35,845 nt of DNA from a virus (lineage: Duplodnaviria > Heunggongvirae > Uroviricota > Caudoviricetes). Below, piece by piece: positions 1 through 35,845 of this stretch (positions within the stretch are counted from its first letter, which is position 1; the number at the start of each line of letters is the position of its first letter). The stretch lies in the IMG/VR virus record IMGVR_UViG_2671180473_000015; one strand, written 5' to 3'. The translations under genes and the position numbers were made by a program. Below the pieces are notes generated by a model. It saw only the letters and a list, made by a program, of their open reading frames with translations. It had not been told where the DNA came from and did no database searches.

Positions 1-573
1 ATGTTTTGCGAAGAAAAAGTAGCTCAAATGGCTGCATACCTACTTCTTAAGCGAGGTGGGCGCATGGCATATCTGAAATTGATGAAGCTGCTCTATCTGT
101 CTAACCGCAAGTCGATTTTGAAGCATGGCAGGATGATCGGCGAAGATAGCCTTTACTCTATGAAATTTGGTCCAGTCATGTCGAATACGCTGAACTTGAT
201 TCGTGGTAAGGCTGAAGGTATTGGTGACTACTGGTACAACCTGATAGAGACGAACGGGCATGATGTGTTGTTGCGTTCAGATCCGAGGGAAATGGATGCA
301 GACGAGGTCTTTGATGAGTTGAGCCGTGCAGATATCCGGATTTTAGATGAAATCTATTCTCTGTATGGGCATATGAACCGATTTGATCTCGCAAACATGA
401 CGCATTTAGAAAGCGTTTGTCCAGAGTGGCACAATCCTGGCAATTCTCGTAAGCCTATAGACCTGAAAGAAATGCTGATCAGTGAGGGTAAAAGCGAGGA
501 TGAGGCTAATCGTATAATTGGCAAAATGGAAGAATCTCAGAAACTTAAGGAATTTTCTTTGCAATTATCATGA
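1..573 (+). CDS. Panacea-domain (DUF4065) phage-associated protein, SocA/GepA-like putative antitoxin
   Basis: 190-aa ORF starting at window position 1 (N-terminus may lie upstream). The segment AQMAAYLLLKRGGRMAYLKLMKLLYLSNR matches the conserved helix of DUF4065/Panacea proteins as I recall them. Stop overlaps the next ORF start (ATGA at 570-573). Confidence 0.6.
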   Translation: MFCEEKVAQMAAYLLLKRGGRMAYLKLMKLLYLSNRKSILKHGRMIGEDSLYSMKFGPVMSNTLNLIRGKAEGIGDYWYNLIETNGHDVLLRSDPREMDADEVFDELSRADIRILDEIYSLYGHMNRFDLANMTHLESVCPEWHNPGNSRKPIDLKEMLISEGKSEDEANRIIGKMEESQKLKEFSLQLS

Positions 574-989
574 CGGATTATCAGCCATACAGGAAAGGAA
601 CTGTGCTTGCCCCAACTGGGCCATGCAATCATCTTCATGTGATTTGTAATGATCCTGTTTATTACCCCGTTAACGATTGTTATTGTGTTTTAGTTGTTAA
701 TATTTCTAGTATCAAGGATGGTGTCCCCCACGATCCGTCTTGCGTCTTGAATTCTGGTGATCATCGCTTTATCAAGCATCCAAGTTATGTTGTTTACGCT
801 GAAGCTATAATTTGGCGAGTGGATAACATGGTTAGAAAGCAGCGATCGGGTGAGATTTCCGTTCATGATGATATGCCAGAAGCTACATTCAATAGAATTC
901 TGGACGGTTTTGATATATCTGATGAAGTTACGCCAAAGAACCTTAAATTTAAAAATAAATATTGCGTATCATCTATTGATGATGAGTAA
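570..989 (+). CDS. hypothetical protein translationally coupled to the Panacea-domain gene; candidate toxin partner
   Basis: 139-aa ORF whose ATG overlaps the upstream stop (ATGA). No family recognised. Contains an R-x6-H motif (RSGEISVH) reminiscent of HEPN, which is speculative. AT-rich. Confidence 0.45.
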   Translation: MTDYQPYRKGTVLAPTGPCNHLHVICNDPVYYPVNDCYCVLVVNISSIKDGVPHDPSCVLNSGDHRFIKHPSYVVYAEAIIWRVDNMVRKQRSGEISVHDDMPEATFNRILDGFDISDEVTPKNLKFKNKYCVSSIDDE

Positions 990-1028
990 ACAACAGGAAT
1001 TGTTTCGGTATAGCTTCTGGAGTTTTCT

Positions 1029-1202
1029 ATGGAAGATCAAAAAGCAACCAAGCCACAGGTTAAGTTCGACACAATGAAAGCATTCGCAGGTATGGGTGCT
1101 GCTGTTGAAGTTCTGATGAAGGCTGCTCCTAATGCGTTCACTCACGCTACTGTCTCTGGTAAAGAGCAGCAGGGTAAGCTTCGTCGTCGCAAAGCAGCAT
1201 GA
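1029..1202 (+). CDS. small hypothetical protein (57 aa)
   Basis: ATG at 1029, TGA at 1200-1202, immediately followed by a strong intrinsic terminator. Below the 60-aa cut-off of the ORF track. No recognisable family. Confidence 0.3.
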   Translation: MEDQKATKPQVKFDTMKAFAGMGAAVEVLMKAAPNAFTHATVSGKEQQGKLRRRKAA

Positions 1203-1220
1203 TCATAGCTGGTGCTTTTT

Positions 1221-1248
1221 GAAAACCCGCCTTTAGGCGGGTTTTTTC
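1221..1248. terminator. bidirectional rho-independent terminator
   Basis: A-run, stem CCCGCC / GGCGGG with loop TTTA, then T-run (gaaaacccgcctttaggcgggtttttt). Sits between convergent genes ending at 1202 (+) and 1250 (-). Confidence 0.6.
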
Positions 1249-1249
1249 T

Positions 1250-1531
1250 TTAGTGATGTTCTTTGCCCTTCTGTTTGCCTGTTCTGACCTGTTCCCACTC
1301 GATACGTCCTTCTTCTCGTCTTTTGTCTATGTATTCCGCAAGATCCTGAATATTGATGCAACGTTTTGCTTTTTGTGATGTACCGATGCGATATGTAGGT
1401 ACAGGCAACTTACAAGCGTTTGCTTTTGCTTCTGCTGTGGCTGGACTCATACCAAAGTATTTTTGACTAACTGCTGAGAGTTCAATGTTTGGGGTATTGA
1501 ATTCAGCCATCAGTAAAAACAAGGTATTCAT
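1250..1531 (-). CDS. PrtN/AlpA-like excisionase-family small DNA-binding protein (putative)
   Basis: 93-aa ORF. N-terminus MNTLFLLMAEF and the motif PTYRIGTSQKAKRCINIQDLAEYIDKRREE resemble the PrtN / phage excisionase-like family from memory. Confidence 0.5.
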   Translation of the reverse strand: MNTLFLLMAEFNTPNIELSAVSQKYFGMSPATAEAKANACKLPVPTYRIGTSQKAKRCINIQDLAEYIDKRREEGRIEWEQVRTGKQKGKEHH

Positions 1532-1567
1532 ATCATTTCTCCATCATAACCGGCTGCACCCGGTGAG

Positions 1568-2383
1568 TTACTTATTCATTTCAATAATATTATTTTCTAT
1601 CATTGATTTATTTAAAACCAAAGAAGGAGCAAGATGGTTGTCTATTTTAAACAATGCATAACTTTTAAACTGTTGGTGATATCCGTAACTAATAAGGATG
1701 CTAGAAAAATCTCTTAATTCATCTTCTTTTAAAAAATTAAAATGAAATGGGTTGTCACCATTTATGAACAATGAAACATCTATTATGCAGTATTTCTCTC
1801 CGTTGTCATTTGCATAGAAAAAAATATAAGACATTCTGTTTGTTAAGACAATGCCATTAAATTTTCTTATGTCTGTAGCTATTTTGTTTTCCATGTTTGG
1901 TGCTACATATTTATTTTCAGAAATACATTTAATTTCATCTCCAGATGTCGTGATTATATAAAAATGAAACTTATCAGAAATATCTAACTTAACTACGCCA
2001 TCATTATTGTAAAGGCTGCTAAATTTTGGTGGTTCAACTTTTAAAGAATCATAGTTCTTTAAAAGAAGAGGGGAGTCAAATTTAATAACTTGTAGTATCC
2101 CTTTACCTTCAACCTCCATATTGATTGAAGATATAGCAATTGCATTATCTCTTTTATTATTCAGGATTATGGTTGATATATGCATGTCATATATTCTACT
2201 TGCATTTGCTGAATACGACACTGTCACCTTTTTTGATATTTTTTGCACGCCAAAATATATAGTGAAGGCAGCGGCAAGAATAGATAAGAATTTAATGTCA
2301 AATAAGGACCATAGCCACATTAGTTGCTCAATTGCTTCAGAGTTAATCATTTGCTTTACCATTATCGCTGTAATACAACACAT
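1568..2383 (-). CDS. hypothetical single-pass membrane protein encoded in a strongly AT-rich segment (moron-like)
   Basis: Long minus-strand ORF (track 1568..2401 with TTG start; first ATG gives 2383). Hydrophobic N-terminal segment FLSILAAAFTIYFGV followed by a long soluble domain. Local AT content is far above the rest of the prophage. Start codon uncertain (ATG candidates at 2383, 2362, 2350; no clear SD). Confidence 0.5.
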   Translation of the reverse strand: MCCITAIMVKQMINSEAIEQLMWLWSLFDIKFLSILAAAFTIYFGVQKISKKVTVSYSANASRIYDMHISTIILNNKRDNAIAISSINMEVEGKGILQVIKFDSPLLLKNYDSLKVEPPKFSSLYNNDGVVKLDISDKFHFYIITTSGDEIKCISENKYVAPNMENKIATDIRKFNGIVLTNRMSYIFFYANDNGEKYCIIDVSLFINGDNPFHFNFLKEDELRDFSSILISYGYHQQFKSYALFKIDNHLAPSLVLNKSMIENNIIEMNK

Positions 2384-2504
2384 GTGTGTATATATACGCA
2401 ATGCAATTATTTTGCAAGTGCTTCATTTACTATCAATAGCTACGTCACGTTATTGTTTAATGGTTCTTTATAGGGGCGGCAATAGTTAAAATTATCGCTT
2501 CCGT

Positions 2505-2526
2505 AAATGCCCCCGCAGGGGCATTT
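2505..2526 (-). terminator. stem-loop downstream of the YfdQ-like gene (weak terminator or RNA stability element)
   Basis: Perfect 9-bp stem AAATGCCCC / GGGGCATTT with a 4-nt loop. No clean U-tract on the minus strand, so termination efficiency is uncertain. Confidence 0.3.
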
Positions 2527-2538
2527 GCAGTAATGAAA

Positions 2539-3363
2539 TCAGGCGGTGAAAGTACCAATAAAGGTTTCTACTTTGCTGTCTTTGAATTTCTCAACAAGCA
2601 GATCACGAAATTCGTTAGCCATTTCTTCCTGTACCGCTTCCAGCTGAATAATGCGCAGAACCAGTACAGGACGATCGCCAGTGATAATGCTGAGGCGTAA
2701 TTTAAACGGACGTTCTTTCAGACCTTCAAACGGAACGCATTTAAATTCAAATGCCACTGGCATAATGTCTTTGGTCTTCGCTTCGACAGACTCCATCAGG
2801 GAGCGTTTGCCGCTGAAGTCATTATCTTCAAAATCAGCGGTCTGGTTCGCTTCAATTGTGATTTTACGGATCGCCGCAGCCGCTTTGGTTGCCTGAATGG
2901 CGTCACCATTAGCATCAAAGCCCACAAGGTAGTCGGCCCAGTCTTCAATCCATTCTGCCAGTGACTTCTGGGAGTTACGCTCGCCATTAACAGACAACAG
3001 AGCAGAGAACGGAGCTGTCTTTTTCAGTTTGAGAGTGGCGGTGTTATCTGCGTGACCTGGTTCATCAATAGTACCCAGGTTAAGAACACTGACGGCACGC
3101 ATATTATCAGCATCGATAAAGCAGCGGGTGCCTTCATCTGCAAGATCTTTAGAATAACGAGTAAAGTCATCGATGCTGGCAGTGGAAAGCGCACCACGGA
3201 AACGGAAACGATTTAAATTTAATTTTTCCAGATCATGAATGCGGAAATTCTCAGGCAATGCCACAGCATCGGCACCAATCTTACTGATAATTTCATTAAC
3301 ACCCTGAGCAGAAATAAGGGCATGGATTTGATTAATTGCGGTTGCGTCTAAGTTCTGAGACAT
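2539..3363 (-). CDS. DUF2303 / YfdQ-like prophage protein
   Basis: 274-aa ORF. Length and sequence character match what I recall of the YfdQ (DUF2303) family of E. coli CPS-53-type prophages. Follows the YfdP-like gene in the same leftward operon. Confidence 0.55.
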
Positions 3364-3428
3364 AATAAGTCCTCACTATATAAAGATATTCAGTGATGAG
3401 ATAAATAATCGGTTAATTAAGAACGATA

Positions 3429-3791
3429 TTAATGACCTGCTGCGCGGAGTTTTCCGTCAGGTTCACCGGCAAGAGTCAGTAATTGTCCCTGGTCTTCCTG
3501 CAGAATAGTCAGGCGACCACCGCGATTGACATACATCGGCGTTTCGGTGGTGTCTTCTTCGGAAATTTTCCCGCGGTTAGTCGGGCGAACATATGAGAGT
3601 TTGTGTTTGATTTTCACACGGTTCTCATCAAATGGTTCGATTTCCAGGTTGAGTGAGACCTTACCTTTGGTTTTCGTGTTCATCACACCGGAAGCGACTT
3701 CACTGAGAACTGCGCCGATTTTGGTTTCAAATACGCCGCCGTCCAGCTCCCCAATAAATGCCTGCACATCAGTACTGCGTTCGCTAGCCAT
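3429..3791 (-). CDS. conserved prophage early-left protein (YfdP-like), about 120 aa
   Basis: The track ORF 3429..3977 starts with TTG far upstream. An internal ATG at 3791 (MASERSTDVQAFIGELDGG...) has a good SD (AGGAGC, 6-7 nt upstream) and gives a 120-aa product. Confidence 0.55.
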   Translation of the reverse strand: MASERSTDVQAFIGELDGGVFETKIGAVLSEVASGVMNTKTKGKVSLNLEIEPFDENRVKIKHKLSYVRPTNRGKISEEDTTETPMYVNRGGRLTILQEDQGQLLTLAGEPDGKLRAAGH

Positions 3792-3840
3792 TTTGCTGCT
3801 CCTAATCATATCGACCCTGCAAGGTCGGTTGGTTTCTCCA

Positions 3841-3927
3841 CAAAACAGAGAAGAACACCTGCGGTGGCAGCCGCCCGGATGGATTTGGTTATGAGCCCGT
3901 CGTCCGGTGATGCTCTTCTCTGTTTTG
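3841..3927 (-). repeat. 87-bp inverted repeat with perfect 14-bp arms (long RNA stem in the early-left leader)
   Basis: Arms CAAAACAGAGAAGA (3841-3854) and TCTTCTCTGTTTTG (3914-3927) are exact reverse complements. The 59-nt spacer contains further self-complementary GC-rich segments. Lies just upstream of the YfdP-like start on the transcribed (minus) strand. Confidence 0.6.
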
Positions 3928-3928
3928 T

Positions 3929-3978
3929 AAAAAGAGCGGTACCAGCCGGAAGCAAGTGTACAAACTGGTACCGCCAAA
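3929..3978 (-). ncRNA. DicF-like small RNA candidate ending in an intrinsic terminator
   Basis: Minus-strand sequence TTTGGCGGTACCAGTTT...CTGGTACCGCTCTTTTT: an 11-bp stem (GGCGGTACCAG / CTGGTACCGCT, one G-U) followed by a U-run. Its 5' half closely resembles the core of DicF (TTTGGCGGTATCAGTTT) as I recall it. Located in the early-left operon downstream of the repressor gene, as DicF is in Qin. The 5' end is not determinable. Confidence 0.4.
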
Positions 3979-4406
3979 GCAGTGGCTGTTGTGGTGACCG
4001 GTGCTGATCTCCGGCTTGCGGTTATTTCAGACTCTCACGGGCGTTTAATTGCCCCGCCGAACAGCTCTTTTCCGCATTAGCTGCAATGTCTTTCGCGCAT
4101 CAGCCTGCGCATTCACCACAACGCTGAGAGCACTTAGCCAGTTACGGCACCACACTTTGTCGCGGTTCCATAAATGTCCTCATCGTTGCACCCTGGTCTC
4201 TTCCCAGGCGTCAAACCGAATCGCCACGCTGGTTAGGCGTCTTATCAGCATCATCATTGACTTGCACATTCCGGCTACCTGGTTTGTTTGCCCGAGCAAG
4301 GAGTGGATTGTCCCCTTTAACGTCCCCAGACCGCTAACGACGCATGTGCCATACGCCGTGTTACAACCAAATTTTGTTTAATCTTGCCTGTGCTGTGTTT
4401 CTTTTA

Positions 4407-4439
4407 GATACATTATGTATCCCAAAGGTACATTGTCAA
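4407..4439 (-). promoter_or_regulatory. PL-like early-left promoter overlapped by two operator palindromes
   Basis: On the minus strand: perfect -35 TTGACA (plus 4434-4439), 16-nt spacer, -10 CATAAT (plus 4412-4417). Overlapping palindromes TGTATCCCAAAGGTACA (4416-4432) and GATACATTATGTATC (4407-4421) share half-sites with the operators next to the repressor gene. Confidence 0.6.
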
Positions 4440-4440
4440 G

Positions 4441-4466
4441 TATAAAAAAACCTGCCGAAGCAGGTT
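4441..4466 (-). terminator. rho-independent terminator immediately downstream of the repressor gene
   Basis: Stem AACCTGC / GCAGGTT (loop CGAA) followed on the minus strand by a 7-nt U-run. The repressor stop is at 4478-4480. Confidence 0.55.
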
Positions 4467-4477
4467 ATAAATATTGA

Positions 4478-5152
4478 TTAGGCCTTTATTATGTATCTTC
4501 TTGGTTTTCCTGAGAAAATCACTGTACCAATTATAGAGCAATTACCGTTAATCTTAATGTAAGGCTCAGGCCAGTTTGGGTTTAATGCTTTGAGATAACG
4601 CTGTGTTCCATCTTCTATCAACCGCTTGAAGGTGGTTTCGCCTGTATCGTGCATCAATGCAATAACGTCGTCACCGTGGCAGGCAGGGACTTCAGGATCA
4701 ACAAAAATCATGTCTCCCGGGCGGTACTCATCAATCATTGAATCACCAATCACCCGCAAGATATAAGTCATTTCGCCACAGGGTACAGGGCAGGGATAAG
4801 TTTCTGCTGTGCTCAAATCAACCTCAGAATAGCCAACTTCTTTCCATGCTCCGGCCTGTACCCATGATATGACAGGGACTAACGTTATTTGTTTGTTAGT
4901 GATTGAAACGTCAGGTTTTTTTGTGATGTTCGTTGTCTGGTGTTCTTGATCAAGCCATCCGACAGGCAGGTCGAAACATTTTTCGATGTGCCGTGCCATG
5001 CTGTCACCGATATTTTTAGTTGCACCATCTCCCATAAACCTGCTGGTCTGGGTTGGCTCGCGATCAATCATGGTGGCAAAGGAAGAATTCCCGCCAACAC
5101 CATCTCTCAGTTTTCTGGCGTTAGACCGCCGGATGTCATGGACTGTTTTCAT
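4478..5152 (-). CDS. CI-like prophage repressor (HTH domain plus S24 LexA-like autopeptidase domain)
   Basis: 224-aa ORF. C-terminal domain carries the GDSM Ser motif (LRVIGDSM) and a downstream Lys (TFKRL) typical of S24 self-cleaving repressors. Divergent from the cro-like gene, with operator palindromes between them. Confidence 0.85.
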   Translation of the reverse strand: MKTVHDIRRSNARKLRDGVGGNSSFATMIDREPTQTSRFMGDGATKNIGDSMARHIEKCFDLPVGWLDQEHQTTNITKKPDVSITNKQITLVPVISWVQAGAWKEVGYSEVDLSTAETYPCPVPCGEMTYILRVIGDSMIDEYRPGDMIFVDPEVPACHGDDVIALMHDTGETTFKRLIEDGTQRYLKALNPNWPEPYIKINGNCSIIGTVIFSGKPRRYIIKA

Positions 5153-5169
5153 AAAGAAATTAAAACCTT

Positions 5170-5236
5170 TGTACCGATAAGGTACAAGTATCTTGAAGGT
5201 TCATCTCAATCATGTAATATGTATACCGGAGGTACA
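5170..5236. promoter_or_regulatory. OR-like operator/promoter region (divergent PRM / PR)
   Basis: Two 17-bp palindromes: TGTACCGATAAGGTACA (5170-5186) and TGTATACCGGAGGTACA (5220-5236), consensus TGTAyM-N5-GGTACA. Candidate PR elements: -35 TTGAAG (5193-5198) and -10 TAATAT (5215-5220), the latter overlapped by the second operator. Repressor start is at 5152, cro-like start at 5243. Confidence 0.6.
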
Positions 5237-5242
5237 TATTGT

Positions 5243-5443
5243 ATGAAAGCGTATTGGGACTCTTTAACCAAAGAACAGCAGGGTGAGTTGGCCGGAAAAG
5301 TTGGCTCAACACCAGGCTACTTACGGCTGGTTTTCAATGGTTATAAAAAAGCCAGTTTTGTGCTGGCTAAAAAACTTGAGCAATGCACGTCAGGTGCAAT
5401 TACGAAATCTGACTTAAGACCGGATATCTATCCGAAAGATTAA
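5243..5443 (+). CDS. Cro-like small HTH repressor
   Basis: 66-aa ORF with SD GGAGGT about 9 nt upstream of the ATG. Divergent from the repressor gene. The track ORF 4940..5443 is an upstream extension across the operators and is rejected. Confidence 0.7.
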   Translation: MKAYWDSLTKEQQGELAGKVGSTPGYLRLVFNGYKKASFVLAKKLEQCTSGAITKSDLRPDIYPKD

Positions 5444-5474
5444 CAGAACACCTTCAATTTTTAACCACAGAACG

Positions 5475-6038
5475 ATGAGGCTAACCGTGGGTAAGCATCA
5501 CTGGAAAGTAGAAAAACAGCCTGAGTGGTACGTGAAAGCTGTCAGAAAAACTATCGCGGCGTTGCCGGGGGGTTACGCTGAAGCTGCTGAGTGGCTGGAT
5601 GTAACAGAGAACGCTTTATTCAACCGCCTTCGTGCAGATGGCGATCAGATTTTCCCGCTGGGATGGGCAATGATTTTACAGCGCGCGGCTGGCACTCACT
5701 ACATTGCGGATGCTGTCGCACAGTCTGCTGGTGGGGTGTTTGTATCGCTTCCTGAAATTGAGGAAGTAGAGAACGCCGATATAAACCAGCGCCTGCTGGA
5801 AGTCATCGAACAGATCGGGAGTTACTCAAAGCAGATTCGTTCGGCAATCGAAGATGGGGTAGTGGAGCCACACGAGCAGACAGCAATTAATGATGAGTTG
5901 TATCTGTCAATTTCGAAGCTCCAGGAGCATGCAGCACTGGTCTACAAAATCTTTTGCGCTCCAGAAAAGAGTGACGCCCGCGAGTGTGCAGCTCCGGGCG
6001 TCGTGGCGTTTTGTGTCTGTGGAGAAACTAACGCATGA
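5475..6038 (+). CDS. early regulatory protein at the cII position (CII/YdaT-like, family uncertain)
   Basis: 187-aa ORF directly downstream of cro. Stop overlaps the next start (ATGA). Family assignment is from position and weak recollection only. Confidence 0.4.
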   Translation: MRLTVGKHHWKVEKQPEWYVKAVRKTIAALPGGYAEAAEWLDVTENALFNRLRADGDQIFPLGWAMILQRAAGTHYIADAVAQSAGGVFVSLPEIEEVENADINQRLLEVIEQIGSYSKQIRSAIEDGVVEPHEQTAINDELYLSISKLQEHAALVYKIFCAPEKSDARECAAPGVVAFCVCGETNA

Positions 6039-6871
6039 ACAGTTTAACGGCAAATAACCGTTTGTCGCAACAGCTGGTGGTCAGCGTCGCTGAACACCTG
6101 TTGTTACGGCATGAATGCAGATTACCAAATCACCTGGCTGTAAGTAACCACAGAGAACTTTACCTGACTGTGGGGGGCGAGTTGTGCAGGAACTTAACCG
6201 CTGGTTTCGTGACGGAAGAGGACTTTATGTTCATGTTATTCGTTGGGAGCCAGAAACACAGCGCGTTATCTATCTTCGCAAAGACTACCCGCATGAGTGC
6301 TTTAGTCCTTTGTGGAAATTCAGGCGTGATTTTGTTGAGTGTGAAGGACCACCAGCACATTGATTCTGCCATTCCGGGACGTTACACTGTTCAGGCACCT
6401 TATAAAGCGGGTGCCGGGATTGGCGTCCTGGAATTGATCAAGGCGATATATGACGCGCCAGCGTCTTTTTTATCGTCCGCATTTGCTCACATCAAAGTTA
6501 TGGTGGGCTGGGCGGGGGCATCGAAAGATGCGCCGGTTTCCTTGATCACCGGTTACGCCAACCCCGTTCAGTTCACCACCAGCGAAATTGGCGTTTCCGG
6601 TGGTGGAAGTATTTCACCGATCAAGGAGGCTGCCATCATGGCTACTGTCCCAGCCCTCACTCGTCTGAATGATGAAGACTTACATAAACTCAGTTATGTA
6701 ACAACTGCACTACGTGCTCTGCGCAAGGTAACTCTTTCGGATCCGCAGGCACATCAGGTTCTGGTAGAAACCCTTCTTAACTTGCAAGCTGAACGTATTC
6801 GTCTGGCGGATAAGGCTAATTTTCATATTCACCGTCTCCTGAATATCAGCGGAGGGCATCGTCATGCTTAA
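6035..6871 (+). CDS. hypothetical protein (gene structure uncertain)
   Basis: 278-codon open frame with SD GGAG upstream of the ATG at 6035, translationally coupled at both ends. No family recognised. An alternative 59-aa ORF in another frame (6184..6363) starts just after a G6 homopolymer, so a frameshift or overlapping genes cannot be excluded. Confidence 0.35.
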   Translation: MNSLTANNRLSQQLVVSVAEHLLLRHECRLPNHLAVSNHRELYLTVGGELCRNLTAGFVTEEDFMFMLFVGSQKHSALSIFAKTTRMSALVLCGNSGVILLSVKDHQHIDSAIPGRYTVQAPYKAGAGIGVLELIKAIYDAPASFLSSAFAHIKVMVGWAGASKDAPVSLITGYANPVQFTTSEIGVSGGGSISPIKEAAIMATVPALTRLNDEDLHKLSYVTTALRALRKVTLSDPQAHQVLVETLLNLQAERIRLADKANFHIHRLLNISGGHRHA

Positions 6872-7100
6872 TCCGTTGATCCTCAATATTTGCCGTTTGC
6901 TTCAGCGTAAAAAAATATCAATTCCTACAGTTGGGCAGTGGTACACCACGCCTGCAGGGCATGTTCTACGTGTTAGCCTGGTTGACCGTGAATGCCAGAA
7001 GGTGATTTGTGAACCGCTGGGCCGTAATTACCGCGTCAGTATGCCGCTTATAGCCTTTCGCTCCGGAAAAAACATGAAGCATCTCGGAGGTGCAGCATGA
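6864..7100 (+). CDS. small hypothetical protein (78 aa)
   Basis: ATG with upstream GGAGGG SD. Start overlaps the upstream stop and its stop overlaps the O-like start (ATGA), i.e. translational coupling within the early-right operon. Confidence 0.4.
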   Translation: MLNPLILNICRLLQRKKISIPTVGQWYTTPAGHVLRVSLVDRECQKVICEPLGRNYRVSMPLIAFRSGKNMKHLGGAA

Positions 7101-7915
7101 GTATGGAGCTGATGGTTAAAGCGATGAAAATTCGAGTGGGTAATCCATTGCGAAAACTGGTTCTGATCAAGCTGGCTGATAATGCCAGCGATCAGGGTGA
7201 GTGCTGGCCCAGCTACCAGCATATTGCTGACCAGTGCGAAATTAGCAAACGTTCTGTGATGAATCATATTGCGGCCCTTTGTGAGTCCGGGCTGGTAAAA
7301 AAAGTCACCCGGAAAGGTGAAAAAGGTAACTCAAGTAATATCTATCTCCTTCATCTGGATGGTGCAGGAGATTCACTAGGGGGTAGTGCAAATAATTCAC
7401 TATCTGGTGCAGCAAATTCACCAGGTAGTGCAGGAGTTGCACCAGGGGGTAGTGCAGGAGATTCACCCAGAACCAGTCACTCTTTTGAACCAGTCAAAGA
7501 ACCAGTCAATGAACCAATAGCTGTTGGTGCATCAGTTGATGAGTCCGTGCGAGTTCGTTCAAACCGACCGGAATACTCTCCGGAGTTTGAGCAGGCATGG
7601 CTGGCATATCCCAAACGTGCTGGTGGCAATTCAAAATCTGCAGCCTTCAAAGCCTGGAAAGCCCGTTTGAATGAGGGAGTAAACCCCGAAACCATGCTGG
7701 AAGGTGTGAAACGCTACGCGGGATGGGTATCTGCGATGGGTAACAGCGGCACACAATTTGTGAAACAGGCTGTCACGTTCTTTGGTCCGGATCGTCATTT
7801 CGAAGAATTCTGGGAAGTTCCTGCGGTATCTGCAGCCAGACGCGAGGACCCGTACTTCAAAGCCAGTTACGACAACGTGGACTACAGCCAGATCCCGGCA
7901 GGATTCAGGGGGTGA
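7097..7915 (+). CDS. replication initiator, lambda O-like (N-terminal winged-HTH replisome organiser)
   Basis: 272-aa ORF. N-terminus (KLVLIKLADNASDQGECWPSYQHIADQCEISKRSVMNHIAAL) is the classic phage replication-initiator HTH. A Gly/Ser-rich linker is encoded by an internal iteron array, as in lambda O. Confidence 0.7.
   Translation: MSMELMVKAMKIRVGNPLRKLVLIKLADNASDQGECWPSYQHIADQCEISKRSVMNHIAALCESGLVKKVTRKGEKGNSSNIYLLHLDGAGDSLGGSANNSLSGAANSPGSAGVAPGGSAGDSPRTSHSFEPVKEPVNEPIAVGASVDESVRVRSNRPEYSPEFEQAWLAYPKRAGGNSKSAAFKAWKARLNEGVNPETMLEGVKRYAGWVSAMGNSGTQFVKQAVTFFGPDRHFEEFWEVPAVSAARREDPYFKASYDNVDYSQIPAGFRG
7361..7508 (+). repeat. iteron array (candidate replication origin) inside the O-like gene
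   Basis: Five direct repeats of about 19 bp (consensus GGTAGTGCAGGAGATTCAC) at roughly 7361, 7382, 7406, 7424 and 7448, followed by three copies of AACCAGTCA at 7471, 7488 and 7500. Confidence 0.55.
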
Positions 7916-8406
7916 TCATGAGTCTTTTGAATGAAGTTCAGAAATTCATTGAAGCCCATCCGGGGTGTACTTCCGGAGACATTGCGGATGCTTTTGCAGG
8001 TTACTCACGGCAGCGCGTTCTGCAGTCAGCAAGCAAGTTACGTCAGAGTGGGCGTGTGGCTCACCGTTATGAAGGAGATACACGCAGACATTTCCCACGC
8101 CTGACTGAGAGAGCGCAGGAGCCGGAACCACAACCAGTTCGTGAAACCAGACCTGTGCGCAATTTCTATGTCGGCACTAACGATCCCCGGGTGATTTTGT
8201 GCCTGACCCGCCAGGCGGAAGAACTGGAGTCCAGGGGCTTATACCGTCGTGCTGCAACGGTGTGGATGGCGGCATTCCGTGAAAGCCACTCCCAGCCAGA
8301 ACGAAACAATTTTCTGGCGCGTCGTGAGCGGTGCTTACGGAAAAGCAGCAAGCGCGCTGCATCGGGTGAAGAGTGGTATCTGTCAGGGAATTACGTGGGG
8401 GCTTAA
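7912..8406 (+). CDS. winged-helix protein with PerC/ANR-like C-terminal region (putative regulator)
   Basis: 164-aa ORF. C-terminal AEELESRGLYRRAATVWMAAF...NFLARRERCL resembles the PerC motif (LEEAGYWRRAAECW...RRKQC) from memory. Occupies the position where lambda has P. Confidence 0.45.
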   Translation: MIMSLLNEVQKFIEAHPGCTSGDIADAFAGYSRQRVLQSASKLRQSGRVAHRYEGDTRRHFPRLTERAQEPEPQPVRETRPVRNFYVGTNDPRVILCLTRQAEELESRGLYRRAATVWMAAFRESHSQPERNNFLARRERCLRKSSKRAASGEEWYLSGNYVGA

Positions 8407-9059
8407 TGAGTAATAAATATTGCCAGGCGCTGGTGGAGCTGCGGAACAAACCAGCCCATGAACTGAAGGAAGTGGGCGATCAGTGGCGCACGCCGGATAA
8501 CATTTTCTGGGGAATTAACACCCTGTTTGGCCCGTTTGTTCTGGATCTGTTCACTGATGGTGATAACGCCAAATGTGCCGCTTATTACACTGCGGAAGAC
8601 AACGCGCTGGCGCATGACTGGTCTGAACGTCTTGCGGAGCTTAAAGGTGCTGCCTTTGGTAATCCCCCGTACAGCCGCGCCAGTCAGCATGAAGGGCAAT
8701 ACATCACCGGCATGCGTTACATCATGAAACATGCCAGTGCCATGCGTGATAAGGGCGGACGCTATGTTTTCCTGATCAAAGCTGCCACCAGCGAAGTGTG
8801 GTGGCCGGAAGATGCAGATCATATTGCTTTTATTCGCGGGCGTATTGGTTTTGAACTGCCTGCCTGGTTTATCCCGAAGGACGAGAAGCAGGTGCCGACA
8901 GGCGCTTTCTTCGCTGGTGCTATTGCTGTTTTCGACAAGACCTGGAAGGGACCGGCAATCAGCTACATCGGGCGCGATGAACTTGAGGCATGTGGTGAGG
9001 CGTTTCTGGCGCAGGTTCGCCAGCAGGCGGAAAAACTGGTCAGGGAGATGGCGGCATGA
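8406..9059 (+). CDS. phage Dam-family DNA N6-adenine methyltransferase
   Basis: 217-aa product from the ATG at 8406. NPPY catalytic motif (AFGNPPYSR) and overall similarity to phage Dam methylases (PF05869-like) as I recall them. No adjacent restriction endonuclease. Confidence 0.8.
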   Translation: MSNKYCQALVELRNKPAHELKEVGDQWRTPDNIFWGINTLFGPFVLDLFTDGDNAKCAAYYTAEDNALAHDWSERLAELKGAAFGNPPYSRASQHEGQYITGMRYIMKHASAMRDKGGRYVFLIKAATSEVWWPEDADHIAFIRGRIGFELPAWFIPKDEKQVPTGAFFAGAIAVFDKTWKGPAISYIGRDELEACGEAFLAQVRQQAEKLVREMAA

Positions 9060-9382
9060 CGACGTTAACTCAATGCCAGCAGCAGGTGCTGGATATGCTG
9101 ATTTCTTACCAGAAAGAACGTGGCTTCCCGCCAACCAATCAGGAGGTGGCAACCATGCTGGGATACCGTTCAGTGAATGCAGCGGTGGAACATCTTCGCG
9201 CACTGGAGAAAAAAGGCGTCATCACGATAAAGCGTGGCATGGCCCGGGGTATCACTCTTCATACCGCGGTGAAGGACGACGACAGCGAGGCGGTCGGGAT
9301 TATCCGCTCACTGCTTGCCGGTGAGGAAAACGCCAGGCTGCGTGCAACCCACTGGTTACATGAGAGAGGCCTGAAAGTATGA
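9056..9382 (+). CDS. LexA N-terminal DNA-binding-domain protein lacking the S24 peptidase domain
   Basis: 108-aa ORF. LTQCQQQVLDMLISYQKERGFPPTNQEVATMLGYRSVNAAVEHLRALEKKGVITI aligns closely with the E. coli LexA N-terminus ([55 protein letters not shown]). The protein ends before any Ser-Lys peptidase domain. Confidence 0.7.
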   Translation: MTTLTQCQQQVLDMLISYQKERGFPPTNQEVATMLGYRSVNAAVEHLRALEKKGVITIKRGMARGITLHTAVKDDDSEAVGIIRSLLAGEENARLRATHWLHERGLKV

Positions 9383-9768
9383 AGCTGATCCTGCCTTTCC
9401 CGCCCAGCGTGAACACGTACTGGCGACACCCCAACAAAGGGGCATTTGCTGGTAAGAGCCTGATAAGCGCGGCGGGGCGAAAATTTCAGAGCGCGGCGTG
9501 CGCAGCAATAGTTGAGCAGTTACGTCGTCTGCCAAAACCAACGTCGGCACCTGCTTCAGTGGAGATCGTGTTGTTTCCTCCGGATAACCGGATCCGCGAT
9601 CTGGACAACTATAACAAGGCGCTGTTTGACGCCCTGACCCACGCGGGGGTGTGGGAAGACGACAGCCAGGTGAAAAGAATGCTGGTGGAGTGGGGACCGG
9701 TTATCCAGAAAGGGAAGGTCGAGATCACTATCAGTAAGTATGAGAAACCGGCGGGTGCAGCCGCCTGA
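9379..9768 (+). CDS. rusA: RusA-family Holliday junction resolvase
   Basis: 129-aa ORF starting MKLILPFPPSVNTYW, the RusA signature, with conserved acidic residues (DLDNYNKALFDAL). Confidence 0.85.
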   Translation: MKLILPFPPSVNTYWRHPNKGAFAGKSLISAAGRKFQSAACAAIVEQLRRLPKPTSAPASVEIVLFPPDNRIRDLDNYNKALFDALTHAGVWEDDSQVKRMLVEWGPVIQKGKVEITISKYEKPAGAAA

Positions 9769-9787
9769 TCAAGAGGAGAAACGAAGT

Positions 9788-10597
9788 ATGAATAATCTGA
9801 TGGTCATTGATGGTATTGAAGTTCGTCGTGATGCTTATGGGCGTTACAGCCTGAACGATCTGCACAGGGCAGCCGGGGGAGAACAAAAAAACCGCCCGAA
9901 ATACTGGCTCTCCAATAAGCAAACCTGTGAATTGATTGAACAACTTTTCACCGAGGGTGGAATTCCGCCTCTGGAACAAAATCAACCAGTTAGCGTCATT
10001 AATGGCGGAAATAACCAGGGGACGTATGTCTGCAAAGAACTGGTGTATGCCTATGCAATGTGGATCAGCCCGTCATTCCATCTGAAGGTGATCCGTACTT
10101 TCGACATGGTAACCAGCGCACCGGAAAAATTATCCGGACAGGCTGCTGACAAGATGCAGGCTGGCGTGATCCTGCTGGACTTTATGCGCCGGGAATTAAA
10201 TCTGTCTAACTCATCAGTGCTTGGAGCCTGTCAGAAGCTTCAGGAGGCTGTTGGCTTACCGAATCTGGCACCGCGCTATGCCATTGATGCTCCTGCTGAC
10301 GCGCCTGATGGCTCAAGTCGCCCCACGCTGTCGCTGAGTGCACTGCTGAAGCAGTATGGTATCCGCCTGACGGCTAATCAGGCATATCACCAGATGGTGA
10401 AGCTGGGGATCGTTGAACAACGCGAACGATACAGCCGTACCGCGATTAACAACATCAAAAAATTCTGGTCGCTGACGGCGAAAGGCTGCATGTTCGGCAA
10501 GAACATCACCAGTCCTGCAAATCCGCGCGAGACGCAGCCGCATTTCTTCGAATCCCGATTCCCTGAGCTGTTAAAGCTGCTCGATACCGTTCATTGA
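9788..10597 (+). CDS. KilA-N domain protein (antirepressor-like)
   Basis: 269-aa product from the ATG at 9788 (SD GAGGAG upstream). N-terminal KilA-N domain (VIDGIEVRRDAYGRYSLNDLHRAAGGEQKNRPKYWLSNKQTCELIEQL...YAMWISPSFHLKVIRTF). Confidence 0.7.
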   Translation: MNNLMVIDGIEVRRDAYGRYSLNDLHRAAGGEQKNRPKYWLSNKQTCELIEQLFTEGGIPPLEQNQPVSVINGGNNQGTYVCKELVYAYAMWISPSFHLKVIRTFDMVTSAPEKLSGQAADKMQAGVILLDFMRRELNLSNSSVLGACQKLQEAVGLPNLAPRYAIDAPADAPDGSSRPTLSLSALLKQYGIRLTANQAYHQMVKLGIVEQRERYSRTAINNIKKFWSLTAKGCMFGKNITSPANPRETQPHFFESRFPELLKLLDTVH

Positions 10598-10598
10598 G

Positions 10599-11594
10599 GT
10601 GACCGTGAGAGCACTACTGACCCCTGAAATTGCCCCGCGTATGGGGATCGTATTGTTCAGGCCAGGTTCAGAGCTGATGCCCCTGTTTATGCAGGGGCGT
10701 GTTCTGCTGGAGCCTGAGCCGGAACGTTATTCATCTTTCGCCAGTGGTGCCGTTCCGGCGGCATCACAACCGCTGGCGGATGATCCTGCCGTTCGGGCCG
10801 TGTTCCGCAATGAGGCAGTGATCCGTCGTGCTGGTGGCGTGGAATGTCTTGAAAGCTGGTTACTTCGTGAAAAAGGCTGCCAGTGGCCTCATTCCGACTG
10901 GCACAGCGAGAACATGACCACAATGCGACACGCTCCGGGCGCAATCCGTCTGTGCTGGCACTGCGATAACCAGCTGCGCGATCAGTTCACGGAACGGCTG
11001 GAATCAATGGCAACGGATAACTGTGCCCGCTGGGTGTTGTCTGTTGTGCGTCGGGATCTCGGTTTTGATGATAGTCACGTTGTGACAATGCCGGAACTGT
11101 GCTGGTGGCTGATTCGTAATGACCTGGCGGATGCCTTACCGGAAAGTGCAGCCCGTAAGGCACTGAGATTACCAAAGCCTGTTGTGCCGTCTGTCACCCG
11201 GGAAAGTGACCTTGTGCCTTCGGTTCCTGCCACCAGCATCATCCAGGATAAGGCAAAAAAGGTGCTGGCGCTGAAAGTGGATCCGGAGTCGCCGGAGTCT
11301 TTTATGTTACGCCCAAAACGCCGCCGCTGGGTTAATGAAAAGTACACGCGCTGGGTTAAGACACAGCCGTGTGCATGTTGTGGAAAGCCTGCTGATGATC
11401 CCCACCACCTGATAGGCCACGGTCAGGGTGGAATGGGTACAAAAGCGCATGACCTCTTTGTGTTGCCTTTGTGCAGAAAGCATCACGACGAGCTGCATGC
11501 GGATACCGTGGCATTTGAAGAGAAGTATGGCTCCCAGCTGGAGCTGATATTTCGTTTTATCGATCGTGCGCTGGCAATTGGCGTATTGGCGTAA
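10599..11594 (+). CDS. DUF968 / YdfU-like protein with C-terminal Cys/His zinc-binding (HNH-like) motif
   Basis: 331-aa ORF with GTG start at 10599 (alternative GTG at 10605). C-terminus CACCGKPADDPHHLIGHGQGG...CRKHHDELH. Family assigned from memory. Confidence 0.55.
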   Translation: MTVRALLTPEIAPRMGIVLFRPGSELMPLFMQGRVLLEPEPERYSSFASGAVPAASQPLADDPAVRAVFRNEAVIRRAGGVECLESWLLREKGCQWPHSDWHSENMTTMRHAPGAIRLCWHCDNQLRDQFTERLESMATDNCARWVLSVVRRDLGFDDSHVVTMPELCWWLIRNDLADALPESAARKALRLPKPVVPSVTRESDLVPSVPATSIIQDKAKKVLALKVDPESPESFMLRPKRRRWVNEKYTRWVKTQPCACCGKPADDPHHLIGHGQGGMGTKAHDLFVLPLCRKHHDELHADTVAFEEKYGSQLELIFRFIDRALAIGVLA

Positions 11595-11607
11595 GTGGAG
11601 AACGAGC

Positions 11608-12360
11608 ATGAACCTTGAAGCCTTACCAAAATATTACTCCCCAAAATCTCCAAAATTGAGCGATGACGCACCGGCGACAGGCTCAGGTGGTTTAACGATT
11701 ACGGATGTGATGGCTGCGCAGGGGATGGTGCAGTCGAAAGCACCGCTTGGGTTTGCCTTATTCCTGGCAAAAGTTGGTGTTCAGGATCCTCAATTTGCGA
11801 TTGAAGGTCTGCTCAATTACGCGATGGCACTGGATAACCCGACATTGAACAAATTGAGTGAAGAAACCCGGTTACAGATCATCCCTTACCTTGTGAATTT
11901 TGCCTTTGCTGATTATTCCAGGTCTGCGGCAAGTAAGGCTCGCTGTGAGCATTGTGCTGGTACTGGATTTCATAATGTATTGCGCGAAGTGGTGAAACAC
12001 TCCAGAAGCGGGGAATCTGTTATCAAGGAAGAGTGGGTGAAGGAACTATGTCAGCATTGCCATGGTAAGGGAGAAGTCAGCACAGCGTGCAGAGGGTGTA
12101 AGGGTAAAGGTATTGTCCTGGATGAAAAAAGAACCCGGCTTCATGGTGTGCCTGTTTATAAGATTTGTGGGCGTTGCAATGGCAACCGGTTTAGCCGTTT
12201 ACCAACCACACTGGCGCGGCATCATGTCCAGAAACTGGTACCGGACCTGACGGATTATCAGTGGTACAAAGGATATGCAGACGTTATTAATAAACTGGTT
12301 ACAAAGTGCTGGCAGGAAGAAGCGTATGCTGAATCGCAATTGAGAAAAGTGACAAGATAG
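11608..12360 (+). CDS. Q: late-gene antitermination protein Q
   Basis: 250-aa product from the ATG at 11608 (SD GGAG 7 nt upstream). Paired CxxC zinc-finger motifs (CEHCAGTGF, CQHCHGKGE, CRGCKGKG, CGRCNGNRF) typical of Q antiterminators. Immediately upstream of a promoter-plus-terminator unit. Confidence 0.8.
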   Translation: MNLEALPKYYSPKSPKLSDDAPATGSGGLTITDVMAAQGMVQSKAPLGFALFLAKVGVQDPQFAIEGLLNYAMALDNPTLNKLSEETRLQIIPYLVNFAFADYSRSAASKARCEHCAGTGFHNVLREVVKHSRSGESVIKEEWVKELCQHCHGKGEVSTACRGCKGKGIVLDEKRTRLHGVPVYKICGRCNGNRFSRLPTTLARHHVQKLVPDLTDYQWYKGYADVINKLVTKCWQEEAYAESQLRKVTR

Positions 12361-12391
12361 ATAATTTTCGCCGAAGATGTCGACGTGATAC

Positions 12392-12420
12392 TTGCATTTT
12401 TCAAAAAATATGGATAAGAT
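12392..12420 (+). promoter_or_regulatory. PR'-like late promoter (candidate Q-utilisation region)
   Basis: -35 TTGCAT (12392-12397), 17-nt spacer, -10 TAAGAT (12415-12420). Lies between the Q stop and the tR'-like terminator, as in lambda. Confidence 0.45.
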
Positions 12421-12463
12421 TTTCTCAACGATGGGCCTTGTATGTCTACCGTTGGTAAATGTC

Positions 12464-12490
12464 AAAAACCCGCCGCTGAGCGGGTTTTTT
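12464..12490 (+). terminator. tR'-like rho-independent terminator
   Basis: AAAAACCCGCCGCTGAGCGGGTTTTTTGTGCC: GC stem plus T-run about 45 nt downstream of the candidate late promoter. Confidence 0.7.
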
Positions 12491-12639
12491 GTGCCTGATG
12501 TCTCATGAAACTATGAAATGGATTGGTGCGTTAAACATTTTTTCTTATTATCTTTTAGATTTTGGAGAGATGGTTAACGTCTGTATTCCAGAAACTCGAT
12601 GGTTATTTAATAAATTAGTTTCAATGATGCTTCTAGGTT

Positions 12640-13065
12640 ATGACTGTAATGAAAAAGGTATTAATAGCAGCGATAGGTTTTTGTTTAGTTGGTTGTGCAG
12701 GTATGAAATTACCTGAGTATTCGCAAGTTAAAGCAAGTCCGTATTATACAGATTGCCGTGCGTTTGCCATGGATGTTTATAAAAATGATGGATACAGCAA
12801 AATTGCGAAAACTACTATCCTTAGCATGGATGATGTGAAAGCTAGATATATTGTGACAGGGTGTGTAGTTGCTATGGGGAAAAACACTGTAGAGGAAATC
12901 AAAGCTGATCTCTCTGCTAAAGGGAGTTCTTTTGGGCTTATCAGTGGAGCTTGTTCTAGTGCGGCATGTCGGGTTGATGTAGAGCAGCAAATGAACGCTT
13001 ATGTACTTGGTAGTTATTATGCTGCAAATAAAAAATTCCCGGATAAAATGAAAGCAGAGTTTTAA
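12640..13065 (+). CDS. lipoprotein encoded by an AT-rich moron between Q and the lysis genes
   Basis: 141-aa ORF. Signal peptide with lipobox (MKKVLIAAIGFCLVGCAG; Cys in LVGC). Several further Cys residues. The flanking region 12490-13140 is markedly AT-rich and bounded by two near-identical terminators. Confidence 0.65.
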   Translation: MTVMKKVLIAAIGFCLVGCAGMKLPEYSQVKASPYYTDCRAFAMDVYKNDGYSKIAKTTILSMDDVKARYIVTGCVVAMGKNTVEEIKADLSAKGSSFGLISGACSSAACRVDVEQQMNAYVLGSYYAANKKFPDKMKAEF

Positions 13066-13142
13066 GCAAACCTTGTTTTCGATTATATGTCGAAGATAAA
13101 TGTTAGTAACGGCATAATAAGTAAATATATAGCTGTGATAGC

Positions 13143-13168
13143 AACCCGCCACTGAGCGGGTTTTTTGT
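13143..13168 (+). terminator. second tR'-like terminator (near-duplicate of 12464-12490)
   Basis: CAACCCGCCACTGAGCGGGTTTTTTGTACCC: same stem and T-run as the terminator at 12464-12490 with two substitutions. Confidence 0.7.
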
Positions 13169-13288
13169 ACCCGTAAACTTGGTGCAGTACAGTAAACACG
13201 CTGGTGGTCGTGAATACTGACTTTTTATCTTGCTGGCTTTTTAGACAAGAGTTATTGGTATGTCATGTTAACCAGAAGGGAAAAAGAC

Positions 13289-13492
13289 ATGCTAAAACAG
13301 CAAGATATGACAGAAACCGCCGCCGCAGTCCTTCATTTCTTACCTGCTGACAAGTGGGTAACGCCACGCATGATGACGAGAACTACCGGAGTAAGCGAAG
13401 CCCGGTGCCAGTTAATACTGACTCAGTTAGTTCTGGCGGGTCTGGCGAAGGATAACGGCGGGTACGGGAATAAATTCAGACGCTGCCAGTAA
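13289..13492 (+). CDS. small hypothetical protein (possible winged-helix protein)
   Basis: 67-aa product from an ATG with an AAGGGA SD-like sequence upstream (track ORF 13265..13492). No recognised family. Directly upstream of the second methyltransferase gene. Confidence 0.35.
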   Translation: MLKQQDMTETAAAVLHFLPADKWVTPRMMTRTTGVSEARCQLILTQLVLAGLAKDNGGYGNKFRRCQ

Positions 13493-13642
13493 TGGCGGTT
13501 TCCTGCTGTGAAAATGGGCGGCTGGTGGGTGTTGGTAGCACCTGCCAGCCATTCGCTCATGCTTACTGGTCACAAGCGAACCACGGCCCACTGCTTTAGC
13601 GCAAAAGCAGAGTGAGCCTACCAGAGTTACGCTTACTGATCC

Positions 13643-14695
13643 ATGAAAAATACTGTAAAAATAAACAGTGTTGATTTAATCAACGCTGATTGCCTGCATT
13701 TTATTCAGTCCCTGCCTGATGATTCCATTGACCTGATTGTTACCGATCCGCCTTACTTCAAGGTGAAACCCAACGGTTGGGACAATCAGTGGAAAGGGGA
13801 CGAAGATTACCTTAAGTGGCTGGACCACTGTCTGGCCCAGTTCTGGCGGGTGTTGAAACCTGCCGGAAGCCTTTACCTGTTCTGTGGGCATCGCCTGGCA
13901 TCTGATATTGAGATCATGATGCGTGAACGTTTCAACGTGCTTAACCATATCATCTGGGCGAAGCCGTCCGGACGTTGGAATGGGTGTAATAAAGAAAGTC
14001 TGCGCGCATATTTTCCTGCCACAGAGCGCGTTCTGTTTGCTGAACATTACCAGGGGCCATATCGCGGCAAAAGTGACGGCTATGCGGCAAAAGAAAGGGA
14101 ACTCAAACAGCACATAATGGCACCGCTGATATCGTATTTCAGGGATGCTCGTGCCGAACTGGGTATAACGGCAAAACAAATTGCCGAAGCCACAGGTAAG
14201 AAAAATATGGTTTCCCACTGGTTTGGTGCCAGTCAGTGGCAGTTGCCGAATGAGGCTGACTATCGGAAGTTACAGGCACTGTTTTCCCGTATAGCGGCAG
14301 AGAAGTTTCAGGAACAACAACTGGAACAACCACACCACCAGCTGGTGGCATCTTATGATTCACTGAATCGTAAATATTCTGAATTGCTGGATGAGTTTAA
14401 ATCTCTCCGGCGCTATTTCTCCGTATCAGTCTCCGTGCCTTATACCGATGTCTGGATGCATAAACCCGTTCAGTTCTACCCGGGGAAACATCCGTGTGAG
14501 AAACCGGCGGATATGCTCAGGCAAATAATCAATGCCAGTAGTCGACCAGGTGATCTGGTTGCTGATTTTTTTATGGGATCCGGTTCCACAATAAAAGCAG
14601 CAATGGCGCTGGGGCGTCGGGCCTTAGGTGTTGAGCTTGAGTCAGAGCGGTTTAATCAGACAGTGAAAGAGATAAACGAGCTGGTGGGGAAATAA
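13643..14695 (+). CDS. DNA methyltransferase, N4/N6 beta-class (DPPY motif before FxGxG motif)
   Basis: 350-aa ORF. Catalytic motif IVTDPPYF near the N-terminus and SAM-binding DFFMGSGST near the C-terminus (PF01555-type order). No cognate endonuclease in the window. Confidence 0.85.
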
Positions 14696-14697
14696 TC

Positions 14698-14725
14698 TGG
14701 TGGCCACGTCAGGTGGCCTTTTTAT
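14698..14725 (+). terminator. rho-independent terminator after the methyltransferase gene
   Basis: Stem GGCCAC / GTGGCC with loop GTCAG, followed by TTTTT. Confidence 0.5.
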
Positions 14726-14762
14726 TTCCATTACACAGCACCCGCATCTGCGAGGTGGGGTT

Positions 14763-14900
14763 ATGAAATCCATGGATAAGTTAACAACGGGTGTCGCCTA
14801 TGGCACCTCAGCAGGTAGTGCCGGGTACTGGTTTTTACAGTTGCTCGATAAAGTCACGCCCTCACAGTGGGCGGCAATAGGTGTGCTGGGTAGTCTGGTA
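14763..14900 (+). CDS. S: S21-type pinholin (class II holin), 3' end lost in an N-run
   Basis: ATG at 14763 with [57 protein letters not shown] matches phage 21 S21 ([46 protein letters not shown]) from memory, including the dual-start Met1/Met4 motif. The true stop lies within the N-run (expected near 14978 if 71 aa). Confidence 0.8.
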
Positions 14901-15140
14901 NNNNNNNNNNNNNNNNNNNNNNNNNNNNNNNNNNNNNNNNNNNNNNNNNNNNNNNNNNNNNNNNNNNNNNNNNNNNNNNNNNNNNNNNNNNNNNNNNNNN
15001 NNNNNNNNNNNNNNNNNNNNNNNNNNNNNNNNNNNNNNNNNNNNNNNNNNNNNNNNNNNNNNNNNNNNNNNNNNNNNNNNNNNNNNNNNNNNNNNNNNNN
15101 NNNNNNNNNNNNNNNNNNNNNNNNNNNNNNNNNNNNNNNN
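14901..15140. other. N-run (240 nt) - assembly gap or masked sequence
   Basis: Continuous n characters; removes the holin 3' end and the holin-endolysin junction. Confidence 0.95.
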
Positions 15141-15207
15141 TTAAGTCACTGACCGGAACAGATAAACCTGTCCGTGGGCAGAAACCGATAAATCCTGATA
15201 AATATCC

Positions 15208-15741
15208 ATGAACGCAAAAATCAGATACGGCCTGTCGGCTGCCGTTCTGGCACTGATTGCCGTCGGTGCGCCCGCGCCTGATATTCTCGACCAGTTTCTG
15301 GATGAAAAAGAAGGTAACCACACAACGGCATACCGCGATGGGTCCGGCATCTGGACCATCTGTCGGGGTGCCACGATGGTGGATGGAAAACCCGTTTTTC
15401 CCGGTATGAAACTGTCGAAGGAAAAATGCGACCAGGTCAACGCCATTGAGCGTGATAAGGCGCTGGCATGGGTGGAGCGCAATATTAAAGTACCACTGAC
15501 CGAGCCACAAAAAGCGGGTATCGCGTCATTTTGTCCCTATAACATTGGCCCCGGTAAGTGTTTTCCGTCGACGTTTTATAAGCGGCTGAATGCTGGTGAT
15601 CGTAAAGGTGCATGCGAGGCGATTCGCTGGTGGATAAAAGATGGTGGGCGCGATTGCCGCATACGTTCAAATAACTGCTATGGACAGGTTATTCGTCGTG
15701 ACCAGGAAAGCGCATTAGCCTGTTGGGGGATAGATCAGTGA
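15208..15741 (+). CDS. R: SAR endolysin (signal-arrest-release lysozyme, R21-like)
   Basis: 177-aa ORF. N-terminal weakly hydrophobic SAR segment ([18 protein letters not shown]) followed by E-x8-D-x5-T catalytic spacing ([16 protein letters not shown]). Pairs functionally with the pinholin. Confidence 0.85.
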
Positions 15742-16205
15742 GCAGAGTCGCCGCGATTATTTATGCTCTGGTTATCTGCATCATCGTCTGCCTGTCGTGG
15801 GCGGTCAATCATTACCGTGATAACGCCATCGCCTACAAAGAACAGCGTGATAAAAAAGTCAGTGAGCTGAAGCAGGCGACCGCCACCATTACTGACATGC
15901 AGCAACGCCAGCGTGCTGCTGATGTACTCGATGCTAAATACACGAAGGAGTTGGCTGATGCGAAAGCTGAAAATGATGCTCTTCGGCGCAAGCTTGATAA
16001 TGGTGGTCGGGTGCTCGTCAAAGGAAAATGCCCTGTGCCATCCTCAGCCGAAACCTCCAGCGCCTCCGGCATGGGCAATGATGCCACCGTCGAACTCTCT
16101 CCAGTTGCTGGACGAAACGTTCTCGGTATCCGGGACGGAATCATCAGAGACCAGACAGCACTGAGAACGCTTCAGGAATATATCAGGACGCAATGCCTTC
16201 GATGA
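15738..16205 (+). CDS. Rz: Rz i-spanin
   Basis: GTG start overlapping the endolysin stop (GTGA). N-terminal TM segment ([17 protein letters not shown]) and coiled-coil-like periplasmic domain. Contains Rz1 in the +1 frame. Confidence 0.75.
15958..16164 (+). CDS. Rz1: Rz1 o-spanin (lipoprotein embedded in Rz)
   Basis: ATG at 15958 with strong SD AAGGAG 7 nt upstream. Signal peptide and lipobox ([21 protein letters not shown]) and a Pro-rich mature region ([16 protein letters not shown]). Fully inside Rz in a different frame. Confidence 0.75.
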
Positions 16206-16379
16206 TAGCGATAATTTTACTCATCATCCTTCACATTTGGCTCTGTAGACAGGGTGGTGATCACTTCTGGAGTGAATCCAGATTAAACATCTCATTGCTG
16301 ATGCTTGAAGTTGAGCATCTGGCGCGCGGTAAGGGGCTGCGTTGAAATAAGAGCCAGTCATTAAAAATACCTGGATTTA

Positions 16380-16405
16380 GCCTCGCATTCGCGGGGCTTT
16401 TTATT
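16380..16405 (+). terminator. candidate rho-independent terminator downstream of the lysis cassette
   Basis: Stem GCCTCGC / GCGGGGC (one G-U) with loop ATTC followed by TTTTT. A second perfect 8-bp hairpin (AGCCACTC / GAGTGGCT) follows at about 16417-16438. Confidence 0.4.
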
Positions 16406-16889
16406 GCCATTACAAAAGCCACTCCCTACAGAGTGGCTTTGATAATGGCTTATACCCTACACGGGATAACTTAACTGATATCCCTTTTAACGGATAAAGG
16501 TATTCAAGCCTGACACATCATGCGCTGTATCGTCGCCGTATTCCCGTATTAACAGAGACCGTAGCCCGACGGGGAACTCCTTCTGCGAGAGTGTGCGGGA
16601 ATAATCAAAAACGATGCACACCGGGTTTTTACCGCGTTTATGGTTCGCGGGTTTGTCCCTCATGCTCGCCAGTCCTGTGCGGGGGTGGAAGAAACAGGAT
16701 ACTCACACAGATTCTTGTGGGCACGATGCTATTCCTTTCTGGATTATCCCGATGCCATTCATGCAAGGCGCTGTATCAGACGTTCGTCATGTCTGTCAGG
16801 CTGACGGGTCCTCCCGGTGGAGTGGCCTGCCACGGGGCGGGAGCGTCGCGGAAAAAGGCTAGTTTTTGAAATTTCATTCGTCATCACCA

Positions 16890-16917
16890 CCACTGTAATA
16901 GATTGATATTACAGTGG
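16890..16917. repeat. perfect 11-bp inverted repeat upstream of the terminase genes
   Basis: CCACTGTAATA-GATTGA-TATTACAGTGG followed by a T-rich tract. About 100 bp upstream of the terminase small-subunit start. Could be a terminator or a protein-binding/packaging-related site. Confidence 0.5.
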
Positions 16918-17020
16918 TTTTGTTTTTATGGTGTCGATTTTGATTGTTTTTTGTTCATCACTAACACCGTTTGCCTAAAGTTGTTCGCGAGATGCATGTT
17001 TAAAACATTCTGGAGCGGGT

Positions 17021-17515
17021 ATGGATCGAGAGTTAAAAAATCTGACGCTGAATATCAGTCAACTGGCGGCACTGTCAGGTGTACATCGCCAGACTGCTGC
17101 GGCAAGGCTGCAAAATCTACCCGTTGCAGGGGGGCATGAAAGCAACCTCAAGCTTTATCGGGTGGTTGATATTGTGTCGGCATTTCTGGCATTGCCACCG
17201 CCGGTTGCAGAAGGCGAAATGGACGCGCATGAGCGCAAAGCCTGGTATCAGTCTGAACGTGAGCGTCTTAAGTTCGAACAGGAAACGGCACAACTCATTC
17301 CGGCCAGTGATGTCAGACGGGAGTTTGCCATCTGGGCAAAAGCGGTCGTGCAGGTGCTGGAGACATTACCGGATATTCTGGAACGTGACTGCGGTCTGCA
17401 GCCTGCCGCTGTGAGCCGTGTTCAGTCCATTATTGATGATCTGCGCGATCAGATAGCCCTGCGGGTGACTGAAGCAGGTGCGGATGATGAGGAGGAATTA
17501 CAGCAGGAGGAGTAA
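17021..17515 (+). CDS. terminase small subunit (Nu1-like HTH DNA-recognition protein)
   Basis: 164-aa ORF with SD GGAG upstream. N-terminal HTH (LNISQLAALSGVHRQTAAARLQNLPV) resembling Nu1-type small subunits. Acidic C-terminus. Stop overlaps the large-subunit start. Confidence 0.7.
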   Translation: MDRELKNLTLNISQLAALSGVHRQTAAARLQNLPVAGGHESNLKLYRVVDIVSAFLALPPPVAEGEMDAHERKAWYQSERERLKFEQETAQLIPASDVRREFAIWAKAVVQVLETLPDILERDCGLQPAAVSRVQSIIDDLRDQIALRVTEAGADDEEELQQEE

Positions 17516-19617
17516 TGCTGAATCAGGAAACCGCAAAGGCAGCACGAACCGATTCAGGTTATATCCTTCGCGCACCGAGACGAATGCGGGTTGCTGATGC
17601 CGTTGCTCAGTATATGCGGGTGCCCATGGGGGCAGGGAACTCAGTCCCGTGGGATCCGCTGGTGGCACCGTATGTTATTGAGCCGATGAACTGCCTGGCC
17701 TCGCGTGAATACGACGCAGTGATATTTGTTGGCCCGGCACGAACCGGCAAGACTATCGGCCTGATTGACGGCTGGGTGATTTACAACGTGATTTGCGATC
17801 CTGCTGATATGCTGATCATTCAGATGACGGAGGAAAAAGCCCGCGAACACTCCAAAAAACGACTCGCCAGAACGTTTCGCGTCAGCCCGGAAGTGGTCAG
17901 TCGCCTGAGTCCGAACAAAAATGACAACAACGTTTATGACAGAACATTCCTTGCTGGTAACTACCTGAAAATCGGCTGGCCGTCAGTCAATATCATGTCC
18001 TCATCAGATTATAAATGCGTCGCGCTGACGGATTATGACCGTTTTCCGGAAGATATTGATGGCGAGGGGGATGCTTTCTCTCTTGCCTCAAAACGTACCA
18101 CAACATTTATGTCCAGTGGTATGACGCTTGTGGAGAGTTCCCCCGGCAGGGATGTGAAGGATGTGAAATGGCGACGGACTTCACCGCATGAGGCTCCACC
18201 AACCACGGGGATACTGTCGCTCTATAACCGTGGCGATCGCCGTCGCTGGTACTGGCCCTGTCCACACTGTGGTGAGTATTTTCAGCCCTGCGGCGATGTG
18301 GTTGCTGGTTTCCGTGATATTGCCGATCCCGTGCTGGCAAGTGAGGCGGCTTATATTCAGTGTCCTTCCTGTTCAGGACGGATTATGCCTGAACACAAAC
18401 GTGAGCTGAACGGACGTGGGGTCTGGTTGCGGGATGGTGAATCCATCAATGCGGATGGCAGTCGTTATGGTGATCCCCGACGCTCACGTATTGCGTCATT
18501 CTGGATGGAGGGTCCGGCAGCTGCTTACCAGACACTCTCGCAACTCGTTTACAAACTGCTTACTGCAGAACAGGAATACGAGACAACCGGAAGTGAAGAA
18601 ACACTCAAGACGGTTATCAATACCGACTGGGGATTACCTTATCTTCCCCGCGCCAGCATGGAGCAACGAAAAAGTGAACTGCTTGAGCAGCGGGCAGAGC
18701 CAGTTCCTTCCCGCAGTGTGCCGGATGGCGTTAATTTCCTTGTGGCGACAGTGGATGTGCAGGCGGGACGTCATCGCCGTTTTGTGGTTCAGGTAACGGG
18801 CTATGGCAGCCGTGGCGAACGCTGGATTATTGATCGTTACAACATCACGCAGTCATTGCGCGGTGACAGCGACGGGGAGAGCCAGCGAATTGATCCGGCC
18901 AGCTATCCGGAAGACTGGGATGTCCTGCTGACGGATGTTTTTCATAAAAGCTGGCCGCTGGCCTCCGATCCTTCTCAACAAATGCGACTGATGGCAATGG
19001 CGGTGGACTCCGGCGGTGAAGACGGGGTCACTGATAATGCCTATAAATTCTGGCGTCGTTGCCGTCGTGATGGCCTTGGTAAACGTATTTACCTGTTTAA
19101 GGGCGACAGCATCCGGCGCGCAAAACTGATCACCCGTACATTCCCTGATAACACCGGACGAACGGGCCGACGGGCGCAGGCCGCAGGTGATGTGCCGCTC
19201 TGGCTTCTTCAGACGGATGCACTGAAAGACCGGGTGAATAACGCGTTATGGCGTGACTCGCCAGGTCCCGGCTATGTGCATTTCCCTGACTGGCTGGGGA
19301 GCTGGTTTTACGACGAACTGACGTATGAAGAGCGGAGCAGTGACGGGAAATGGAGTAAGCCGGGTCGCGGTGCCAACGAAGCTTTTGACCTGATGGTGTA
19401 TGCCGAGGCTCTGGTCATTCTGCATGGATACGAAAAGATCCGCTGGCCGGATGCACCGGAGTGGGCGAGCCGGGAAACCTGGCTGGAGTGTGTCCCGGAC
19501 AGTACCGAACCGTCACCCTCACCGGAACCGGTATCCACGCCTGTTAAAAAACAAAAACGGAAGAAAACAGTAACTGACGATGTTAACCCCTGGCTGACTT
19601 CCGGAGGATGGTTATGA
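17515..19617 (+). CDS. terminase large subunit (lambda gpA family)
   Basis: 700-aa ORF. Walker A-like FVGPARTGKT. Size and C-terminal similarity to lambda gpA from memory. Start overlaps the small-subunit stop. Confidence 0.9.
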   Translation: MLNQETAKAARTDSGYILRAPRRMRVADAVAQYMRVPMGAGNSVPWDPLVAPYVIEPMNCLASREYDAVIFVGPARTGKTIGLIDGWVIYNVICDPADMLIIQMTEEKAREHSKKRLARTFRVSPEVVSRLSPNKNDNNVYDRTFLAGNYLKIGWPSVNIMSSSDYKCVALTDYDRFPEDIDGEGDAFSLASKRTTTFMSSGMTLVESSPGRDVKDVKWRRTSPHEAPPTTGILSLYNRGDRRRWYWPCPHCGEYFQPCGDVVAGFRDIADPVLASEAAYIQCPSCSGRIMPEHKRELNGRGVWLRDGESINADGSRYGDPRRSRIASFWMEGPAAAYQTLSQLVYKLLTAEQEYETTGSEETLKTVINTDWGLPYLPRASMEQRKSELLEQRAEPVPSRSVPDGVNFLVATVDVQAGRHRRFVVQVTGYGSRGERWIIDRYNITQSLRGDSDGESQRIDPASYPEDWDVLLTDVFHKSWPLASDPSQQMRLMAMAVDSGGEDGVTDNAYKFWRRCRRDGLGKRIYLFKGDSIRRAKLITRTFPDNTGRTGRRAQAAGDVPLWLLQTDALKDRVNNALWRDSPGPGYVHFPDWLGSWFYDELTYEERSSDGKWSKPGRGANEAFDLMVYAEALVILHGYEKIRWPDAPEWASRETWLECVPDSTEPSPSPEPVSTPVKKQKRKKTVTDDVNPWLTSGGWL

Positions 19618-19826
19618 ACCAGAATGATATTGAAGCCATGATTCAGCGTTATACGGAAGCTGAAATGGCGGTGCTGGACGGAAAATCCGTCACCTTTAAT
19701 GGTCAGCAGATGACCATGGAAAACTTATCTGAGATCCGGCAGGGACGGCAGGAGTGGGAGCGCCGCCTTGCGGCTCTGATTACACGACGACGGGGGCATC
19801 CCGGGTACCGGCTGGCGAGGTTCTGA
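19608..19826 (+). CDS. head-tail connector / head completion protein, lambda W-like
   Basis: 72-aa ORF between terminase and portal, ending ...RRRGHPGYRLARF (compare lambda W ...RRRGPAGFYV). Confidence 0.65.
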   Translation: MVMNQNDIEAMIQRYTEAEMAVLDGKSVTFNGQQMTMENLSEIRQGRQEWERRLAALITRRRGHPGYRLARF

Positions 19827-21334
19827 TGGCAATTCTTGATGATGTGATTGGCGTTTTTTCACCAGGATGGAAAGCGGCAAGGCTGCGTTCCCGTGCGGTG
19901 ATCCAGGCTTATGAGGCCGTAAAAACGACGCGGACACACAAAGGCCGGCGGGAAAACCGAACTGCCGACCAGTTAAGCCAGTACGGGGCCGTGTCGTTAC
20001 GTGAGCAGGCCCGTTACCTTGATAACAACCACGATCTGGTTATTGGTGTATTTGACAAGCTGGAAGAACGGGTGGTGGGGAAAAACGGGATTATTGTCGA
20101 GCCACATCCGGTATTACGCAATGGGGCCATTGCCCGTGACCTGGCTGCGGAGATTCGCACCCGATGGAGTGAATGGTCTGTCAGCCCGGAAGTCACCGGG
20201 CAGTTTACCCGTCCGATGCTGGAACGTCTGATGCTGCGTACCTGGCTGCGCGATGGTGAGGTGTTTGCCCAGATGGTTTCCGGGCGCATAAACAGCCTGA
20301 CGCCTTCTGCCGGTGTTCATTTCTGGCTGGAGGCGCTCGAGCCGGACTTTATTCCCATGACCAGTGATGAGAGCAACAGGCTGAATCAGGGCGTGTTTGT
20401 TGATGACTGGGGGCGTCCCGAAAAATATCTGGTGTATAAAAGCCGTCCCGTATCCGGACGGCAGATGGAAACCAAAGAAGTGGATGCAGAGCGAATGCTG
20501 CATCTTAAATTTGTTCGCCGTCTGCACCAGATGCGCGGGACGTCTTTGTTGTCCGGTGTGCTGATCCGCCTCAGTGCCCTGAAAGATTATGAAGATTATG
20601 AGCTGACTGCAGCAAGGATCGCCGCTGCTCTGGGGATGTACATCCGCAAAGGCGACGGGCAGAGCTATGAACCGGATGGTAATGGCAGCAAGGATAAGGA
20701 ACGCGAGCTTACCATTCAGCCAGGCATTATTTACGACGATCTGAAACCCGGCGAAGAAATCGGAATGGTGAAGTCGGATCGCCCCAATCCTAACCTTGAA
20801 ACTTTTCGTAATGGTCAGTTGCGTGCCGTGGCGGCGGGCAGTCGTCTGAGTTTTTCCAGTACAGCGCGCAACTATAACGGCACTTACAGCGCCCAGCGTC
20901 AGGAGCTGGTTGAATCTACTGATGGCTACCTGATCCTGCAGGACTGGTTTATTGGTGCCGTCACCCGCCCGATGTATCGTGCATGGCTGAAACAGGCTGT
21001 GGCATCCGGTGTTATCAGGCTACCCCGCGATCTTGACCGTTCTTCACTGTATACCGCGGTGTATTCCGGACCGGTGATGCCGTGGATTGACCCTGTTAAG
21101 GAGGCTGAGGCCTGGAAAATCCAGATTCGTGGTGGAGCGGCGACAGAATCAGACTGGGTACGTGCAGGTGGTCGTAATCCGGATGATGTCAAACGTCGGC
21201 GCAAGGCCGAAATTGATGAAAACCGCAAGCTGGATCTGGTATTTGATACCGATCCGGCCAGTGATAAAGGAGGCAGCAGTGCCGCAACGAAACGACAGGA
21301 GCCGCAGCACACCGACGACCAGTCCGAAGAATAA
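19826..21334 (+). CDS. B: portal protein (lambda gpB-like)
   Basis: 502-aa product from the ATG at 19826, which overlaps the W-like stop (TGATG). Position and size fit a portal. The track ORF 19754..21334 is an upstream extension. Confidence 0.85.
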   Translation: MAILDDVIGVFSPGWKAARLRSRAVIQAYEAVKTTRTHKGRRENRTADQLSQYGAVSLREQARYLDNNHDLVIGVFDKLEERVVGKNGIIVEPHPVLRNGAIARDLAAEIRTRWSEWSVSPEVTGQFTRPMLERLMLRTWLRDGEVFAQMVSGRINSLTPSAGVHFWLEALEPDFIPMTSDESNRLNQGVFVDDWGRPEKYLVYKSRPVSGRQMETKEVDAERMLHLKFVRRLHQMRGTSLLSGVLIRLSALKDYEDYELTAARIAAALGMYIRKGDGQSYEPDGNGSKDKERELTIQPGIIYDDLKPGEEIGMVKSDRPNPNLETFRNGQLRAVAAGSRLSFSSTARNYNGTYSAQRQELVESTDGYLILQDWFIGAVTRPMYRAWLKQAVASGVIRLPRDLDRSSLYTAVYSGPVMPWIDPVKEAEAWKIQIRGGAATESDWVRAGGRNPDDVKRRRKAEIDENRKLDLVFDTDPASDKGGSSAATKRQEPQHTDDQSEE

Positions 21335-21347
21335 TTCCTGGTTCAGG

Positions 21348-23306
21348 ATGCAGGCTGGTCACCAGAGTGACGCGGATATTTATATTTATGACGAGATTGG
21401 TTTCTGGGGTGTTACAGCGAAGCAGTTTATCAGTGATCTGAATGCACTGGGCGATATCACCCACATTAATCTCCATATTAATTCACCGGGTGGCGATGTC
21501 TTTGAAGGCATCGCCATTTTTAATGCGCTGAAAACACATGGTGCGTCCATTACCGTTTATGTCGACGGTGTGGCGGCGTCAATGGCGTCGGTCATTGCGA
21601 TGGTGGGAAACCCGGTCATTATGCCGGAAAACACCTTCATGATGATTCATAAACCATTTGGCTTTACGGGCGGTGATGCGGAGGACATGCGCACCTATGC
21701 CGACCTGCTCGATAAGGTTGAGGCGGTTCTGTTACCCGCTTATGCACAGAAAACCGGGAAAACCACCGATGAAATTGCTGCCATGCTGGCGGATGAGACC
21801 TGGATGTCCGGTGCCGAATGTCTGGCACAGGGATTTGCTGATCAGGTGACGCCAGCCGTTAAGGCAATGGCATGTATTCAGTCAAAACGTACAGAGGAAT
21901 TTAAAAAGATGCCGGAATCCATTCGAAACATGATTACTCCGCCACGCAACAGTGCTCCACGCGTACAGGATGATGAACCTGCAGCCTCCCGGACGCCAGT
22001 GCAGGCAGCAGCACCCGTGGTGGATGAAAACAGTATCCGTGCGCAGGTACTGGCAGAGCAAAAAGCGCGTGTAAACGGTATTAATGATCTGTTTGCCATG
22101 TTTGGCGGGCGTTATCAGACGCTGCAGGCTCAGTGTCTTGCCGATCCTGAATGTTCGCTGGAGCAGGCCCGCGAAAAGCTGTTGAACGAGATGGGGCGCG
22201 AGTCCACGCCATCCAATAAAAATACCCCGGCTCATATTTATGCCGGAAACGGTAATTTTGTGGGGGACGGGATCCGCCAGGCGCTGATGGCGCGTGCCGG
22301 ATTTGAAAAAACCGAACGTGATAATGTCTACAACGGGATGACCCTGCGTGAATATGCCCGTATGTCACTGACTGAACGGGGTATTGGGGTTTCCAGTTAT
22401 AACCCGATGCAGATGGTCGGTGCGGCGTTCACACACAGTACGTCTGACTTCGGTAATATTCTGCTGGATGTTGCGAACAAAGCCATTCTGCAGGGCTGGG
22501 AAGATGCCCCTGAAACCTATGAACAGTGGACGCGGAAAGGTCAGTTGTCTGATTTTAAAATTGCCCATCGTGTGGGTATGGGGGGCTTCAGTGCTCTGCG
22601 TCAGGTGCGTGAAGGGGCGGAATATAAATACGTCACCACCGGAGATAAACAGGCCACTATTGCACTGGCGACCTATGGCGAGCTGTTCAGTATCACCCGT
22701 CAGGCCATTATCAATGATGATCTGAATATGCTGACCGATGTCCCGATGAAACTGGGCCGTGCGGCGAAATCCACTATTGCCGATCTGGTTTATGCCATTC
22801 TGACGTCTAACCCGAAAATCTCCACAGATAATGTAAGTCTGTTCGATAAAGCGAAACATGCAAACGTACTGGATAGCGCTGCAATGGACGTGGCATCGCT
22901 GGATAAAGCCCGCCAGTTGATGCGCGTTCAGAAAGAGGGGGAGCGTCATCTGAATATTCGTCCTGCGTTCGTACTGGTACCGACGGCGATGGAGTCTGTT
23001 GCTAACCAGGTCATTCGCTCCTCAAGTGTCAAGGGGGCCGACATTAACGCCGGTATTATTAACCCGGTGAAAGATTTTGCGACCGTTATTGCAGAGCCTC
23101 GTCTTGATGATAACAGCCAGACCACCTTCTACCTGGCTGCGTCAAAAGGCTCCGATACGATTGAAGTGGCTTATCTCAACGGTGTGGATACGCCATATAT
23201 TGATCAGATGGAGGGCTTCAGTGTGGATGGCGTGACAACGAAAGTGCGTATTGACGCCGGTGTCGCGCCAGTTGATCACCGCGGTCTGGTGAAATGTACG
23301 GCGTAA
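21348..23306 (+). CDS. prohead protease (ClpP/S14-like) fused to scaffold-like linker and HK97-fold major capsid protein
   Basis: 652-aa product from the ATG at 21348, 14 nt after the portal stop. N-terminal ClpP-like domain (DIYIYDEIGFWGV...INSPGGDVFEGIAIFNALKTHGASITVYVDGVAASMASVIAMVG), then an Ala/Gln-rich linker, then a capsid-like domain of about 380 aa. Confidence 0.75.
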   Translation: MQAGHQSDADIYIYDEIGFWGVTAKQFISDLNALGDITHINLHINSPGGDVFEGIAIFNALKTHGASITVYVDGVAASMASVIAMVGNPVIMPENTFMMIHKPFGFTGGDAEDMRTYADLLDKVEAVLLPAYAQKTGKTTDEIAAMLADETWMSGAECLAQGFADQVTPAVKAMACIQSKRTEEFKKMPESIRNMITPPRNSAPRVQDDEPAASRTPVQAAAPVVDENSIRAQVLAEQKARVNGINDLFAMFGGRYQTLQAQCLADPECSLEQAREKLLNEMGRESTPSNKNTPAHIYAGNGNFVGDGIRQALMARAGFEKTERDNVYNGMTLREYARMSLTERGIGVSSYNPMQMVGAAFTHSTSDFGNILLDVANKAILQGWEDAPETYEQWTRKGQLSDFKIAHRVGMGGFSALRQVREGAEYKYVTTGDKQATIALATYGELFSITRQAIINDDLNMLTDVPMKLGRAAKSTIADLVYAILTSNPKISTDNVSLFDKAKHANVLDSAAMDVASLDKARQLMRVQKEGERHLNIRPAFVLVPTAMESVANQVIRSSSVKGADINAGIINPVKDFATVIAEPRLDDNSQTTFYLAASKGSDTIEVAYLNGVDTPYIDQMEGFSVDGVTTKVRIDAGVAPVDHRGLVKCTA

Positions 23307-23329
23307 ACGTCGCAGACAACAACTCTGAT

Positions 23330-23349
23330 GGCCCGTAAGGGCTTTTTTT
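23330..23349 (+). terminator. short rho-independent terminator/attenuator after the capsid gene
   Basis: GGCCCGTAAGGGC followed by TTTTTTT. A second hairpin AGCCCC-TGAA-CGGGGCT follows at about 23362-23378. Confidence 0.5.
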
Positions 23350-23392
23350 GTACCTGAAATCAGCCCCTGAACGGGGCTGTGCGGAGACAGTT

Positions 23393-23716
23393 ATGGCAAA
23401 GAATTTTGTAGAAGAAGGAAAAACGGTGGCGATTGTTGCCAGTGCAGCCATCAGCAGCGGAGATCTGGTGCAGGTGGGTGATGTTTTTGCGGTGGCACTG
23501 ACCGATATTCCACAGGGTGAAACAGGCGACGGCCTGACCGAAGGTGTGTTTATGCTGCCTAAGCTGAAAACGGATGACATGAAAACGGGTAAGAAGGTTT
23601 ATCTGAAGTCCGGAAAAGTTCAGCTGACTAACAGCGGCTCTGATCCGCTGGTCGGGGTTGTCTGGGCAGATGCCGGAACCAGTGCAGAAGAAGTGCCGGT
23701 AAAACTCAATGTCTGA
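23393..23716 (+). CDS. small head protein, DUF2190-like (putative decoration/cement protein)
   Basis: 107-aa product from the ATG at 23393 with SD GGAG 6 nt upstream. Sits directly after the capsid gene. Family from memory. Confidence 0.5.
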   Translation: MAKNFVEEGKTVAIVASAAISSGDLVQVGDVFAVALTDIPQGETGDGLTEGVFMLPKLKTDDMKTGKKVYLKSGKVQLTNSGSDPLVGVVWADAGTSAEEVPVKLNV

Positions 23717-23984
23717 TCCCTTTTCCCGGCTGGCAGCGCGTATGGATGCGATCACGGTCAGAAAGATGGGAAAGACAGCCTCGATTAATGATGTCGATAT
23801 GACTGTGATCCCGGGAGAAACACTGGCAGAGCTGAATGCTCTGTCCGGACCTGCGGTCTCTCTGGTGGTGTTTTCTTCGGGATACCGCCCACGGCGCGGG
23901 GATCGCGTTGTTTATGACGGACAACAATGGACGGTCACACGGCATGAACGCTTTAACGGTAAGCCAATGATCTTTATTGAGTAA
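23709..23984 (+). CDS. head-tail joining protein, FII-like
   Basis: 91-aa ORF overlapping the upstream stop. Pattern ...RRGDRVVYDGQQWTV resembles lambda FII ...RRGDTLTIGEENFWV. Confidence 0.5.
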   Translation: MSDPFSRLAARMDAITVRKMGKTASINDVDMTVIPGETLAELNALSGPAVSLVVFSSGYRPRRGDRVVYDGQQWTVTRHERFNGKPMIFIE

Positions 23985-23995
23985 AGAGGTGTGGG

Positions 23996-24574
23996 ATGAA
24001 GGGGCTTGAGAATGCCATCCGCAATCTGAACAGCCTTGATACCCGTATGGTGCCACAGGCCAGCGCATGGGCGATAAACCGTGTGGCACAGAAAGCGGTC
24101 TCGGTTGCCACCCGGCAGGTTGCCGGGAATACCGTTGCGGGAGATAACCAGGTGAAAGGGATCCCCCTGAAACTGGTACGTCAGCGTGTCCGGGTGTTTA
24201 AAGCCAGTCCGTCAGGAAAAATGACGGCCAGGATCCGCGTTAACCGGGGCAATCTGCCCGCCATTAAGCTGGGGACAGCCCGGGTCAGACTGGCCCGGCG
24301 TGGTGGAAAACTGCAGTACCGTGGCAGTGTGCTGAAGGTGGGTAAATATCTTTTCCGGGATGCGTTTATTCAGCAACTGGCGAATGGTCGCTGGCATGTG
24401 ATGCGGCGTATTGATGGCAAAAATCGTTACCCCATTGATGTGGTGAAAATCCCGCTGTCCGGACCGCTGACACAGGCATTTGAAGATGCCCGCGACCGCA
24501 TCATTGCTGCGGAAATGCCGAAACAGCTGGGGTATGCACTGAAACAACAACTGAGGTTATGGCTGACCCGATGA
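23996..24574 (+). CDS. Z: minor tail protein Z-like (tail completion)
   Basis: 192-aa ORF, the same length as lambda gpZ, in the position immediately before U. Confidence 0.6.
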   Translation: MKGLENAIRNLNSLDTRMVPQASAWAINRVAQKAVSVATRQVAGNTVAGDNQVKGIPLKLVRQRVRVFKASPSGKMTARIRVNRGNLPAIKLGTARVRLARRGGKLQYRGSVLKVGKYLFRDAFIQQLANGRWHVMRRIDGKNRYPIDVVKIPLSGPLTQAFEDARDRIIAAEMPKQLGYALKQQLRLWLTR

Positions 24575-24972
24575 ACCGACATACACAAATCCGCCAGGTC
24601 GTACTGGCACGCCTTCGGGAACAGTGTGGAGACAGCGCCACGTTTTTTGACGGGCTTCCGGCATTTGTTGATGCGCAGGAACTGCCTGCCGTGGCGGTGT
24701 GGCTGAGTGATGCTCAGTACACCGGAAAAATGACGGATGAAGATGACTGGCAGGCTGTTCTGCATATTGCTGTCTTCATCCGGGCACAGGCACCGGATTC
24801 AGAGCTGGATATGTGGATGGAGAGCACCATTTTCCCGGCCTTGAATGATGTACCAGCACTTTCCGGACTCATCGACACCCTGATCCCACTCGGTTTTAAC
24901 TATCAACGTGATAATGAGATGGCCACCTGGGCGATGGCGGAAATCACGTACCAGATCACGTACACGAATTAA
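24571..24972 (+). CDS. U: tail terminator protein U
   Basis: 133-aa product from the ATG at 24571 (ATGA overlap with the Z stop). Strong similarity to lambda U from memory (ATFFDG.PA.FDE..FPAVAVYL...DSELD.WMES.I.P...IPALS.LI). The track start at 24559 is less likely. Confidence 0.7.
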   Translation: MNRHTQIRQVVLARLREQCGDSATFFDGLPAFVDAQELPAVAVWLSDAQYTGKMTDEDDWQAVLHIAVFIRAQAPDSELDMWMESTIFPALNDVPALSGLIDTLIPLGFNYQRDNEMATWAMAEITYQITYTN

Positions 24973-24982
24973 GGAGGTGGTA

Positions 24983-25726
24983 ATGACCACACCAAATCCA
25001 CTGGCAAAAACGAAAGGTGCGGGAACGACGTTCTGGATGTATACCGGCAAGGGCGATGCGTTTGCGAACCCTTTATCGGACACTGACTGGCTGCGTCTTG
25101 CGATGGTGAAGGATCTGCAACCTGGCGAAATGACCGCTGATGCAGAAGATGACACTTATCTCGATGATGAAGATGCAGACTGGAAAACGACAACCCAGGG
25201 GCAGAAATCCGTTGGTGATACTTCGGCGACGCTGGCCTGGCGTCCGGGTGACAGCGGGCAGAAAAAACTGGTTCAGTTGTTCGACTCCGGTGAAGTCTGC
25301 GCGTTTCGTATCAAATATCCCAACGGTACTGTTGATGTTTTCCGTGGCTGGCTGAGTTCACTGGGTAAAACCATTGCCTCAAAAGACGTGATGACCCGCA
25401 CAGTGAAAATCAGCGGTGTGGGGCGTCCGTATCTGGCAGAGGAAGGCACTGAAACAGTGAGCGTTACCGGGCTGACGGTGGCACCGGCATCTGCCAGTGT
25501 AAAAGTGGGAGCAACCACCACGCTGACCTTTACAGTAAAACCTGACGGAGCCAGTGACAAAGCGATCAGTGTGCATTCGACAGATCCACAGACTGCCACG
25601 GTGACCCTGAACGGGCTTGTGGCCACGGTGAAAGGCGTGAAGCAGGGCAGTGTCAGCATTGTGGGCATGACCGCTGACGGGAATTTTGTGGCAGTGGCTA
25701 CGGTGACTGTCAGCGCAGCAGGTTAA
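24983..25726 (+). CDS. V: major tail protein V with C-terminal Ig-like domain
   Basis: 247-aa product from the ATG at 24983 with SD AAGGAGGTGG. Close similarity to lambda V from memory (KGAGTT.W.Y.G.GD..ANPLSD.DW.RLA.VKDL.PGE.TA...DD.YLDDEDADW...GQGQKS.GDTS.TLAW.PG). Confidence 0.85.
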   Translation: MTTPNPLAKTKGAGTTFWMYTGKGDAFANPLSDTDWLRLAMVKDLQPGEMTADAEDDTYLDDEDADWKTTTQGQKSVGDTSATLAWRPGDSGQKKLVQLFDSGEVCAFRIKYPNGTVDVFRGWLSSLGKTIASKDVMTRTVKISGVGRPYLAEEGTETVSVTGLTVAPASASVKVGATTTLTFTVKPDGASDKAISVHSTDPQTATVTLNGLVATVKGVKQGSVSIVGMTADGNFVAVATVTVSAAG

Positions 25727-25746
25727 CAGGACGATACTCATCATTT

Positions 25747-25770
25747 GCCCCGGTTATTCGGGGCTTTTTT
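25747..25770 (+). terminator. rho-independent terminator/attenuator after V
   Basis: Stem GCCCCG / CGGGGC with loop GTTATT, followed by TTTTTT. Confidence 0.55.
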
Positions 25771-25783
25771 ACAGGTGGAGAAC

Positions 25784-26173
25784 ATGATGTTTCTGAAACA
25801 GGACACGTTTAATTATGAAAAACAGTCCGTGGTGCTCAGTGAGCTGTCCGGGCTGCAGAGAATTGAATATCTGACGTTTGTTCAGCAGCGAACGGCAAAG
25901 TTTGATGCCGGGGAGGGAGAACTGCCGGAGGCTGAACGACAGATTGCTTTTCTGCGGATGGGGATGGATATCAATGCCTGGCTGGTTTCCCGCTCACTGT
26001 GGAATGCGGAACAGTCTCAGGATGTTGAGACGCTTTACGCATCCGTTATTACAACATGGTCGTATGATGCCCTGGGTGCGGGGGCGGAGATGGTTCTGTC
26101 GCTGAGCGGTATGGGGGCCATTGATAATGCCGGGGATTTGGAGCATGAGGGGCTGACGCCGGAAAAGTCCTGA
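25784..26173 (+). CDS. G: tail assembly chaperone G
   Basis: Start MMFLKQDTFNYEKQSVVLSELSGLQRIEYL matches lambda G (MFLKTESFEHNGVTVTLSELSALQRIEHL) from memory. Stop at 26171-26173. Confidence 0.8.
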   Translation: MMFLKQDTFNYEKQSVVLSELSGLQRIEYLTFVQQRTAKFDAGEGELPEAERQIAFLRMGMDINAWLVSRSLWNAEQSQDVETLYASVITTWSYDALGAGAEMVLSLSGMGAIDNAGDLEHEGLTPEKS

Positions 26174-26511
26174 CGCGGGAAATGCAGTTTGTCATGCGGC
26201 TTGCCCGGGAGTTCCGGCGGGCAGACTGGCGGCGGATGCTGTCGGAAATGTCGGCCACTGAGCTTGGTCAGTGGGGCGATTATTTCCGGATGCAGAGCTT
26301 CAGTGATGTGTGGATGGATGCGCAGTTTGCCTCGCTGAAGGCATTGATCGTGAGAATGGTGTCCGGCAGCAGTGATGCTGCGGTGGCTGATTTCAGCCTT
26401 TTACCGGAAGAGAACGGGATACCGGAGCGAACGGACGAAGAACTGATGCATCTTGGGGAAGGTATTTCCGGAGGTGTGCGTTATGGACCAGATAGCCAAC
26501 CTGGTCATTGA
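25784..26511 (+). CDS. T: tail assembly chaperone G-T fusion via predicted -1 programmed ribosomal frameshift
   Basis: The T frame is open from 26149 in the -1 frame relative to G and has no plausible independent start context. Candidate slip site G GAA AAG at 26161-26167 (lambda uses G GGA AAG). The T ORF ends at 26511, overlapping the tape-measure start. Confidence 0.55.
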
Positions 26512-29500
26512 TTTGGGGATTGATGCGGCAGAGTTTAAAAATGAAATTCCCCGTATCAAAAACCTTCTGAATGGTGCAGCCAGCGATGCAGAACGGTCTT
26601 CTGCCCGTATGCAGCGTTTTATGGAGCGTCAGACTCAGGCCGCCCGGCAGACAACGCAGGCGGCTTCTTCGGCTGCAACAGCCGCATCCGTCCATGCGCA
26701 GACGGTGGAGAAGAACGCACAGGCTCATGAACGCATGTCCCGCGAGGTGGAGAAAACCCGCCAGCGCATGGAGGCACTGAGCCAGAAAATGCGCGAGGAA
26801 CAGGCGCAGGCCATGGCTCTGGCGGAGGCTCAGGATAAAGCGGCTGCTGCGTTTTATCGTCAGATTGACAGTGTGAAACAGGCCAGTGCGGGGCTGCAGG
26901 AATTACAGCGTATTCAGCAGCAGATCCGACAGGCCAGAAACAGTGGCGGGATTGGTCAGCAGGATTATCTGGCGCTGATTTCTGAGGTTACGGCGAAAAC
27001 CCGTGTTCTTACACAGGCTGAGGAAGAGGCTACCCGACAGAAAGTGGCGTTTATCCGTCAGCTTAAAGAGCAGGCAACCCGCCAGAATCTTTCATCTTCT
27101 GAGTTGCTTCGTGCTAAGGCTGCCCAGCTGGGGGTAAGCAGTGCTGCAGAAGTGTATATCCGCAAAATGGAGCAGGCAGGAAAAGCCACGCATTCGCTGG
27201 GTCTGAAAAGTGCAGCAGCCCGCCAGGAGATAGGCGTTCTGATAGGTGAACTGGCCCGCGGCAATTTAGGGGCGCTGAGGGGGTCCGGAATAACGCTGGC
27301 TAACCGTGCCGGATGGATAGACACACTGATGTCACCGAAAGGCATGATGCTGGGCGGGGTTATTGGCGGTATTGCCGCGGCTGTCTATGGTCTGGGTAAA
27401 GCCTGGTATGACGGTCAGAAGGAGGGGGAAGAATTTAACCGCCAGTTGTCGCTGACGGGGCATTATGCCGGAGTCACTGCCGGGCAGCTGTGGACGCTCA
27501 GTCGTGCTATTTCCGGGAATGGTATTACGCAACATGCTGCAGCCGGTGCGCTGGCTCAGGTGGTGGGGAGTGGTGCATTTCGTGGAAACGATATCGGTAT
27601 GGTGGCGAGAGCTGCCGCACAGATGGAGCGATCGGTTGGCCAGTCGGTCAGCGATACCATAAATCAGTTTAAGCGGCTGAAGGATGATCCTGTAAATGCC
27701 GCGAAGGCTCTGGACAATGAGCTGCATTTTCTTACTGCCACTCAGCTTGAGCAGATACGCGTCCTTGGGGAACAGGGGCGGTCCAGTGATGCGGCACGGA
27801 TAGCCATGTCTGCACTGGCAGAGGAAACCGGTCGGCGTACTGCGGATATTGATAATAACCTCAATGCGCTGGGCAGTACGCTGAAGTATCTGTCTGATTT
27901 ATGGAGTCGTTTCTGGGATGCGGCCATGAATATTGGTCGTGAAGACTCGCTGGATGAACAGATTTCCGCTTTACAGGAGAAAGTGTCGCGGGCGAAAAGA
28001 CTCCCCTGGACGGCATCATCTTCTCAGGTTGAGTACGATCAGCAGCGTCTTAACGAGCTTCAGGAGAAAAAACGCCAGAAGGATTTGCAGGATGCAAAAG
28101 AGCAGGCAGAGCGGAATTATCAGGAGCAACAGAAACGCCGTAATGCTGAAAATGCTGCACTGAACCGGATGAATGAAACGGAAGCAGCACGACATCAGCG
28201 TGAAATTGCGCGTATTAATTCCATGCAGTACGCCGATCAGGCTGTCAGGGATGCGGCGATACAACGTGAAAATGAACGTTACGAGAAAGCCCTGGCATCC
28301 GGTAAGAAAAAAACACGCGAACCCCGTAATGATGAGGCCACCCGGTTATTGCTGCAGTACAGTCAGCAACAGGCACAGGTGGAAGGACAGATTGCTGCTG
28401 CCAGACAGTCAGCAGGCATTGCCACGGAAAGGATGACAGAAGCGCATAAACAGCTTCTGGCTCTGCAGCAGCGCATCAGCGACCTGGACGGGAAAAAACT
28501 GACGGCAGATGAAAAGAGTGTGCTGGCCCGTAAAGATGAACTGATTCAGGCACTGACGCTGCTGGATGTAAAACAGCAGGAGCTTCAGAAACAGACGGCA
28601 CTCAACGAGCTGAAGAAAAAAACAATTCAGCTGACCAGTCAACTGGCTGAAGAAGAGCGCGCTCAGCGTCAGCAACATGACCTGGATATCGCCACGGTGG
28701 GTATGGGTGATCAGCAGCGGCAGCGATATCAGGTACAACTGAGTCTTCGCCAGAAATACCAGCAACAGCTGGAGCAGTTGAGGCGGGATAGTGAGCAGAA
28801 AGGAACATATAACACGGATGACTACAGAAAGGCCGAGCAGGCGCTGACGGAGAGCCTGAACCGACAACTGAATGAGAATCGCCGTTACTGGCAACAGCTT
28901 GAAGTTGTGCAGGGTAACTGGAAAAACGGAGTCCTGCGTGCATTTCAGGATTTTACCGTGGATGCAGATAATACGGCAGGAACAGCAGAACAGGTGTTCT
29001 CGTCAGCCTTCAGCAACATGGGAAATGGCCTGGCAACTTTTGTCACTACCGGCAAACTCAATTTCAAATCCTTCACCTCTTCTGTGCTGTCAGATATGGC
29101 GAAAATCCTGGCGCAGGCAACCATGATGAAATCGATAAAAGGGATTGGCAGTGTACTGGGATTTGATCTCAGCAGCCTTTCCCTGAATGCCAATGGGGGG
29201 ATTTATCAGTCTGCTGATTTGAGTCGTTACAGTGGCACGGTGGTTAACCGTCCGACGTTTTTTGCTTTTGCAAAAGGCGCGGGTGTGATGGGGGAAGCGG
29301 GACCTGAAGCCATTCTGCCACTGCGTCGTGGTGCTGACGGTAAGCTGGGGGTTGTGGCGGATATTGGTGGTTCAGGTATGGCGATGTTTGCCCCGCAGTA
29401 CAACATCGAGATCAATAACGATGGCACGAACGGGCAGATAGGTCCGGCTGCCCTGAAGGTGGTTTATGACCTTGGGAAAAAAGCGGCAGCGGACTTTATG

Positions 29501-29548
29501 CAACAGCAGGCCCGTGATGGTGGTCGGTTAAGTGGAGCATATCGGTAA
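26483..29548 (+). CDS. H: tail tape measure protein (lambda gpH-like)
   Basis: About 1021 aa from the ATG at 26483 (SD GGAGGTG). Long coiled-coil, Ala/Gln/Arg-rich sequence and size typical of siphovirus tape measure proteins. Confidence 0.9.
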   Translation: MDQIANLVIDLGIDAAEFKNEIPRIKNLLNGAASDAERSSARMQRFMERQTQAARQTTQAASSAATAASVHAQTVEKNAQAHERMSREVEKTRQRMEALSQKMREEQAQAMALAEAQDKAAAAFYRQIDSVKQASAGLQELQRIQQQIRQARNSGGIGQQDYLALISEVTAKTRVLTQAEEEATRQKVAFIRQLKEQATRQNLSSSELLRAKAAQLGVSSAAEVYIRKMEQAGKATHSLGLKSAAARQEIGVLIGELARGNLGALRGSGITLANRAGWIDTLMSPKGMMLGGVIGGIAAAVYGLGKAWYDGQKEGEEFNRQLSLTGHYAGVTAGQLWTLSRAISGNGITQHAAAGALAQVVGSGAFRGNDIGMVARAAAQMERSVGQSVSDTINQFKRLKDDPVNAAKALDNELHFLTATQLEQIRVLGEQGRSSDAARIAMSALAEETGRRTADIDNNLNALGSTLKYLSDLWSRFWDAAMNIGREDSLDEQISALQEKVSRAKRLPWTASSSQVEYDQQRLNELQEKKRQKDLQDAKEQAERNYQEQQKRRNAENAALNRMNETEAARHQREIARINSMQYADQAVRDAAIQRENERYEKALASGKKKTREPRNDEATRLLLQYSQQQAQVEGQIAAARQSAGIATERMTEAHKQLLALQQRISDLDGKKLTADEKSVLARKDELIQALTLLDVKQQELQKQTALNELKKKTIQLTSQLAEEERAQRQQHDLDIATVGMGDQQRQRYQVQLSLRQKYQQQLEQLRRDSEQKGTYNTDDYRKAEQALTESLNRQLNENRRYWQQLEVVQGNWKNGVLRAFQDFTVDADNTAGTAEQVFSSAFSNMGNGLATFVTTGKLNFKSFTSSVLSDMAKILAQATMMKSIKGIGSVLGFDLSSLSLNANGGIYQSADLSRYSGTVVNRPTFFAFAKGAGVMGEAGPEAILPLRRGADGKLGVVADIGGSGMAMFAPQYNIEINNDGTNGQIGPAALKVVYDLGKKAAADFMQQQARDGGRLSGAYR

Positions 29549-29877
29549 TGGAGACGTTTCACTGGAAAGTGCGCCCGGATATGAATGTGGTATCAGAGCC
29601 GAAAGTGGTGACAGTGAAGCTGGGCGATGGTTATGAACAGCGTCGTGCGGCGGGACTGAATAACCAGTTGTCGACTTACAGCGTGACGATACGTGTTCGT
29701 AAATGTGAACACCCATCTTTAAAAGCCTTTCTGGAACGGCACGGTGGCGTCCGCGCATTTCAGTGGACGCCACCTTATGACTGGAAGCCGATCAGGGTGG
29801 TTTGTCGTAAATGGTCGGCAAGCGTGGGGGCGTTGTGGGTAACCATAACGGCAGATTTTGAACAGGTCGTGGCATAG
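29548..29877 (+). CDS. M: minor tail protein M
   Basis: 109 aa, the same length as lambda M, with similar sequence (METF.WKV.P.M.V.S.P.V..V..GDGY.QR...GLN..L.TYSVT). Confidence 0.85.
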   Translation: METFHWKVRPDMNVVSEPKVVTVKLGDGYEQRRAAGLNNQLSTYSVTIRVRKCEHPSLKAFLERHGGVRAFQWTPPYDWKPIRVVCRKWSASVGALWVTITADFEQVVA

Positions 29878-29886
29878 GAGTCTCTG

Positions 29887-30545
29887 ATGCAGGATATTCC
29901 ACAGGAAACACATCATGAGACGACACGCCTCACTCAGTCAGCCCAGGTGGTGCTCTGGGAAATCGATCTGACAGAGGTCGGTGGAGAACGTTATTTTTTC
30001 TGTAATGAGCAGAACGAAAAAGGTGAGCCGGTCACCTGGCAGGGGCGACAGTATCAGGCGTATCCCATTCAGGGGACGGGATTTGAACTGAACGGCAAGG
30101 GCAGTGCTGCCCGTCCGNGGCGGAAGATCTGCAGAGTCTGGTCGGCGGAACGGTGGTCCGGCGTAAGGTTTACGCCCGTTTTCTGGATGCGGTGAACTTC
30201 GTCAACGGAAACAGTGACGCCGATCCGGAGCAGGAGGTGATCAGCCGCTGGCGCATCGAGCAGTGCAGCGAACTGAGCGCGGTGAGTGCCTCTTTTGTAC
30301 TGTCCACGCCGACGGAAACGGACGGTGCCGTTTTTCCGGGGCGCATCATGCTTGCTAATACCTGCACCTGGACCTATCGCGGCGATGAGTGCGGTTATCA
30401 CGGTCCGGCGGTCGCGGATGAATATGATCAGCCGACGTCCGATATCACGAAGGATAAATGCAGCAAATGCCTGAGCGGCTGTAAGTTTCGCAATAACGTC
30501 GGCAACTTTGGCGGCTTCCTTTCCATTAACAAACTTTCGCAGTAA
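29887..30545 (+). CDS. L: minor tail protein L, reading frame broken at a single N (likely collapsed assembly gap)
   Basis: N-terminal part (track ORF 29887..30195) and C-terminal part (30153..30545) both match lambda L almost residue-for-residue from memory. About 14 codons expected between ...GKGSAARP and AEDLQSLVGG are missing exactly at the n at 30118. Confidence 0.75.
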
Positions 30546-30550
30546 ATCCC

Positions 30551-31294
30551 ATGACACAGACAGAATCAGCGATTCTGGCGCACGCCCGGCGATGTGCGCC
30601 AGCGGAGTCGTGCGGCTTCGTGGTGAGAACACCGGAGGGGGAAAGATATTTTCCCTGCGTGAATATCTCCGGTGAGCCGGAGGAGTATTTCCGGATGTCG
30701 CCGGAGGACTGGCTGCGGGCAGAGATGCAGGGTGAGATTGTGGCGCTGGTCCACAGCCACCCCGGTGGTCTGCCCTGGCTGAGTGAGGCCGACCGGCGGC
30801 TGCAGGTGCAGAGTGATTTGCCGTGGTGGCTGGTCTGCCGGGGGGCGATTCACAAGTTCCGCTGTGTGCCACATCTTACCGGGCGGCGCTTTGAGCACGG
30901 GGTGACGGACTGTTACACGCTGTTCCGGGATGCTTACCATCTGGCGGGGATTGAGATGCCGGATTTTCATCGCGGGGATGACTGGTGGCGTCACGGTCAG
31001 AATCTCTATCTGGATAATCTGGAGGCTACAGGGCTGTATCAGGTGCCGTTGTCAGCGGCGCAGCCGGGCGATGTGCTGCTGTGCTGTTTTGGTTCATCGG
31101 TGCCGAATCATGCCGCCATTTACTGTGGTGACGGCGAGCTGCTGCACCATATTCCTGAACAACTGAGCAAACGAGAGAGGTATACCGACAAATGGCAGCG
31201 ACGCACACACTCCCTCTGGCGTCACCGGGCATGGCACGCATCTGCCTTTACGGGGATTTACAACGATTTGGCCGCCGCATCGACCTTCGAGTGA
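30551..31294 (+). CDS. K: tail assembly protein K (JAB/MPN plus NlpC/P60-like domains)
   Basis: 247-aa ORF. MTQTESAILAHARRCAPAESCGFVV...HSHPGG... matches lambda K from memory. Confidence 0.85.
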   Translation: MTQTESAILAHARRCAPAESCGFVVRTPEGERYFPCVNISGEPEEYFRMSPEDWLRAEMQGEIVALVHSHPGGLPWLSEADRRLQVQSDLPWWLVCRGAIHKFRCVPHLTGRRFEHGVTDCYTLFRDAYHLAGIEMPDFHRGDDWWRHGQNLYLDNLEATGLYQVPLSAAQPGDVLLCCFGSSVPNHAAIYCGDGELLHHIPEQLSKRERYTDKWQRRTHSLWRHRAWHASAFTGIYNDLAAASTFE

Positions 31295-31896
31295 AAACGG
31301 GGTCCGAAGCCATCCGGGCGCTGGCCATGCAGATCCCGGCGTTTCGTCAGAAACTGAATGAGGGCTGGTATCAGGTGCGCATTGCCGGGCGTGATGCAGG
31401 CGAAAATGAATTATCTGCCCGTCTTAATGAGCCGCTGGCAAATGGTGCCGTGATCCACATCGTGCCGCGTCTGGCGGGAGCTAAAAGTGGCGGTGTGTTT
31501 CAGGTGGTGCTTGGGGCGGCGCTGATTGCGGTGGCATGGTGGAACCCTGTGGGCTGGCTGGGGNNNNNNNNNNNNNNNNNNNNNNNNNNNNNNNNNNNNN
31601 NNNNNNNNNNNNNNNNNNNNNNNNNNNNNNNNNNNNNNNNNNNNNNNNNNNNNNNNNNNNNNNNNNNNNNNNNNNNNNNNNNNNNNNNNNNNNNNNNNNN
31701 NNNNNNNNNNNNNNNNNNNNNNNNNNNNNNNNNNNNNNNNNNNNNNNNNNNNNNNNNNNNNNNNNNNNNNNNNNNNNNNNNNNNNNNNNNNNNNNNNNNN
31801 NNNNNNNNNNNNNNNNNNNNNNNNNNNNNNNNNNNNNNNNNNNTCAGCACGGCAGACGAAGGGGATGGTGGTCAGGTTGTGGTGATTGGTCGCTGA
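31192..31896 (+). CDS. I: tail assembly protein I (interrupted by an N-run)
   Basis: Starts MAATHTLPLASPGMARICLYGDLQRFGRRIDLRV as in lambda I. Overlaps the 3' end of K in another frame, as in lambda. The middle is lost in the N-run 31564-31843. Ends ...STADEGDGGQVVVIGR. Confidence 0.75.
   Translation: MAATHTLPLASPGMARICLYGDLQRFGRRIDLRVKTGSEAIRALAMQIPAFRQKLNEGWYQVRIAGRDAGENELSARLNEPLANGAVIHIVPRLAGAKSGGVFQVVLGAALIAVAWWNPVGWLGXXXXXXXXXXXXXXXXXXXXXXXXXXXXXXXXXXXXXXXXXXXXXXXXXXXXXXXXXXXXXXXXXXXXXXXXXXXXXXXXXXXXXXXXXXXXXXSTADEGDGGQVVVIGR
31564..31843. other. N-run (280 nt) - assembly gap or masked sequence
   Basis: Continuous n characters inside gene I. Confidence 0.95.
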
Positions 31897-31956
31897 TGCA
31901 AAATGTTTTATGTGAAACCGCCTCCGGGCGGTTTTGTCGTTTATGGAGCGTGAGGA

Positions 31957-35502
<3,546 letters not shown>

Positions 35503-35520
35503 AATATTTATAACCCCAAT

Positions 35521-35550
35521 AAAGGGCGTCAGGAATGACGCCTTTTTTAT
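35521..35550 (+). terminator. rho-independent terminator after J
   Basis: Stem GGCGTCA / TGACGCC with loop GGAA, followed by TTTTTT. Confidence 0.6.
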
Positions 35551-35572
35551 TGCAGAAAAGCGAGAGGTAATT

Positions 35573-35845
35573 ATGCGTAAAGTTTGTGCAGCCATTTTGT
35601 CCGCAGCCATTTGCCTGGCCGTATCCGGTGCGCCTGCATGGGCGTCTGAACATCAGTCCACGCTGAGCGCGGGGTATCTTCATGCCTCGACGAACGTCCC
35701 CGGCAGTGATGATCTGAACGGGATTAACGTGAAATACCGTTATGAGTTTACGGACACACTGGGGCTGGTGACGTCATTCAGCTATGCAGGAGACAAGAAT
35801 CGCCAGCTGACCCGTTACAGCGATACCCGCTGGCATGAAGATTCC
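35573..35845 (+). CDS. lom: Lom-like outer membrane protein (Ail/Lom family), 3'-truncated by the window end
   Basis: ATG at 35573 with SD GAGAGG. Signal peptide MRKVCAAILSAAICLAVSGAPAWA. The motif GINVKYRYEFTD matches lambda Lom GINVKYRYELTD. The ORF runs off the window end. Confidence 0.8.
   Translation, partial: MRKVCAAILSAAICLAVSGAPAWASEHQSTLSAGYLHASTNVPGSDDLNGINVKYRYEFTDTLGLVTSFSYAGDKNRQLTRYSDTRWHEDS

What the first reader, a model, noticed from the sequence alone, without database searches (positions are those of the whole stretch)
1..989. Panacea-domain gene translationally coupled to an unrecognised downstream ORF: candidate toxin-antitoxin or anti-phage module at the prophage edge
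The first gene carries the DUF4065/Panacea signature helix (AAYLLLKRGGRMAYLKLMKLLY). Panacea-domain proteins are established as antitoxins (SocA/PanA type) paired with very diverse toxins. Its stop overlaps the start of a 139-aa ORF (ATGA) of no family I recognise, which contains an R-x6-H motif (RSGEISVH) compatible with, but not proof of, a HEPN-like RNase. The pair sits in an AT-rich accessory segment outside the core phage operons.
Basis: partly seen in the sequence, partly recalled or inferred. Interest (0 to 1): 0.7.

Follow-up and report, generated by a model that had tools for sequence, protein, structure and literature searches.

The report
Prophage PanA–PanT toxin-antitoxin pair

Summary
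Window 1-573 encodes a 190-aa Panacea/DUF4065 protein (Pfam PF13274, E 1.8e-18). Its stop overlaps (ATGA, 570-573) the start of a 139-aa ORF (570-989).

The protein belongs to a large family with no Pfam model (2,721 cluster representatives). A Panacea gene lay directly upstream in every locus with enough upstream DNA to tell, including distant relatives.

This family is toxin cluster "T6" of Kurata et al. 2022 (PNAS). The link rests on the same genomes, gene order and -4/-1 junctions. A Pseudomonas homologue's antitoxin also starts with the same ten residues as the validated P. moraviensis PanA. That validated T6 toxin is neutralised and bound by its PanA and specifically inhibits translation.

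In E. coli the pair is a swappable cargo cassette next to the dusA attachment site, in 205 of 5,426 complete genomes.

Still open: the chemistry of the family-invariant His21/Asp55/Cys58/His65/Ser72/Tyr76, and any anti-phage role.

Verdict: a real TA module, a new member of a known kind, of modest interest.

The parts
1..573 (+). panA: 190-aa antitoxin candidate, a stand-alone Panacea protein with no N-terminal DNA-binding domain
   Evidence: ORF. Pfam PF13274, 67.9 bits. Annotated as a Panacea domain-containing protein, WP_000458583.1. The start is conserved in 21 orthologues.
79..411 (+). Panacea (DUF4065) domain as delimited by Pfam, residues 27-137
   Evidence: matches profile positions 1-109 of 113.
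412..570 (+). C-terminal extension of PanA (residues 138-190) outside the Pfam model. It carries the conserved motif P-x-G-S-S-x-P-I and a charged stretch. Inferred candidate toxin-neutralising element.
   Evidence: Not covered by PF13274. Conserved in length and pattern across orthologues. Its role is inferred only.
570..573 (+). ATGA stop/start overlap (translational coupling). No Shine-Dalgarno sequence lies at a usable distance from ATG 570.
   Evidence: Sequence. The ATGA junction is kept in most of 23 loci, replaced by TAATG in two, and by a spacer with its own AAGGGA in one.
570..989 (+). panT: 139-aa toxin candidate with a MazF/Kid/CcdB-like fold, in cluster T6 of Kurata et al. 2022
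630..632 (+). His21 codon: the only residue invariant in 106 diverse family members. In non-significant global alignments it falls next to the MazF catalytic Arg29 position.
   Evidence: The alignments are not statistically supported.
732..797 (+). Loop and strand carrying the other near-invariant polar residues: Asp55 (732-734), Cys58 (741-743), Gly63, His65 (762-764), Phe67, Ser72 (783-785) and Tyr76 (795-797)
   Evidence: Conserved in at least 90 % of 106-127 representatives that are at most 50 % identical to each other. The loop is modelled at pLDDT about 95.
843..866 (+).
   Evidence: At position 92 the commonest residues are A, E and Q. Position 99 is H, K or R.
1029..1202 (+). 57-aa ORF (phrog_2741) with its own GGAG ribosome-binding site (1019-1022). 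It shares the transcription unit but is not part of the TA pair, because it is also present in prophages that lack panAT.
1221..1246 (.). GC-rich hairpin with T runs on both sides. An intrinsic terminator that closes the panA-panT-orf57 unit and the convergent xis gene.
   Evidence: L001 9221-9246 corresponds to window 1221-1246; sequence.

Best explanation
Window 1-989 is a type II toxin-antitoxin module of the PanAT class. The toxin belongs to cluster T6 of Kurata et al. 2022.

How it most likely works:
- panA and panT are transcribed together and translated by coupling through the ATGA overlap, so the antitoxin is made first and in step with the toxin.
- PanT folds into a MazF/Kid/CcdB-type SH3-like barrel. 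When free, it stops growth by blocking protein synthesis, most likely as a sequence-specific endoribonuclease.
- PanA binds PanT directly and keeps it inactive. Binding would be through its Panacea core, its conserved about 50-residue C-terminal extension, or both.

The pair travels as a self-contained cargo cassette in prophages. Here it lies in the slot between the dusA attachment site and xis, where it is expressed in the lysogen.

There it most plausibly stabilises the prophage, or acts as an abortive-infection or exclusion device that is triggered when PanA is lost or senses an invader.

Shown here: gene structure, domain, fold, conserved pairing, homology to the published cluster, and cassette mobility.

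Taken from the literature on a homologue (P. moraviensis): toxicity, neutralisation, complex formation, and translation as the target.

Inferred: RNase chemistry, the neutralising surface, the promoter, and the biological role.
For: (1) PanA carries PF13274 at 67.9 bits against a 25.7 cut-off.

(2) A PanA homologue ends at or within a few bases of the start of the ORF2 homologue in all 24 loci from different species that had enough DNA. The same holds in distant family members where upstream DNA exists and in prophages of Enterobacter, Proteus and Vibrio.

(3) Both genes are under purifying selection.

(5) The link to cluster T6 has several parts:
- Dataset S1 of PMC8832971 lists T6 pairs in Pantoea septica LMG 5345 (junction -4), Yersiniaceae 2016Iso4 (-1) and Proteus vulgaris FDAARGOS_556 (-4).
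- My genome scan found ORF2 homologues in the first two of those genomes, with ATGA and TAATG junctions respectively.
- The Proteus cluster carries AYY accessions and a -4 junction.
- Pseudomonas phage Sirocco carries a homologous pair: PanA 46 % identical (E 8e-41), toxin 48 % identical (E 3e-29).
- That PanA begins IFSEQKVAQ, the residues Kurata et al. restored to the validated P. moraviensis PanA, and the pair has the same -1 junction.

(6) For the P. moraviensis T6 pair the paper reports toxicity rescued by PanA, a PanA:PanT pull-down complex, and specific inhibition of 35S-Met incorporation.

(7) Cassette behaviour: homology with prophages lacking the pair resumes at window 1016/1019, just after the panT stop. 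These prophages carry a different 177-aa gene in the same slot.
Against: - No experiment exists on this E. coli pair, and no paper mentions its accessions.
- In the Kurata screen several predicted PanT toxins were not toxic in E. coli, so toxicity cannot be assumed for every predicted pair.
- Sequence-level membership in MazF/PemK fails. None of 106 diverse members hits PF02452 at E <= 0.1. There are no significant PDB sequence hits. hhalign against a 113-sequence MazF profile is not significant.
- Foldseek E-values are modest (best 6.8e-3, TM 0.48/0.60).
- The canonical MazF catalytic Arg is not evident. The family instead has its own invariant His/Asp/Cys/His set, so RNase chemistry is not established.
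- RNase activity has not been shown for any T6 member; the paper infers it from HHpred and labelling.
- No PADLOC defence model matches.
- The promoter call is weak: 5 sites found against 7.1 expected by shuffling.
- I matched T6 by genome, junction and name, not by identical accession numbers.
Confidence: 0.75

Rival explanations
1. The module and neutralisation are as above, but PanT is not a MazF-type RNase. It would use the MazF-like barrel as a scaffold for a different chemistry built on the family-invariant His21, Asp55, Cys58 and His65 (plus Ser72 and Tyr76). That could be a bound metal ion or a Cys-His-Asp-type catalytic centre, so the toxin would modify or cleave a translation component in another way.
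For: These residues are invariant or at least 90 % conserved in 106-127 representatives that share only about 30 % identity. Canonical MazF sequences have no counterpart. No member matches PF02452, and profile-profile comparison with MazF is not significant. The 48-71 loop that carries three of the residues is long, has no regular secondary structure, and is still modelled at pLDDT about 95. RNase activity has not been demonstrated for any T6 toxin.
Against: I could not obtain model coordinates, so clustering of these residues in space is untested. His is a common general acid/base in RNases, and Ser/Thr47 aligns, without statistical support, with the MazF catalytic Thr. An RNase with His in place of Arg therefore explains the same data. 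The validated homologue inhibits translation, as MazF does.
Confidence: 0.2
2. The pair is conserved but does not behave as a toxin-antitoxin system in E. coli. ORF2 would be non-toxic, or only conditionally active, and the two proteins would work together in some other prophage function.
For: Several in-silico PanAT pairs, including an E. coli prophage pair of another cluster, were not toxic when tested. No test of this pair exists.
Against: A member of the same toxin cluster is toxic and is neutralised and bound by its PanA. The two genes are strictly linked across orders of Proteobacteria, with coupled translation. The fold is that of a toxin. The pair moves as an autonomous cassette.
Confidence: 0.12
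3. PanT is a CcdB-like gyrase poison rather than a translation inhibitor.
Against: Ten MazF/Kid structures score higher, and the best Foldseek hits in the solved-structure library are all MazF. The validated T6 homologue inhibits 35S-Met incorporation specifically, not thymidine incorporation.
Confidence: 0.03
4. PanT is a HEPN-type RNase that uses the R-x6-H motif.
For: RSGEISVH is present at residues 92-99.
Against: The fold is a beta-barrel, not a helical bundle. No HEPN structure is among the listed hits. R92 is replaced by A, E or Q and H99 by K or R in most relatives. There is no HEPN Pfam hit.
Confidence: 0.01

Closest known systems
PanAT, toxin cluster T6 (Kurata et al. 2022, PNAS 119:e2102212119). 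Validated member: Pseudomonas moraviensis PanA WP_083354365.1 / PanT WP_083201923.1.
   Same: A stand-alone Panacea antitoxin of about 185-190 aa with no N-terminal domain. Antitoxin-first gene order. A -4 or -1 stop/start overlap. A toxin of about 130-140 aa with no CDD or Pfam domain but a MazF/PemK-like fold. The same family is found in the genomes listed for T6. The Pseudomonas homologue shares 46-48 % identity and the same PanA N-terminus.
   Different: This E. coli prophage pair was not in their genome sample and has not been tested. It sits in a dusA-integrating lambdoid prophage, whereas the validated pair was scored 'NotPhage'. I did not compare it directly with the P. moraviensis sequences.
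MazEF / Kid-Kis (PemIK) type II TA endoribonucleases (Pfam PF02452)
   Different: The antitoxin is unrelated: Panacea rather than the AbrB-type MazE. There is no detectable sequence or profile similarity to PF02452. The long beta1-beta2 loop of MazF is replaced by a tight turn, and the Arg of the catalytic pair is not evident. The family has its own invariant His/Asp/Cys/His residues and two extra C-terminal helices.
SocAB of Caulobacter crescentus (SocA, the founding Panacea protein)
   Same: The antitoxin carries the same Pfam domain.
   Different: SocA is a ClpXP adaptor that promotes degradation of SocB, a DnaN-binding toxin placed in a different cluster (T10). The window's PanA scores 13.5 bits against the NCBIfam SocA equivalog cut-off of 190, and its toxin is unrelated to SocB.
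ToxIN / AbiQ / CptIN type III abortive-infection toxins
   Different: Those toxins are neutralised by repeated RNA antitoxins. There is no repeat array here, and the antitoxin is a protein.

Membership tests
Panacea / PanA antitoxins (Pfam PF13274, DUF4065) | Significant match to the SocA_Panacea model above the gathering score | tested here: met
   67.9 bits against a 25.7 cut-off, E 1.8e-18, residues 27-137.
Panacea / PanA antitoxins (Pfam PF13274, DUF4065) | Encoded in a two-gene locus (gap of at most 100 nt) that is conserved in at least two species (the criteria of Kurata et al.) | tested here: met
   A PanA homologue lies directly upstream in all 24 loci with enough DNA and in distant members.
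Panacea / PanA antitoxins (Pfam PF13274, DUF4065) | Neutralises and binds the cognate toxin | not testable with these tools
   Known only for homologues.
PanT toxin cluster T6 (Kurata et al. 2022) | Homology to listed T6 toxins | tested here: met
   ORF2 homologues were found in the T6-listed genomes Pantoea septica LMG 5345 and Yersiniaceae 2016Iso4, with the listed junctions of -4 and -1. The Proteus vulgaris FDAARGOS_556 cluster also fits. A Pseudomonas pair has the MIFSEQKVAQ PanA start and a -1 junction. The link is indirect, because accession numbers could not be matched one to one.
PanT toxin cluster T6 (Kurata et al. 2022) | Antitoxin-first order with overlapping or abutting reading frames | tested here: met
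   ATGA at 570-573, conserved in most loci.
PanT toxin cluster T6 (Kurata et al. 2022) | Toxic on expression, with translation inhibited | not testable with these tools
   Reported for the P. moraviensis member only.
MazF/PemK/Kid endoribonucleases (PF02452) | SH3-like barrel fold of the CcdB/MazF superfamily | tested here: met
MazF/PemK/Kid endoribonucleases (PF02452) | Sequence match to the PemK_toxin profile | tested here: not met
   None of 106 diverse members hits at E <= 0.1. hhalign probability is below 1 %. A profile search of PDB sequences found nothing significant: no match with the 106-sequence profile and only two unrelated chains at E about 0.5 with the 30-sequence one.
MazF/PemK/Kid endoribonucleases (PF02452) | Catalytic Arg and Thr/Ser pair (E. 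coli MazF R29/T52; from my own knowledge of the family) | tested here: inconclusive
   Ser/Thr is conserved at position 47. In non-significant global alignments an invariant His21 sits beside the Arg position, which is itself occupied by an invariant Leu22.
MazF/PemK/Kid endoribonucleases (PF02452) | Endoribonuclease activity | not testable with these tools
   Needs biochemistry.
HEPN RNases | All-alpha-helical HEPN fold | tested here: not met
   The model has five main beta-strands forming the barrel, a short sixth, and three helices. No HEPN hits.
HEPN RNases | Conserved R-x4-6-H motif | tested here: not met
   R92 and H99 vary across the family.
SocAB (NCBIfam NF047745 SocA equivalog) | Score above the equivalog cut-off | tested here: not met
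   13.5 bits against a cut-off of 190.
Catalogued anti-phage defence systems (PADLOC-DB 2.0) | Match to any defence-protein model | tested here: not met
   No hit at E <= 0.1 for either protein.

The most novel reading that the evidence does not exclude
The T6 PanT family (about 2,700 sequence clusters, with no Pfam model) would not be a MazF-type RNase. It would be a MazF-shaped enzyme with a new active site built from the invariant His21, Asp55, Cys58 and His65, either a metal centre or a Cys-His-Asp triad. In this prophage it would act as an abortive-infection effector, released when the Panacea protein senses an incoming phage.
Probability: 0.15. Interest if true: 0.6.

Novelty: new member of a known kind. 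Interest (0 to 1): 0.3.

Why it matters
It gives a name and a testable function to a 'hypothetical protein' present in about 4 % of complete E. coli genomes and in several temperate phages. It corrects that protein's annotated start codon. It also shows that the slot next to the dusA attachment site of these lambdoid prophages exchanges cargo genes.

The scientifically open part is narrower. No T6 toxin has a demonstrated biochemical activity, and the family has a conserved His/Asp/Cys/His set that canonical MazF lacks. No PanAT pair of this type has been tested for phage defence or prophage stabilisation. An E. coli prophage copy would be a convenient system for both questions.

Tried and rejected
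- **HEPN reading.** Rejected on fold and motif conservation.
- **Sequence routes to a known toxin family.** All were empty: Pfam, NCBIfam and PADLOC on the protein; Pfam on 106 family members; profile searches of PDB sequences.
- **hhalign against MazF.** That profile was built from a database search which confirmed the typed E. coli MazF at 100 % identity. Neither was significant, and in hindsight the MazF database search added little.
- **PanA folded from a single sequence.** Unusable, pLDDT 42.
- **AlphaFold-DB fold search.** Not available.
- **Operator-like inverted repeats upstream of panA.** None found.
- **Promoter scan.** It gives one candidate, but no more sites than shuffled sequence.
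- **Literature search for the two accessions.** Nothing found.
- **SocAB-type (ClpXP adaptor) mechanism.** Considered and set aside: the SocA equivalog score is far below cut-off, and T6 PanA forms a stable complex with its toxin.

Full report
**1. The observation**

The window opens with an ATG-initiated ORF, 1-573 (+), 190 aa. Its stop overlaps, in the tetranucleotide ATGA (570-573), the start of a second ORF, 570-989 (+), 139 aa.

The first protein matches Pfam PF13274 (SocA_Panacea) at 67.9 bits against a gathering score of 25.7, over residues 27-137. It is annotated as a Panacea-domain protein in RefSeq E. coli genomes.

The second protein has no Pfam, NCBIfam or PADLOC match. It falls in a PHROG of unknown function.

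Both reading frames are real genes. Against the Kosakonia and Pluralibacter orthologues, non-synonymous divergence is about 0.09. Synonymous divergence is too saturated to compute in three of these four comparisons and is 2.7 in the fourth (dN/dS 0.03).

Position 1 is the genuine start of the first gene, because all orthologues begin MF[CS]E..VAQMAAYLL.

RefSeq starts the second gene at GTG 603. However, the eleven residues upstream of that codon are conserved across genera, and the ATGA junction is kept in most of 23 loci.

**2. Where it sits**

The window is a lambdoid prophage integrated in dusA. In complete E. coli chromosomes a 105-bp 5' fragment of dusA lies about 250 bp upstream of the first gene, on the same strand.

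In the free phage Lys8385Vzw the order is integrase (minus strand), attP with a dusA-like 5' end, panA, ORF2, a 57-aa ORF, then the PrtN-type excisionase on the opposite strand.

A hairpin terminator at 1221-1246 closes the three-gene unit.

The full 1,250-bp segment is present in 205 of 5,426 complete E. coli genomes. About 360 further genomes, including O157:H7 and O111:H8, and also phage mEp460, match only from position 1016/1019 onwards, which is just after the stop of ORF2. They carry an unrelated 177-aa gene in the same slot.

The two genes are therefore an exchangeable cargo cassette. The segment has 38-45 % GC.

**3. What the 139-aa protein is**

A word-indexed search found 62 close clusters, all in Gammaproteobacteria. 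A profile search of 1.84 billion representatives found 2,721 proteins at E <= 1e-3 and 942 at E <= 1e-10. This is a large family that no curated library covers.

AlphaFold2 with a 30-sequence alignment gave a confident model, mean pLDDT 89.7 and pTM 0.83. It has five main strands forming a barrel and a short sixth strand, followed by three helices.

- Foldseek against the PDB listed MazF structures in the first forty places (best E 6.8e-3, TM 0.48/0.60).
- Foldseek against viral models put 'PemK-like' proteins first.

The HEPN idea is excluded. The fold is wrong for HEPN.

At the sequence level the family is not recognisably MazF:
- No member of a 106-sequence sample hits PF02452.
- Profile searches of PDB sequences found nothing significant.
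- hhalign against a MazF profile is not significant.

**4. Conserved partnership**

A genome scan returned 25 loci from different species. In every locus with enough DNA (24 of them), a PanA homologue of 37-87 % identity ends at or within a few bases of the start of the ORF2 homologue.

The same holds for distant family members at E about 1e-19 to 1e-23, where upstream DNA was available.

The cassette occurs at different places in different prophages:
- inside the lambda-type tail gene cluster in Enterobacter and Klebsiella;
- at a prophage end beside tail-fibre genes in Proteus, in one case next to an Abi_2 gene;
- beside the integrase and repressor genes at the edge of a Vibrio prophage.

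No third gene is conserved.

**5. It is a published type**

Kurata et al. (PNAS 2022, PMC8832971) surveyed Panacea neighbourhoods and defined 88 toxin clusters.

Their cluster T6 is described as EndoA/PemK/MazF-like by HHpred. It has antitoxin-first order, mostly -4 or -1 junctions, and no N-terminal domain on PanA.

Their T6 rows include Pantoea septica LMG 5345 (-4), Yersiniaceae bacterium 2016Iso4 (-1) and Proteus vulgaris FDAARGOS_556 (-4). My scan found ORF2 homologues in the first two genomes, with ATGA and TAATG junctions respectively. The Proteus cluster fits as well.

Pseudomonas phage Sirocco carries a homologous pair, with PanA 46 % and the toxin 48 % identical to the window's proteins. 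Its PanA begins IFSEQKVAQ, the very residues the authors restored to the N-terminus of the validated P. moraviensis PanA. Its junction is -1, as in their row.

I could not match accession numbers one to one, so this link is strong but indirect.

For the P. moraviensis T6 pair the paper reports three things: toxicity neutralised by PanA, a PanA:PanT complex in pull-downs, and specific inhibition of 35S-methionine incorporation.

The later NetFlax paper (PMC10440598) shows that stand-alone Panacea domains can neutralise directly, while extra domains do so in other PanAs. It proposes a sensory role for Panacea.

**6. How it most likely works**

*Shown here:* the coupled gene pair, the Panacea domain, the MazF-like fold, the strict linkage and the cassette mobility.

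*From the literature on a homologue:* direct binding, neutralisation and translation arrest.

*Inferred:*
- PanT is an endoribonuclease.
- The conserved C-terminal extension of PanA (residues 138-190, outside the Pfam model) contributes to neutralisation. This is by analogy with the MazE tails (my own knowledge of the family) and the Phd-C helices of another PanA.
- Transcription starts at a candidate promoter about 125 nt upstream of panA, outside the window, and/or reads through from the truncated dusA. No terminator is predicted in between. The promoter scan is no better than chance.
- The biological role is prophage stabilisation or abortive infection/exclusion.

**7. What remains odd**

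Across 106-127 representatives that share about 30 % identity, His21 is invariant. Leu22, Asp55, Cys58, Gly63, His65, Phe67, Ser72, Tyr76, Gly113 and Ser117 are conserved at 90 % or more, and position 47 is always Ser or Thr.

Canonical MazF has no such His/Asp/Cys/His set, and the catalytic Arg is not evident.

Three of these residues lie in a long loop (48-71) with no regular secondary structure that is nevertheless modelled at pLDDT about 95.

These residues could be an RNase site with His as the acid/base, a structural metal site, or a different chemistry altogether. I could not test whether they cluster in space.

**8. Verdict**

The finding is real and the TA reading is right. The HEPN guess is wrong, and the pair belongs to a described class with a validated member. 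It is a new, untested member of a known kind.

Interest is modest. The open points are the toxin's chemistry and the module's role in the lysogen.

Noticed in passing
window 1-1018 compared with L043 2281-2814, L044 2284-2817 and L028 2784-3317: The slot between the dusA attachment site and the 57-aa ORF is a cargo swap site. About 360 complete E. coli genomes (O157:H7 and O111:H8 among those sampled), and also phage mEp460 (gp23), carry a single 177-aa ORF (WP_000956557.1) there instead of panAT. That ORF has no Pfam, NCBIfam or PADLOC match.
   Followed up: partly
window 1568-2401 (-): A very AT-rich (28-32 % GC) ORF of 260-277 aa with a hydrophobic N-terminus. It matches phrog_14996 (unknown function) and has no Pfam, NCBIfam or PADLOC match. 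It occupies the place where related prophages carry a 3'-5' exonuclease and DUF551 genes, so it may be another accessory or defence-type cargo gene.
   Followed up: partly
window 603-989 (RefSeq WP_014640052.1): PGAP starts the toxin gene at GTG 603 (128 aa), which loses 11 conserved N-terminal residues and hides the ATGA coupling. GenBank phage records use ATG 570.
   Followed up: yes
L045 1486-1884 (Pseudomonas phage Sirocco, OR683410.1): The PanT homologue (132 aa, TAATG junction with the upstream PanA gene) is not annotated in the record. A 44-aa antisense ORF is annotated in its place.
   Followed up: partly
window 6395-6471 (+) and 6496-6583 (+): Rfam matches above gathering score to isrK (64.2 bits) and to C4 antisense RNA (82.3 bits). 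This is the P1/P7-type immunity RNA pair, lying in the early region near the ash-family gene.
   Followed up: no
window 1029-1202 (+): A 57-aa ORF (phrog_2741, E 8e-36) with its own GGAG ribosome-binding site. It is conserved next to xis in dusA-integrating prophages whether or not panAT is present. Function unknown.
   Followed up: partly
L001 7643-7764, upstream of the window: The truncated host dusA 5' end (a 40-codon remnant) points into panA, with no predicted terminator between them. The phage attP carries its own dusA-like 5' end that restores the gene at the other junction.
   Followed up: partly
L039 3657-4721: In one Proteus genome an Abi_2 (PF07751) abortive-infection gene lies immediately upstream of the panAT cassette at the prophage end.
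   Followed up: no
the protein-collection cluster holding the window's two proteins (not a window feature): The 90 % identity cluster that holds the window's PanA also holds the unrelated 139-aa toxin. This is a clustering oddity, and I did not find its cause. The same cluster also holds a 232-aa 'DUF4065 domain-containing protein' (P0079) from E. coli O121:H19, but I did not examine that sequence.
   Followed up: no

What the first reader, a model, noticed from the sequence alone, without database searches (positions are those of the whole stretch)
1568..2401. Strongly AT-rich membrane-protein gene with its own upstream region, compositionally foreign to the prophage
The ORF encodes an N-terminally membrane-anchored protein of about 270 aa with no recognisable family. 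Its AT content is far above neighbouring phage genes, typical of a recently acquired moron. Single-pass membrane proteins at this location in prophages are often superinfection-exclusion or abortive-infection factors. A hairpin at 2505-2526 and an AT-rich stretch at 2402-2500 separate it from the upstream YfdQ-like gene, suggesting an independent promoter.
Basis: partly seen in the sequence, partly recalled or inferred. Interest (0 to 1): 0.6.

Follow-up and report, generated by a model that had tools for sequence, protein, structure and literature searches.

The report
AT-rich membrane-protein cassette in a prophage
A single, very AT-rich gene for a membrane-anchored protein of an uncharacterised family sits as a swapped-in cassette just upstream of the excisionase gene of an E. 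coli prophage; relatives occupy the accessory slots of unrelated phages, satellite-like elements, islands and plasmids, so it is a reasonable but untested candidate anti-phage gene.

Summary
Window 1568-2350 (-) encodes a real 260-aa protein; the 277-aa ORF to 2401 is only the mechanical maximum. GC is 29.0% against 51.2% for the window, the lowest value in it. The protein has one N-terminal hydrophobic helix and no Pfam, NCBIfam, PADLOC or PDB relative; only PHROG 14996 (function unknown) matches.

Comparison with other E. coli prophages defines a 926-nt cassette (1564-2489): 139 nt of its own AT-rich leader plus the CDS. It replaces about 3 kb of early-left genes (yfdR to exonuclease) between conserved yfdQ and a PrtN-type excisionase. 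It occurs in 99 of 5,426 complete E. coli genomes.

The family is larger than it first looks: 221 representatives, nearly all about 250 aa. AlphaFold gives pLDDT 93: a membrane helix, an Ig-like sandwich and an unmatched alpha/beta domain. Charge bias puts the globular part in the cytoplasm.

Relatives are lone AT-rich genes in the P2 gpQ-gpA hotspot, in satellite-like cargo, beside a type II-A retron, upstream of xis-int, in nin-like regions and on Acinetobacter plasmids, with no conserved partner.

Best reading: a mobile single-gene accessory cassette, most probably a membrane-anchored anti-phage factor. That function is inferred, not shown. An own promoter is not demonstrated, and the hairpin belongs to yfdQ.

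The parts
1568..2350 (-). CDS, 260 aa, uncharacterised family (PHROG 14996; RefSeq WP_047654657.1 'hypothetical protein'). Predicted architecture: membrane helix, Ig-like beta-sandwich (about residues 42-135), alpha/beta C-terminal domain (about 156-260).
2246..2296 (-). Codons for the hydrophobic core of the membrane helix (residues 19-35, IKFLSILAAAFTIYFGV). The conserved juxtamembrane QKISKKV follows; K37 is 92% conserved family-wide.
2351..2489 (-). Cassette-specific AT-rich 5' leader (139 nt, 33.8% GC). Weak sigma-70-like hexamers: TTGATA-16-CAAAAT (2436-2409) and TACACA-18-GATAAT (2390-2361). Promoter function is not shown.
1564..2489 (-). The whole exchangeable cassette (926 nt, 29.8% GC). 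Homology to relatives that lack the gene stops at 2490 and resumes at 1563. In strain W224N the same slot holds about 3.1 kb (yfdR, ead/Ea22-like, DUF551, 3'-5' exonuclease).
2505..2526 (-). Hairpin with a 9-bp stem and no U-tract. It belongs to the conserved yfdQ 3' flank, not to the cassette.
2539..3363 (-). Upstream flank: yfdQ (DUF2303), a conserved early-left gene.
1250..1531 (-). Downstream flank: PrtN-family protein (PHROG 1300, excisionase). Its conserved 5' flank (1532-1563) includes a small 5-bp hairpin at 1549-1564.

Best explanation
Window 1564-2489 is an autonomous, horizontally exchanged single-gene accessory cassette (a moron-like module). It has replaced the usual early-left accessory genes between yfdQ and the excisionase gene of an e14/CPS-53-like lambdoid prophage.

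Its product is an inner-membrane protein held by one N-terminal helix. The short acidic N-terminus faces outward. A two-domain globular part (Ig-like sandwich plus an unmatched alpha/beta domain) lies on the cytoplasmic face.

The most likely role is inter-virus competition. The protein would protect the lysogen, and so the element carrying it, against other phages.

The likeliest way it works is like membrane-anchored single-gene abortive-infection proteins such as AbiP and PdpSau. The cytoplasmic domains recognise a phage product or the DNA-entry or assembly machinery at the inner face of the membrane. The conserved helix and juxtamembrane segment then mediate oligomerisation or membrane perturbation that stops the infection.

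Shown: the cassette boundaries, the composition, the family and its distribution, and the absence of any partner gene. Predicted: the fold and the topology. Inferred only: the defence function and every mechanistic step.
For: Cassette:
- Homology with about 2,760 yfdQ-bearing E. coli genomes ends at about window 2489/2490 and resumes at 1563. Only 99 genomes carry the gene, and 99 records cover at least 80% of the yfdQ-gene-xis query. I take these to be the same 99 records.
- The slot otherwise holds yfdR and other early genes.

Real, constrained gene:
- dN/dS is 0.24-0.36.
- There are 221 representatives at E<=1e-3, nearly all 235-280 aa with the same layout.
- The AlphaFold model has pLDDT 93.3 and pTM 0.82.

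Topology:
- There is a single hydrophobic segment.
- K+R is higher on the C-flank than on the N-flank in 110 of 127 members. Mean net charge is -0.9 on the N-flank and +2.1 on the C-flank.
- The juxtamembrane segment is the most conserved region.

Accessory, mobile, stand-alone: relatives are lone genes of 25-33% GC inside roughly 42-53% GC surroundings. They occur in many unrelated settings:
- Providencia P2-like prophages, between portal gpQ/Ogr and replication gene gpA. This is the cos-proximal defence hotspot of P2-like phages that holds old and tin in P2 (PMC9122126).
- A Citrobacter primase-bearing, satellite-like element, just before xis-int and in the same cargo as a methyl-directed restriction enzyme.
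- Pantoea, directly beside a type II-A retron: RT 1e-106, NDT 9e-59.
- Immediately upstream of Exc plus integrase in two other prophage types.
- nin-like regions.
- An island with HEPN and DUF4062 genes.
- Small Acinetobacter plasmids.

No partner: neighbouring genes are not homologous between contexts.

Own transcription: in several contexts the gene is alone on its strand, so it must be transcribed on its own there.

Base rate: 6 of 8 randomly chosen unknown-function loci from P4 hotspots protected against phages (PMC13586616).

Precedent for the architecture: PdpSau and AbiP have an N-terminal membrane helix, a cytoplasmic domain, are single genes and act by abortive infection (PMC10127798).
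Against: - There is no experimental datum of any kind.
- No PADLOC model matches the protein.
- Recognised defence genes are adjacent in only about 3 of about 14 distinct contexts. Other neighbours gave no PADLOC hit.
- Pseudomonas relatives sit in small islets among housekeeping genes.
- In this window the gene is co-oriented with the early-left operon. There is no canonical terminator upstream, and promoter-like sites are no more frequent than chance. It may be expressed only after induction.
- At 29% GC it is a likely H-NS target in E. coli (general knowledge) and could be silent.
- No homolog exists in 50,697 deposited phage genomes.
- The topology rests on the positive-inside rule alone.
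Confidence: 0.45

Rival explanations
1. It is an early lytic-cycle accessory gene. It is transcribed from the pL-type early-left promoter only after induction, and it acts on the host membrane or on a host protein to favour the phage's own development, in the manner of kil, cIII or the ea genes of lambda. It has no role in the lysogen.
For: The gene is co-oriented with yfdP-yfdQ-xis. There is no U-tract terminator between yfdQ and the gene. It replaces other early-left genes. In Klebsiella and in L041 it is co-oriented within nin-like early regions. No convincing or conserved promoter was found.
Against: Relatives occur where there is no lytic programme to serve: small Acinetobacter plasmids, a Pantoea island beside a retron, Pseudomonas chromosomal islets and cargo of a satellite-like element. 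In the P2 hotspot and elsewhere the gene lies on its own strand. The gene is dispensable, since most yfdQ prophages lack it.
Confidence: 0.15
2. It is a lysogenic-conversion or host-fitness factor unrelated to phages, for example one that modulates envelope physiology, stress tolerance or colonisation, carried as cargo by many mobile elements.
For: It is a membrane protein carried by prophages, plasmids and islands in gut and extra-intestinal E. coli, Shigella, Klebsiella and Citrobacter. Most neighbours are not recognisable defence genes.
Against: There is no signal peptide or lipobox, and the globular part is predicted to be cytoplasmic, so it is not surface-exposed. Host sources are mixed (human, poultry, bovine, pig, opossum, seawater), with no visible pathotype link. 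It recurs in the P2 gpQ-gpA hotspot and beside a retron or restriction genes.
Confidence: 0.15
3. It is a classical superinfection-exclusion protein that blocks DNA entry at the inner membrane, of the HK97 gp15, T4 Imm/Sp or P22 SieA kind.
For: It is a small inner-membrane-anchored protein encoded next to the integration module of prophages, and it is a single gene. The helix and juxtamembrane segment are conserved, which suggests a specific interaction within the membrane.
Against: The positive-inside rule puts about 220 of the 260 residues in the cytoplasm in 110 of 127 members. That is an unexpected place for a domain that meets an incoming tail or tape-measure protein. There is no sequence or fold relation to any such protein in PADLOC, Pfam, PDB or BFVD.
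Confidence: 0.15
4. It is a selfish or decaying passenger with no current function in E. coli, silenced by H-NS and kept only by linkage to the prophage.
For: GC is very low. Some copies are inactivated: an IS1 insertion in strain E89 and a split CDS in B19374. It is rare, at 1.8% of complete genomes.
Against: There is purifying selection within E. coli, with dN/dS 0.24-0.36. Full-length conservation reaches across genera down to about 20% identity, and the fold is predicted with confidence. The gene has been captured repeatedly and independently by different elements.
Confidence: 0.1

Closest known systems
Membrane-anchored single-gene abortive-infection proteins: lactococcal AbiP and staphylococcal prophage PdpSau (PMC10127798)
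   Same: They are single genes carried as prophage accessory cargo. They have an N-terminal membrane-binding helix with the rest of the protein in the cytoplasm, a similar size class and no partner gene.
   Different: PdpSau and AbiP have an OB-fold-like nucleic-acid-binding region. This protein has an Ig-like sandwich plus an unmatched alpha/beta domain. There is no sequence relation (PADLOC and Pfam negative). No phenotype is known here.
Cargo of the P2 gpA-gpQ and P4 psu-int defence hotspots (old, tin, PARIS and others; PMC9122126, PMC13586616)
   Same: Relatives occupy exactly the P2-type slot between portal/Ogr and gpA in Providencia prophages, and the cargo region before the integrase gene of a primase-bearing satellite-like element. 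Like old and tin, they lie apart from the phage's core operons.
   Different: The E. coli copy is in a lambdoid prophage slot (yfdQ-xis) that the papers I read do not describe as a hotspot. The protein matches none of the systems named in those papers, judging by their descriptions. The Citrobacter element was not shown to have psu or sid, so calling it P4-like is loose.
Inner-membrane superinfection-exclusion proteins (HK97 gp15, T4 Imm/Sp, P22 SieA; PMC10883804 for SieA)
   Same: They are prophage-encoded small inner-membrane proteins that act alone.
   Different: The predicted topology puts the bulk of this protein in the cytoplasm. There is no sequence or structural similarity. SieA is described from my own knowledge as a multi-pass protein.
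Mycobacterial Mpr (membrane-anchored DUF4352 Ig-like domain, phage resistance; PMC12596739)
Lambdoid morons (Hendrix-type: bor, lom, HK97 gp15 and others)
   Same: A discrete block of deviant composition with its own leader, lying between genes that are conserved in relatives.
   Different: It is a replacement of about 3.1 kb, not a pure insertion between genes that are adjacent elsewhere. Its own promoter and terminator are not demonstrated.

Membership tests
PHROG 14996 (phage orthologous group, function unknown) | Full-length match to the family HMM | tested here: met
   E = 2.9e-178; residues 18-277 of the long ORF match profile positions 1-260 of 260
Any Pfam-A or NCBIfam family | Score above the curated cut-off | tested here: not met
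   The only hit is Ig_TMEM131L_3 at 16 bits against a cut-off of 28. NCBIfam gives nothing. Only scattered single-member hits at E<=0.01 appear among 127 members.
Known or candidate defence systems in PADLOC-DB v2.0.0 | HMM match to a component protein | tested here: not met
   0 families at E<=0.1. Systems described after 2023 and DefenseFinder-only models could not be tested.
Moron (autonomous accessory transcription unit in a lambdoid phage) | Deviant nucleotide composition relative to the flanking phage genes | tested here: met
   29.0% GC against 51.2% for the window, z = -3.76
Moron (autonomous accessory transcription unit in a lambdoid phage) | Present or absent as a discrete block between flanks that are conserved in related phages | tested here: met
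   Breakpoints at 2489/2490 and 1563/1564. It replaces about 3.1 kb rather than being a simple insertion.
Moron (autonomous accessory transcription unit in a lambdoid phage) | Own promoter and terminator; expression from the repressed prophage | tested here: inconclusive
   Only weak hexamers (9 of 12), no more frequent than in shuffles. There is no U-tract terminator on either side. Upstream DNA is not conserved. Relatives alone on their strand imply their own promoter there. Expression itself cannot be tested with these tools.
Membrane-anchored single-gene Abi (AbiP / PdpSau kind) | N-terminal membrane helix with a cytoplasmic C-terminal part; no partner gene | tested here: met
   By prediction only: one hydrophobic segment and positive-inside bias in 110 of 127 members. 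Neighbours are unrelated between contexts.
Membrane-anchored single-gene Abi (AbiP / PdpSau kind) | OB-fold-like nucleic-acid-binding domain (as described in PMC10127798) | tested here: not met
Membrane-anchored single-gene Abi (AbiP / PdpSau kind) | Abortive-infection phenotype | not testable with these tools
   Needs infection assays.
Inner-membrane superinfection-exclusion proteins (HK97 gp15 / Imm / Sp / SieA kind) | Blocks genome entry; the functional part faces the periplasm or lies within the membrane | tested here: inconclusive
   The charge distribution predicts a cytoplasmic bulk, which argues against this. The phenotype is not testable here.
P2/P4 hotspot defence cargo (Rousset et al. 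2022) | Located between gpA and gpQ of a P2-like phage, or between psu and int of a P4-like satellite | tested here: met
   Met for relatives only: P0028, L044 and L047-L049 lie between portal/Ogr and gpA. It is not met for the window copy, which is in a lambdoid prophage.
DUF4352 (Mpr-type) | Pfam DUF4352 match | tested here: not met

The most novel reading that the evidence does not exclude
The gene founds a previously unrecognised family of single-protein anti-phage immunity. The protein is membrane-tethered and cytoplasm-facing, with an Ig-like sensor domain joined to a domain of unmatched fold. It is kept persistently AT-rich and shuttles as a one-gene cassette between lambdoid, P2-like and podovirus-like prophages, satellite-like elements, islands and plasmids across Gammaproteobacteria. 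The yfdQ-xis junction of e14/CPS-53-like prophages would then be a further defence hotspot.
Probability: 0.35. Interest if true: 0.6.

Novelty: new member of a known kind. Interest (0 to 1): 0.42.

Why it matters
If the gene protects lysogens, it adds a compact (783-nt) defence family that current detection tools miss. It occurs in clinically relevant E. coli (including O25b:H4), Shigella, Klebsiella, Citrobacter and Providencia, so it bears on phage host range and phage therapy. It would also mark the slot just upstream of xis in a very common E. coli prophage type as a place to look for more such cargo; yfdQ flanks occur in about half of complete genomes. Its steady 25-33% GC across diverged relatives is a small puzzle of its own: it could reflect selection for silencing by H-NS-type proteins, or constant transfer. 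If the gene has no phenotype, it is simply one more uncharacterised prophage accessory gene.

Tried and rejected
- The first word-indexed protein search found only 11 clusters. The exhaustive HMMER search was needed to see the 221-member family. Re-searching with alignments added few proteins that could be looked up.
- The search for related loci failed with the 127-sequence alignment. With the 20-sequence alignment it found only 3 genome loci.
- A conserved partner gene was rejected. The 477-aa, 427-aa and 361-aa neighbours are unrelated to each other.
- A conserved promoter was not found. E. coli-Citrobacter DNA homology covers only the CDS plus 39 nt at the 3' end. Upstream alignments and hexamer scoring show nothing shared.
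- The hairpin as a terminator for this gene was rejected. It belongs to the yfdQ flank and has no U-tract.
- The apparent low-GC patches and the three-frame split of tail gene J are an artefact of runs of N in the window. The same Ns slightly depressed the whole-window GC; this is corrected.
- Accession and PHROG-number searches of the literature gave no hit. The new systems named in PMC13586616 do not fit this protein by description.
- Extra PADLOC scans of neighbours in five contexts found no further defence genes.
Full report
**1. What is at the coordinates**

The minus-strand ORF 1568..2401 (277 aa) exists, but the real gene is 1568..2350, 260 aa. Three results agree on this:
- PHROG 14996 aligns to residues 18-277 only (E 2.9e-178).
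- RefSeq annotates the identical 783-nt gene as hypothetical protein WP_047654657.1.
- Every homolog starts at the equivalent MIN/MLN.

The gene is 29.0% GC, with codon positions at 34/26/26%. The window contains four runs of N (14901-15140, 31564-31843, 32455-32681, 34451-34666). These depressed my first whole-window figure and created false low-GC patches. With Ns excluded the window is 51.2% GC. The gene lies at z = -3.76 and is the lowest 783-nt stretch; the next lowest elsewhere is 36.7%. Its neighbours are yfdQ at 45.5% and the excisionase gene at 41.1%.

The hairpin at 2505-2526 is real, with a 9-bp stem. The stretch 2402-2500 is 33.3% GC.

**2. It is a discrete cassette**

The surroundings are an e14/CPS-53-like lambdoid prophage. 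It lies next to zur and, in one relative, a dusA remnant, and carries ymfK/ymfT/ymfL, yfdP and yfdQ. A PrtN-family gene that PHROGs files as an excisionase follows, and then a Panacea-domain gene pair at the prophage end.

A 2.1-kb query spanning yfdQ, the gene and xis matches 2,763 of 5,426 complete E. coli genomes through yfdQ. The homology stops at about window 2489/2490, just past the hairpin. Only 99 records cover the whole query, the same number as carry the gene at all.

Direct alignment to strain W224N gives breakpoints at 2490 and 1563. That strain has the same yfdQ, the same xis and the same downstream genes. Its slot holds about 3.1 kb instead: yfdR, a hypothetical gene, an ead/Ea22-like gene, DUF551 genes and a 3'-5' exonuclease gene.

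The unit is therefore 1564-2489, 926 nt at 29.8% GC. It consists of 139 nt of its own AT-rich leader, the CDS, and 4 nt after the stop codon. It gives no information about this gene.

**3. Transcription**

Sigma-70-like hexamers in 1200-2800 are no more frequent than in shuffles: 5 found against 6.7 expected. The best two upstream of the gene score 9 of 12.

Between E. coli and Citrobacter, DNA similarity covers only the CDS and 39 nt downstream. Upstream regions from twelve contexts share no element.

In this window the gene is co-oriented with the early-left genes, with no canonical terminator on either side. Expression in the lysogen is therefore open.

Several relatives lie alone on their strand, so the family can be transcribed autonomously. 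They include the two Pantoea loci, L039/L040, and the P2-type loci, where the gene converges on gpA.

**4. The protein and its family**

Pfam, NCBIfam and PADLOC give nothing.

The word-indexed search found 11 clusters in E. coli/Shigella, Citrobacter and Klebsiella, all named 'hypothetical'. An exhaustive profile search of 1.84 billion representatives found 221 proteins at E<=1e-3 and 141 at E<=1e-10. Nearly all are 235-280 aa and match end to end.

In a 127-sequence alignment, K37, N65, P94, S111 and C142 are at least 90% conserved. The juxtamembrane segment and the first domain are the best-conserved regions. No member has a meaningful Pfam hit and the profile finds no PDB sequence.

Between E. 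coli alleles dN/dS is 0.24-0.36. Against Citrobacter, synonymous sites are saturated.

With the deep alignment AlphaFold2 gives pLDDT 93.3 and pTM 0.82. The model has a helix at 4-38, a beta-sandwich at about 42-135, a poorly defined linker near 145-151, and an alpha/beta domain from about 156 to a C-terminal helix at 248-259.

There is one hydrophobic segment (Kyte-Doolittle 1.68) and no second candidate. The N-flank is acidic and lacks K or R. The C-flank carries K37, K40 and K41. The same bias holds in 110 of 127 members. By the positive-inside rule the short N-terminus is outside and the two domains are cytoplasmic. This is a prediction, not a measurement.

**5. Where relatives live**

In every enterobacterial context the gene is a one-gene island of 25-33% GC inside roughly 42-53% GC DNA. 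Because this holds down to 30-40% identity, AT-richness is a lasting property of the family and not evidence of recent arrival. The distinct contexts are:
- **(a) This lambdoid yfdQ-xis slot.** It also appears in 15 IMG/VR contigs.
- **(b) Citrobacter.** The gene sits directly before a 68-aa gene and an integrase gene at the edge of elements. In one case the element carries AlpA, Ash, DUF5375 and a D5-type primase, plus a methyl-directed restriction enzyme (PADLOC 1e-100) in the same cargo. In the others the element carries CbtA/CbeA, antirestriction and RadC genes.
- **(c) Klebsiella.** The gene lies between an MT-A70 methylase gene and a regulator gene, in the early-right region of a prophage with podovirus-type structural genes.
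- **(d) Pantoea.** It is back-to-back with a type II-A retron (RT 1e-106, NDT 9e-59). In one genome the locus follows a P4-type primase gene; in the other it is near smpB.
- **(e) Buttiauxella.** It lies between an HNH protein gene and prophage tail-fibre genes.
- **(f) Two further prophage types.** It lies immediately upstream of Exc plus integrase.
- **(g) A locus beside antirepressor and DUF4145/MtlR-like genes**.
- **(h) A nin-like region before DinI and DUF968**.
- **(i) A locus next to two DNA methylase genes**.
- **(j) Providencia P2-like prophages.** The order is terminase, portal, Ogr, then the homolog plus an AT-rich 361-aa ORF, then gpA. This is the cos-proximal gpA-gpQ slot that Rousset et al. 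showed to be a defence hotspot; it holds old and tin in P2 (PMC9122126).
- **(k) An island with HEPN_LA2681, DUF4062, an M78 peptidase gene and MvaT**.
- **(l) Two small Acinetobacter plasmids**, one of which also carries mazEF.
- **(m) Small islets among housekeeping genes in Pseudomonas**.

The neighbouring genes are unrelated between contexts, so the gene functions as a single-gene module. No homolog exists in 50,697 deposited phage genomes, at either DNA or protein level.

**6. Interpretation**

The structural facts are firm. This is a mobile, stand-alone accessory gene, under purifying selection, that unrelated mobile elements have captured repeatedly in their variable regions.

A role in the lytic programme of one phage type fits poorly with its presence on plasmids, islands and a satellite-like element. 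A surface-exposed conversion factor fits poorly with the missing signal peptide and the predicted cytoplasmic bulk.

The best-supported function is inter-virus competition. The reasons are:
- Relatives occupy the P2 hotspot.
- Relatives sit beside a retron and beside restriction genes.
- Unknown genes in such hotspots have a high hit rate: 6 of 8 randomly chosen P4 loci protected against phages (PMC13586616).
- AbiP and PdpSau set a precedent: single genes with an N-terminal membrane helix and a cytoplasmic domain that act by abortive infection (PMC10127798).

I therefore propose a cytoplasm-facing, membrane-tethered sensor/effector, with the conserved helix and juxtamembrane segment taking part in the effector step. 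All of this is inference.

The weak points are as follows:
- Recognised defence neighbours appear in only about 3 of 14 contexts.
- No PADLOC model matches.
- There is no evidence of expression.
- The fold suggests no mechanism.

I put defence or exclusion of any kind at about 0.55-0.6. The specific cytoplasm-facing, Abi-like version I put at about 0.45.

**7. Comparison with what is known, and novelty**

The protein is a member of PHROG 14996 (function unknown) and of no characterised family. It resembles AbiP and PdpSau in architecture but lacks their OB-like domain. It resembles HK97 gp15, Imm or SieA only in being a prophage-encoded inner-membrane protein, and its predicted topology argues against that mode. 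It resembles Mpr/DUF4352 only at the level of a generic Ig-like fold. It meets two of the three moron criteria; its own promoter and terminator are unproven.

I could not test it against DefenseFinder or against systems published after PADLOC v2. Literature searches by accession found nothing.

I rate it a new member of a known kind, namely prophage or satellite accessory cargo that is a candidate single-gene defence. Interest is moderate: it is a clean, cheaply testable candidate, but nothing about it is yet surprising.

Noticed in passing
window 14901-15140, 30118, 31564-31843, 32455-32681, 34451-34666: Runs of N (964 in all). They produce false low-GC patches in composition profiles and make tail gene J (31957-35502) look split into three reading frames. 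This is an artefact of masked or unassembled sequence, not biology.
   Followed up: yes
window 12498-13142: A second AT-rich block (35.7% GC, 645 nt) lies between the Q antiterminator gene (11566-12360) and a DNA methylase gene (13643-14695). It is absent from the related O25b:H4 prophage. It holds a 141-aa ORF (12640-13065, PHROG 4748, unknown) containing the lipoprotein-like signal MKKVLIAAIGFCLVGCAG, and a 71-aa ORF (PHROG 37626). It is another moron candidate, at the classical post-Q position.
   Followed up: partly
window 1-573 and 570-989 (+): A Panacea/SocA-like antitoxin-domain gene (Pfam 1.8e-18) overlaps by 4 nt a 139-aa gene of unknown function (PHROG 19071). This is probably a PanA-type toxin-antitoxin pair, lying at the very end of the prophage beyond xis and next to zur. 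A relative (K71-77) carries a different Panacea pair at the same place.
   Followed up: partly
window 1029-1202 (+) and 1221-1246: A 57-aa ORF (PHROG 2741, annotated WP_000390072.1) converges on the excisionase gene. An 11-bp GC-rich hairpin with a T-run lies between them. It is the only convincing intrinsic terminator near the finding.
   Followed up: no
L019 28708-30607 (NZ_CP015085.1, other end of the related prophage): In the O25b:H4 relative, the far end of the same prophage carries a reverse-transcriptase gene plus a SLATT-domain gene next to DinI and the integrase gene. That suggests a second accessory or defence-type locus. The integrase gene lies at the opposite end of the prophage from the excisionase gene.
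   Followed up: no
E. coli genome hits H1 (NZ_CP121157.1) and H23 (NZ_CP142915.1): The target gene is interrupted by an IS1 element in strain E89 and is annotated as two CDS (833 nt aligned) in strain B19374. So it is occasionally inactivated in nature.
   Followed up: no
L047-L049 7831-8916 and L044 8777-9862: In Providencia P2-like prophages the homolog is always followed by a second AT-rich 361-aa ORF (26% GC, PHROG 17460, unknown) within the gpQ-gpA hotspot. It may be a second cargo gene, or a context-specific partner that is absent from E. coli.
   Followed up: partly
L014 8968-11026 and L015 8966-10985: A complete type II-A retron (RT plus an NDT-domain effector gene) lies next to the Pantoea homologs. 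In L014 it is downstream of a P4-type primase gene; in L015 it is in an island near smpB, flanked by polymorphic-toxin-like genes.
   Followed up: partly

Follow-up and report, generated by a model that had tools for sequence, protein, structure and literature searches.

A predicted terminator related to that of DicF and an uncatalogued three-way-junction RNA in the early-left leader of a lambdoid prophage

Introduction

What does the structured RNA leader ahead of the first early-left gene of a lambdoid prophage contain: a small RNA of the DicF family, or something else? The question is raised by a window of 35,845 nucleotides (virus record IMGVR_UViG_2671180473_000015), by which we mean the whole stretch of DNA analysed here. 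The window represents a lambdoid prophage of E. coli of the SfV/e14-immunity type and has 100% identity to several chromosomes. The original prediction, made from the letters alone, had placed on the minus strand a hairpin resembling the core of DicF and, immediately after it, a long inverted repeat, and had suggested a DicF-family small RNA, matured with the help of RNase III, by which the prophage could affect host cell division.

It is noted that DicF pairs with ftsZ and pykA through its 3' end and with xylR through a single-stranded 5' seed, UUUCUGGUGACG (PMC5069750). RNase III takes part in the biogenesis of DicF (PMC10448788, PMC5069750), a point on which the prediction was correct.

Methods

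The hairpin was compared among 19 leaders lying upstream of yfdP homologues in ~12 genera of Enterobacterales, with RNAalifold applied to their alignment. Covariation in the downstream element was scored on 21 non-redundant sequences, with pairing partners slid by 1-3 columns and 500 shuffles as the controls, and a covariance model, called R1, was built from the same 21 sequences. All 4227 families of Rfam were searched against the window at the gathering score, against positions 3700-4500 at E ≤ 10, against 20 related loci, and against the short form described below at E ≤ 10. Copies were counted in 5426 complete E. coli genomes, with positions 3829-3985 as the query and a coverage of at least 80%.

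Results

Layout of the early-left leader

The region studied here is the leader of the early-left (PL) operon; it is non-coding and composite. Along the minus strand the order is an S24 cI-like repressor gene (5152-4478), its terminator (4466-4449, from a sequence scan), a PL-like promoter, a leader of ~610 nt, yfdP and yfdQ (DUF2303). The promoter, of the sigma-70 type (TTGACA-16-CATAAT, 4439-4412), lies just downstream of the repressor gene and matches the consensus at 11 of 12 positions, and its −10 hexamer is overlapped by a 15-bp operator-like palindrome, GATACATAATGTATC (4421-4407); judged by these sequences, the promoter ahead of the yfdP leader is predicted to be repressor-controlled. 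The first gene of the operon, yfdP (3429-3803 with its Shine-Dalgarno sequence AGGAG at 3803-3799, ATG at 3791 and end at 3429), has no match to a Pfam family, and the RefSeq annotation places no gene in the ~610 nt between it and the promoter. The structured element thus lies where it was originally placed, on the minus strand between the PL-like promoter and yfdP.

The upstream part of the leader contains a structured domain (module B, 3985-4125), which folds and is closed by a stem of GUUGUGGUGA (4122-4113) with UCACCACAAC (3997-3988), complementary at 10 of 10 positions. Module B sits at the place that is held in Qin and in phage Ayreon by the DicF precursor domain; the Qin counterpart of its closing stem is GUUGUGGC/GCUGCAAC, and the module B sequence of the window has no BLAST similarity to Qin. 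The hairpin and the inverted repeat occupy the last 200 nt of the leader. That this part is strongly structured, as was predicted, is borne out by the fold of 4010-3785 (226 nt), which has an energy of −94.9 kcal/mol and z = −6.2, with 0 of 200 shuffles being as stable.

A further hairpin, hairpin 3 (3812-3827, CGACCU-UGCA-GGGUCG on the minus strand), comes 8 nt after GGAGAAAC (3839-3832), which is conserved, and precedes the Shine-Dalgarno sequence of yfdP. Its GCAG is kept in 52 of 57 unique homologous segments, with GGCA or UGCA as the loop and with stems that covary. Note also that in the minimum-free-energy fold GCCACUGCU, the 5' flank of the first hairpin, pairs with AGCAGC..UGGCU at the yfdP start site. 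An occlusion of the yfdP start by this flank was set aside and is not relied on, because an alternative flank, GTGTGTAGTC, accompanies the same start site.

A predicted terminator homologous to that of DicF

Hairpin 1 (3929-3975, minus strand) has the stem and the U-run that were originally described: the 5' arm GGCGGTACCAG (3975-3965) and the 3' arm CTGGTACCGCT (3945-3935) form an 11-bp stem of 10 perfect pairs and one G.U pair around a 19-nt loop, with a fold energy of −22 kcal/mol, and are followed directly by the T-run TCTTTTT (UCUUUUU in the RNA, 3935-3929). Across the 19 leaders the T-run is invariant, the loop ranges in length from 13 to 50 nt and the stem varies by compensatory substitutions, with one pair being UA in 10 leaders and CG in 6 and another being AU in 13 and GC in 3. 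A stable GC-rich stem, a U-tract and conservation in homologues are what is expected of an intrinsic terminator. The consensus terminator scanner missed this one because its limit on the loop is 8 nt. From these features of sequence, hairpin 1 is a predicted intrinsic terminator, hereafter T1, that is related to the terminator of DicF; for its homologue, the DicF hairpin, Rho-independent termination is documented (PMC5069750). Within the window, no antiterminator able to drive the read-through of T1 was identified.

It is also observed that in the window the T1 3' arm together with the U-tract reads CGCUCUUUUUACAA, which we take to resemble boxA. As a conserved feature the boxA likeness of CGCTCTTTTTACAA was rejected; it is confined to the alleles of E. 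coli and Shigella.

The relation to DicF is seen in three ways. Firstly, the block TTTGGCGGTAyCAGTTT of K-12 dicF matches hairpin 1 at 16 of 17 positions (E = 0.019) and is the top match of dicF anywhere in the window, and so the near-identity of the 5' half with the DicF core, which the prediction had stated, holds against the true gene; a second dicF block, CCGCyCTTTTTA, follows in the same order with 11 of 12 positions matching. Secondly, the location is the same, hairpin 1 being, like DicF, a Rho-independent-type terminator hairpin in a lambdoid early-left operon, downstream of the repressor gene. Thirdly, the leader of phage Ayreon is 89% identical to that of the window, as are those of the cdtI and Stx2c phages, and in Ayreon the 123 nt directly upstream of hairpin 1 are 89.4% identical to Qin (E = 2e-44), the matched Qin segment lying just upstream of dicF and being the body of the 190-nt DicF precursor (PMC10448788). 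Since in Ayreon the same 17-nt block comes after this DicF-precursor-like domain, hairpin 1 occupies the position of dicF as the terminator. In the window a different sequence stands at the place of the precursor domain, with the closing stem being retained. By these comparisons the likeness between hairpin 1 and DicF is taken to be homology, not chance, and hairpin 1 is homologous to the DicF terminator in position and in part of its sequence, on what is, to judge from the alignments, a shared leader scaffold.

Would hairpin 1 then be the 3' end of a trans-acting small RNA of the DicF family, matured with the aid of RNase III and repressing ftsZ and metabolic mRNAs? Besides the common block, the same position in the operon and the homologous precursor domain in the sister leaders, it could be argued in favour of this that hairpin 1 with its U-tail is a typical Hfq-binding 3' module. 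However, the Rfam covariance-model search, which had been put forward as a check of the prediction, went against it: the DicF model RF00039 has no match in the window at the gathering score, no match in 3700-4500 even at E ≤ 10 and no match in the leaders of Ayreon and SfV, despite a working positive control (Qin dicF, 76.7 bits at a cut-off of 48). In the alignment, the 19-nt Qin segment TTATCAATTTTCTGGTGACG, which carries the DicF 5' seed, has no counterpart in the window or in Ayreon. The loop and the 3' arm are also unlike those of DicF, whose 3' end is the part that pairs with ftsZ and pykA (PMC5069750). Against the ftsZ translation start, the duplex predicted by RNAduplex for the window RNA is −24.8 kcal/mol with z = +1.3, 92% of the shuffles being equal or better, as compared with −38.5 kcal/mol and z = −1.8 for DicF. 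Because the predicted ftsZ duplex is worse than the shuffles, the suggested effect on cell division via ftsZ is not indicated. Moreover, the sequence 5' of hairpin 1 shows no evident AU-rich, single-stranded site for RNase E.

By every functional criterion testable here, hairpin 1 is thus not a DicF-family small RNA, and the reading of it as such is very improbable. The kinship claimed by the original prediction stands for the terminator, on the strength of the 17-nt block and of the Ayreon 123 nt, and falls for membership in the small-RNA family, with RF00039 silent and the seed absent. This removes a tempting mis-annotation: for this prophage no effect on ftsZ by way of a DicF homologue is predicted. 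On the sequence evidence, DicF itself looks like a derivative of a common PL-leader terminator that gained the 19-nt seed and a remodelled 3' half, which would make it a concrete case of the birth of a small RNA from a terminator.

A three-way-junction RNA immediately downstream of T1

The inverted repeat that follows has exactly the extent that was predicted, with perfect 14-nt arms at 3841-3854 and 3914-3927 around a 59-nt spacer. The arms extend to 25 nt at 84% complementarity (3840-3864 / 3904-3928). It is not the simple hairpin with a GC-rich spacer that had been supposed: to judge from the alignment, the 14-bp inverted repeat is the core of the 25-bp basal helix of a three-way-junction RNA of ~107 nt (3833-3939, minus strand), to which the model R1 gives 114.6 bits (E = 1e-28). 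The basal helix P1 (3933-3909 / 3859-3835) consists of 20 pairs and of five outermost U.G or U-A pairs, in which the T1 U-tract pairs with a conserved GGAGA. Arm A (3907-3875) is built from CCGGG/CCCGG, then GA/UC, then GGG/CCC, with the loop CUCAUAA at its apex; arm B (3874-3861) is a 4-bp stem with a variable loop or an insertion of 20-30 nt; and a single unpaired A stands at each junction (3908 and 3860). An important point to note is that, because P1 uses both the T1 U-tract and the sequence downstream of it, the transcripts that are terminated at T1 are unable to form P1.

In the 21 sequences, 93% of the cells of the junction RNA are paired, compared with 39-55% when the partners are slid, and for P1 the figures are 93.8% over the 20 pairs and 89.5% over the five U-tract pairs. 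Two-sided changes are present at 13 pairs, a number that is reached by 0 of 500 shuffles, and the covariation score is 0.228 versus at most 0.085 for the slid partners. Judged by this covariation, the structure of the junction RNA is under selection. The U.G pairs are kept in 13-19 of the 21 sequences, and the indels between homologues are not multiples of three. The strand is fixed by the conservation of the U.G pairs, which together with the non-triplet indels identifies the element as a non-coding RNA on the mRNA strand. R1 gives 45 bits to the antisense strand in the window, and across the related loci it gives 90-122 bits to the sense strand and 33-50 bits to the antisense. The R1 search with the filters off finds no second copy in the window, the PR operon included. 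Protein coding of the region was also considered and rejected, on account of the non-triplet indels and of stops in the frames of most homologues.

One alternative is that the region has no function as RNA and acts at the level of DNA only, whether as a boundary sequence for recombination, as a cruciform or as a palindrome that binds a protein at a mosaic joint. This is suggested by the mosaic breakpoints, which in many phages coincide with the 5' edge of T1 and with the position directly beyond GGAGAAAC. It would, however, leave unexplained that pairing is preserved by compensatory changes, that on the opposite strand C.A mismatches would stand in place of the conserved U.G pairs and that the model scores are so strongly strand-asymmetric, and we regard it as barely credible.

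The junction RNA is uncatalogued, with no Rfam family and no RefSeq annotation: none of the 4227 Rfam families matches it in its long or its short form, and a literature search, which included the loop sequence, found no description of it in the papers covered.

Distribution and the short form

T1 with the junction RNA is present in 2478 of the 5426 complete E. coli genomes (~46%), with as many as five copies in a single genome, and none of the E. coli genomes that carry it has it annotated. It is also present in mEp460, cdtI, Ayreon, SfV, SfII, SfIV and the Stx2a, Stx2c and Stx2k phages, so that its carriers include Stx2-converting phages and Shigella serotype-converting phages. Salmonella ST64B and one Klebsiella phage have the junction RNA by itself. 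What is met here is an uncatalogued structured RNA with strong covariation in many prophages of Enterobacterales. Among the prophages of K-12, the strain whose RNase III targets have been mapped, there is no copy of the junction RNA, in Qin or in DLP12, and CPS-53 shares only the last ~25 nt before yfdP.

The junction RNA precedes yfdP in 68 of 97 unique viral contexts, the first gene in the rest being rdgC-like or another. T1 and the junction RNA are separable and modular, since they are split in three ways: one yfdP homologue (L019) has T1 without the junction RNA, another (L011) has neither, and one contig (L115) has the junction RNA without T1. In the leaders of Providencia the long helix next to T1 is retained and the arms are absent, which may mean, as far as the sequences tell, that long double-stranded RNA is kept there for its own sake.

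There is also a short form, in which P1 has 6 bp, arm A has the same GGACGGCUCAUAACCCAAUCC and arm B consists of 3 bp capped by a tetraloop. This form is found 6-8 nt after a GC hairpin and T-run, in the interval that separates the antiterminator gene Q from the holin gene, a place just after tR'; phage vB_EcoM-606R2, for example, has the short-form motif after Q and ahead of the holin gene. Both forms are present in one contig, where they are 8.6 kb from each other and on opposite strands. The common denominator of the two forms is a location immediately downstream of a terminator that needs to be read through.

The apical loop and the likeness to initiator tRNA

The tip of arm A (3886-3898, minus strand) is GGGCUCAUAACCA in the window, with the loop CUCAUAA at 3895-3889, and GGGCUCAUAACCC in the family consensus. 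It is nearly invariant in the alignments, in which the surrounding stems all covary. The consensus GGGCUCAUAACCC, three G-C pairs with a 7-nt loop that contains CAU, is identical to the anticodon stem-loop of E. coli initiator tRNA (compared with K-12 metY), and the match to the initiator tRNA of metY/metZ extends to CG.CGGGCUCAUAACCC.A. By contrast with that tRNA, the junction RNA has no D arm and no T arm, and at the equivalent of C28-G42 it has an internal loop (C / AA). No tRNA is called at the junction RNA by ARAGORN, and the Rfam tRNA model has no match in the short form at E ≤ 10; an identity of the junction RNA as a tRNA was accordingly rejected.

Based on this likeness, the junction RNA could be an autonomous, tRNA-sized RNA gene within operon leaders, cut out by RNase III where it is of the long form and by processing of the tRNA type where it is of the short form, whose initiator-tRNA-like arm acts in trans, as a decoy or a modulator during lytic growth, on the 30S P site with IF3, on MetRS or on an initiator-tRNA-cleaving toxin, e.g., VapC. 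That the tip matches tRNAfMet and stays invariant where all the flanking stems covary would be explained in this way. The element is also portable between first genes and between operons, with no flanking phage protein being common to all its contexts; in some phages it is adjoined by tRNA genes; and 10 of 13 short-form variants are followed by GCC. Yet neither ARAGORN nor the Rfam tRNA model recognises it, and the loop has its deviants, being CUCAUUC in three lineages and without CAU in one (L032), beside the Providencia leaders without arms. The window allele itself carries a rare C>A at 3886, found in 6 viral contigs versus more than 120 with the consensus, which breaks the third G-C pair of the otherwise invariant GGG/CCC stem and so weakens it, and an identity over 13 nt could be a product of convergence or a relic. 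We therefore consider this autonomous trans-acting RNA to be quite unlikely.

A more specific version, in which the junction RNA is a mimic of the initiator-tRNA anticodon arm that is made only after read-through, is excised by RNase III in the long form and acts on the host initiation machinery or as a decoy for a VapC-type toxin, is a long shot. If it were true, ~46% of the complete E. coli genomes would carry an RNA-based takeover or counter-defence device.

Discussion

We propose a model in which T1 acts as a terminator or attenuator, the junction RNA is made by read-through only and RNase III cuts its basal helix; as a whole explanation the model is tentative, with a probability that comes near to an even chance and stays below it. 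In the model, T1, which descends from the same leader scaffold as the terminator of Qin DicF and is without both DicF seed regions, would stop part of the PL transcripts ~475 nt after their start, as homology and covariation suggest. The transcripts that read through would fold, as the covariation indicates, into the ~107-nt three-way-junction RNA, of which the 25-bp P1 begins with the T1 U-tract. RNase III would then cut P1, by analogy with lambda sib, the lambda N leader and the DicF precursor. The cut would detach the structured leader from the yfdP mRNA, give that mRNA a new 5' end near GGAGAAAC and free an RNA of ~80 nt with the invariant loop resembling the initiator-tRNA anticodon. The selected outcome may be either the control of the downstream mRNA or a trans-acting function of the released RNA. 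The model bears on the expression of the early-left operon in lambdoid phages without N.

That the inverted repeat could be an RNase III substrate, as was originally suggested, gains from the finding that the 25-bp helix is kept by covariation; P1 provides the ~20 bp of near-continuous double-stranded RNA that such a substrate has, and by analogy it is a plausible candidate RNase III site. RNase III sites are present in PL transcripts of lambda, namely in sib/tI retroregulation and in the N leader. The window resembles sib/tI in that only read-through of a terminator allows a long hairpin of the PL transcript to be completed and in that the terminated and the read-through RNAs would, as is predicted for the window, meet different fates, and it resembles the N leader in that the site is in the 5' leader before the first PL gene. 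Unlike in both, the apex of the helix in the window is a conserved three-way junction with an invariant loop, the family also has a short form with a 6-bp helix, and the cleavage in the window is one that we infer. The comparison with Qin is similar: RNase III is involved at the DicF locus, where the RNase III-dependent ends are reported to flank DicF, 137 nt upstream and ~19 nt downstream, while the candidate helix in the window is a local hairpin downstream of the terminator, and Qin is without the junction RNA.

It should be noted that the basal helix of the short form, having only 6 bp, cannot be a substrate of RNase III. RNase III is for this reason not the function common to the whole family, and the family-wide function therefore resides in the core of arm A. 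That the junction RNA moves from one first gene to another, and also from one operon to another, points to a host factor as its partner and not to a neighbouring phage protein; given this portability, the arm A core most likely contacts a host factor.

Another alternative assigns to the junction RNA, to hairpin 3 or to the two together the part of an element that acts in cis on transcription elongation, similar to HK022 put or to nut: the nascent RNA, alone or with an N-like or a host Nus factor, would bind the RNA polymerase and make it resistant to downstream terminators and to Rho across a long operon. The occurrence of the element in the leaders of two long antiterminated operons, PL and late, with one phage having both, is consistent with this, as is the lack of an N gene as the first PL gene in these phages. 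The invariant apical loop of the junction RNA, and in hairpin 3 the boxB-sized stem and the conserved KGCAG loop, would both fit sequence-specific recognition, and the boxA-like string of the window would belong to the same picture. HK022 put RNA (PMC9378689), too, is a structured RNA encoded in cis in leaders of long phage operons; it has two stem-loops side by side, and in some phages copies stand in two operons. The order of the parts is, however, the opposite. Put stands upstream of the terminators that are suppressed and has PL and PR copies, whereas the junction RNA, enclosed by a long helix, always follows its adjacent terminator, on which it cannot act for the reason that it lies downstream of it, and the window has a single copy, after T1, with none in the PR operon. 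In the late operon antitermination is already supplied by Q, the junction RNA being also found in phages with Q. Moreover, the boxA-like string is not conserved beyond E. coli and Shigella, and among the phage matches listed in the searches with the leader sequence there is no HK022 record. We consider an elongation element of this kind to be unlikely.

Finally, we note that the junction RNA has the same overall shape as the C4 antisense RNA of P1/P7: two apical hairpins are closed off by a long helix, and the whole, which lies within the leader of a phage operon, could be excised from a longer transcript. Unlike C4, the junction RNA has no CCA-like 3' tail, and in the window the only site complementary to the arm A loop is the junction RNA itself. 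A C4-type antisense RNA was rejected as a candidate at this locus, where the C4 model RF01695 has no match at E ≤ 10 and for which the window holds no loop-complementary target. A true copy of the C4 RNA (RF01695) is present elsewhere in the window, at 6496-6583.

Possible origin of DicF from a leader terminator

A segment of 123 nt in the phage Ayreon (L002, 2829–2951) is 89.4% identical to the segment of the Qin prophage (L004, 2752–2874) that constitutes the DicF precursor domain. In Ayreon, cdtI and Stx2c-type phages such a segment is part of the PL leader. In both the Ayreon-type leaders and Qin the domain is followed next by the same terminator 5' arm; what sets Qin apart is a 19-nt insertion, the source of the DicF seed. 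Because of the identity over the 123 nt, the shared 5' arm and the seed-supplying insertion in Qin, comparison of the sequences suggests that DicF was derived from a common leader terminator.

Other elements of the PL leader

It is noted that T1, the DicF-terminator-like hairpin of the PL leader, contains within its loop, in loci of several genera (L009, L028, L029, L031, L032, L033 and L041), an inner hairpin with a conserved GAGGAnGAnGATAATGTTCTG, which looks like a Shine-Dalgarno sequence with a mini-ORF after it; this inner hairpin is absent from the T1 loop of the window.

In the three-way-junction RNA that directly follows T1, the window has A at 3886 (minus strand), a position within the CCC half of the GGG/CCC stem at which at least 90% of the homologues have C. 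The A allele is the minority one, occurring in 6 viral contigs versus more than 120 with the consensus. In some phages tRNA genes neighbour the junction RNA (L021, 2222–2300; L073, 10718–10791): in Phytobacter a tRNA-Ile (AAU) lies immediately upstream of T1, and elsewhere a variant motif is followed, after about 270 nt, by a tRNA-Gln.

Hairpin 3 (3812–3827, minus strand), similar in size to boxB, lies in the window 8 nt downstream of the invariant GGAGAAAC. In its homologues the stems covary and the loop is conserved as GGCA or UGCA followed by G, with GCAG being retained by 52 of the 57 unique sequences. The Buttiauxella locus L011 keeps hairpin 3 and has no junction RNA.

The leader also has a box beginning GTGGTGAATGCG (4108–4122, minus strand), which may be a small hairpin module and recurs in Qin (L004, 2964–2990) and in the SfV leader (L001, about 3228–3255), where it reads GTGGTGAATGCGGCTCAGCGCACGCGG. 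In Qin the box follows dicF and agrees with the SfV copy at 26 of 27 positions; the order of box and terminator hairpin there is unlike that in the window and SfV.

Probable control elements outside the leader

At the PL-like promoter a 15-bp palindrome, GATACATAATGTATC (4407–4421), overlaps the −10 hexamer, and a partial copy is present upstream (4488–4498), close to where the repressor gene ends; the two are probably OL operators.

In the early-right operon, genuine Rfam matches to isrK (6395–6471, plus strand, 64.2 bits) and C4 antisense RNA (6496–6583, plus strand, 82.3 bits) are both enclosed by a mechanically listed ORF with an Ash domain (6035–6871, 278 aa). The region, whose RNA pair is also present in SfV and Ayreon, looks like an immI-like antirepressor control module of the P1/P7 type.

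Finally, we note that enterobacterial yfdP prophage DNA occurs on contigs labelled Chryseobacterium (L024), Martelella alba (L019/L020) and Fredinandcohnia humi (L016), probably through assembly contamination.

Follow-up and report, generated by a model that had tools for sequence, protein, structure and literature searches.

The region from 4407 to 5236 is very probably the switch between lysis and lysogeny in the e14/SfV immunity group, at which CI and Cro are predicted to bind. It lies in a window of 35,845 nucleotides, by which we mean the whole stretch of DNA analyzed. The cI gene (minus strand) and the cro gene (plus strand) are divergent, and the 90-bp intergenic region contains three dyads, two of them strong and the third weak. 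This layout of divergent repressor and cro genes, a short intergenic region, and multiple dyad operators is that of a lambdoid switch. A further lambdoid feature is that predicted operators lie across PR and PRM and also across PL, the other early promoter. Membership in the e14/SfV immunity group is supported by a near-identical CI and by strong-site half-sites that are alike in K-12, SfV, and the window. The CI/Cro module itself is already known as e14/SfV immunity, and the OR pair is already annotated in the SfV record. It is an ordinary immunity module of the lambda-paradigm kind and adds nothing conceptual to lambda. The features, including five proposed operators, are listed here.

4396 to 4412, unstranded: OL2, TGTTTC-TTTTA-GATACA, a weaker proposed site, inverted repeat (10.0 bits, rank 4 of 35,829)
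4412 to 4439, minus: PL, with -35 TTGACA (4439 to 4434), 16-bp spacer, and -10 CATAAT (4417 to 4412)
4416 to 4432, unstranded: OL1, TGTATC-CCAAA-GGTACA, TGTATCCCAAAGGTACA, proposed site (20.5 bits, rank 2)
4441 to 4466, minus: intrinsic cI terminator, AACCTGC-TTCG-GCAGGTT followed by TTTTTTT, conserved in relatives
4478 to 5152, minus: cI-type repressor gene, 224 aa, recognized from the open reading frame and Pfam; homolog of K-12 e14 ymfK/cohE
5159 to 5187, minus: PRM, with -35 TTGTAC (5187 to 5182), 17-bp spacer, and -10 TTTAAT (5164 to 5159), recognized from homologs
5170 to 5186, unstranded: OR-left, TGTACC-GATAA-GGTACA, TGTACCGATAAGGTACA, proposed site, perfect palindrome (23.0 bits, top score of the window)
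5187 to 5203, unstranded: OR-middle, AGTATC-TTGAA-GGTTCA, a conserved weak proposed site (6.8 bits, rank 5 of 35,829)
5193 to 5220, plus: PR, with -35 TTGAAG (5193 to 5198), 16-bp spacer, and -10 TAATAT (5215 to 5220)
5220 to 5236, unstranded: OR-right, TGTATA-CCGGA-GGTACA, TGTATACCGGAGGTACA, proposed site (17.1 bits, rank 3)
5243 to 5443, plus: cro-type gene, 66 aa, helix-turn-helix, ATG at 5243; homolog of K-12 ymfT/croE

The repressor and cro genes and their neighborhood

K-12 YmfK and the CI of the window are identical at 222 of 224 residues (99%). CI residues 93 to 212 match the Pfam family Peptidase_S24 (PF00717; E value of 1.5e-26), and the C-terminal domain matches that of lambda CI (E value of 1.8e-9). 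The motifs VQAG, GDSM, and FKRL are invariant among relatives. We place the Ala-Gly cleavage site and the Ser/Lys dyad by aligning CI with the motifs of LexA and lambda. The repressor carries a C-terminal domain of the LexA/S24 autocleavage type.

The N-terminal helix-turn-helix of CI gave no Pfam match at an E value of 0.01 or below. Residues 1 to 76 have a weak match to the N-terminal domain of SPC32H Rep, a Salmonella phage repressor (5d50; E value of 0.0026). The segment DREpTQxSR, a putative recognition segment, is invariant along with the half-sites in the 27 homologs used below, and the first 75 residues are the same in the CI of the window and that of SfV. Distant CI relatives from Burkholderiales (L029 to L031) have other recognition segments and other upstream repeats. 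The difference is consistent with co-variation of protein and site, in relatives that are too few and too distant for a test.

The hairpin of the cI terminator spans 4466 to 4449, and PL is directly downstream of it. The terminator, which is also annotated in the SfV and Ayreon records, insulates PL from read-through out of cI.

A 201-bp gene matching cro is annotated in Ayreon and SfV, and its RefSeq name is ymfT. The Cro protein has weak YdaS and HTH_3 matches in Pfam, below the gathering score, and it weakly resembles two solved phage Cro proteins, 8co2 and 8c7k (E value of 0.01). Just 3' of cro are a cII-like gene of the phage 186 CP76 family and an Ash/c4/isrK antisense-RNA module. The initial annotation had described the region as a complete immunity switch. 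A CI/Cro switch with operators is what we find; "complete" is an overstatement, because the c4/isrK module and the CP76-type cII-like gene follow just downstream.

There is no minus-strand open reading frame of at least 40 aa between PL and the terminator at 3974 to 3929, and we found neither an N-like gene nor cIII. SfV-type phages are described as having no cII, cIII, or N homologs in the SfIV paper (PMC3851460). The early-left organization of lambda proper, with N first in the PL operon and with cIII, is absent, and it is inessential to the switch itself. The GGTACC-containing repeat at 3936 to 3974 was weighed as a further operator but dropped; it has the wrong spacing and is the stem of the intrinsic terminator in the PL leader.

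Predicted operators and promoters

The motif TGTAYM-N5-GGTACA occurs at three places in the 35,845 bases. These give four matches, because the perfect palindrome matches on both strands, against 0.05 expected. The three 17-bp dyads, the palindrome of 15 bp, and the promoter (TTGACA, 16 bp, CATAAT) of the initial annotation all read from the sequence where it had placed them. Its proposal of operators on both sides of the repressor gene also held up: three sites flank 4478 to 5152, and their half-sites are kept in 27 homologs. The same is true of the near-consensus PL overlapped by the left sites, which matches the consensus at 11 of 12 positions and is conserved in all homologs.

We made a phylogenetic footprint from 27 homologs with CI proteins 61 to 99% identical, from many genera of Enterobacterales, including Escherichia, Proteus, Edwardsiella, Hafnia, Serratia, and Pantoea. 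The half-sites TGTAYC and GGTACA are near-invariant, and the 5-bp spacers are free, with about zero information. No indels occur from OR-left to OR-right. The perfect dyad, over the -35 of the cI promoter, is the most conserved, and the site at -43 is weak in every genus. Chance palindromes without function would have in their favor the general abundance of short palindromes and nothing more. However, none of 100 shuffled sequences reached the observed count of the motif, and the half-sites are kept across genera despite divergence of the DNA around them to 69 to 74% identity. We give the chance explanation practically no credence.

A site matrix was built from the relatives alone and scanned over 35,829 positions of the window. 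The five proposed sites were the top five positions. Shuffled windows contained about 1.75 sites at 6.8 bits or more, and the score of OR-middle is not significant by itself. We therefore argue for OR-middle and OL2 from where they lie and how well they are kept, both of which overlap with the constraints on promoters.

The proposed sites lie on promoter elements. OR-left takes up -34 to -18 of PRM, where it lies over the -35 and the spacer, and -57 to -41 of PR. OR-middle lies over the PR -35, with its center at -43 of PRM, a position like that of lambda OR2. OR-right extends from -7 to +10 relative to PR, over the -10 and the predicted start, and includes GGAGG (5228 to 5232), the Shine-Dalgarno sequence of cro. 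OL1 fills the PL spacer and overlaps the PL -10 by 2 bp. OL2 is 3 bp from OL1 and lies over the PL start region. The palindrome at 4407 to 4421 (GATACATTATGTATC) had been listed as an extra overlapping palindrome, but it is no element of its own and consists of the OL2 right half, TTA, and the OL1 left half; in relatives, this junction reads GGTACA-TTA-TGTAYC. The right pair had been said to bracket the cro promoter. It does so, but it does not merely bracket it, since the palindrome covers the PRM -35 and spacer. A larger palindrome around OR-right (5210 to 5246) was rejected as an element; the PR -10 accounts for one side of it and the cro start region for the other, and its flanks are weakly conserved.

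Having only two OR sites had been called notable. We found instead a conserved weak third site at 5187 to 5203, with the pattern AGTAYC-TTGnn-GGTTCA, the fifth-ranked position given above. An alternative to five sites would limit the repressor to the dyads at 5170, 5220, and 4416, so that OR truly has two operators, and would ascribe the conservation at 5187 to 5203 and at 4396 to 4412 to promoter elements (the PR -35, the stretch 5' of the PRM -35, and the PL start region) or another factor. The weak-site scores are within the shuffled-sequence range, as this alternative would have it, and promoter elements account for part of the middle site, in which TTG forms the PR -35 and A5187 belongs to that of PRM, which it completes. 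The left half of OL2, tgtt.c in relatives, is poorly conserved and absent in several homologs, among them L011, L014, and L016. The center spacing is 20 bp in the OL pair and 17 bp from OR-left to OR-middle; these are mutually inconsistent, and such unequal spacing is an awkward fit to one cooperative binding geometry. However, the middle-site pattern AGTayC..GGTTCA(T) is kept in all homologs, and the PR -35 accounts for its TTG alone. GGTTCA(T) is near-invariant although it falls in the spacer of PR, a promoter part that is free in sequence, and the Proteus homolog has GGTACA instead of GGTTCA. The OL2 right half, GGTACA in relatives, is near-invariant between the PL -10 and start, and full OL2 dyads are present in L018 and in Edwardsiella phage EPP-1, which has a good OL2 (TGTATCTTATAAGTACA). 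Moreover, the fourth and fifth matrix matches in 35.8 kb each adjoin a strong site. We regard the restriction to three sites as unlikely and favor five operators.

Another possibility is that the dyads are weak boxes for host LexA and that the prophage region is under direct LexA control. Induction of e14 genes is reported to need LexA cleavage and has been ascribed to 13 weak LexA boxes (PMC11228462), and the half-sites have TGT and ACA in common with the LexA box. However, there are 11 bases between TGT and ACA in the dyads and 8 in the LexA box, and the flanking C and G are missing. We found no CTGT-N8-ACAG at one mismatch or fewer in 4380 to 5260 and no 20-bp LexA consensus at three mismatches or fewer in the whole window. 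The sites also co-occur, and are conserved, with a dedicated CI-type repressor, and a need for LexA cleavage could also arise indirectly, presumably through induced RecA. We consider direct LexA control highly improbable and retain CI and Cro as the proposed ligands.

PL is also an annotated promoter in Escherichia phage Ayreon (MF807953), and its start is predicted at about 4405. PR was read from the sequence, and its 8 of 12 consensus positions fall under the promoter-scan threshold. Its geometry is present without indels in all homologs, as TTGnnG, 16 bp, and TAATAT, CATAAT, or TATAAT. The predicted PR start is at about 5227, which would give a leader of about 16 nt. PRM, the cI promoter, had been missed by the initial annotation. 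Its +1 is the A of the cI ATG (5152), and the cI mRNA is leaderless. A TnTAAT hexamer 6 nt 5' of the ATG is present in 21 of 27 homologs and TTGTAC in 25 of 27, and a cI Shine-Dalgarno sequence was found in none of the 27. In K-12, differential RNA-seq found that transcription of ymfK begins right at its start codon, which leaves a leader of 0 nt (Romero et al. 2014, PMC4681348 Table S3). PR and PRM stand back to back, and about 75 bp separate the starts assigned to them. A leftward promoter at the cro start (TACAAT, 5242 to 5237) was rejected; its columns are not conserved.

Proposed mechanism of the switch

We suggest that a RecA-cleavable, lambda-CI-like repressor (the YmfK/CohE homolog) and a small Cro (the YmfT/CroE homolog), encoded divergently, make up the switch. 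Both proteins would bind 17-bp dyads with the half-sites TGTAYC and GGTACA and a non-specific 5-bp center, at the five sites listed. In a lysogen, CI would keep PR and PL silent from OR-right (alone or together with the middle site) and from OL1 and OL2. The role of OR-right would be repression of PR, as for lambda OR1, and OL1 and OL2 together would block leftward early transcription. Occupancy of OR-left by CI would limit cI synthesis, an autorepression like that at lambda OR3. Because PRM is active in K-12 lysogens with the best-looking operator lying over its -35, the predicted autorepression can only be partial. After DNA damage, RecA-stimulated autocleavage of CI would release PR and PL. 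Cro would then occupy the same sites, including OR-left, and shut off PRM. In this scheme, we infer the binding by CI and Cro, the order of occupancy, any stimulation of PRM by protein on the middle site, and the starts of PR and PL. A wiring unlike that of lambda, in which the best operator serves mainly for tight negative cI autoregulation or as the first Cro target and not for PR repression, and in which the site at -43 is weak by design, is conceivable, but we are inclined to doubt it.

In the searchable literature, from which Mehta 2004 on e14, Roberts 2007 on the immunity of SfV, and Allison 2002 on its genome are absent, we found no EMSA, footprint, or ChIP on this repressor or Cro, and full-text searches for the operator strings returned nothing relevant. 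A Reg-Seq study whose promoters included those of ymfT and ymfJ saw no consistent footprints. The phage phiR49_1 and its "star" derivative, which we compared in search of an operator mutation, are identical over the immunity region.

The e14 genes show late SOS induction, which its authors credit to a CI-like repressor (PMC11002266). Recent K-12 papers on e14 induction diverge, invoking a "putative YmfT regulon," weak LexA boxes, or a CI-like repressor. On the less likely wiring unlike that of lambda, five YmfK operators would also explain the K-12 "YmfT iModulon" and the e14 SOS induction that has been ascribed to weak LexA boxes. Two K-12 y-ome regulators would then have a concrete, testable regulon; about 24% of the complete E. 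coli genomes carry them. Amid these conflicting accounts, the five-site map and the position of PRM provide precise mutation targets.

Comparison with e14, SfV, and lambda

The e14/SfV-type cI/cro module is present in 1,324 of 5,426 complete E. coli genomes, K-12 included. Further carriers are the serotype-converting phages SfV and SfIV and the cdt and Stx2c toxin phages. Across 4380 to 5260, DNA identity is 95 to 98% with SfV, the cdtI phage, the Stx2c phages, and Ayreon. The initial annotation had proposed comparing the half-sites with known immunity groups, and when this was done, the strong sites matched those of K-12 e14 and SfV (TGTAYn/GGTACA). Once the operator code of the module is known, one immunity group is defined, and the prophages that should cross-repress become predictable.

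K-12 e14 has the same OL1, OL2, OR-left, middle site, OR-right, PL, PR, PRM, and cI terminator as the window, with spacer and flank changes only. The OL2 right half is GGTACA in e14 and GATACA in the window, and the OR-right left half is TGTACA in e14 and TGTATA in the window. The PL leader left of about 4385 differs between the two. They also differ 3' of cro, where e14 has ymfL and ymfM and the window has the CP76-type cII-like gene and the Ash/c4/isrK module.

In SfV (GenBank U82619; Allison et al. 2002), the "putative operator region" at 26377 to 26445 corresponds exactly to window positions 5169 to 5237, from the left to the right dyad. Like the window, SfV has a downstream CP76-like gene and an "immunity region" open reading frame. 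It differs from the window by a few base changes and by an extra gene, orf33, after PL. Beside SfV, the same kind of immunity is found in SfIV, the cdtI phage, the Stx2c phages, Ayreon, and 2H10.

The lambda switch, for which we draw on established knowledge, shares with the window divergent cI and cro genes, 17-bp dyads, back-to-back PR and PRM, a leaderless cI mRNA, and an S24 autocleaving domain. The operator sequence is different, and OL has two proposed sites in the window and three in lambda. Site spacings are 17 and 33 bp in the window and 23 to 24 bp in lambda. The window also departs from lambda in placing cI between OL and OR, with a dedicated terminator that directly abuts PL, and in lacking rexAB. 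Also unlike in lambda, the best-consensus site of the window lies over PRM on the -35 rather than the -10 side. As in lambda, there would be three OR sites, one on the PR -10, one on the PR -35 (about -42/-43 relative to PRM), and one on the core of PRM.

Probable operator sites flanking cI and cro

As the initial annotation had claimed, 17-bp operators lie on both sides of the repressor gene: the dyads flank cI (4478-5152) and cro (5243-5443), and a sequence read-out reproduced the coordinates of its four sequences.

Operator dyads and the genes they flank
4478-5152, minus strand: cI ORF, 224 aa, Peptidase_S24 domain
5243-5443, plus strand: cro ORF, 66 aa, helix-turn-helix
5170-5186: OR-left dyad, TGTACCGATAAGGTACA
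5220-5236: OR-right dyad, TGTATACCGGAGGTACA
4416-4432: OL1 dyad, TGTATCCCAAAGGTACA
4407-4421: 15-bp sequence first annotated as an extra palindrome, GATACATTATGTATC

The motif TGTAYM-N5-GGTACA occurs at only three places in the 35,845-base window, where 0.05 matches were expected, and none of 100 shuffles reached this count. For a phylogenetic footprint, we took 24 loci with a CI repressor 61-99% identical to that of the window from one-genome-per-species contigs. The genera included Escherichia, Atlantibacter, Pseudocitrobacter, Leclercia, Klebsiella, Phytobacter, Enterobacter, Pantoea, Trabulsiella, Kluyvera, Limnobaculum, Rahnella, Edwardsiella, Symbiopectobacterium, Serratia, and Proteus. 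Adding Hafnia phage yong2, Edwardsiella phage EPP-1, and SfV gave 27 homologs. The column consensus of OR begins TGTAcC-N5-GGTACA-AGTacC-TTG..-GGTTCAT and continues, after 15 variable or semi-variable bases, with TGTAc.-caGGA-GGTACA. The half-sites carry close to the maximal information and the OR-left spacer almost none, and no indels separate the left and right dyads in the compared homologs. For OL, the consensus reads tgtt.c-T..ta-ggTACA-TTA-TGTA.C-N5-GGTACA-TTGTCAAg, and the cI terminator comes next. The shuffle count, together with the conservation of OR and OL, excludes chance palindromes as the explanation of the dyads. The CI N-terminal segment DREpTQxSR is invariant (27 of 27 proteins), which is consistent with one shared operator specificity.

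The supposed extra palindrome at 4407-4421 turned out to be where two neighbouring operators meet, OL2 (4396-4412, TGTTTC-TTTTA-GATACA) and OL1, with TTA between them; jointly they form a 37-bp near-palindrome. Full OL2 dyads of good quality are present in EPP-1 (TGTATCTTATAAGTACA) and in one further homologous locus, L018 (TGTAACTTATGGGTACA). In the right half of OL2 (4407-4412), the window has GATACA where e14 (the cryptic prophage of K-12), SfV, and almost every other relative have GGTACA; OL2 may be weakened in the window's lineage. Nor does OR have only two sites. A conserved weak third site, OR-middle (5187-5203, AGTATC-TTGAA-GGTTCA), directly adjoins OR-left. In a rival three-site model, OL2 and OR-middle would be conserved through promoter constraint only. 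We consider this model improbable: the −35 element of the cro promoter, PR, accounts for TTG only, and the GGTTCA(T) of OR-middle is inside the PR spacer, yet it is nearly invariant, and reads GGTACA in Proteus.

We then scored the window with a position weight matrix made from the relatives' strong sites only, with spacer columns neutralised. The top five of 35,829 positions were 5170, 4416, 5220, 4396, and 5187. The weak sites scored 10.0 bits (OL2) and 6.8 bits (OR-middle), values that are not significant alone, because shuffles yield about 1.75 matches of at least 6.8 bits. The significant point is that both of these best background-level matches adjoin strong sites and are conserved.

Promoters and the cI start

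The leftward promoter PL was read correctly at the outset as a near-consensus minus-strand promoter (TTGACA at 4439-4434, 16 bp, CATAAT at 4417-4412; consensus match 11/12); the cI promoter, PRM, had not been located. PL directly follows an intrinsic terminator (4466-4449) and its T run. The PL spacer is occupied by OL1, and the predicted start, near 4405, lies within OL2.

PR and the OR sites relative to PRM
PR: TTGAAG 5193-5198, 16 bp, TAATAT 5215-5220; consensus match 8/12 in the window
OR-left: −34 to −18 of PRM, covering the −35 and spacer
OR-middle: centre −43 of PRM, upstream of the −35
OR-right: centre −76 of PRM, distal

All homologs share the PR geometry: the last base of the −10 (TAATAT, CATAAT, or TATAAT) is the first T of OR-right. 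With a predicted start near 5227, the PR leader would be about 16 nt long, and its Shine-Dalgarno sequence GGAGG (5228-5232) is within OR-right.

Of the 27 homologs, 21 have the PRM −10, TnTAAT, exactly 6 nt 5' of the cI start codon (window TTTAAT, 5164-5159), and 25 have the −35, TTGTAC, 17 bp farther upstream (window 5187-5182). No homolog (0/27) has a Shine-Dalgarno sequence for cI. The cI mRNA is therefore predicted to be leaderless, with the A of the ATG (5152) as its first base. Differential RNA-seq agrees, placing the start site of K-12 ymfK at its start codon, with a 0-nt leader; the study detected only five such mRNAs, ymfK among them (Romero et al. 2014, PMC4681348, Table S3). With TTGTAC and TTTAAT 17 bp apart, PRM may work reasonably well unaided, and OR-middle, centred at −43, may or may not activate it as OR2 does in lambda. 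The conserved cI start, MKT..EIRR, follows the −10 hexamer by 6-7 nt. The annotated cI starts appear wrong in yong2 (L003 1283-1840, too short) and in EPP-1 (L004 1291-2025, too long), where the annotated gene runs across the operators.

Sequences on either side of the switch

A mosaic boundary lies at about 4385, some 10 bp beyond OL2, and left of it the window differs from e14 and SfV. The PL leader of about 610 nt (4405 to 3792) has no minus-strand ORF of at least 40 aa, and the first sizeable gene after PL is yfdP-like (start 3791). The leader contains an intrinsic terminator (3974 to 3929, minus strand; GCGGTACCAG...CTGGTACCGC, then TCTTTTT), followed by a hairpin (3928 to 3840, minus strand) whose stem is 25 bp long; the fold z-score is −5.45. 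Where the window has this terminator and hairpin, yong2 (L003) has a tRNA-Gly(CCC) gene (1018-1091, minus strand). A conserved GGCGGCTACTTCGTGGGCGTCCTGCC block at the PL transcript start is common to e14, SfV, and many other genera (L002, L005-L015, L019, L023). Masked N runs occupy 14901-15140, 30118, 31564-31843, 32455-32681, and 34451-34666.

To call the immunity switch complete was an overstatement. A CP76-family gene (phage 186 cII-like) is immediately 3' of cro, and an Ash-family ORF (6035-6871), labelled "immunity region" in the SfV record, carries an RNA module.

RNAs inside ORF 6035-6871 (Rfam, above gathering score)
6395-6471, plus strand: isrK Hfq-binding RNA, 64 bits
6496-6583, plus strand: C4 antisense RNA, 82 bits

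Together, isrK and C4 make up a second immunity module beside the CI/Cro switch, based on RNA and of the P1/P7 c4 type. Transcription-termination-mediated immunity was reportedly described in SfV by Roberts in 2007. K-12 e14 and phage PhiR49_1 have ymfL and ymfM at this position, whereas the window has the isrK/C4 module.

Proposed regulation and relation to known switches

The window's cI/cro region is 95-98% identical to its counterparts in Shigella phage SfV, in SfIV and phage cdtI, in several Stx2c-converting phages, and in the Escherichia phages Ayreon and 2H10. RefSeq names the two E. coli genes ymfK and ymfT, the repressor and cro of e14, and the module is present in 1324 of 5426 complete E. 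coli genomes. The window CI matches K-12 YmfK at 222 of 224 residues, and OL and OR of K-12 have nearly the same sequence. By this near-identity, the window is assigned to the e14/SfV immunity group. The "putative operator region" of the SfV GenBank record (26377-26445) is exactly window 5169-5237, left dyad to right dyad, and in the Ayreon record this PL promoter and the cI terminator are annotated as well; therefore, the element is already catalogued. Annotation of the OR pair dates from 2002, and the finding is ordinary and already known. A literature search found no binding experiment on these operators.

We suggest that all five dyads are targets of CI dimers. Binding at OR-right, jointly with the middle site, and at OL1/OL2 would silence PR and PL, and binding at OR-left would limit cI transcription. 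Cro would shut off PRM through the same sites; the CI and Cro of lambda have opposite orders of preference for their shared sites. One cooperative geometry does not explain why the spacing is 20 bp at OL but 17 bp at OR-left/middle. RecA-stimulated CI autocleavage would lift repression: the CI S24 domain has VQAG, GDSM, and FKRL and is homologous to the lambda CI C-terminal domain. In K-12, induction of the e14 genes is SOS-dependent and late (PMC11228462, PMC11002266).

Direct LexA control of the region is unlikely. Weak LexA boxes have been suggested for e14 (PMC11228462), but CTGT-N8-ACAG at up to one mismatch is absent from 4380-5260, the 20-bp consensus at up to three mismatches is absent from the whole window, and the TGT-to-ACA distance in the dyads is 3 bp longer than in a LexA box. 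Dependence on LexA cleavage can, we infer, be indirect, through RecA level. Elsewhere there are two perfect CTGT-N8-ACAG cores, at 6138-6153 (CTGTAAGTAACCACAG), with the isrK/C4 RNAs about 250 bp downstream, and at 13653-13668 (CTGTAAAAATAAACAG). These cores may be LexA boxes or may match by chance; nothing resembling a promoter was found near the first, and the whole window has 21 one-mismatch matches versus 12 expected.

Published descriptions of the regulon of the two K-12 regulators are still inconsistent. PRECISE-1K calls it the "putative YmfT regulon," the Reg-Seq study found no consistent footprints for it, and other accounts invoke the weak LexA boxes or a CI-like repressor (PMC11002266). 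The practical value here is a precise site map, open to test, for both regulators.

The core of the initial interpretation holds, with four corrections (the extra palindrome, the number of OR sites, PRM, and "complete"). The switch is no new kind of system: it would work like that of lambda, and it has the divergent cI and cro genes with dyads between them, the repressor S24 domain, and the dyads overlapping PR, PRM, and PL that mark a lambdoid CI/Cro switch. Lambda-proper N and cIII are absent from the window switch (our ORF scan; PMC3851460). The window further differs from lambda in having two OL sites, in its site spacings, in the best dyad lying over the PRM −35, and in the position of cI between OL and OR, with the cI terminator adjoining PL.

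Follow-up and report, generated by a model that had tools for sequence, protein, structure and literature searches.

The structure of a long open frame

Does the 278-codon open reading frame in the early-right operon of this phage encode a single protein, or does it pass through several elements? The window analysed here, the whole 35,845-nucleotide stretch of a caudoviricete record (IMG/VR IMGVR_UViG_2671180473_000015), is ~99.4% identical, over the region of this frame, to Shigella phage SfV, in which the frame is annotated as orf37. A sequence-only reading had described the long frame, a run of six Gs within it and, just after this run, a GTG opening a 59-residue ORF in another frame; all are as described (Table 1). 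It had also taken the long frame to be coupled to its neighbours at both ends, and the overlaps are indeed there: the ATG at 6035 and the stop codon (TGA) of the ymfL-type gene before it form an ATGA, and the TAA (6869-6871) overlaps the ATG at 6864 of the next ORF. Its broader suspicion, that the true gene structure differs and includes genes starting downstream, is borne out by the DUF4222 gene, the RNAs and the 77-residue gene described below.

We propose, with a probability of roughly 0.8, that five separate elements lie here in the early-right operon of an SfV-like lambdoid prophage, and that the frame reads through them accidentally or permissively. They are a YmfM-like start, a DUF4222 gene that overlaps it, an IsrK RNA, a C4 RNA and a gene of 77 residues. 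The annotated 278-codon "gene" is a mis-annotated string of known elements, and the result is mainly a correction of annotation. Coding constraint in the long frame is found in 6638-6871 only (77 aa), with pN/pS values by segment of 0.74 (S1), 1.17 (S2), 0.94 (S3), 1.09 (S4) and 0.24 (S5); across 6184-6637 the ratio is ~1. Breakpoints of homology in relatives, at ~6182, 6346-6349 and 6650-6662, fall at the borders of the proposed features, and these relatives possess only sub-blocks of the frame. Homologs of the 278-residue product intact across related phages, with the alternative frame unconserved, had been named as the pattern that would speak for the long ORF; what is observed is that intact 278-codon frames are restricted to the close SfV-like group and that conservation of the DUF4222 frame extends far beyond it. 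The NCBI PGAP annotation already divides the region, both in E. coli genomes and in a 100% identical prophage of E. coli C7, where it also calls the ymfL-type gene. A search of NCBIfam gave no match for the 278-residue, 59-residue, 77-residue or YmfM-like products.

Table 1. Elements of the region, in coordinates of the window
Feature	Position	Strand	Basis
ymfL-type gene (phage CII/CP76 family)	5487..6038	+	NCBIfam phage_reg_YmfL, 169 bits (cut-off 90); Pfam Phage_CP76
278-codon open frame (SfV orf37)	6035..6871	+	read as a composite frame, probably not a single gene
YmfM-homologous part of the long frame, aa 1-110	6035..6364	+	BLASTP, phrog_1170
G6 run, read as DUF4222 Shine-Dalgarno (SD) sequence	6172..6177	+	6 nt before GTG 6184; sequence of relatives
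DUF4222 gene, 59 aa	GTG 6184..6363 (TGA 6361-6363)	+	Pfam PF13973; selection in own frame; own start
Putative IsrK promoter: TTGATT 6360-6365, 17 nt spacer, TACACT 6383-6388	6360..6388	+	read from sequence
IsrK-like sRNA (P4 seqA equivalent)	6395..6471	+	Rfam RF01394, 64.2 bits (gathering 50)
Candidate C4 target sites within IsrK	a1 6420-6426; b1 6435-6443	+	exact 7- and 9-nt complements to C4
C4/CI-type antisense RNA	6496..6583	+	Rfam RF01695, 82.3 bits (gathering 45)
orf45-like leader ORF, 46 codons after ATG in C4 5' strand	6500..6637	+	position and frame relative to Gifsy-1 orf45
Candidate downstream C4 targets	a2 6588-6594; b2 6619-6627	+	exact 7- and 9-nt complements to C4
77-aa putative cargo gene at icd/ant position	6638..6871	+	pN/pS 0.24 (22 variants); SD 8 nt upstream

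The DUF4222 gene and the YmfM-like start

The embedded 59-codon ORF had been thought to read like a real small protein, and it is a real small protein gene. Homology searches with the 278- and 59-residue products, suggested by the same reading, returned Phage_ASH (discussed below) and DUF4222, respectively; the latter match, to Pfam PF13973, scores 51.1 bits (cut-off 27), and the product also matches phrog_1343 over its full length (E 1e-36). PGAP annotates the gene separately in E. coli genomes, and selection is evident in its own frame, where pN/pS is 0.22 (CI 0.14-0.32), as against 1.46 in the long frame and 1.63 in the third. DUF4222 is open, with its own SD and start, at 18 loci from several genera, occurs as a stand-alone gene at locus L004, and forms a family of 81 representatives at 50% identity. 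The AF2 model of the product (pLDDT 85.5) is a confidently predicted SH3/Tudor-like beta-barrel; a literature search found no functional work on DUF4222.

The gene overlaps, in the -1 frame, the YmfM-like ORF with which the long frame begins. BLASTP aligns ~90-100 residues of this part with a Kluyvera YmfM-like ORF (E 4e-17) and with YmfM of the e14 element (E 5e-9), and, since the window lacks the stop that usually ends YmfM, the frame continues. The e14-type YmfM profile phrog_1170 recognizes residues 47-98 only; the first ~46 have diverged beyond this profile, yet are weakly aligned to e14 YmfM by BLASTP.

These first residues bear on the most serious alternative, in which DUF4222 would be the sole real gene of 6035-6363, the YmfM-like frame (that of e14 ymfM included) an untranslated shadow ORF, and 6039-6183 a non-coding leader. 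Consistent with such a leader, PGAP leaves 6039-6183 without annotation, the phrog_1170 profile misses the segment, and comparison of the window with its closest distinct relative (L006) reveals no third-position bias there and a pN/pS of 0.81; within the window's lineage the first 50 codons carry no clear coding signal, and scanning for divergent copies of them yielded 100%-identical ones only. The pN/pS of 1.46 in the YmfM frame over the DUF4222 overlap points the same way. As to features of RNA, 6039-6190 has no unusual fold (z = -0.62), and scans for promoters and terminators gave no matches in it. Against a shadow ORF, however, the N-terminal 56 codons of 12 relatives show a pN/pS of 0.31 in the YmfM frame versus 1.11 and 1.27 in the other two, and the ATGA overlap is retained at nearly all loci, even where the C-terminus of the upstream protein differs. 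Across the DUF4222 overlap, moreover, 2.0-2.7 stops would be expected in the YmfM frame of 19 sequences and none occurs; the sites at risk invariably have a "safe" synonymous codon. We consider a shadow ORF unlikely, and lean towards translation of the YmfM-like frame in the lineage of the window.

The absence of stops in the YmfM frame across DUF4222 in relatives suggests a real overlapping gene pair. In E. coli K-12, e14 ymfM is reported to encode the SOS-induced division inhibitor SfiC (Ansari et al., bioRxiv 10.1101/2020.11.19.390815), and the published ymfM clone spans the DUF4222 SD and start codon together with 53 of the 59 codons. A further reading, which we regard as rather improbable, would make ymfM/DUF4222 a true dual-coding locus, in which selection holds the YmfM frame free of stops over DUF4222 and the embedded DUF4222 protein could account for SfiC wholly or in part. 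It would also have the SfV-type frame kept open through IsrK and C4, such that ribosomes coming from the early-right operon in lytic growth could overcome both the IsrK terminator and the block that C4 sets on the cargo gene. The overlap raises for E. coli K-12 the question of which frame of the ymfM locus is responsible for SOS filamentation; a literature search found no ribosome profiling of ymfM.

Two regulatory RNAs beneath the Phage_ASH match

Downstream of DUF4222, Rfam models identify an IsrK-like sRNA followed by a C4/CI-type antisense RNA. The former contains an intrinsic terminator, detected by a terminator scan, with its stem at 6452-6465 and a T-run extending to 6471. Its putative promoter includes the stop codon of DUF4222 and matches the consensus at 8 of 12 positions, below the threshold of the promoter scan; this stretch is mostly conserved in 62 enterobacterial copies, where variation lies mostly between the -10 element and +1, and 1 of its 31 columns is variable within the SfV-like group. 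The C4 structure, with loops b' (6539-6548) and a' (6555-6561), is supported by compensatory changes in 17 of 26 pairs among 32 diverse copies. Variation in both RNAs is spread evenly over codon positions, with no third-position excess. Exact complements to C4 occur on both sides of it, as the pairs a1/b1 within IsrK and a2/b2 downstream, and these complementarities are the sole basis of the proposed C4-target pairing. Site b2 overlaps the SD AAGGAGG (6623-6629) of the ATG at 6638; in the predicted fold of a read-through RNA spanning 6395-6645 (z = -5.06) this SD region is paired, as read from the dot-bracket structure. The C4 copy of the window has a one-base insertion, and more distant C4 loci were gathered with a loosened DNA anchor that accommodates it; these loci retain the RNA and a downstream SD-ATG, with stops in all frames.

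IsrK and C4 together form the main content of the region, and had no place in the sequence-only reading. That reading also credited the 278-codon frame with no recognisable domain, which proved incorrect: residues 117-210 match Pfam Phage_ASH (PF10554) at 67.8 bits, well above the cut-off of 26 (E 1.3e-18), and the ORF also matches PHROG 3960. The Phage_ASH stretch, however, coincides with IsrK and C4, and pN/pS values of 0.94 and 1.09 reveal no amino-acid constraint in it. PF10554 has served to mark the epsilon protein of P4 (PMC8628076). In P4 itself the profile matches the old conceptual "cI" ORF overlying the Rfam C4 match, which we take to be the CI RNA gene, and the true epsilon protein corresponds to PF25738. 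An identity as an Ash protein was considered and rejected, as the profile scores above its cut-off on a stretch that lacks coding constraint and consists of two RNAs. For public annotation it follows that SfV orf37, like the many proteins called "ash family", is a translation of a regulatory-RNA region where the profile matches.

These observations weigh heavily against the view, taken in the annotations of SfV orf37 and phage Ayreon (variously "immunity region", "transcriptional regulator" or Ash family), that the 278-residue ORF encodes a single real protein. The profile matches and the gene overlaps at both ends are what a single gene would show, and 40 of 42 close variants keep the frame open despite up to 90 substitutions. 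Stop-creating substitutions in the long frame are also marginally depleted in the 243 nt before the ATG at 6638 (none observed, 3.0 expected, P ~0.05), so that ribosomes arriving from upstream may translate through the RNA region. Yet a single protein is very difficult to reconcile with a pN/pS of ~1 over 6184-6637, with two Rfam RNAs and a terminator inside the frame, with a Phage_ASH match that in P4 marks the CI RNA region, with relatives that hold sub-blocks only, and with distant C4 loci that lack the ORF; we judge it highly improbable.

A putative leader ORF and the 77-residue gene

An ORF that begins at the ATG in the 5' strand of C4 resembles orf45 of Gifsy-1 in position and frame. In the window it has no ATGA ending and continues in frame into the gene that follows; its pN/pS is 1.09, and phrog_4908 begins at this same ATG (6500). 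The 77-residue gene that follows is the constrained end of the long frame. Its N-terminus, MATVPALT, recurs in Rha/antirepressor genes at the same position in relatives, where Rha/Ant fills the slot, and replication genes begin ~460 nt after it. The protein itself has no Icd, Ant or Rha match, and a homology search recovered near-identical homologs only, with no distant ones. The AF2 model is a helical hairpin (pLDDT 83.7), for which structure comparison gave no significant fold match. Its designation as cargo derives, accordingly, from position alone.

The G6 run as a probable ribosome-binding site

The run of six Gs occupies an SD position and is not a conserved slip site. Relatives have GGAGG(G), AGGAGG or GGAAGG there, followed by ATG, GTG or TTG, and one close variant has GGGAGG. 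Among approximately 990 E. coli records, 843 match the G6 allele exactly, none is an exact match to G5 and at least six carry G7; the G7 alleles occur in two sequence backgrounds and one IMG/VR contig, and encode an in-frame fusion of 109 residues. A programmed frameshift or phase-variable homopolymer was rejected on these grounds: relatives have GGAGGG and their own ATG, in L006 and three close variants a TGA of the DUF4222 frame separates the run from the start, G5 has no exact match and G7 is rare. No conserved -1 slippery heptamer was seen when sought by eye upstream of the DUF4222 start in relatives. The suggestion that an indel or sequencing error at the run joins the N-terminal part of the long ORF to the DUF4222 frame holds, accordingly, for the rare G7 alleles and for these only; as the true product (the N-terminal 47-50 codons fused to DUF4222, with G6 a misread G7, or else one of the states of a run prone to phase variation or frameshifting) it is scarcely tenable, even though in the long frame G GGG GGC formally fits the heptamer pattern X XXY YYZ, given the predominance of G6, the relatives without a homopolymer, the intervening TGA codons and the DUF4222 gene that stands alone in L004.

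A proposed mechanism

The analysis shows what the elements are, which frames code and where the complementarities lie. The composite reading can be extended from there to a mechanism, which we propose by drawing on P1 immI, P4 immunity and the Gifsy-1 isrK locus, and from which the processing of the RNAs and the direction of regulation would follow by analogy. The YmfM-family ORF would start at the ATG coupled to the ymfL stop, and DUF4222 would initiate at its own GTG with the G6 run as SD. An IsrK-type sRNA would probably be transcribed from its own promoter, overlapping the DUF4222 stop, and end at a leaky terminator, and the C4/CI-type RNA would probably be cut from transcripts that read through. 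By pairing with a2 and b2, in cis or in trans, C4 would leave the 77-residue gene untranslated, and this block would probably lower expression of the following genes as well, through polarity; the a1 and b1 sites of IsrK, acting as decoys, could lift it. The leader ORF from the ATG at 6500, as the orf45 equivalent, would hand ribosomes to the cargo start.

Comparison with known systems

The e14 ymfL-ymfM pair resembles the proximal part of the locus, with an ATG coupled to ymfL, a homologous ORF and the same out-of-frame DUF4222 gene inside it; unlike the window, e14 has no IsrK/C4 module, and the ymfM frame ends there 10 nt short of the ATG of the replication gene (a distance taken from the e14-like locus L005, which has an intact copy of that gene), whereas no such stop occurs in the window. 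The distal part has its counterparts among phage immunity regions. The immI region of P1 and P7 comprises the c4 antisense RNA, icd and ant. The window shares with it the order a1 b1 - c4 - a2 b2 and the placement of b2 over the first downstream ribosome-binding site, but differs in having no Icd-like or Ant protein next, in the intrinsic terminator between a1/b1 and C4, and in its host, a lambdoid phage. The immunity region of satellite phage P4 (seqA, CI RNA, seqC) matches the same two Rfam models in the same order, and has the Phage_ASH match, likewise, as an ORF over RNA, the old "cI"; the spacing between the IsrK and C4 matches is 108 nt in P4 and 25 nt in the window. In P4 the RNA brings about premature termination ahead of the replication genes.

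Layout and spacing are the same in the isrK-orf45-anrP locus of Salmonella Gifsy-1 (PMC4825925), in which, as in the window, IsrK and its terminator are followed after ~25 nt by a C4-like RNA, which we equate with the STnc1160 of that paper; a leader ORF likewise starts from an AUG in the C4 5' strand, and the region of the downstream gene's ribosome-binding site is complementary to the RNAs. There orf45 is translated and is required for translation of anrP (PMC4825925; Hershko-Shalev et al. 2016). The two loci differ in that the Gifsy-1 leader ORF ends in an ATGA overlap, while that of the window runs without a stop into the downstream ATG in frame; that the downstream gene encodes an antirepressor in Gifsy-1 and a predicted helical protein of 77 residues in the window; and that the module lies after antQ in Gifsy-1, and between the CII-like gene and the replication genes in the window. 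On the composite reading, an SfV-like lambdoid phage would have an RNA immunity switch of the P1/P4/Gifsy type upstream of its replication genes.

Composition of the annotated frame

The 278-codon frame, the G6 run and the ORF opening at GTG 6184 are all present where the sequence-only reading had placed them, and its doubt about the gene structure was a sound catch: the long frame has been annotated wrongly and breaks down into known elements. Its statement that the frame lacks a recognisable domain was mistaken, as Pfam Phage_ASH matches amino acids 117-210. Over 6035-6871 the window has 99.4% identity with Shigella phage SfV (NC_003444), and a prophage of E. coli C7 matches it at 100%. Public annotations are in conflict: SfV and phage Ayreon carry a single 837-nt CDS ('orf37', 'immunity region'), whereas NCBI PGAP splits the region into a 59-aa DUF4222 gene (6184-6363) and an 'ash family protein' from GTG 6326 or ATG 6293, with no gene over 6039-6183.

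Features of the window and of phage P4
Feature	Coordinates	Strand	Remark
LexA-type repressor gene	4478-5152	minus	
cro-like gene	5243-5443		
ymfL/CII-CP76 gene	5487-6038		
278-codon frame	6035-6871		
G6 run	6172-6177		putative SD of DUF4222 gene
DUF4222 gene	6184-6363		59 aa
Promoter-like TTGATT-17-TACACT	6360-6388		overlaps DUF4222 stop
Phage_ASH match	6383-6664		
IsrK (Rfam)	6395-6471		64.2 bits, gathering cut-off 50
C4 antisense RNA (Rfam)	6496-6583		82.3 bits, gathering cut-off 45
SD AAGGAGG of ATG 6638	6623-6629		
Cargo gene	6638-6871		77 aa
78-aa ORF	6864-7100		
HTH replication gene	7097-7915		
PerC-like gene			after HTH replication gene
P4, obsolete 'cI protein' ORF	8168-8584	minus	PF10554 'Ash'
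P4, epsilon	7888-8175	minus	PF25738

An embedded DUF4222 gene and its G run

Judged by its conservation, the embedded 59-aa ORF is a real gene, as had been proposed. Pfam DUF4222 scores 51.1 bits against it, above the cut-off of 27, and phrog_1343 matches it across its full length; its frame is open in 18 loci of the genera Citrobacter, Kluyvera, Enterobacter, Atlantibacter, Kosakonia, Phytobacter, Buttiauxella and Escherichia/Shigella, where it usually has an ATG start of its own behind a GGAGG-type SD. Purifying selection is evident in this frame (pS 0.67, pN 0.15, pN/pS 0.22, bootstrap CI 0.14-0.32; codons 2-51, 18 unique sequences), the same stretch giving pN/pS of 1.46 in the long-ORF frame and 1.63 in the third. 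An E. coli prophage (L004) carries DUF4222 alone, downstream of a Rha gene, with DNA similarity to the window confined to 6182-6346, and when 1.8 billion representatives were searched with a profile, 81 clusters came up, mostly of proteins of about 57-80 aa. The same prophage has a listed ORF of 620 codons (2405-4267; 635 codons stop-free) running from before DUF4222, antisense across a toxin-antitoxin pair, into the Ash-Rha region; though strikingly long, it is probably a shadow ORF. In the window, the 78-aa ORF downstream of the long frame matches phrog_1153 (E 5e-42) and may be a distant paralog of DUF4222, given weak reciprocal similarity (78-aa ORF to phrog_1343, E 0.019; DUF4222 ORF to phrog_1153, E 0.008; BLASTP between the two, E 0.014, 24% identity).

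The G run, which ends 6 nt before the GTG, is read as the likely SD of DUF4222, since relatives have GGAGGG or AGGAGG at this position and one close variant has GGGAGG in its place. Nothing points to a sequencing error here, as had been suspected: G6 matches exactly in 843 of 990 E. coli records with the surrounding 71 nt, G5 in none of the 990, and G7 is present in at least six. The suspected chimera, joining the N-terminal part of the long ORF to the 59-aa frame, is encoded by rare alleles; the two G7 alleles examined, in different backgrounds, bring the ymfL-coupled ATG into frame with DUF4222 as a 109-aa fusion, and one IMG/VR contig has the same type of fusion. It is ruled out as the conserved product because G7 is rare, a TGA lies in the DUF4222 frame between G run and start in a Citrobacter relative (L006) and three close variants, and more distant relatives lack a homopolymer at this position. 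The G7-carrying records (at least six) are complete E. coli genomes, with G7 seen in two backgrounds. The rare alleles of the homopolymer region, which include a 1-nt deletion within the GTG start of another contig, are found in L229 (901-972), L230 (901-972), L069 and L062.

Overlap with a YmfM-like frame

Sequence comparison shows the first 110 codons to be YmfM homologs: a Kluyvera ORF is matched at E 4e-17 and YmfM of e14 at 5e-9, the PHROG YmfM profile matching only amino acids 47-98. In all relatives ymfM overlaps DUF4222 in a different frame (window 6035-6363; e14 of K-12, L003, 2271-2629; L005-L023). Across 12 sequences from relatives, the N-terminal 56 codons have a pN/pS of 0.31 in this frame, the other frames reaching 1.11 and 1.27. 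In nearly all loci the start still overlaps the upstream stop as ATGA, even where the upstream C-terminus differs. Across DUF4222 no amino-acid constraint was found in the YmfM frame, and that frame is stop-free in 19 of 19 unique sequences, where 2.0-2.7 stops would be expected if synonymous codons are resampled (P of no stop 0.02-0.07 per sequence). Where synonymous choice risks a stop in the YmfM frame only safe codons are used (CTT/CTC/GTT/GTC), whereas a comparable site without that risk has GTG in 8 of 9 sequences. The stop-free frame, safe codons and N-terminal purifying selection together point to a genuine pair of overlapping genes among the relatives.

The first 50 codons in the window's own lineage show few differences and no clear coding signal (pN/pS 0.74-0.81), and translation of the YmfM-like frame there is somewhat favoured. 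Because the DUF4222 tail differs in the window, the usual YmfM stop is missing, and the long frame thus continues into the RNA module.

The ymfM ORF is reported to have caused filamentation when cloned, in a study that included no frame-specific mutants (bioRxiv 10.1101/2020.11.19.390815); going by the locus sequence, the cloned ORF would include the DUF4222 SD, its TTG start and 53 of the 59 codons. A filamentation screen (PMC6206680) enriched a ymfN-ymfK region of E. coli UTI89 in which one gene is labelled ymfM. That strain carries a YmfM-like/DUF4222 block of the window type, possibly the same locus, which is 99.5% identical to window 6035-6418 (first 384 nt) and is followed by a Rha gene.

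An RNA module beneath the 'Ash' match

IsrK and C4, with their flanks, cover the Phage_ASH match. Of the 26 pairs in the C4 structure, 17 show compensatory changes (32 diverse copies). The C4 hairpin loop (6539-6548) is the exact complement of 6435-6443, within IsrK, and of 6619-6627, while 6420-6426 and 6588-6594 are both complementary to the C4 junction (6555-6561). The order of these target sites is that of phage P1, a1 b1 - c4 - a2 b2, and b2 overlaps the SD of ATG 6638. An intrinsic terminator lies at the end of IsrK, and most of 62 enterobacterial copies retain the promoter-like stretch (12 have no aligned sequence there), with variation in the bases from -10 to +1. Folding of the read-through RNA (6395-6645) is far better than that of shuffles (z = -5.06), with a paired SD region predicted by its dot-bracket structure. 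The C4 stem has an AUG at its 5' end (uuAUGGug; 6500-6502) that recurs in the Rfam consensus and in a majority of the 32 diverse copies; this is where Gifsy-1 orf45 starts, and RNA processing may be a further reason for its retention. Two IMG/VR contigs (L107, L132) each carry two C4 copies 650-1300 nt apart on one strand, which suggests tandem C4-controlled cassettes.

No protein-level constraint was found in this part of the long frame: among 42 close full-length variants pN/pS is 0.94 (6364-6499) and 1.09 (6500-6637), with variable columns spread evenly over codon positions, and equally so in the 62 broader copies. Among C4 loci gathered with a frame-blind DNA pattern, the frame is open in the enterobacterial lambdoid type; in the other types every one of the three frames is interrupted by stops, within about 100 nt either side of C4, and C4 with an SD-ATG about 90-105 nt downstream is still kept. 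In P4, Phage_ASH matches an old conceptual 'cI gene product (AA 1-137)' that overlies the Rfam C4 match, which we take to be the CI RNA. CI RNA is the P4 immunity factor (PMC4825925). The P4 epsilon derepression protein matches PF25738 and not PF10554, the profile given for epsilon in a survey of P4-like satellites (PMC8628076). From the underlying Rfam RNAs, the flat variation, the stops in other C4 loci and the case of P4, we conclude that 'Ash' in the window is, at the level of sequence, a translated RNA region.

The whole frame might be actively kept open. In 34 frame-blind copies with 91 substitution events it acquired no stop upstream of ATG 6638, versus about 3 expected (P about 0.05); in the two remaining frames, 6 and 4 stops compare with 4.0 and 4.1 expected. 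This depletion is marginal, and a need to translate the leader ORF would account for part of it; translational read-through from upstream across the RNA region is speculative.

The only segment with coding constraint in the long frame is the cargo gene (pN/pS 0.24, 22 variants). Its N-terminus, MATVPALT, is common to the Rha/antirepressor genes filling the same slot in relatives. The only homologs found for the product were near-identical; it is a predicted helical hairpin, for which no significant structural match was found.

Comparison with known systems

The DUF4222 gene and the split annotation were already public; as far as the literature searched shows, the evidence for 'Ash' as translated RNA is new, as are the ymfM/DUF4222 dual-coding signal and its bearing on SfiC, the SOS-induced division inhibitor of e14 assigned to ymfM. 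Gifsy-1 has the same IsrK - 25 nt - C4 layout, and its orf45, experimentally translated, starts at an AUG in the C4 5' strand and overlaps the antirepressor gene anrP by ATGA (PMC4825925). In the window this AUG (6500) is present, again in that frame; however, the window's leader ORF runs for 46 codons and then in frame without a stop into ATG 6638, so that the cargo may be made in 123-aa and 77-aa forms. By every sequence-level test, the region belongs to the P1 c4 / P4 CI / Gifsy-1 IsrK type of RNA switch, differing in its 77-aa cargo in place of an antirepressor, in a leader in frame with that cargo, and in its location ahead of replication genes.

Follow-up and report, generated by a model that had tools for sequence, protein, structure and literature searches.

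In a prophage window of 35,845 nucleotides ("the window" is used here for this whole stretch of DNA), positions 7362-7503 are probably the cis-acting core of the prophage's replication origin, placed inside the gene for the phage's own initiator. The segment consists of five dyad-symmetric repeats (iterons), followed at a fixed distance by a 35-bp element whose codons are nearly invariant among relatives. Comparison across those relatives supports a lambda-like reading of the repeats, as an earlier note made from the sequence of the window had proposed. Repeats and core together likely mark the origin of a common, unstudied "initiator-only" class of lambda-like phages. The features on which the argument draws are the following.

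6864-7100, + strand: small upstream ORF (78 aa) of the unknown-function family phrog_1153, with a stop that overlaps the initiator start codon (ATGA).
7097-7915, + strand: predicted initiator gene, 272 aa, counterpart of SfV orf39, ST64B sb42 and the HTH protein of Stx-phage "Eru6" (ORF; HTH_36; phrog_270).
7097-7354, + strand: putative N-terminal winged-helix DNA-binding domain (HTH_36), aa 1-86, with the recognition helix around CEISKRSVMNHI (aa 47-58).
7310-7360, no strand: duplex of lowest stability in the vicinity of the array, to the left of the repeats, and alternative candidate unwinding site (GC 0.38).
7362-7376, no strand: iteron 1, GTGCAGGAGATTCAC (pattern match).
7386-7400, no strand: iteron 2, GTGCAAATAATTCAC (pattern match).
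7407-7421, no strand: iteron 3, GTGCAGCAAATTCAC (pattern match).
7428-7442, no strand: iteron 4, GTGCAGGAGTTGCAC, a perfect dyad (GTGCA-GGAGT-TGCAC; pattern match).
7452-7466, no strand: iteron 5, GTGCAGGAGATTCAC, with its dyad centre at 7459, 10 bp ahead of the core (pattern match).
7469-7503, no strand: 35-bp core, AGAACCAGTCACTCTTTTGAACCAGTCAAAGAACC, consisting of a pair of GAACCAGTCA direct repeats, offset by 17 bp, and GAACC, and encoding RTSHSFEPVKEP (codon fixation, GC minimum).
7499-7520, no strand: a further GAACCAGTCA copy, the third, with a degenerate fourth (GAACCAATAG), neither found throughout the family (sequence, family comparison).
7505-7912, + strand: C-terminal half, "class 1" domain, with helices at aa 162-229 (AF2 pLDDT 60-79).
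7912-8406, + strand: PerC/YfdN-like gene (PF06069, 7.7e-09; PhiR55_1 annotation).

The protein encoded at 7097-7915 appears to be a replication initiator, judging by the families that it matches. HTH_36 (PF13730) is found in it at 1.8e-11, with 44.1 bits against the Pfam cut-off of 25, and aa 3-271 match phrog_270, "replication initiation protein," at 2.4e-88; some database records call homologues transcriptional regulators. An AlphaFold model gives a confident winged helix at aa 1-86, a disordered stretch at 91-157, and then a helical C-domain. For this class-1 C-domain no Pfam or PDB relative and no recognisable fold or family was found, and it is presumed to be the contact for the helicase-loading machinery. 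The possibility that the protein is a DnaD-like replisome organiser was considered and rejected: DnaD_N (PF21984) reached 24.3 bits, below its gathering cut-off of 27, no DnaD C-terminal match was found, and the resemblance of the winged helix-turn-helix (wHTH) domain is at the level of fold only. DnaD, which occurs in Firmicutes and in phages of Firmicutes, is not known to be a sequence-specific origin binder with iterons of its own.

The gene lies in an early-right operon that reads cro, CII-like, Rha/Ash, small ORF, initiator, YfdN/PerC, Dam, LexA-like, RusA, KilA-N, YdfU, and Q. PhiR55_1, a deposited complete genome of a lambda-like siphovirus with E. coli C as the host on record, matches the first 25 kb of the window at ~98% identity over 76% of length. 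The DNA of the initiator gene is 98-99% identical in SfV (orf39, "replication protein"), Stx2c-converting phages, mEp460, PhiR55_1, Ayreon, and 2H10, and Stx2a_WGPS2, the Eru6 reference phage, matches positions 6933-8497 at 98.3%. The Eru6 replication region has been defined by two genes beside cI, one for a Rha/Ash protein and one for an HTH_36 protein (PMC8951638); in our comparison the HTH_36 gene was matched at 98.3%, and the match begins at 6933, so that the Ash-family gene at 6035-6871 is uncovered. As a typed plasmid replicon, the initiator matches only prophage-like or phage-plasmid-like records of ~40 kb, with no experimental anchor among them. A promoter and terminator scan of 4300-8600 stayed at chance level, with nothing within the origin. 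Clustering of GATC near the origin, considered for a phage that encodes a Dam methylase, was rejected: there is no GATC in 7191-7789.

The five repeats of about 19 bp that the earlier note reported in an O-like gene were confirmed; as 19-mers they start at 7358, 7382, 7403, 7424, and 7448. Written as GTGCA-N5-TKCAC, with the conserved 15-mer GTGCANNNNNTKCAC, five exact copies fall within 105 bp (7362-7466), and the rest of the 35,845 bases contains none. When both strands are searched with one mismatch tolerated, the window holds 17 matches, against 6.5 +/- 3 in shuffled sequences, and 0/100 shuffles reach 17; the seven one-mismatch matches outside the array are at chance level. Every iteron is an imperfect palindrome, copy 4 being perfect, a dyad symmetry absent from the earlier note. 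The 15-mers start at 7362, 7386, 7407, 7428, and 7452, giving a spacing of 24, 21, 21, and 24 bp, and the comparison of repeat periodicity with helical phasing that had been called for thus yields about two turns. The iterons occupy codons 89-124 and encode Gly/Ser/Ala-rich residues (aa 89-124) right behind the wHTH of aa 1-86; in the AlphaFold model this part is disordered between the wHTH and the C-domain, in agreement with the claim that the repeats encode a Gly/Ser-rich interdomain linker.

The array can be tied to the protein by covariation between recognition helices and repeats. Distinct helix-plus-linker combinations, collected from genomes and IMG/VR contigs, numbered 167, and 162 belong to four main classes; the recognition-helix class agrees with the half-site in 161 of the 162 (92/92 for GTG..CAC, 22/23 for GGKC..GMCC, 17/17 for GTAGGC, and 30/30 for TGCC-N7-RGCA), counts that are not phylogenetically independent. 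Helices of the CEIS(K/R)RSV type go with GTGnA-N5-TnCAC, the CEI(G/A/S)RSTVK helix with GGGCnG-N3-CTGCCC, CECSKSAVR with TGCC-N7-RGCA, and CEIDRSTVR with a unit containing GTAGGC. An independent check on this covariation is provided by two mosaic loci, L001 and L002, in which N-domain and array were swapped together: relative to the window, identity is 68% across the N-domain, 45-50% over the array, and 99% for the stretch that starts with the core and ends at the stop codon. L001 carries six CTRTGC-N9-GCAYAG units, and the linker that they encode is not Gly/Ser-rich (for example, PVSSESIAPCAVKKHS). Because the mosaics exchange the N-domain with the repeats, the two make up a single specificity cassette, just like those of lambda, phi80, P22, and L. 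We conclude that the repeats in the initiator gene are very probably the binding sites of the initiator protein.

Downstream of the array, three further repeats had been described, and they were confirmed with one correction. Within the window, GAACCAGTCA indeed occurs exactly three times, at 7470, 7487, and 7499 (span 7470-7508), and nowhere else, but only the first two copies together with GAACC are universal in the family. It is this universal element that we call the core. Its codons are essentially fixed among 75 non-redundant loci, across the gammaproteobacterial hosts that were sampled: AGA 71/71, ACC 55/55, AGT 74/74, CAC 64/64, TCT 69/69, GAA 73/73, CCA 61/65, GTC 69/72, and GAA 70/70. 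Codon entropy averages 0.24 bit in the core versus 1.30 bit for 36 equally conserved wHTH residues of the same genes, which, unlike the core, employ many synonymous codons, and such changes as the core does show are often non-synonymous (ACC to ATC, CAC to AAC). In 57/59 loci, including three with a 3-nt register error, a distance of 10 bp separates the dyad centre of the final repeat from the start of the core. With 43% GC in the window, it is the gene's GC minimum within +/-400 nt (0.43-0.46 versus about 0.6) in high-GC and low-GC hosts alike. It occurs behind the N-domain of this initiator family only (113/113 evaluable viral contigs), and it is affected neither by iteron class nor by C-domain type.

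Judged from this pattern of codons, the core is under nucleotide-level selection. We read it as a second origin component, either the place of DNA opening and helicase loading or a site for a conserved part of the initiator. A narrower version, which we put forward tentatively, is that the core may be a sequence-specific origin element recognised by the initiator's conserved part, probably as unwound single strands or a helicase-entry site, and not by the variable helix, with the C-domain letting loader-less phages take host DnaC-DnaB directly. If true, the element would be common to hundreds of phages of Enterobacterales, Pseudomonas, Aeromonas, Shewanella, Marinomonas, and other genera, and previously undescribed. 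A by-eye check of both strands of the core for host-factor sites returned neither a DnaA box (TTATCCACA) nor an IHF consensus (WATCAANNNNTTR).

The 35 bp might instead be a recombination joint for the shuffling of N- and C-modules, or a signal at the mRNA level, and no component of the origin. It speaks for such a role that the mosaic breakpoint of L001 and L002 relative to the window coincides exactly with the core, that the combination of N-domain, repeats, and core is joined to C-domains of at least seven unrelated classes, and that in intact genes the core is read in one constant frame. We nevertheless consider it unlikely, as selection for evolvability would hardly fix nine codons across Pseudomonas, Shewanella, Aeromonas, and enterobacteria, and as the fixed 10-bp distance and the GC trough suggest a DNA-level partnership with the iteron array. 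An RNA element was rejected on two further grounds: the fold of 7340-7540 is not unusual (z = -0.57), with the core unpaired, and at a permissive threshold Rfam returned no credible match, only a chance one to mir-875 (E 0.07, 22 bits versus a gathering threshold of 84). The roles of origin component and recombination joint are not exclusive.

Within the proposed origin, there are two candidate sites of unwinding. The least stable duplex lies on the opposite side of the array from the core, with the 40-mer at 7320-7359 (dG -46.1 kcal/mol) in the 2nd percentile of the window and 7480-7519 in the 8th. The core is just moderately A+T-rich, and an A+T-rich tract comparable to that of lambda is not present. 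In the mechanism that we favour, N-domain dimers would bind the five sites and form a nucleoprotein complex like the lambda O-some. This complex would destabilise the flanking DNA, most likely at the core, or alternatively at the less stable left flank (7310-7360), and the C-terminal domain would then recruit the replicative helicase. The part of the protein encoded by repeats and core would act as a disordered tether, its amino-acid sequence largely dictated by the DNA element.

Neighbouring genes bear on how the helicase might arrive. In relatives, the next gene encodes Phage_lambda_P (PF06992, 1.6e-66), an IstB/DnaC-like ATPase, or a DnaB helicase (5e-75). Where the C-domain is of class 1, an IstB/DnaC-like gene comes next in 23/28 loci, and DnaB is then also present in 21/23; a partner is absent from the alleles of the E. 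coli type, namely the window, L001, and L002, and from L044, where the contig stops at this point, and in L034 a lambda P gene stands in place of the DnaC-like gene. Three class-5 relatives (L016, L043, and L047) bear the lambda O C-domain itself (40% identity, E 2e-16 to Lambdavirus lambda), and the C-domain of the window is unrelated to this lambda O-type, P-binding domain. In the window, the slot held by a loader or helicase gene in relatives is filled by the PerC/YfdN-like gene at 7912-8406. No loader or helicase was found in the window ORFs checked (5475-9768), and none of the early genes of the ~98% identical PhiR55_1 carries an annotation as helicase, loader, or primase. As the phage thus lacks both kinds of gene, and as DnaC-like and DnaB genes follow the initiator gene in relatives that share its C-domain, the path would lead to host DnaB via host DnaC. 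Enterobacteria reportedly have DnaC, and Pseudomonas is said to employ DciA. From these gene neighbourhoods we infer that the helicase of the "solo" form is most likely host DnaB, delivered by host DnaC. Two enterobacterial relatives retain DnaC and DnaB genes of their own despite host DnaC, which we count against this model.

It is also conceivable that the repeats bind their own N-domain but serve autoregulation, copy control, or some other non-origin role, with replication starting elsewhere or being mainly recombination-dependent (RecBCD/Chi). Such a role would suit an HTH protein whose homologues are sometimes annotated as transcriptional regulators, in a phage without a loader or helicase. 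It would also suit the 13 Chi sites on the + strand of the window, against ~0.5 expected, a number that matches the Chi-rich O-only class of phages; the window is so strongly Chi-enriched that recombination-dependent replication may carry much of the load, a point that we count against the origin model as well. However, relatives either hold the O position ahead of a gene for lambda P, DnaC, or DnaB or bear the lambda O C-domain as a fusion, and the fixed geometry and the invariant adjoining element exceed the needs of an operator. Further, the window contains no second cluster of the iteron motif, and in lambda the iterons are the origin. We therefore hold a purely non-origin role to be quite improbable.

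What is conserved in the array can be seen when many loci are compared. Our locus set comprised 80 loci from Enterobacterales, Pseudomonas, Aeromonas, Shewanella, Marinomonas, Xenorhabdus, and other genera, plus two metagenomic mosaics. In about 200 related loci the linker repeats are dyad-symmetric, 21-24 bp apart, and nearly always two to seven in number; for 83 loci, again nearly always with 2-7 repeats, the mode is 4, and the spacings are 21 bp (n=96), 22 (n=37), 23 (n=30), and 24 (n=90), the final one being 24 bp in 71/83. Pseudomonas relatives have the perfect palindrome GTGCAGCAGCTGCAC. The earlier note had named absence of the repeats from homologous initiator genes as an observation that would speak against an origin; we found that all of the homologues carry them, in many genera. 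In 39/83 loci, compensating spacings of 23+22 shift one copy to another reading frame, where the peptide is GVVQEIHQG in place of the usual GSAGDSP and both the DNA motif and the two-turn phasing are retained. Since copies are kept in another frame, it is the DNA that is conserved, and a protein-level explanation fails. Among close homologues, length differences are confined to the array, with anywhere between about 1 and 9 units in near-identical E. coli alleles. Alleles with only one or two repeats (P0042, and P0028 on 64 contigs) are counted against the origin model. That the repeats are a mere by-product of slippage in a low-complexity Gly/Ser linker, without any function as DNA, is extremely improbable, for although the linker is disordered and the repeat number varies as just described, the copies kept in another frame already contradict it, other specificity classes encode quite different peptides (such as PVSSESIAPCAVKKHS in L001), and neither dyad symmetry, constant two-turn spacing, nor strict covariation with the recognition helix fits it.

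Within the searchable literature, a published description of repeats, core, or origin for this HTH_36 initiator family was not found, and searches of literature text with the letters of repeats and core gave unrelated primer matches only. Iterons alone would not surprise a phage specialist; what is new is that the repeats hold independently of reading frame, that a code links helix to site, and that the core is invariant. About one in ten enterobacterial lambdoid phages is initiator-only, among them the serotype-converting phages of the SfV type, and the same initiator gene is present in Stx2c- and Stx2a-converting phages. The origin map, with its five predicted binding sites, invariant core at a fixed distance, and candidate helicase-recruiting domain, would make initiator-only replication testable. 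In addition, the recognition-helix sequence provides a rule for predicting origin specificity, and so probably replication compatibility. The locus is also a clear natural case in which a DNA element dictates the amino acids of a disordered linker, with repeats read in two frames, which is relevant to the annotation of such genes and to analyses of their evolutionary rates.

Origin iterons inside the initiator gene are a textbook idea, and lambda, whose origin includes an A+T-rich tract of roughly 40 bp, is the nearest comparison. In both phages the origin, a probable one in the window, lies within the initiator gene, straight after the N-terminal DNA-binding domain: in lambda O, Phage_rep_O covers aa 22-115 and four iterons follow at codons 117-145 with a spacing of 20, 24, and 23 bp, so that the mean period is 22.3 bp, against 22.5 bp in the window. 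In both, the interdomain linker is encoded by the repeats, the array is specific for its N-domain and is swapped along with it, a different and less G+C-rich element lies on the 3' side of the array, and the C-domain couples, in the window presumably, to a loader or helicase; some members of the HTH_36 family even carry lambda O's own C-domain. The likeness extends to the lambdoid set of lambda, phi80, 82, P22 gene 18, L gene 18, and 933W, with 4-6 dyad-symmetric repeats at a mean spacing of ~22 bp, and the iterons within the gene differ between lambda, P22, and L (bioRxiv 10.1101/2020.10.05.325894). The lambda-like arrangement claimed in the earlier note is therefore supported in layout, spacing, N-domain specificity, and, among relatives, neighbour genes, but not in protein family or in an A+T-rich tract. 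The N-domain in the window is HTH_36 and not Phage_rep_O: PF04492 (Phage_rep_O) had no match at E <= 0.01 in the window protein, whereas lambda O scores 5.8e-36, and hhalign against lambda O gave a probability of 1.3%, with no profile similarity. Given that both searches are negative despite the shared layout, we take the system to be one of lambda-like working built on a different winged-helix family, and "O-like" to be a functional and not a familial term. It differs from lambda, too, in that a 35-bp element of 43% GC, invariant across iteron classes and hosts, replaces the A+T-rich tract, and in that the phage has no P, DnaC, or DnaB gene.

A second comparison is with phages already described by gene content. 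Among enterobacterial lambdoid phages, 34/314 have an O homologue only; experiments have been done on none of these, and how they replicate is "not yet understood" (Zheng, Casjens et al. 2025, PMC12315714). For Eru phages of the Stx type, nothing is known on the replication proteins (PMC8951638). The O-only modules (PMC12315714) and the HTH_36 proteins of Eru5/6/8/11/13 (PMC8951638) have the same gene and module layout as the window, and the O-only phages share with it a single O-like gene, no loader or helicase, and a Chi-rich genome. The difference is that gene content alone is described in those two papers.

Finally, the iteron plasmids (RK2 TrfA, F RepE, pPS10 RepA, and R6K pi) resemble the window in having arrays of ~20-bp repeats beside an unwinding element that contains short direct repeats. 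Their arrays differ in being usually intergenic and non-palindromic and in being bound by a monomeric WH1-WH2 Rep, whereas the repeats here are dyad-symmetric and lie in coding sequence; Pfam gave no Rep_3-type domain in the window protein. In these plasmids the initiator also touches one strand of the unwinding element, and by analogy a part similar to that of the repeats in the plasmid unwinding element could fall to the core's GAACCAGTCA units, two or three in number.

Initiator alleles from E. coli and Shigella can be nearly identical and still vary in the repeat array that encodes the interdomain linker. Six of them (P0001, P0003, P0018, P0021, P0028 and P0042) differ solely in repeat number, in the region corresponding to window 7361-7508. 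The shortest allele carries approximately one repeat unit and encodes 242 aa, a two-unit allele of 250 aa was found on 64 contigs, and the remaining alleles have five (the window), seven, eight, or nine units (302 aa). In P0018, one additional EPVK unit in the protein corresponds to an additional copy of GAACCAGTCA in the DNA. Three other alleles, at loci from Erwinia rhapontici (L031), Pseudomonas bharatica (L035), and Enterobacter mori (L008), have a frameshift inside or just past the array or core, and in these the core is translated as PEPVTLLNQ. Pseudogenization or faulty assembly is the probable explanation, and the array itself may be prone to indels.

The stop codon of an upstream 78-aa ORF overlaps the initiator start codon (ATGA, 7097-7100), and the initiator stop codon overlaps the start region of a PerC/YfdN-like gene (GTGATCATGA, 7912-7921); the arrangement suggests that the genes of this operon are translationally coupled. 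For many phages that are otherwise 98% identical to the window, the match begins only at 6933, and the Ash-family gene of the window (6035-6871) encodes 278 aa, versus a 383-aa Rha protein in PhiR55_1, a complete phage ~98% identical to the window across the region compared. These features place a mosaic boundary inside the small ORF immediately 5' of the initiator (6864-6932 region).

In relatives, the position directly 3' of the initiator can be occupied by other conserved genes. Loci with a class-2 initiator C-terminal domain encode a protein of ~268 aa there (L006:3893-4699 and 20 others, from Pseudomonas, Vreelandella, and Zymobacter), and Aeromonas loci encode one of ~162 aa (L061:3740-4228 and four others). 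Neither gene has a Pfam family, and both hold the slot that lambda P, DnaC, or DnaB genes hold elsewhere in the family, making them candidates for unrecognised helicase loaders.

A homologue of the initiator N-terminal domain (60% identity over aa 1-85) is also encoded on ten extrachromosomal Arsenophonus nasoniae "plasmids" (H42-H51). These records span 28-104 kb, most being ~40 kb, all ten were scored non-mobilizable, and they may be phage-plasmids that replicate by means of this type of initiator. The PhiR55_1 annotation names the counterparts of window 2539-3977 and 7912-8406 YfdQ, YfdP, and YfdN. Genes of CPS-53, a defective prophage of E. coli K-12, bear these names, and CPS-53 may therefore retain vestiges of this module. 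The window's lysis and tail regions are broken up by stretches of N, where the sequence is masked or unresolved, at 14901-15140, 30118, 31564-31843, 32455-32681, and 34451-34666.

Chi (GCTGGTGG) is strongly enriched in the window, with a marked orientation bias: the + strand carries 13 sites, confined to the 5.7-17.7 kb interval (5727-17658), and the - strand carries five, against a chance expectation of ~0.55 per strand. One site falls within the initiator gene:

7619, Chi site within the initiator gene

Growth of Chi-rich lambdoid phages that are O-only, having an initiator without a loader or helicase gene, is aided by RecBCD/Chi-dependent recombination (Zheng et al. 2025, PMC12315714), and the Chi enrichment of the window fits this class.

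What the first reader, a model, noticed from the sequence alone, without database searches (positions are those of the whole stretch)
8406..14695. Two unrelated orphan DNA methyltransferases in one prophage
A Dam-family N6-adenine methyltransferase (8406-9059, NPPY motif) lies in the early operon, and a second beta-class N4/N6 methyltransferase (13643-14695, DPPY then FxGxG) lies in the late region just before lysis. Neither has an adjacent restriction endonuclease. Expression at different infection stages suggests layered anti-restriction protection of progeny DNA or epigenetic effects on the host. The target specificities are unknown.
Basis: partly seen in the sequence, partly recalled or inferred. 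Interest (0 to 1): 0.5.

Follow-up and report, generated by a model that had tools for sequence, protein, structure and literature searches.

The report
Known phage methylase pair, structured leader
This E. coli prophage carries two already-described phage DNA methylases: an early Dam-type enzyme, and a late enzyme of the M.EcoGII family, which methylates adenines in any sequence. The pairing is common and ordinary, and the only possibly new item is a conserved folded RNA leader in front of the late gene.

Summary
Both genes exist exactly where stated, are intact, carry their catalytic motifs and are under purifying selection. Neither has a restriction partner.

The pair is not new. The early enzyme is 215/217 identical to the Dam of Shigella phage SfV. 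The late one is 98-100% identical to SfV orf48 and the phage cdtI methylase, and at least 81% identical over its full length to M.EcoGII. M.EcoGII is the characterised non-specific adenine methyltransferase, silent in lysogens and harmful when overexpressed. So "specificities unknown" is outdated: the expected targets are GATC (early) and any adenine (late).

The same 6.3-kb block, with both genes, occurs in SfV, mEp460, 1720a-02, Stx2c phages and 306 of 5426 complete E. coli genomes.

The late gene lies behind Q, two copies of a terminator, and a small winged-helix ORF. This fits late-only expression and protection of progeny DNA from restriction, not host epigenetics.

One thing was unexpected. 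The 138 nt before the late gene form a conserved RNA with strong covariation and two alternative folds. It has no Rfam match. It was found almost only in front of this methylase family (43 of 45 independent genomic hits). It is a candidate undescribed control element.

The parts
8406..9059 (+). Early orphan Dam-type N6-adenine methyltransferase (217 aa), an orthologue of SfV Dam/orf41. NPPY codons are at 8661-8672. The gene is translationally coupled to its neighbours: TAATG at 8404-8408 and ATGA at 9056-9059.
   Evidence: PF05869 E=9.7e-46, TIGR01712 255.6 bits. 215/217 identical to SfV Dam. Junctions were read. dN/dS is 0.03 against SfV.
11608..12360 (+). Antiterminator Q (Q82/YdfT type). 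It is the regulator expected to switch on everything downstream, including the late methylase.
   Evidence: PF03589 Antiterm E=6.9e-54. The start is taken from the mEp460 annotation of the 753-nt orthologue.
12467..12490 (+). Rho-independent terminator after Q (tR'-like): AACCCGCCGCTGAGCGGGTT followed by a T run. The Q-tR' spacer (12361-12466) should hold the late promoter. The best hexamers there (TTGCAT 12392-12397, 17-nt spacer, TAAGAT 12415-12420) match only 7/12.
   Evidence: Sequence read. Homologous to the terminator annotated in the SfV record (alignment). The promoter is inferred only and was not reported by the consensus scan.
12640..13065 (+). Low-GC 141-aa ORF (lipoprotein-like N terminus, phrog_4748, no Pfam). 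It is inserted between two copies of the tR' terminator and is absent from SfV. It is context, not part of the methylase function.
13143..13168 (+). Second copy of the tR' terminator (AACCCGCCACTGAGCGGGTT followed by a T run).
   Evidence: Terminator scan and alignment with SfV and mEp460.
13265..13492 (+). Small ORF (75 aa, or 67 aa from the ATG at 13289) with weak winged-helix/MarR-like similarity (phrog_331). A homologue lies just upstream of the late methylase in SfV, 1720a-02, phiP27, phiNP, a Morganella phage, PY54 (ORF59) and N15 (gp51).
   Evidence: Protein alignment A6. A homologue was detected within 500 nt upstream of 22 of 45 genomic motif instances.
13505..13642 (+). Conserved structured leader RNA that ends at the methylase ATG. 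Segments: 1 AUGGGCG 13514-13520; hypervariable hairpin P2 13520-13550; 2 UUCGCUCAU 13552-13560; 2' ACAAGCGAA 13572-13580; 3 GGCCCA 13585-13590; hairpin P3 13591-13610; 4 GUGAGC 13612-13617; 5 GCUUAC 13631-13636; UGAUCC 13637-13642. There are two mutually exclusive folds. Fold A is 1:2 + 3:4 + (13567-13582 : 13624-13643). Fold B is 1:3 + 2:2' + 4:5.
   Evidence: Covariance model R1 scores 127 bits on the window. No Rfam match. Fold energies are -56.9 against -55.4 kcal/mol.
13643..14695 (+). Late orphan beta-class N6-adenine methyltransferase (350 aa) of the M.EcoGI/M.EcoGII family. DPPY is at 13745-13756 and FMGSG at 14570-14584.
   Evidence: PF01555 E=2.2e-42. 281/349 identical to the M.EcoGII sequence. 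100% identical to the phage cdtI methylase and 98% to SfV orf48. dN/dS 0.06-0.09.
14702..14726 (+). Terminator-like hairpin (GGCCACGTCAGGTGGCC followed by a T run) between the methylase stop and the holin start (ATG 14763, MKSMDK...).
   Evidence: Annotated as a terminator at the same place in the SfV and N15 records. The holin is PF04971 and its start was read.

Best explanation
The window is a lambdoid E. coli prophage of the SfV / mEp460 / 1720a-02 type. It carries the standard two-methylase module of that group. Neither gene is part of a restriction-modification system.

(1) The early gene sits in the pR (nin-like) operon and is translationally coupled to replication and recombination genes. 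It encodes a small phage Dam (PF05869). By near-identity to SfV Dam it should methylate GATC. Its inferred role is to keep rapidly replicating phage DNA fully GATC-methylated, because host Dam is limiting for lambda and P22 DNA.

(2) The late gene encodes an M.EcoGI/GII-type beta-class enzyme, expected to methylate adenines regardless of sequence. It lies downstream of Q, two terminator copies, a small winged-helix ORF and a structured leader. It should therefore be made only after Q antitermination, shortly before packaging and lysis. That timing would load progeny genomes with m6A and blunt many m6A-sensitive Type I/II/III systems in the next host. It would also spare the lysogen an enzyme that is deleterious when overexpressed.

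Shown here: gene identities, motifs, synteny, prevalence, purifying selection, and the conserved leader structure. Inferred: the specificities (by homology), the timing (by position), and the anti-restriction benefit.
For: The early enzyme is 215/217 identical to SfV Dam, which the record annotates as 'dam DNA adenine methylase'. The same Pfam family holds VT2-Sa orf32, the only methyltransferase annotated in the 30 kb of that record examined and presumably M.EcoVT2Dam (GATC).

The late enzyme is 81% identical, colinear over its full length, to M.EcoGII. M.EcoGII is non-specific, prophage-borne and silent in the lysogen; cells overexpressing it from a plasmid grow more slowly (PMC5778455). Homologues with 92-93% similarity (O111 STEC) or 99% identity (ST131) to M.EcoGI/GII are likewise predicted to be non-specific, and no methylation from them was detected.

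Phage 1720a-02, which the M.EcoGII paper names as carrying a 'very similar' enzyme, has the identical Dam ... Q - small ORF - methylase layout. The order Q or late promoter, terminator, small ORF, methylase, terminator, holin is conserved in SfV, phiP27, phiNP, a Morganella phage, PY54 and N15.

The whole block is present at >=80% coverage in 306 of 5426 E. coli genomes and 21 phage records. dN/dS is 0.03-0.09. No REase-like neighbour was found. Under-methylation of lambda and P22 virion DNA by host Dam is cited in bioRxiv 10.1101/2020.10.05.325894.
Against: No activity or expression data exist for this prophage. The M.EcoGII sequence came from a machine-read supplement and contains reading errors, so 81% is a lower bound. 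Identity is lowest in the central, putative target-recognition part (77% over aa 116-270), so a change of specificity cannot be excluded. The experimental confirmation of SfV Dam is recalled from the abstract of Allison et al. 2002 (J Bacteriol 184:1974); the paper is not held. A phage Dam in a Dam+ host is partly redundant, and its benefit is unproven. Heavy m6A could expose progeny DNA to methyl-adenine-dependent Type IV enzymes such as Mrr. The late promoter itself was not identified convincingly.
Confidence: 0.8

Rival explanations
1. The late enzyme is a sequence-specific methyltransferase, not a non-specific one. It has diverged about 19% from M.EcoGII, mostly in the central region that would hold a target-recognition domain.
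For: Identity to M.EcoGII falls from 88% (aa 1-115) to 77% (aa 116-270) and 75% (aa 271-350). Many PF01555 enzymes are site-specific, for example RsrI, MboIIA and CcrM.
Against: The alignment with M.EcoGII is colinear over the full length with only two single-residue gaps. The authors treat M.EcoGII as one member of a very large E. coli prophage family. Scores against the CcrM and YhdJ-type equivalog models are far below cutoff (68 vs 830 and 110 vs 292).
Confidence: 0.1
2. One or both genes are inactive relics of a decaying prophage.
For: Many E. coli prophages are defective. The window carries masked N runs, so the integrity of the lysis and tail regions could not be fully read. No methylation from such genes is seen in lysogens.
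Against: Both reading frames are intact with all catalytic motifs. dN/dS is 0.03-0.09. The late protein is 100% identical to that of phage cdtI, and the region is 97.9% identical in DNA to phage mEp460, both deposited as complete phage genomes. Silence in lysogens is expected for late genes.
Confidence: 0.05
3. The methylases act mainly on the host, as lysogenic-conversion epigenetic regulators, and not on phage DNA.
For: The SfV record annotates a separate promoter in front of dam. A distantly related phage Dam in the Stx phage phi24B was detected in lysogen cultures (PMC3342100). Host Dam affects the stability of 933W lysogeny.
Against: The late gene sits behind two terminators that need Q. 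M.EcoGI/GII give no detectable methylation in their native lysogen, and the ST131 homologue is transcribed significantly below dam. E. coli already methylates more than 99% of GATC sites, so an extra Dam adds little to the chromosome. No promoter was found upstream of dam by the consensus scan in this window.
Confidence: 0.08
4. The genes are the modification halves of restriction-modification systems whose nuclease partners lie nearby.
For: A DUF968 protein with an HNH-like motif lies 1.5 kb downstream of dam (10599-11594).
Against: DUF968/YdfU is a standard lambdoid nin-region gene, present with or without the methylases. It gives no PADLOC hit. All immediate neighbours have ordinary phage functions. 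The literature classes both enzyme families as orphans.
Confidence: 0.02

Closest known systems
Shigella phage SfV Dam (orf41) and orf48 (Allison et al. 2002; GenBank U82619)
   Same: Same two genes in the same order and context. The proteins are 99% and 98% identical. From memory, the SfV paper already noted 'multiple DNA methylases' and confirmed orf41 as a Dam methylase.
   Different: The window, like mEp460, has an extra 141-aa ORF and a duplicated terminator between Q and the small ORF. It also has a different central part of the small ORF and a phage-21-type instead of a lambda-type holin.
M.EcoGII / M.EcoGI of E. coli O104:H4 C227-11 (Murray et al. 2018, PMC5778455)
   Same: 349-350 aa beta-class enzyme with DPPY then FxGxG, at least 81% identical over its full length, and prophage-borne. 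Phage 1720a-02, which carries a close homologue, has the same Dam ... Q - small ORF - methylase module.
   Different: About 19% sequence divergence, concentrated in the central and C-terminal parts. Activity was not measured for this allele.
M.EcoVT2Dam of Stx2 phage VT2-Sa (Radlinska & Bujnicki 2001, cited in PMC6602927)
   Same: VT2-Sa orf32, which I take to be M.EcoVT2Dam because it is the only methyltransferase annotated in the region examined, is in the same Pfam family PF05869. It is also in the nin region, and M.EcoVT2Dam is listed as GATC-specific.
   Different: Only 31% identical and 175 instead of 217 aa. The window's enzyme has a C-terminal extension.
N15 gp52 and PY54 gp60 adenine methylases of linear-plasmid prophages
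   Same: 56-60% identical homologues of the late enzyme. They have the same terminator - leader - methylase - terminator - holin arrangement and the same leader RNA motif. PY54 also has a second, PF05869-like methylase, gene 55.
   Different: They belong to different phage groups, and the leader's stems differ in sequence (compensatory changes).
Attenuator-type or translational riboregulatory leaders, and C-protein control of R-M genes (functional analogies for the leader and small ORF)
   Same: A chain of mutually exclusive helices ends at the ribosome-binding region, and a small helix-turn-helix-like protein is encoded just upstream of a methylase gene whose timing matters.
   Different: There is no sequence or structure match to any Rfam family. 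No ligand, leader peptide or binding site has been identified. The small protein is not a recognised C protein (only a weak MarR_2 hit).

Membership tests
Phage Dam, Pfam PF05869 / NCBIfam TIGR01712 (phage N-6-adenine-methyltransferase) | Profile score above the curated cutoff over the whole domain | tested here: met
   PF05869: 156 bits against 28.1, profile positions 3-167 of 169. TIGR01712: 255.6 bits against 97.05, positions 1-165 of 165.
Phage Dam, Pfam PF05869 / NCBIfam TIGR01712 | Catalytic (D/N)PP(Y/F) motif conserved on alignment | tested here: met
   NPPY at aa 86-89. It aligns with NPPY of VT2-Sa Dam and NPPF of PY54 gp55.
Phage Dam, Pfam PF05869 / NCBIfam TIGR01712 | Methylates the adenine of GATC | not testable with these tools
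   Inferred from 99% identity to SfV Dam, which the record annotates as dam and which, from memory, was confirmed in Allison et al. 2002. Family member M.EcoVT2Dam is listed as GATC.
M.EcoGI/M.EcoGII family of non-specific beta-class adenine methyltransferases | Beta-class order: DPPY (motif IV) N-terminal, FxGxG (motif I) C-terminal, length about 350 aa | tested here: met
   DPPY at 35-38, FMGSG at 310-314, 350 aa. PF01555 matches across 29-341.
M.EcoGI/M.EcoGII family of non-specific beta-class adenine methyltransferases | Close full-length sequence similarity to M.EcoGII | tested here: met
   281/349 identical and 90% positives, with two 1-residue gaps. The reference was read by machine from a supplement, so this is a lower bound.
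M.EcoGI/M.EcoGII family of non-specific beta-class adenine methyltransferases | Encoded in a prophage and not expressed in the lysogen | tested here: inconclusive
   The prophage location, downstream of Q and terminators, is shown. Expression itself cannot be tested here.
M.EcoGI/M.EcoGII family of non-specific beta-class adenine methyltransferases | Methylates adenine in any sequence context (DNA, and also RNA) | not testable with these tools
   Shown only for M.EcoGII itself.
CcrM / YhdJ-type cell-cycle or ATGCAT methyltransferases | Score above the equivalog cutoff | tested here: not met
   NF050803 CcrM: 68 bits against 830. NF008572: 110 bits against 292.
Type II restriction-modification system | Cognate restriction endonuclease encoded next to the methyltransferase | tested here: not met
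   All flanking ORFs have ordinary phage annotations. PADLOC hits are to methyltransferase models only.
Any described RNA family (Rfam 15), for the leader 13505-13642 | Covariance-model match | tested here: not met
   No match at E<=1 in 12300-14900. Only chance-level hits on the opposite strand at E<=10 in 13470-13670.

The most novel reading that the evidence does not exclude
The late, non-specific methylase is not simply a passenger of the late operon. It travels as a three-part cassette: a small winged-helix protein, a roughly 135-nt bistable leader RNA, and the methylase. The leader would be a previously undescribed cis-regulatory RNA. It would gate translation of a potentially self-harmful enzyme by switching between a fold that pairs the UGAUC/AUG region (fold A: 1:2, 3:4, start-proximal helix) and a three-way-junction fold that frees it (fold B: 1:3, 2:2', 4:5). 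The trigger could be the small protein, a metabolite such as SAM or SAH, or the folding kinetics of Q-modified transcription.
Probability: 0.4. Interest if true: 0.55.

Novelty: already known. Interest (0 to 1): 0.25.

Why it matters
As submitted, the finding adds nothing new. The two enzymes, their orphan status and their co-occurrence were described in SfV in 2002. The late family was characterised biochemically in 2018, and the module sits in hundreds of sequenced E. coli.

Practically, annotators should read the late gene as 'M.EcoGII-like, probably non-specific m6A' and not as a site-specific enzyme of unknown motif. They should also distrust the 'phosphoadenosine phosphosulfate reductase' label that RefSeq attaches to the Dam.

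The leader RNA is the one item worth a follow-up. M.EcoGII is widely used as a chromatin and RNA footprinting tool, yet how phages keep it silent until late is unknown. A dedicated RNA switch plus a small protein would explain the silence and the tolerance of a gene whose overexpression slows growth. It would also add a phage-specific regulatory RNA class.

Tried and rejected
(1) GATC statistics. There are 139 sites against 174 expected by a Markov model (ratio 0.80). This is within the range of other 4-mer palindromes (0.54-1.11), so there is no sign of GATC selection.

(2) Solved structures. The Dam has no PDB relative by sequence. The late enzyme hits only generic beta-class methylases. I ran no further search on either, because it would not change the verdict.

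(3) Reading the primary papers. Neither the SfV paper (PMC134923), the Fang et al. 2012 methylome paper (PMC3879109) nor the Murphy et al. 2013 review (PMC3837797) is held. One literature search was wasted on 'SfV', which matches simian foamy virus.

(4) A sigma-70 promoter for dam or for the late operon. The consensus scan found none at the expected places. The best late-promoter hexamers match only 7/12.

(5) RNAalifold on plain MAFFT alignments recovered only the 1:3 helix, because the variable hairpins were misaligned. A covariance-model alignment was needed.

(6) Helix 4:5 of fold B is poorly supported in the phage set (49% paired). The predicted difference in start-site accessibility between the two folds is modest (7.9 against 9.4 unpaired of 15 nt). 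The 'switch' reading therefore remains a hypothesis.

(7) tRNA scan of the window: none found.


Full report
**What is there.** The window is a lambdoid E. coli prophage. From left to right it holds:
- a CI-type repressor (4478-5152, minus strand), Cro/CII-like genes and an Ash-family gene;
- a replication protein (7097-7915) and a PerC-like protein (7912-8406);
- the first methyltransferase (8406-9059);
- a LexA-DNA-binding-like protein, RusA, KilA-N and DUF968/HNH;
- antiterminator Q (to 12360);
- a low-GC 141-aa ORF and a small ORF (13265-13492);
- the second methyltransferase (13643-14695);
- a phage-21-type holin, lysozyme and Rz;
- a lambda-type terminase and structural genes.

- The first ORF matches Pfam Dam PF05869 (E=9.7e-46) and the NCBIfam equivalog for phage N-6-adenine methyltransferase (255.6 bits, cutoff 97). 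It has NPPY at residues 86-89.
- The second matches PF01555 (E=2.2e-42), with DPPY at 35-38 and FMGSG at 310-314, which is the beta-class order.
- The two proteins have no detectable sequence similarity to each other.
- No neighbour resembles a restriction endonuclease, and the defence-system library returns only methyltransferase models.
- Both genes are under strong purifying selection: dN/dS is 0.06-0.09 for the late gene against 81-83% identical homologues, and 0.03 for Dam against SfV.

**The pair is already known and common.**
- The 6.9-kb stretch 8000-14900 is 97.9% identical to phage mEp460, about 97% to SfV and 96.6% to a series of Stx2c-converting phages. All of them carry both genes, annotated as methylases where the records are annotated.
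- The early protein is 215/217 identical to SfV Dam and the late one 344/350 identical to SfV orf48. The late protein is 100% identical to the 'putative DNA methylase' of phage cdtI.
- Among 5426 complete E. coli genomes, the Dam gene matches in 2120. The query 13200-14900 (late gene plus flanks) gives some match in 3960 and covers at least 80% of the query in 1055. The whole block 8406-14695 is present at >=80% coverage in 306.
- From memory, the SfV genome paper (Allison et al. 2002, J Bacteriol 184:1974) states that SfV encodes multiple DNA methylases and that orf-41 was confirmed experimentally as a Dam methylase. I could not read it here, but the GenBank record names the gene dam.

**The specificities are not unknown.**
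- I took the M.EcoGII protein sequence from the supplement of the SUPREM paper (PMC11551740). The late enzyme is 281/349 identical to it, colinear over the whole length. That text was machine-read and contains errors, so this is a lower bound.
- M.EcoGII and its 95%-identical twin M.EcoGI are prophage enzymes of E. coli O104:H4. They methylate adenine in any context, are not expressed in the lysogen, and slow growth when overexpressed. The authors propose that they are switched on when the prophage leaves, to overcome restriction (PMC5778455).
- Methylome studies of O111 STEC and ST131 list close homologues as 'nonspecific' and found them silent.
- Phage 1720a-02, which the M.EcoGII paper singles out as having a very similar enzyme, has the same replication - PerC-like - Dam - LexA-like - RusA - KilA-N - DUF968 - Q - small ORF - methylase order as the window.
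- For the early enzyme, the family also contains VT2-Sa orf32 (31% identical, PF05869). I take this to be M.EcoVT2Dam, because it is the only methyltransferase annotated in the part of that record examined. M.EcoVT2Dam is listed as GATC-specific.
- The expected targets are therefore GATC (early) and any adenine (late). Both rest on homology only.

**Timing and likely mechanism.**
- The Dam gene is embedded in the early rightward operon. It is translationally coupled on both sides: TAATG at 8404-8408 and ATGA at 9056-9059, and the next junction at 9379-9382 is again ATGA.
- The late gene lies after Q and after a rho-independent terminator (12467-12490) that corresponds to the one annotated in SfV. 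In the window and mEp460 this terminator is duplicated (13143-13168), and the two copies flank an inserted low-GC ORF. Another terminator-like hairpin (14702-14726) separates the methylase from the holin, as annotated in SfV and N15.
- The order 'late promoter or Q, terminator, small ORF, methylase, terminator, holin' holds in SfV, phiP27, Citrobacter phiNP, a Morganella phage, Yersinia PY54 and N15.
- By position, the late enzyme should be made only under Q antitermination. That fits its silence in lysogens.
- I infer that it hyper-methylates progeny DNA just before packaging. I also infer that the early Dam tops up GATC methylation on fast-replicating DNA, which host Dam leaves under-methylated in lambda and P22 (cited).
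- The cost is possible exposure to methyl-adenine-dependent Type IV nucleases such as Mrr.

**An unplanned observation: a conserved leader RNA.**
- The 138 nt upstream of the late ATG were 100% conserved between the window, SfV and mEp460, although the small ORF just before them differs. When more distant phages were added, the region stayed alignable, with stems that change sequence but keep pairing.
- From 236 loci I collected 109 distinct leaders, and all but six carry the motif.
- A covariance model built on 36 representatives found one hit in each of 68 of the 71 sources searched. Every hit was on the gene's strand, and nearly all end at the methylase ATG. The window scored 127 bits at 13505-13645.

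**Covariation evidence for the leader.**
- Phage set, fold B: 79.8% of cells pair, against 33-43% when partners are slid. 29 of 36 pairs show changes on both sides.
- The long-range helix UGGGC:GCCCA pairs in 100% of sequences, including C-G to G-C and U-A to G-C swaps. The hypervariable hairpin P2 pairs in 90.7%.
- A second, mutually exclusive set of helices (fold A) is also conserved. The 1:2 helix pairs in 89% of cells, and its variation is confined to one side and mostly preserved by wobble pairs, as expected if segment 1 must serve two partners. The 3:4 helix and the helix that covers the nucleotides just before the AUG show compensatory changes.
- Many G-U pairs mean the structure belongs to the sense-strand RNA.
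- The two folds are nearly isoenergetic: -56.9 against -55.4 kcal/mol in the window, with a median difference of -1.5 across 63 sequences.
- The conserved UGAUCC before the AUG is complementary to GGAUCA near the 3' end of 16S rRNA (established sequence). It may serve as the ribosome-binding element that fold A hides.

**Independent test of the leader.**
- I scanned one genome per bacterial species with a DNA pattern of the motif's conserved blocks only.
- The model accepted 45 of the first 100 stretches, at 88-128 bits, and accepted none of the others at E<=0.001. Almost all carry Enterobacterales record titles: Citrobacter, Enterobacter, Kosakonia, Morganella, Providencia, Yersinia, Hafnia, Rahnella, Erwinia, Rosenbergiella and others. 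Three are labelled otherwise (a Geobacteraceae MAG, Limoniibacter, Vagococcus).
- In 43 of the 45, a homologue of the late methylase follows the motif directly. In 42 of these it begins exactly at the motif's ATG; in one the match starts only at residue 53. One exception is cut by the end of the stored DNA and one (Erwinia psidii) lacks the gene.
- In this set 87% of cells pair, against 33-44% in slid controls.
- Rfam 15 has no matching family, and a literature search linking M.EcoGII to riboswitches found nothing.
- A homologous small winged-helix-like ORF precedes the leader in every phage examined, including N15 gp51 and PY54 ORF59.

**Caveats on the leader.** The alignments were fitted to the model. 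Helix 4:5 is weak in the phage set. The predicted accessibility difference between the folds is modest. No trigger is known. I regard the structured leader as real (about 0.85), and its role as a translational gate for a deleterious enzyme as a reasonable but untested hypothesis.

**Verdict.** The finding is accurate as an observation and ordinary as biology. Both enzymes and their pairing are published, their likely specificities are known by close homology, and the module is widespread. I score the finding itself low. The modest overall score reflects only the leader RNA and small-ORF cassette, which lies inside the reported coordinates and may be undescribed.

Noticed in passing
window 13505-13642 (+): A roughly 135-nt conserved structured leader lies directly upstream of the late methylase. 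It has strong covariation, two mutually exclusive folds and no Rfam match, and it is found almost exclusively in front of M.EcoGII-family genes.
   Followed up: yes
window 13265-13492 (+): A small ORF (phrog_331, weak MarR-like winged helix) is always encoded just upstream of the leader and methylase, from E. coli phages to PY54 ORF59 and N15 gp51. Its middle part is swapped between the window and SfV while its flanks are identical. It may be a regulator of the cassette.
   Followed up: partly
window 12467-12490 and 13143-13168, flanking 12640-13065: The terminator after Q is present twice. The copies bracket a low-GC (about 41%) 141-aa ORF with a lipoprotein-like N terminus that SfV lacks. 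This looks like a moron inserted by duplication of the terminator.
   Followed up: partly
RefSeq phage records NC_019716, NC_003444, NC_049941; locus L360 1492-2826: RefSeq re-annotations call this Dam 'phosphoadenosine phosphosulfate reductase'. The label seems to come from a PHROG family built on fusion proteins such as the 444-aa Dam plus extra-domain protein of phage Eeyore.
   Followed up: partly
L009 (phage N15) 2501-3589: The N15 record starts gp52 at 2735. The homology, including the DPPY motif, starts at an ATG at 2501, right after the leader motif. The deposited gp52 is therefore probably truncated at its N terminus.
   Followed up: partly
window 13637-13645: The sequence before the late gene's AUG has no AGGAGG-type Shine-Dalgarno. 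Instead it has a conserved UGAUC(C/U), complementary to GGAUCA near the 16S rRNA 3' end. It is also a GATC (Dam) site, and in many relatives its pairing partner upstream contains GATC too.
   Followed up: no
window 14901-15140, 30118, 31564-31843, 32455-32681, 34451-34666: Runs of N mask part of the holin and downstream region and parts of the tail-fibre region, so these genes cannot be read completely.
   Followed up: no
window 1-573 and 570-989 (+): A SocA/Panacea-domain protein, followed by an overlapping ORF without a Pfam hit, lies at the left end. It may be a toxin-antitoxin-like pair at the prophage edge.
   Followed up: no
loci L215, L216, L221; L253 (Erwinia psidii): A few methylase homologues (about 59% identical) have a different leader without the motif. 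One genome has the motif and the small ORF but no methylase behind it.
   Followed up: no
L008 (PY54) 1-498; L006 (phiNP) 1-180; L009 (N15) 5660-6047; L360 2819-3609: Other temperate phages with the late methylase also carry a second or third methylase: PY54 gene 55 (PF05869-like), phiNP 'met', the N15 gp58 cytosine-type enzyme, and a further methylase in Eeyore. Multiple orphan methylases per phage are the rule in this group.
   Followed up: partly
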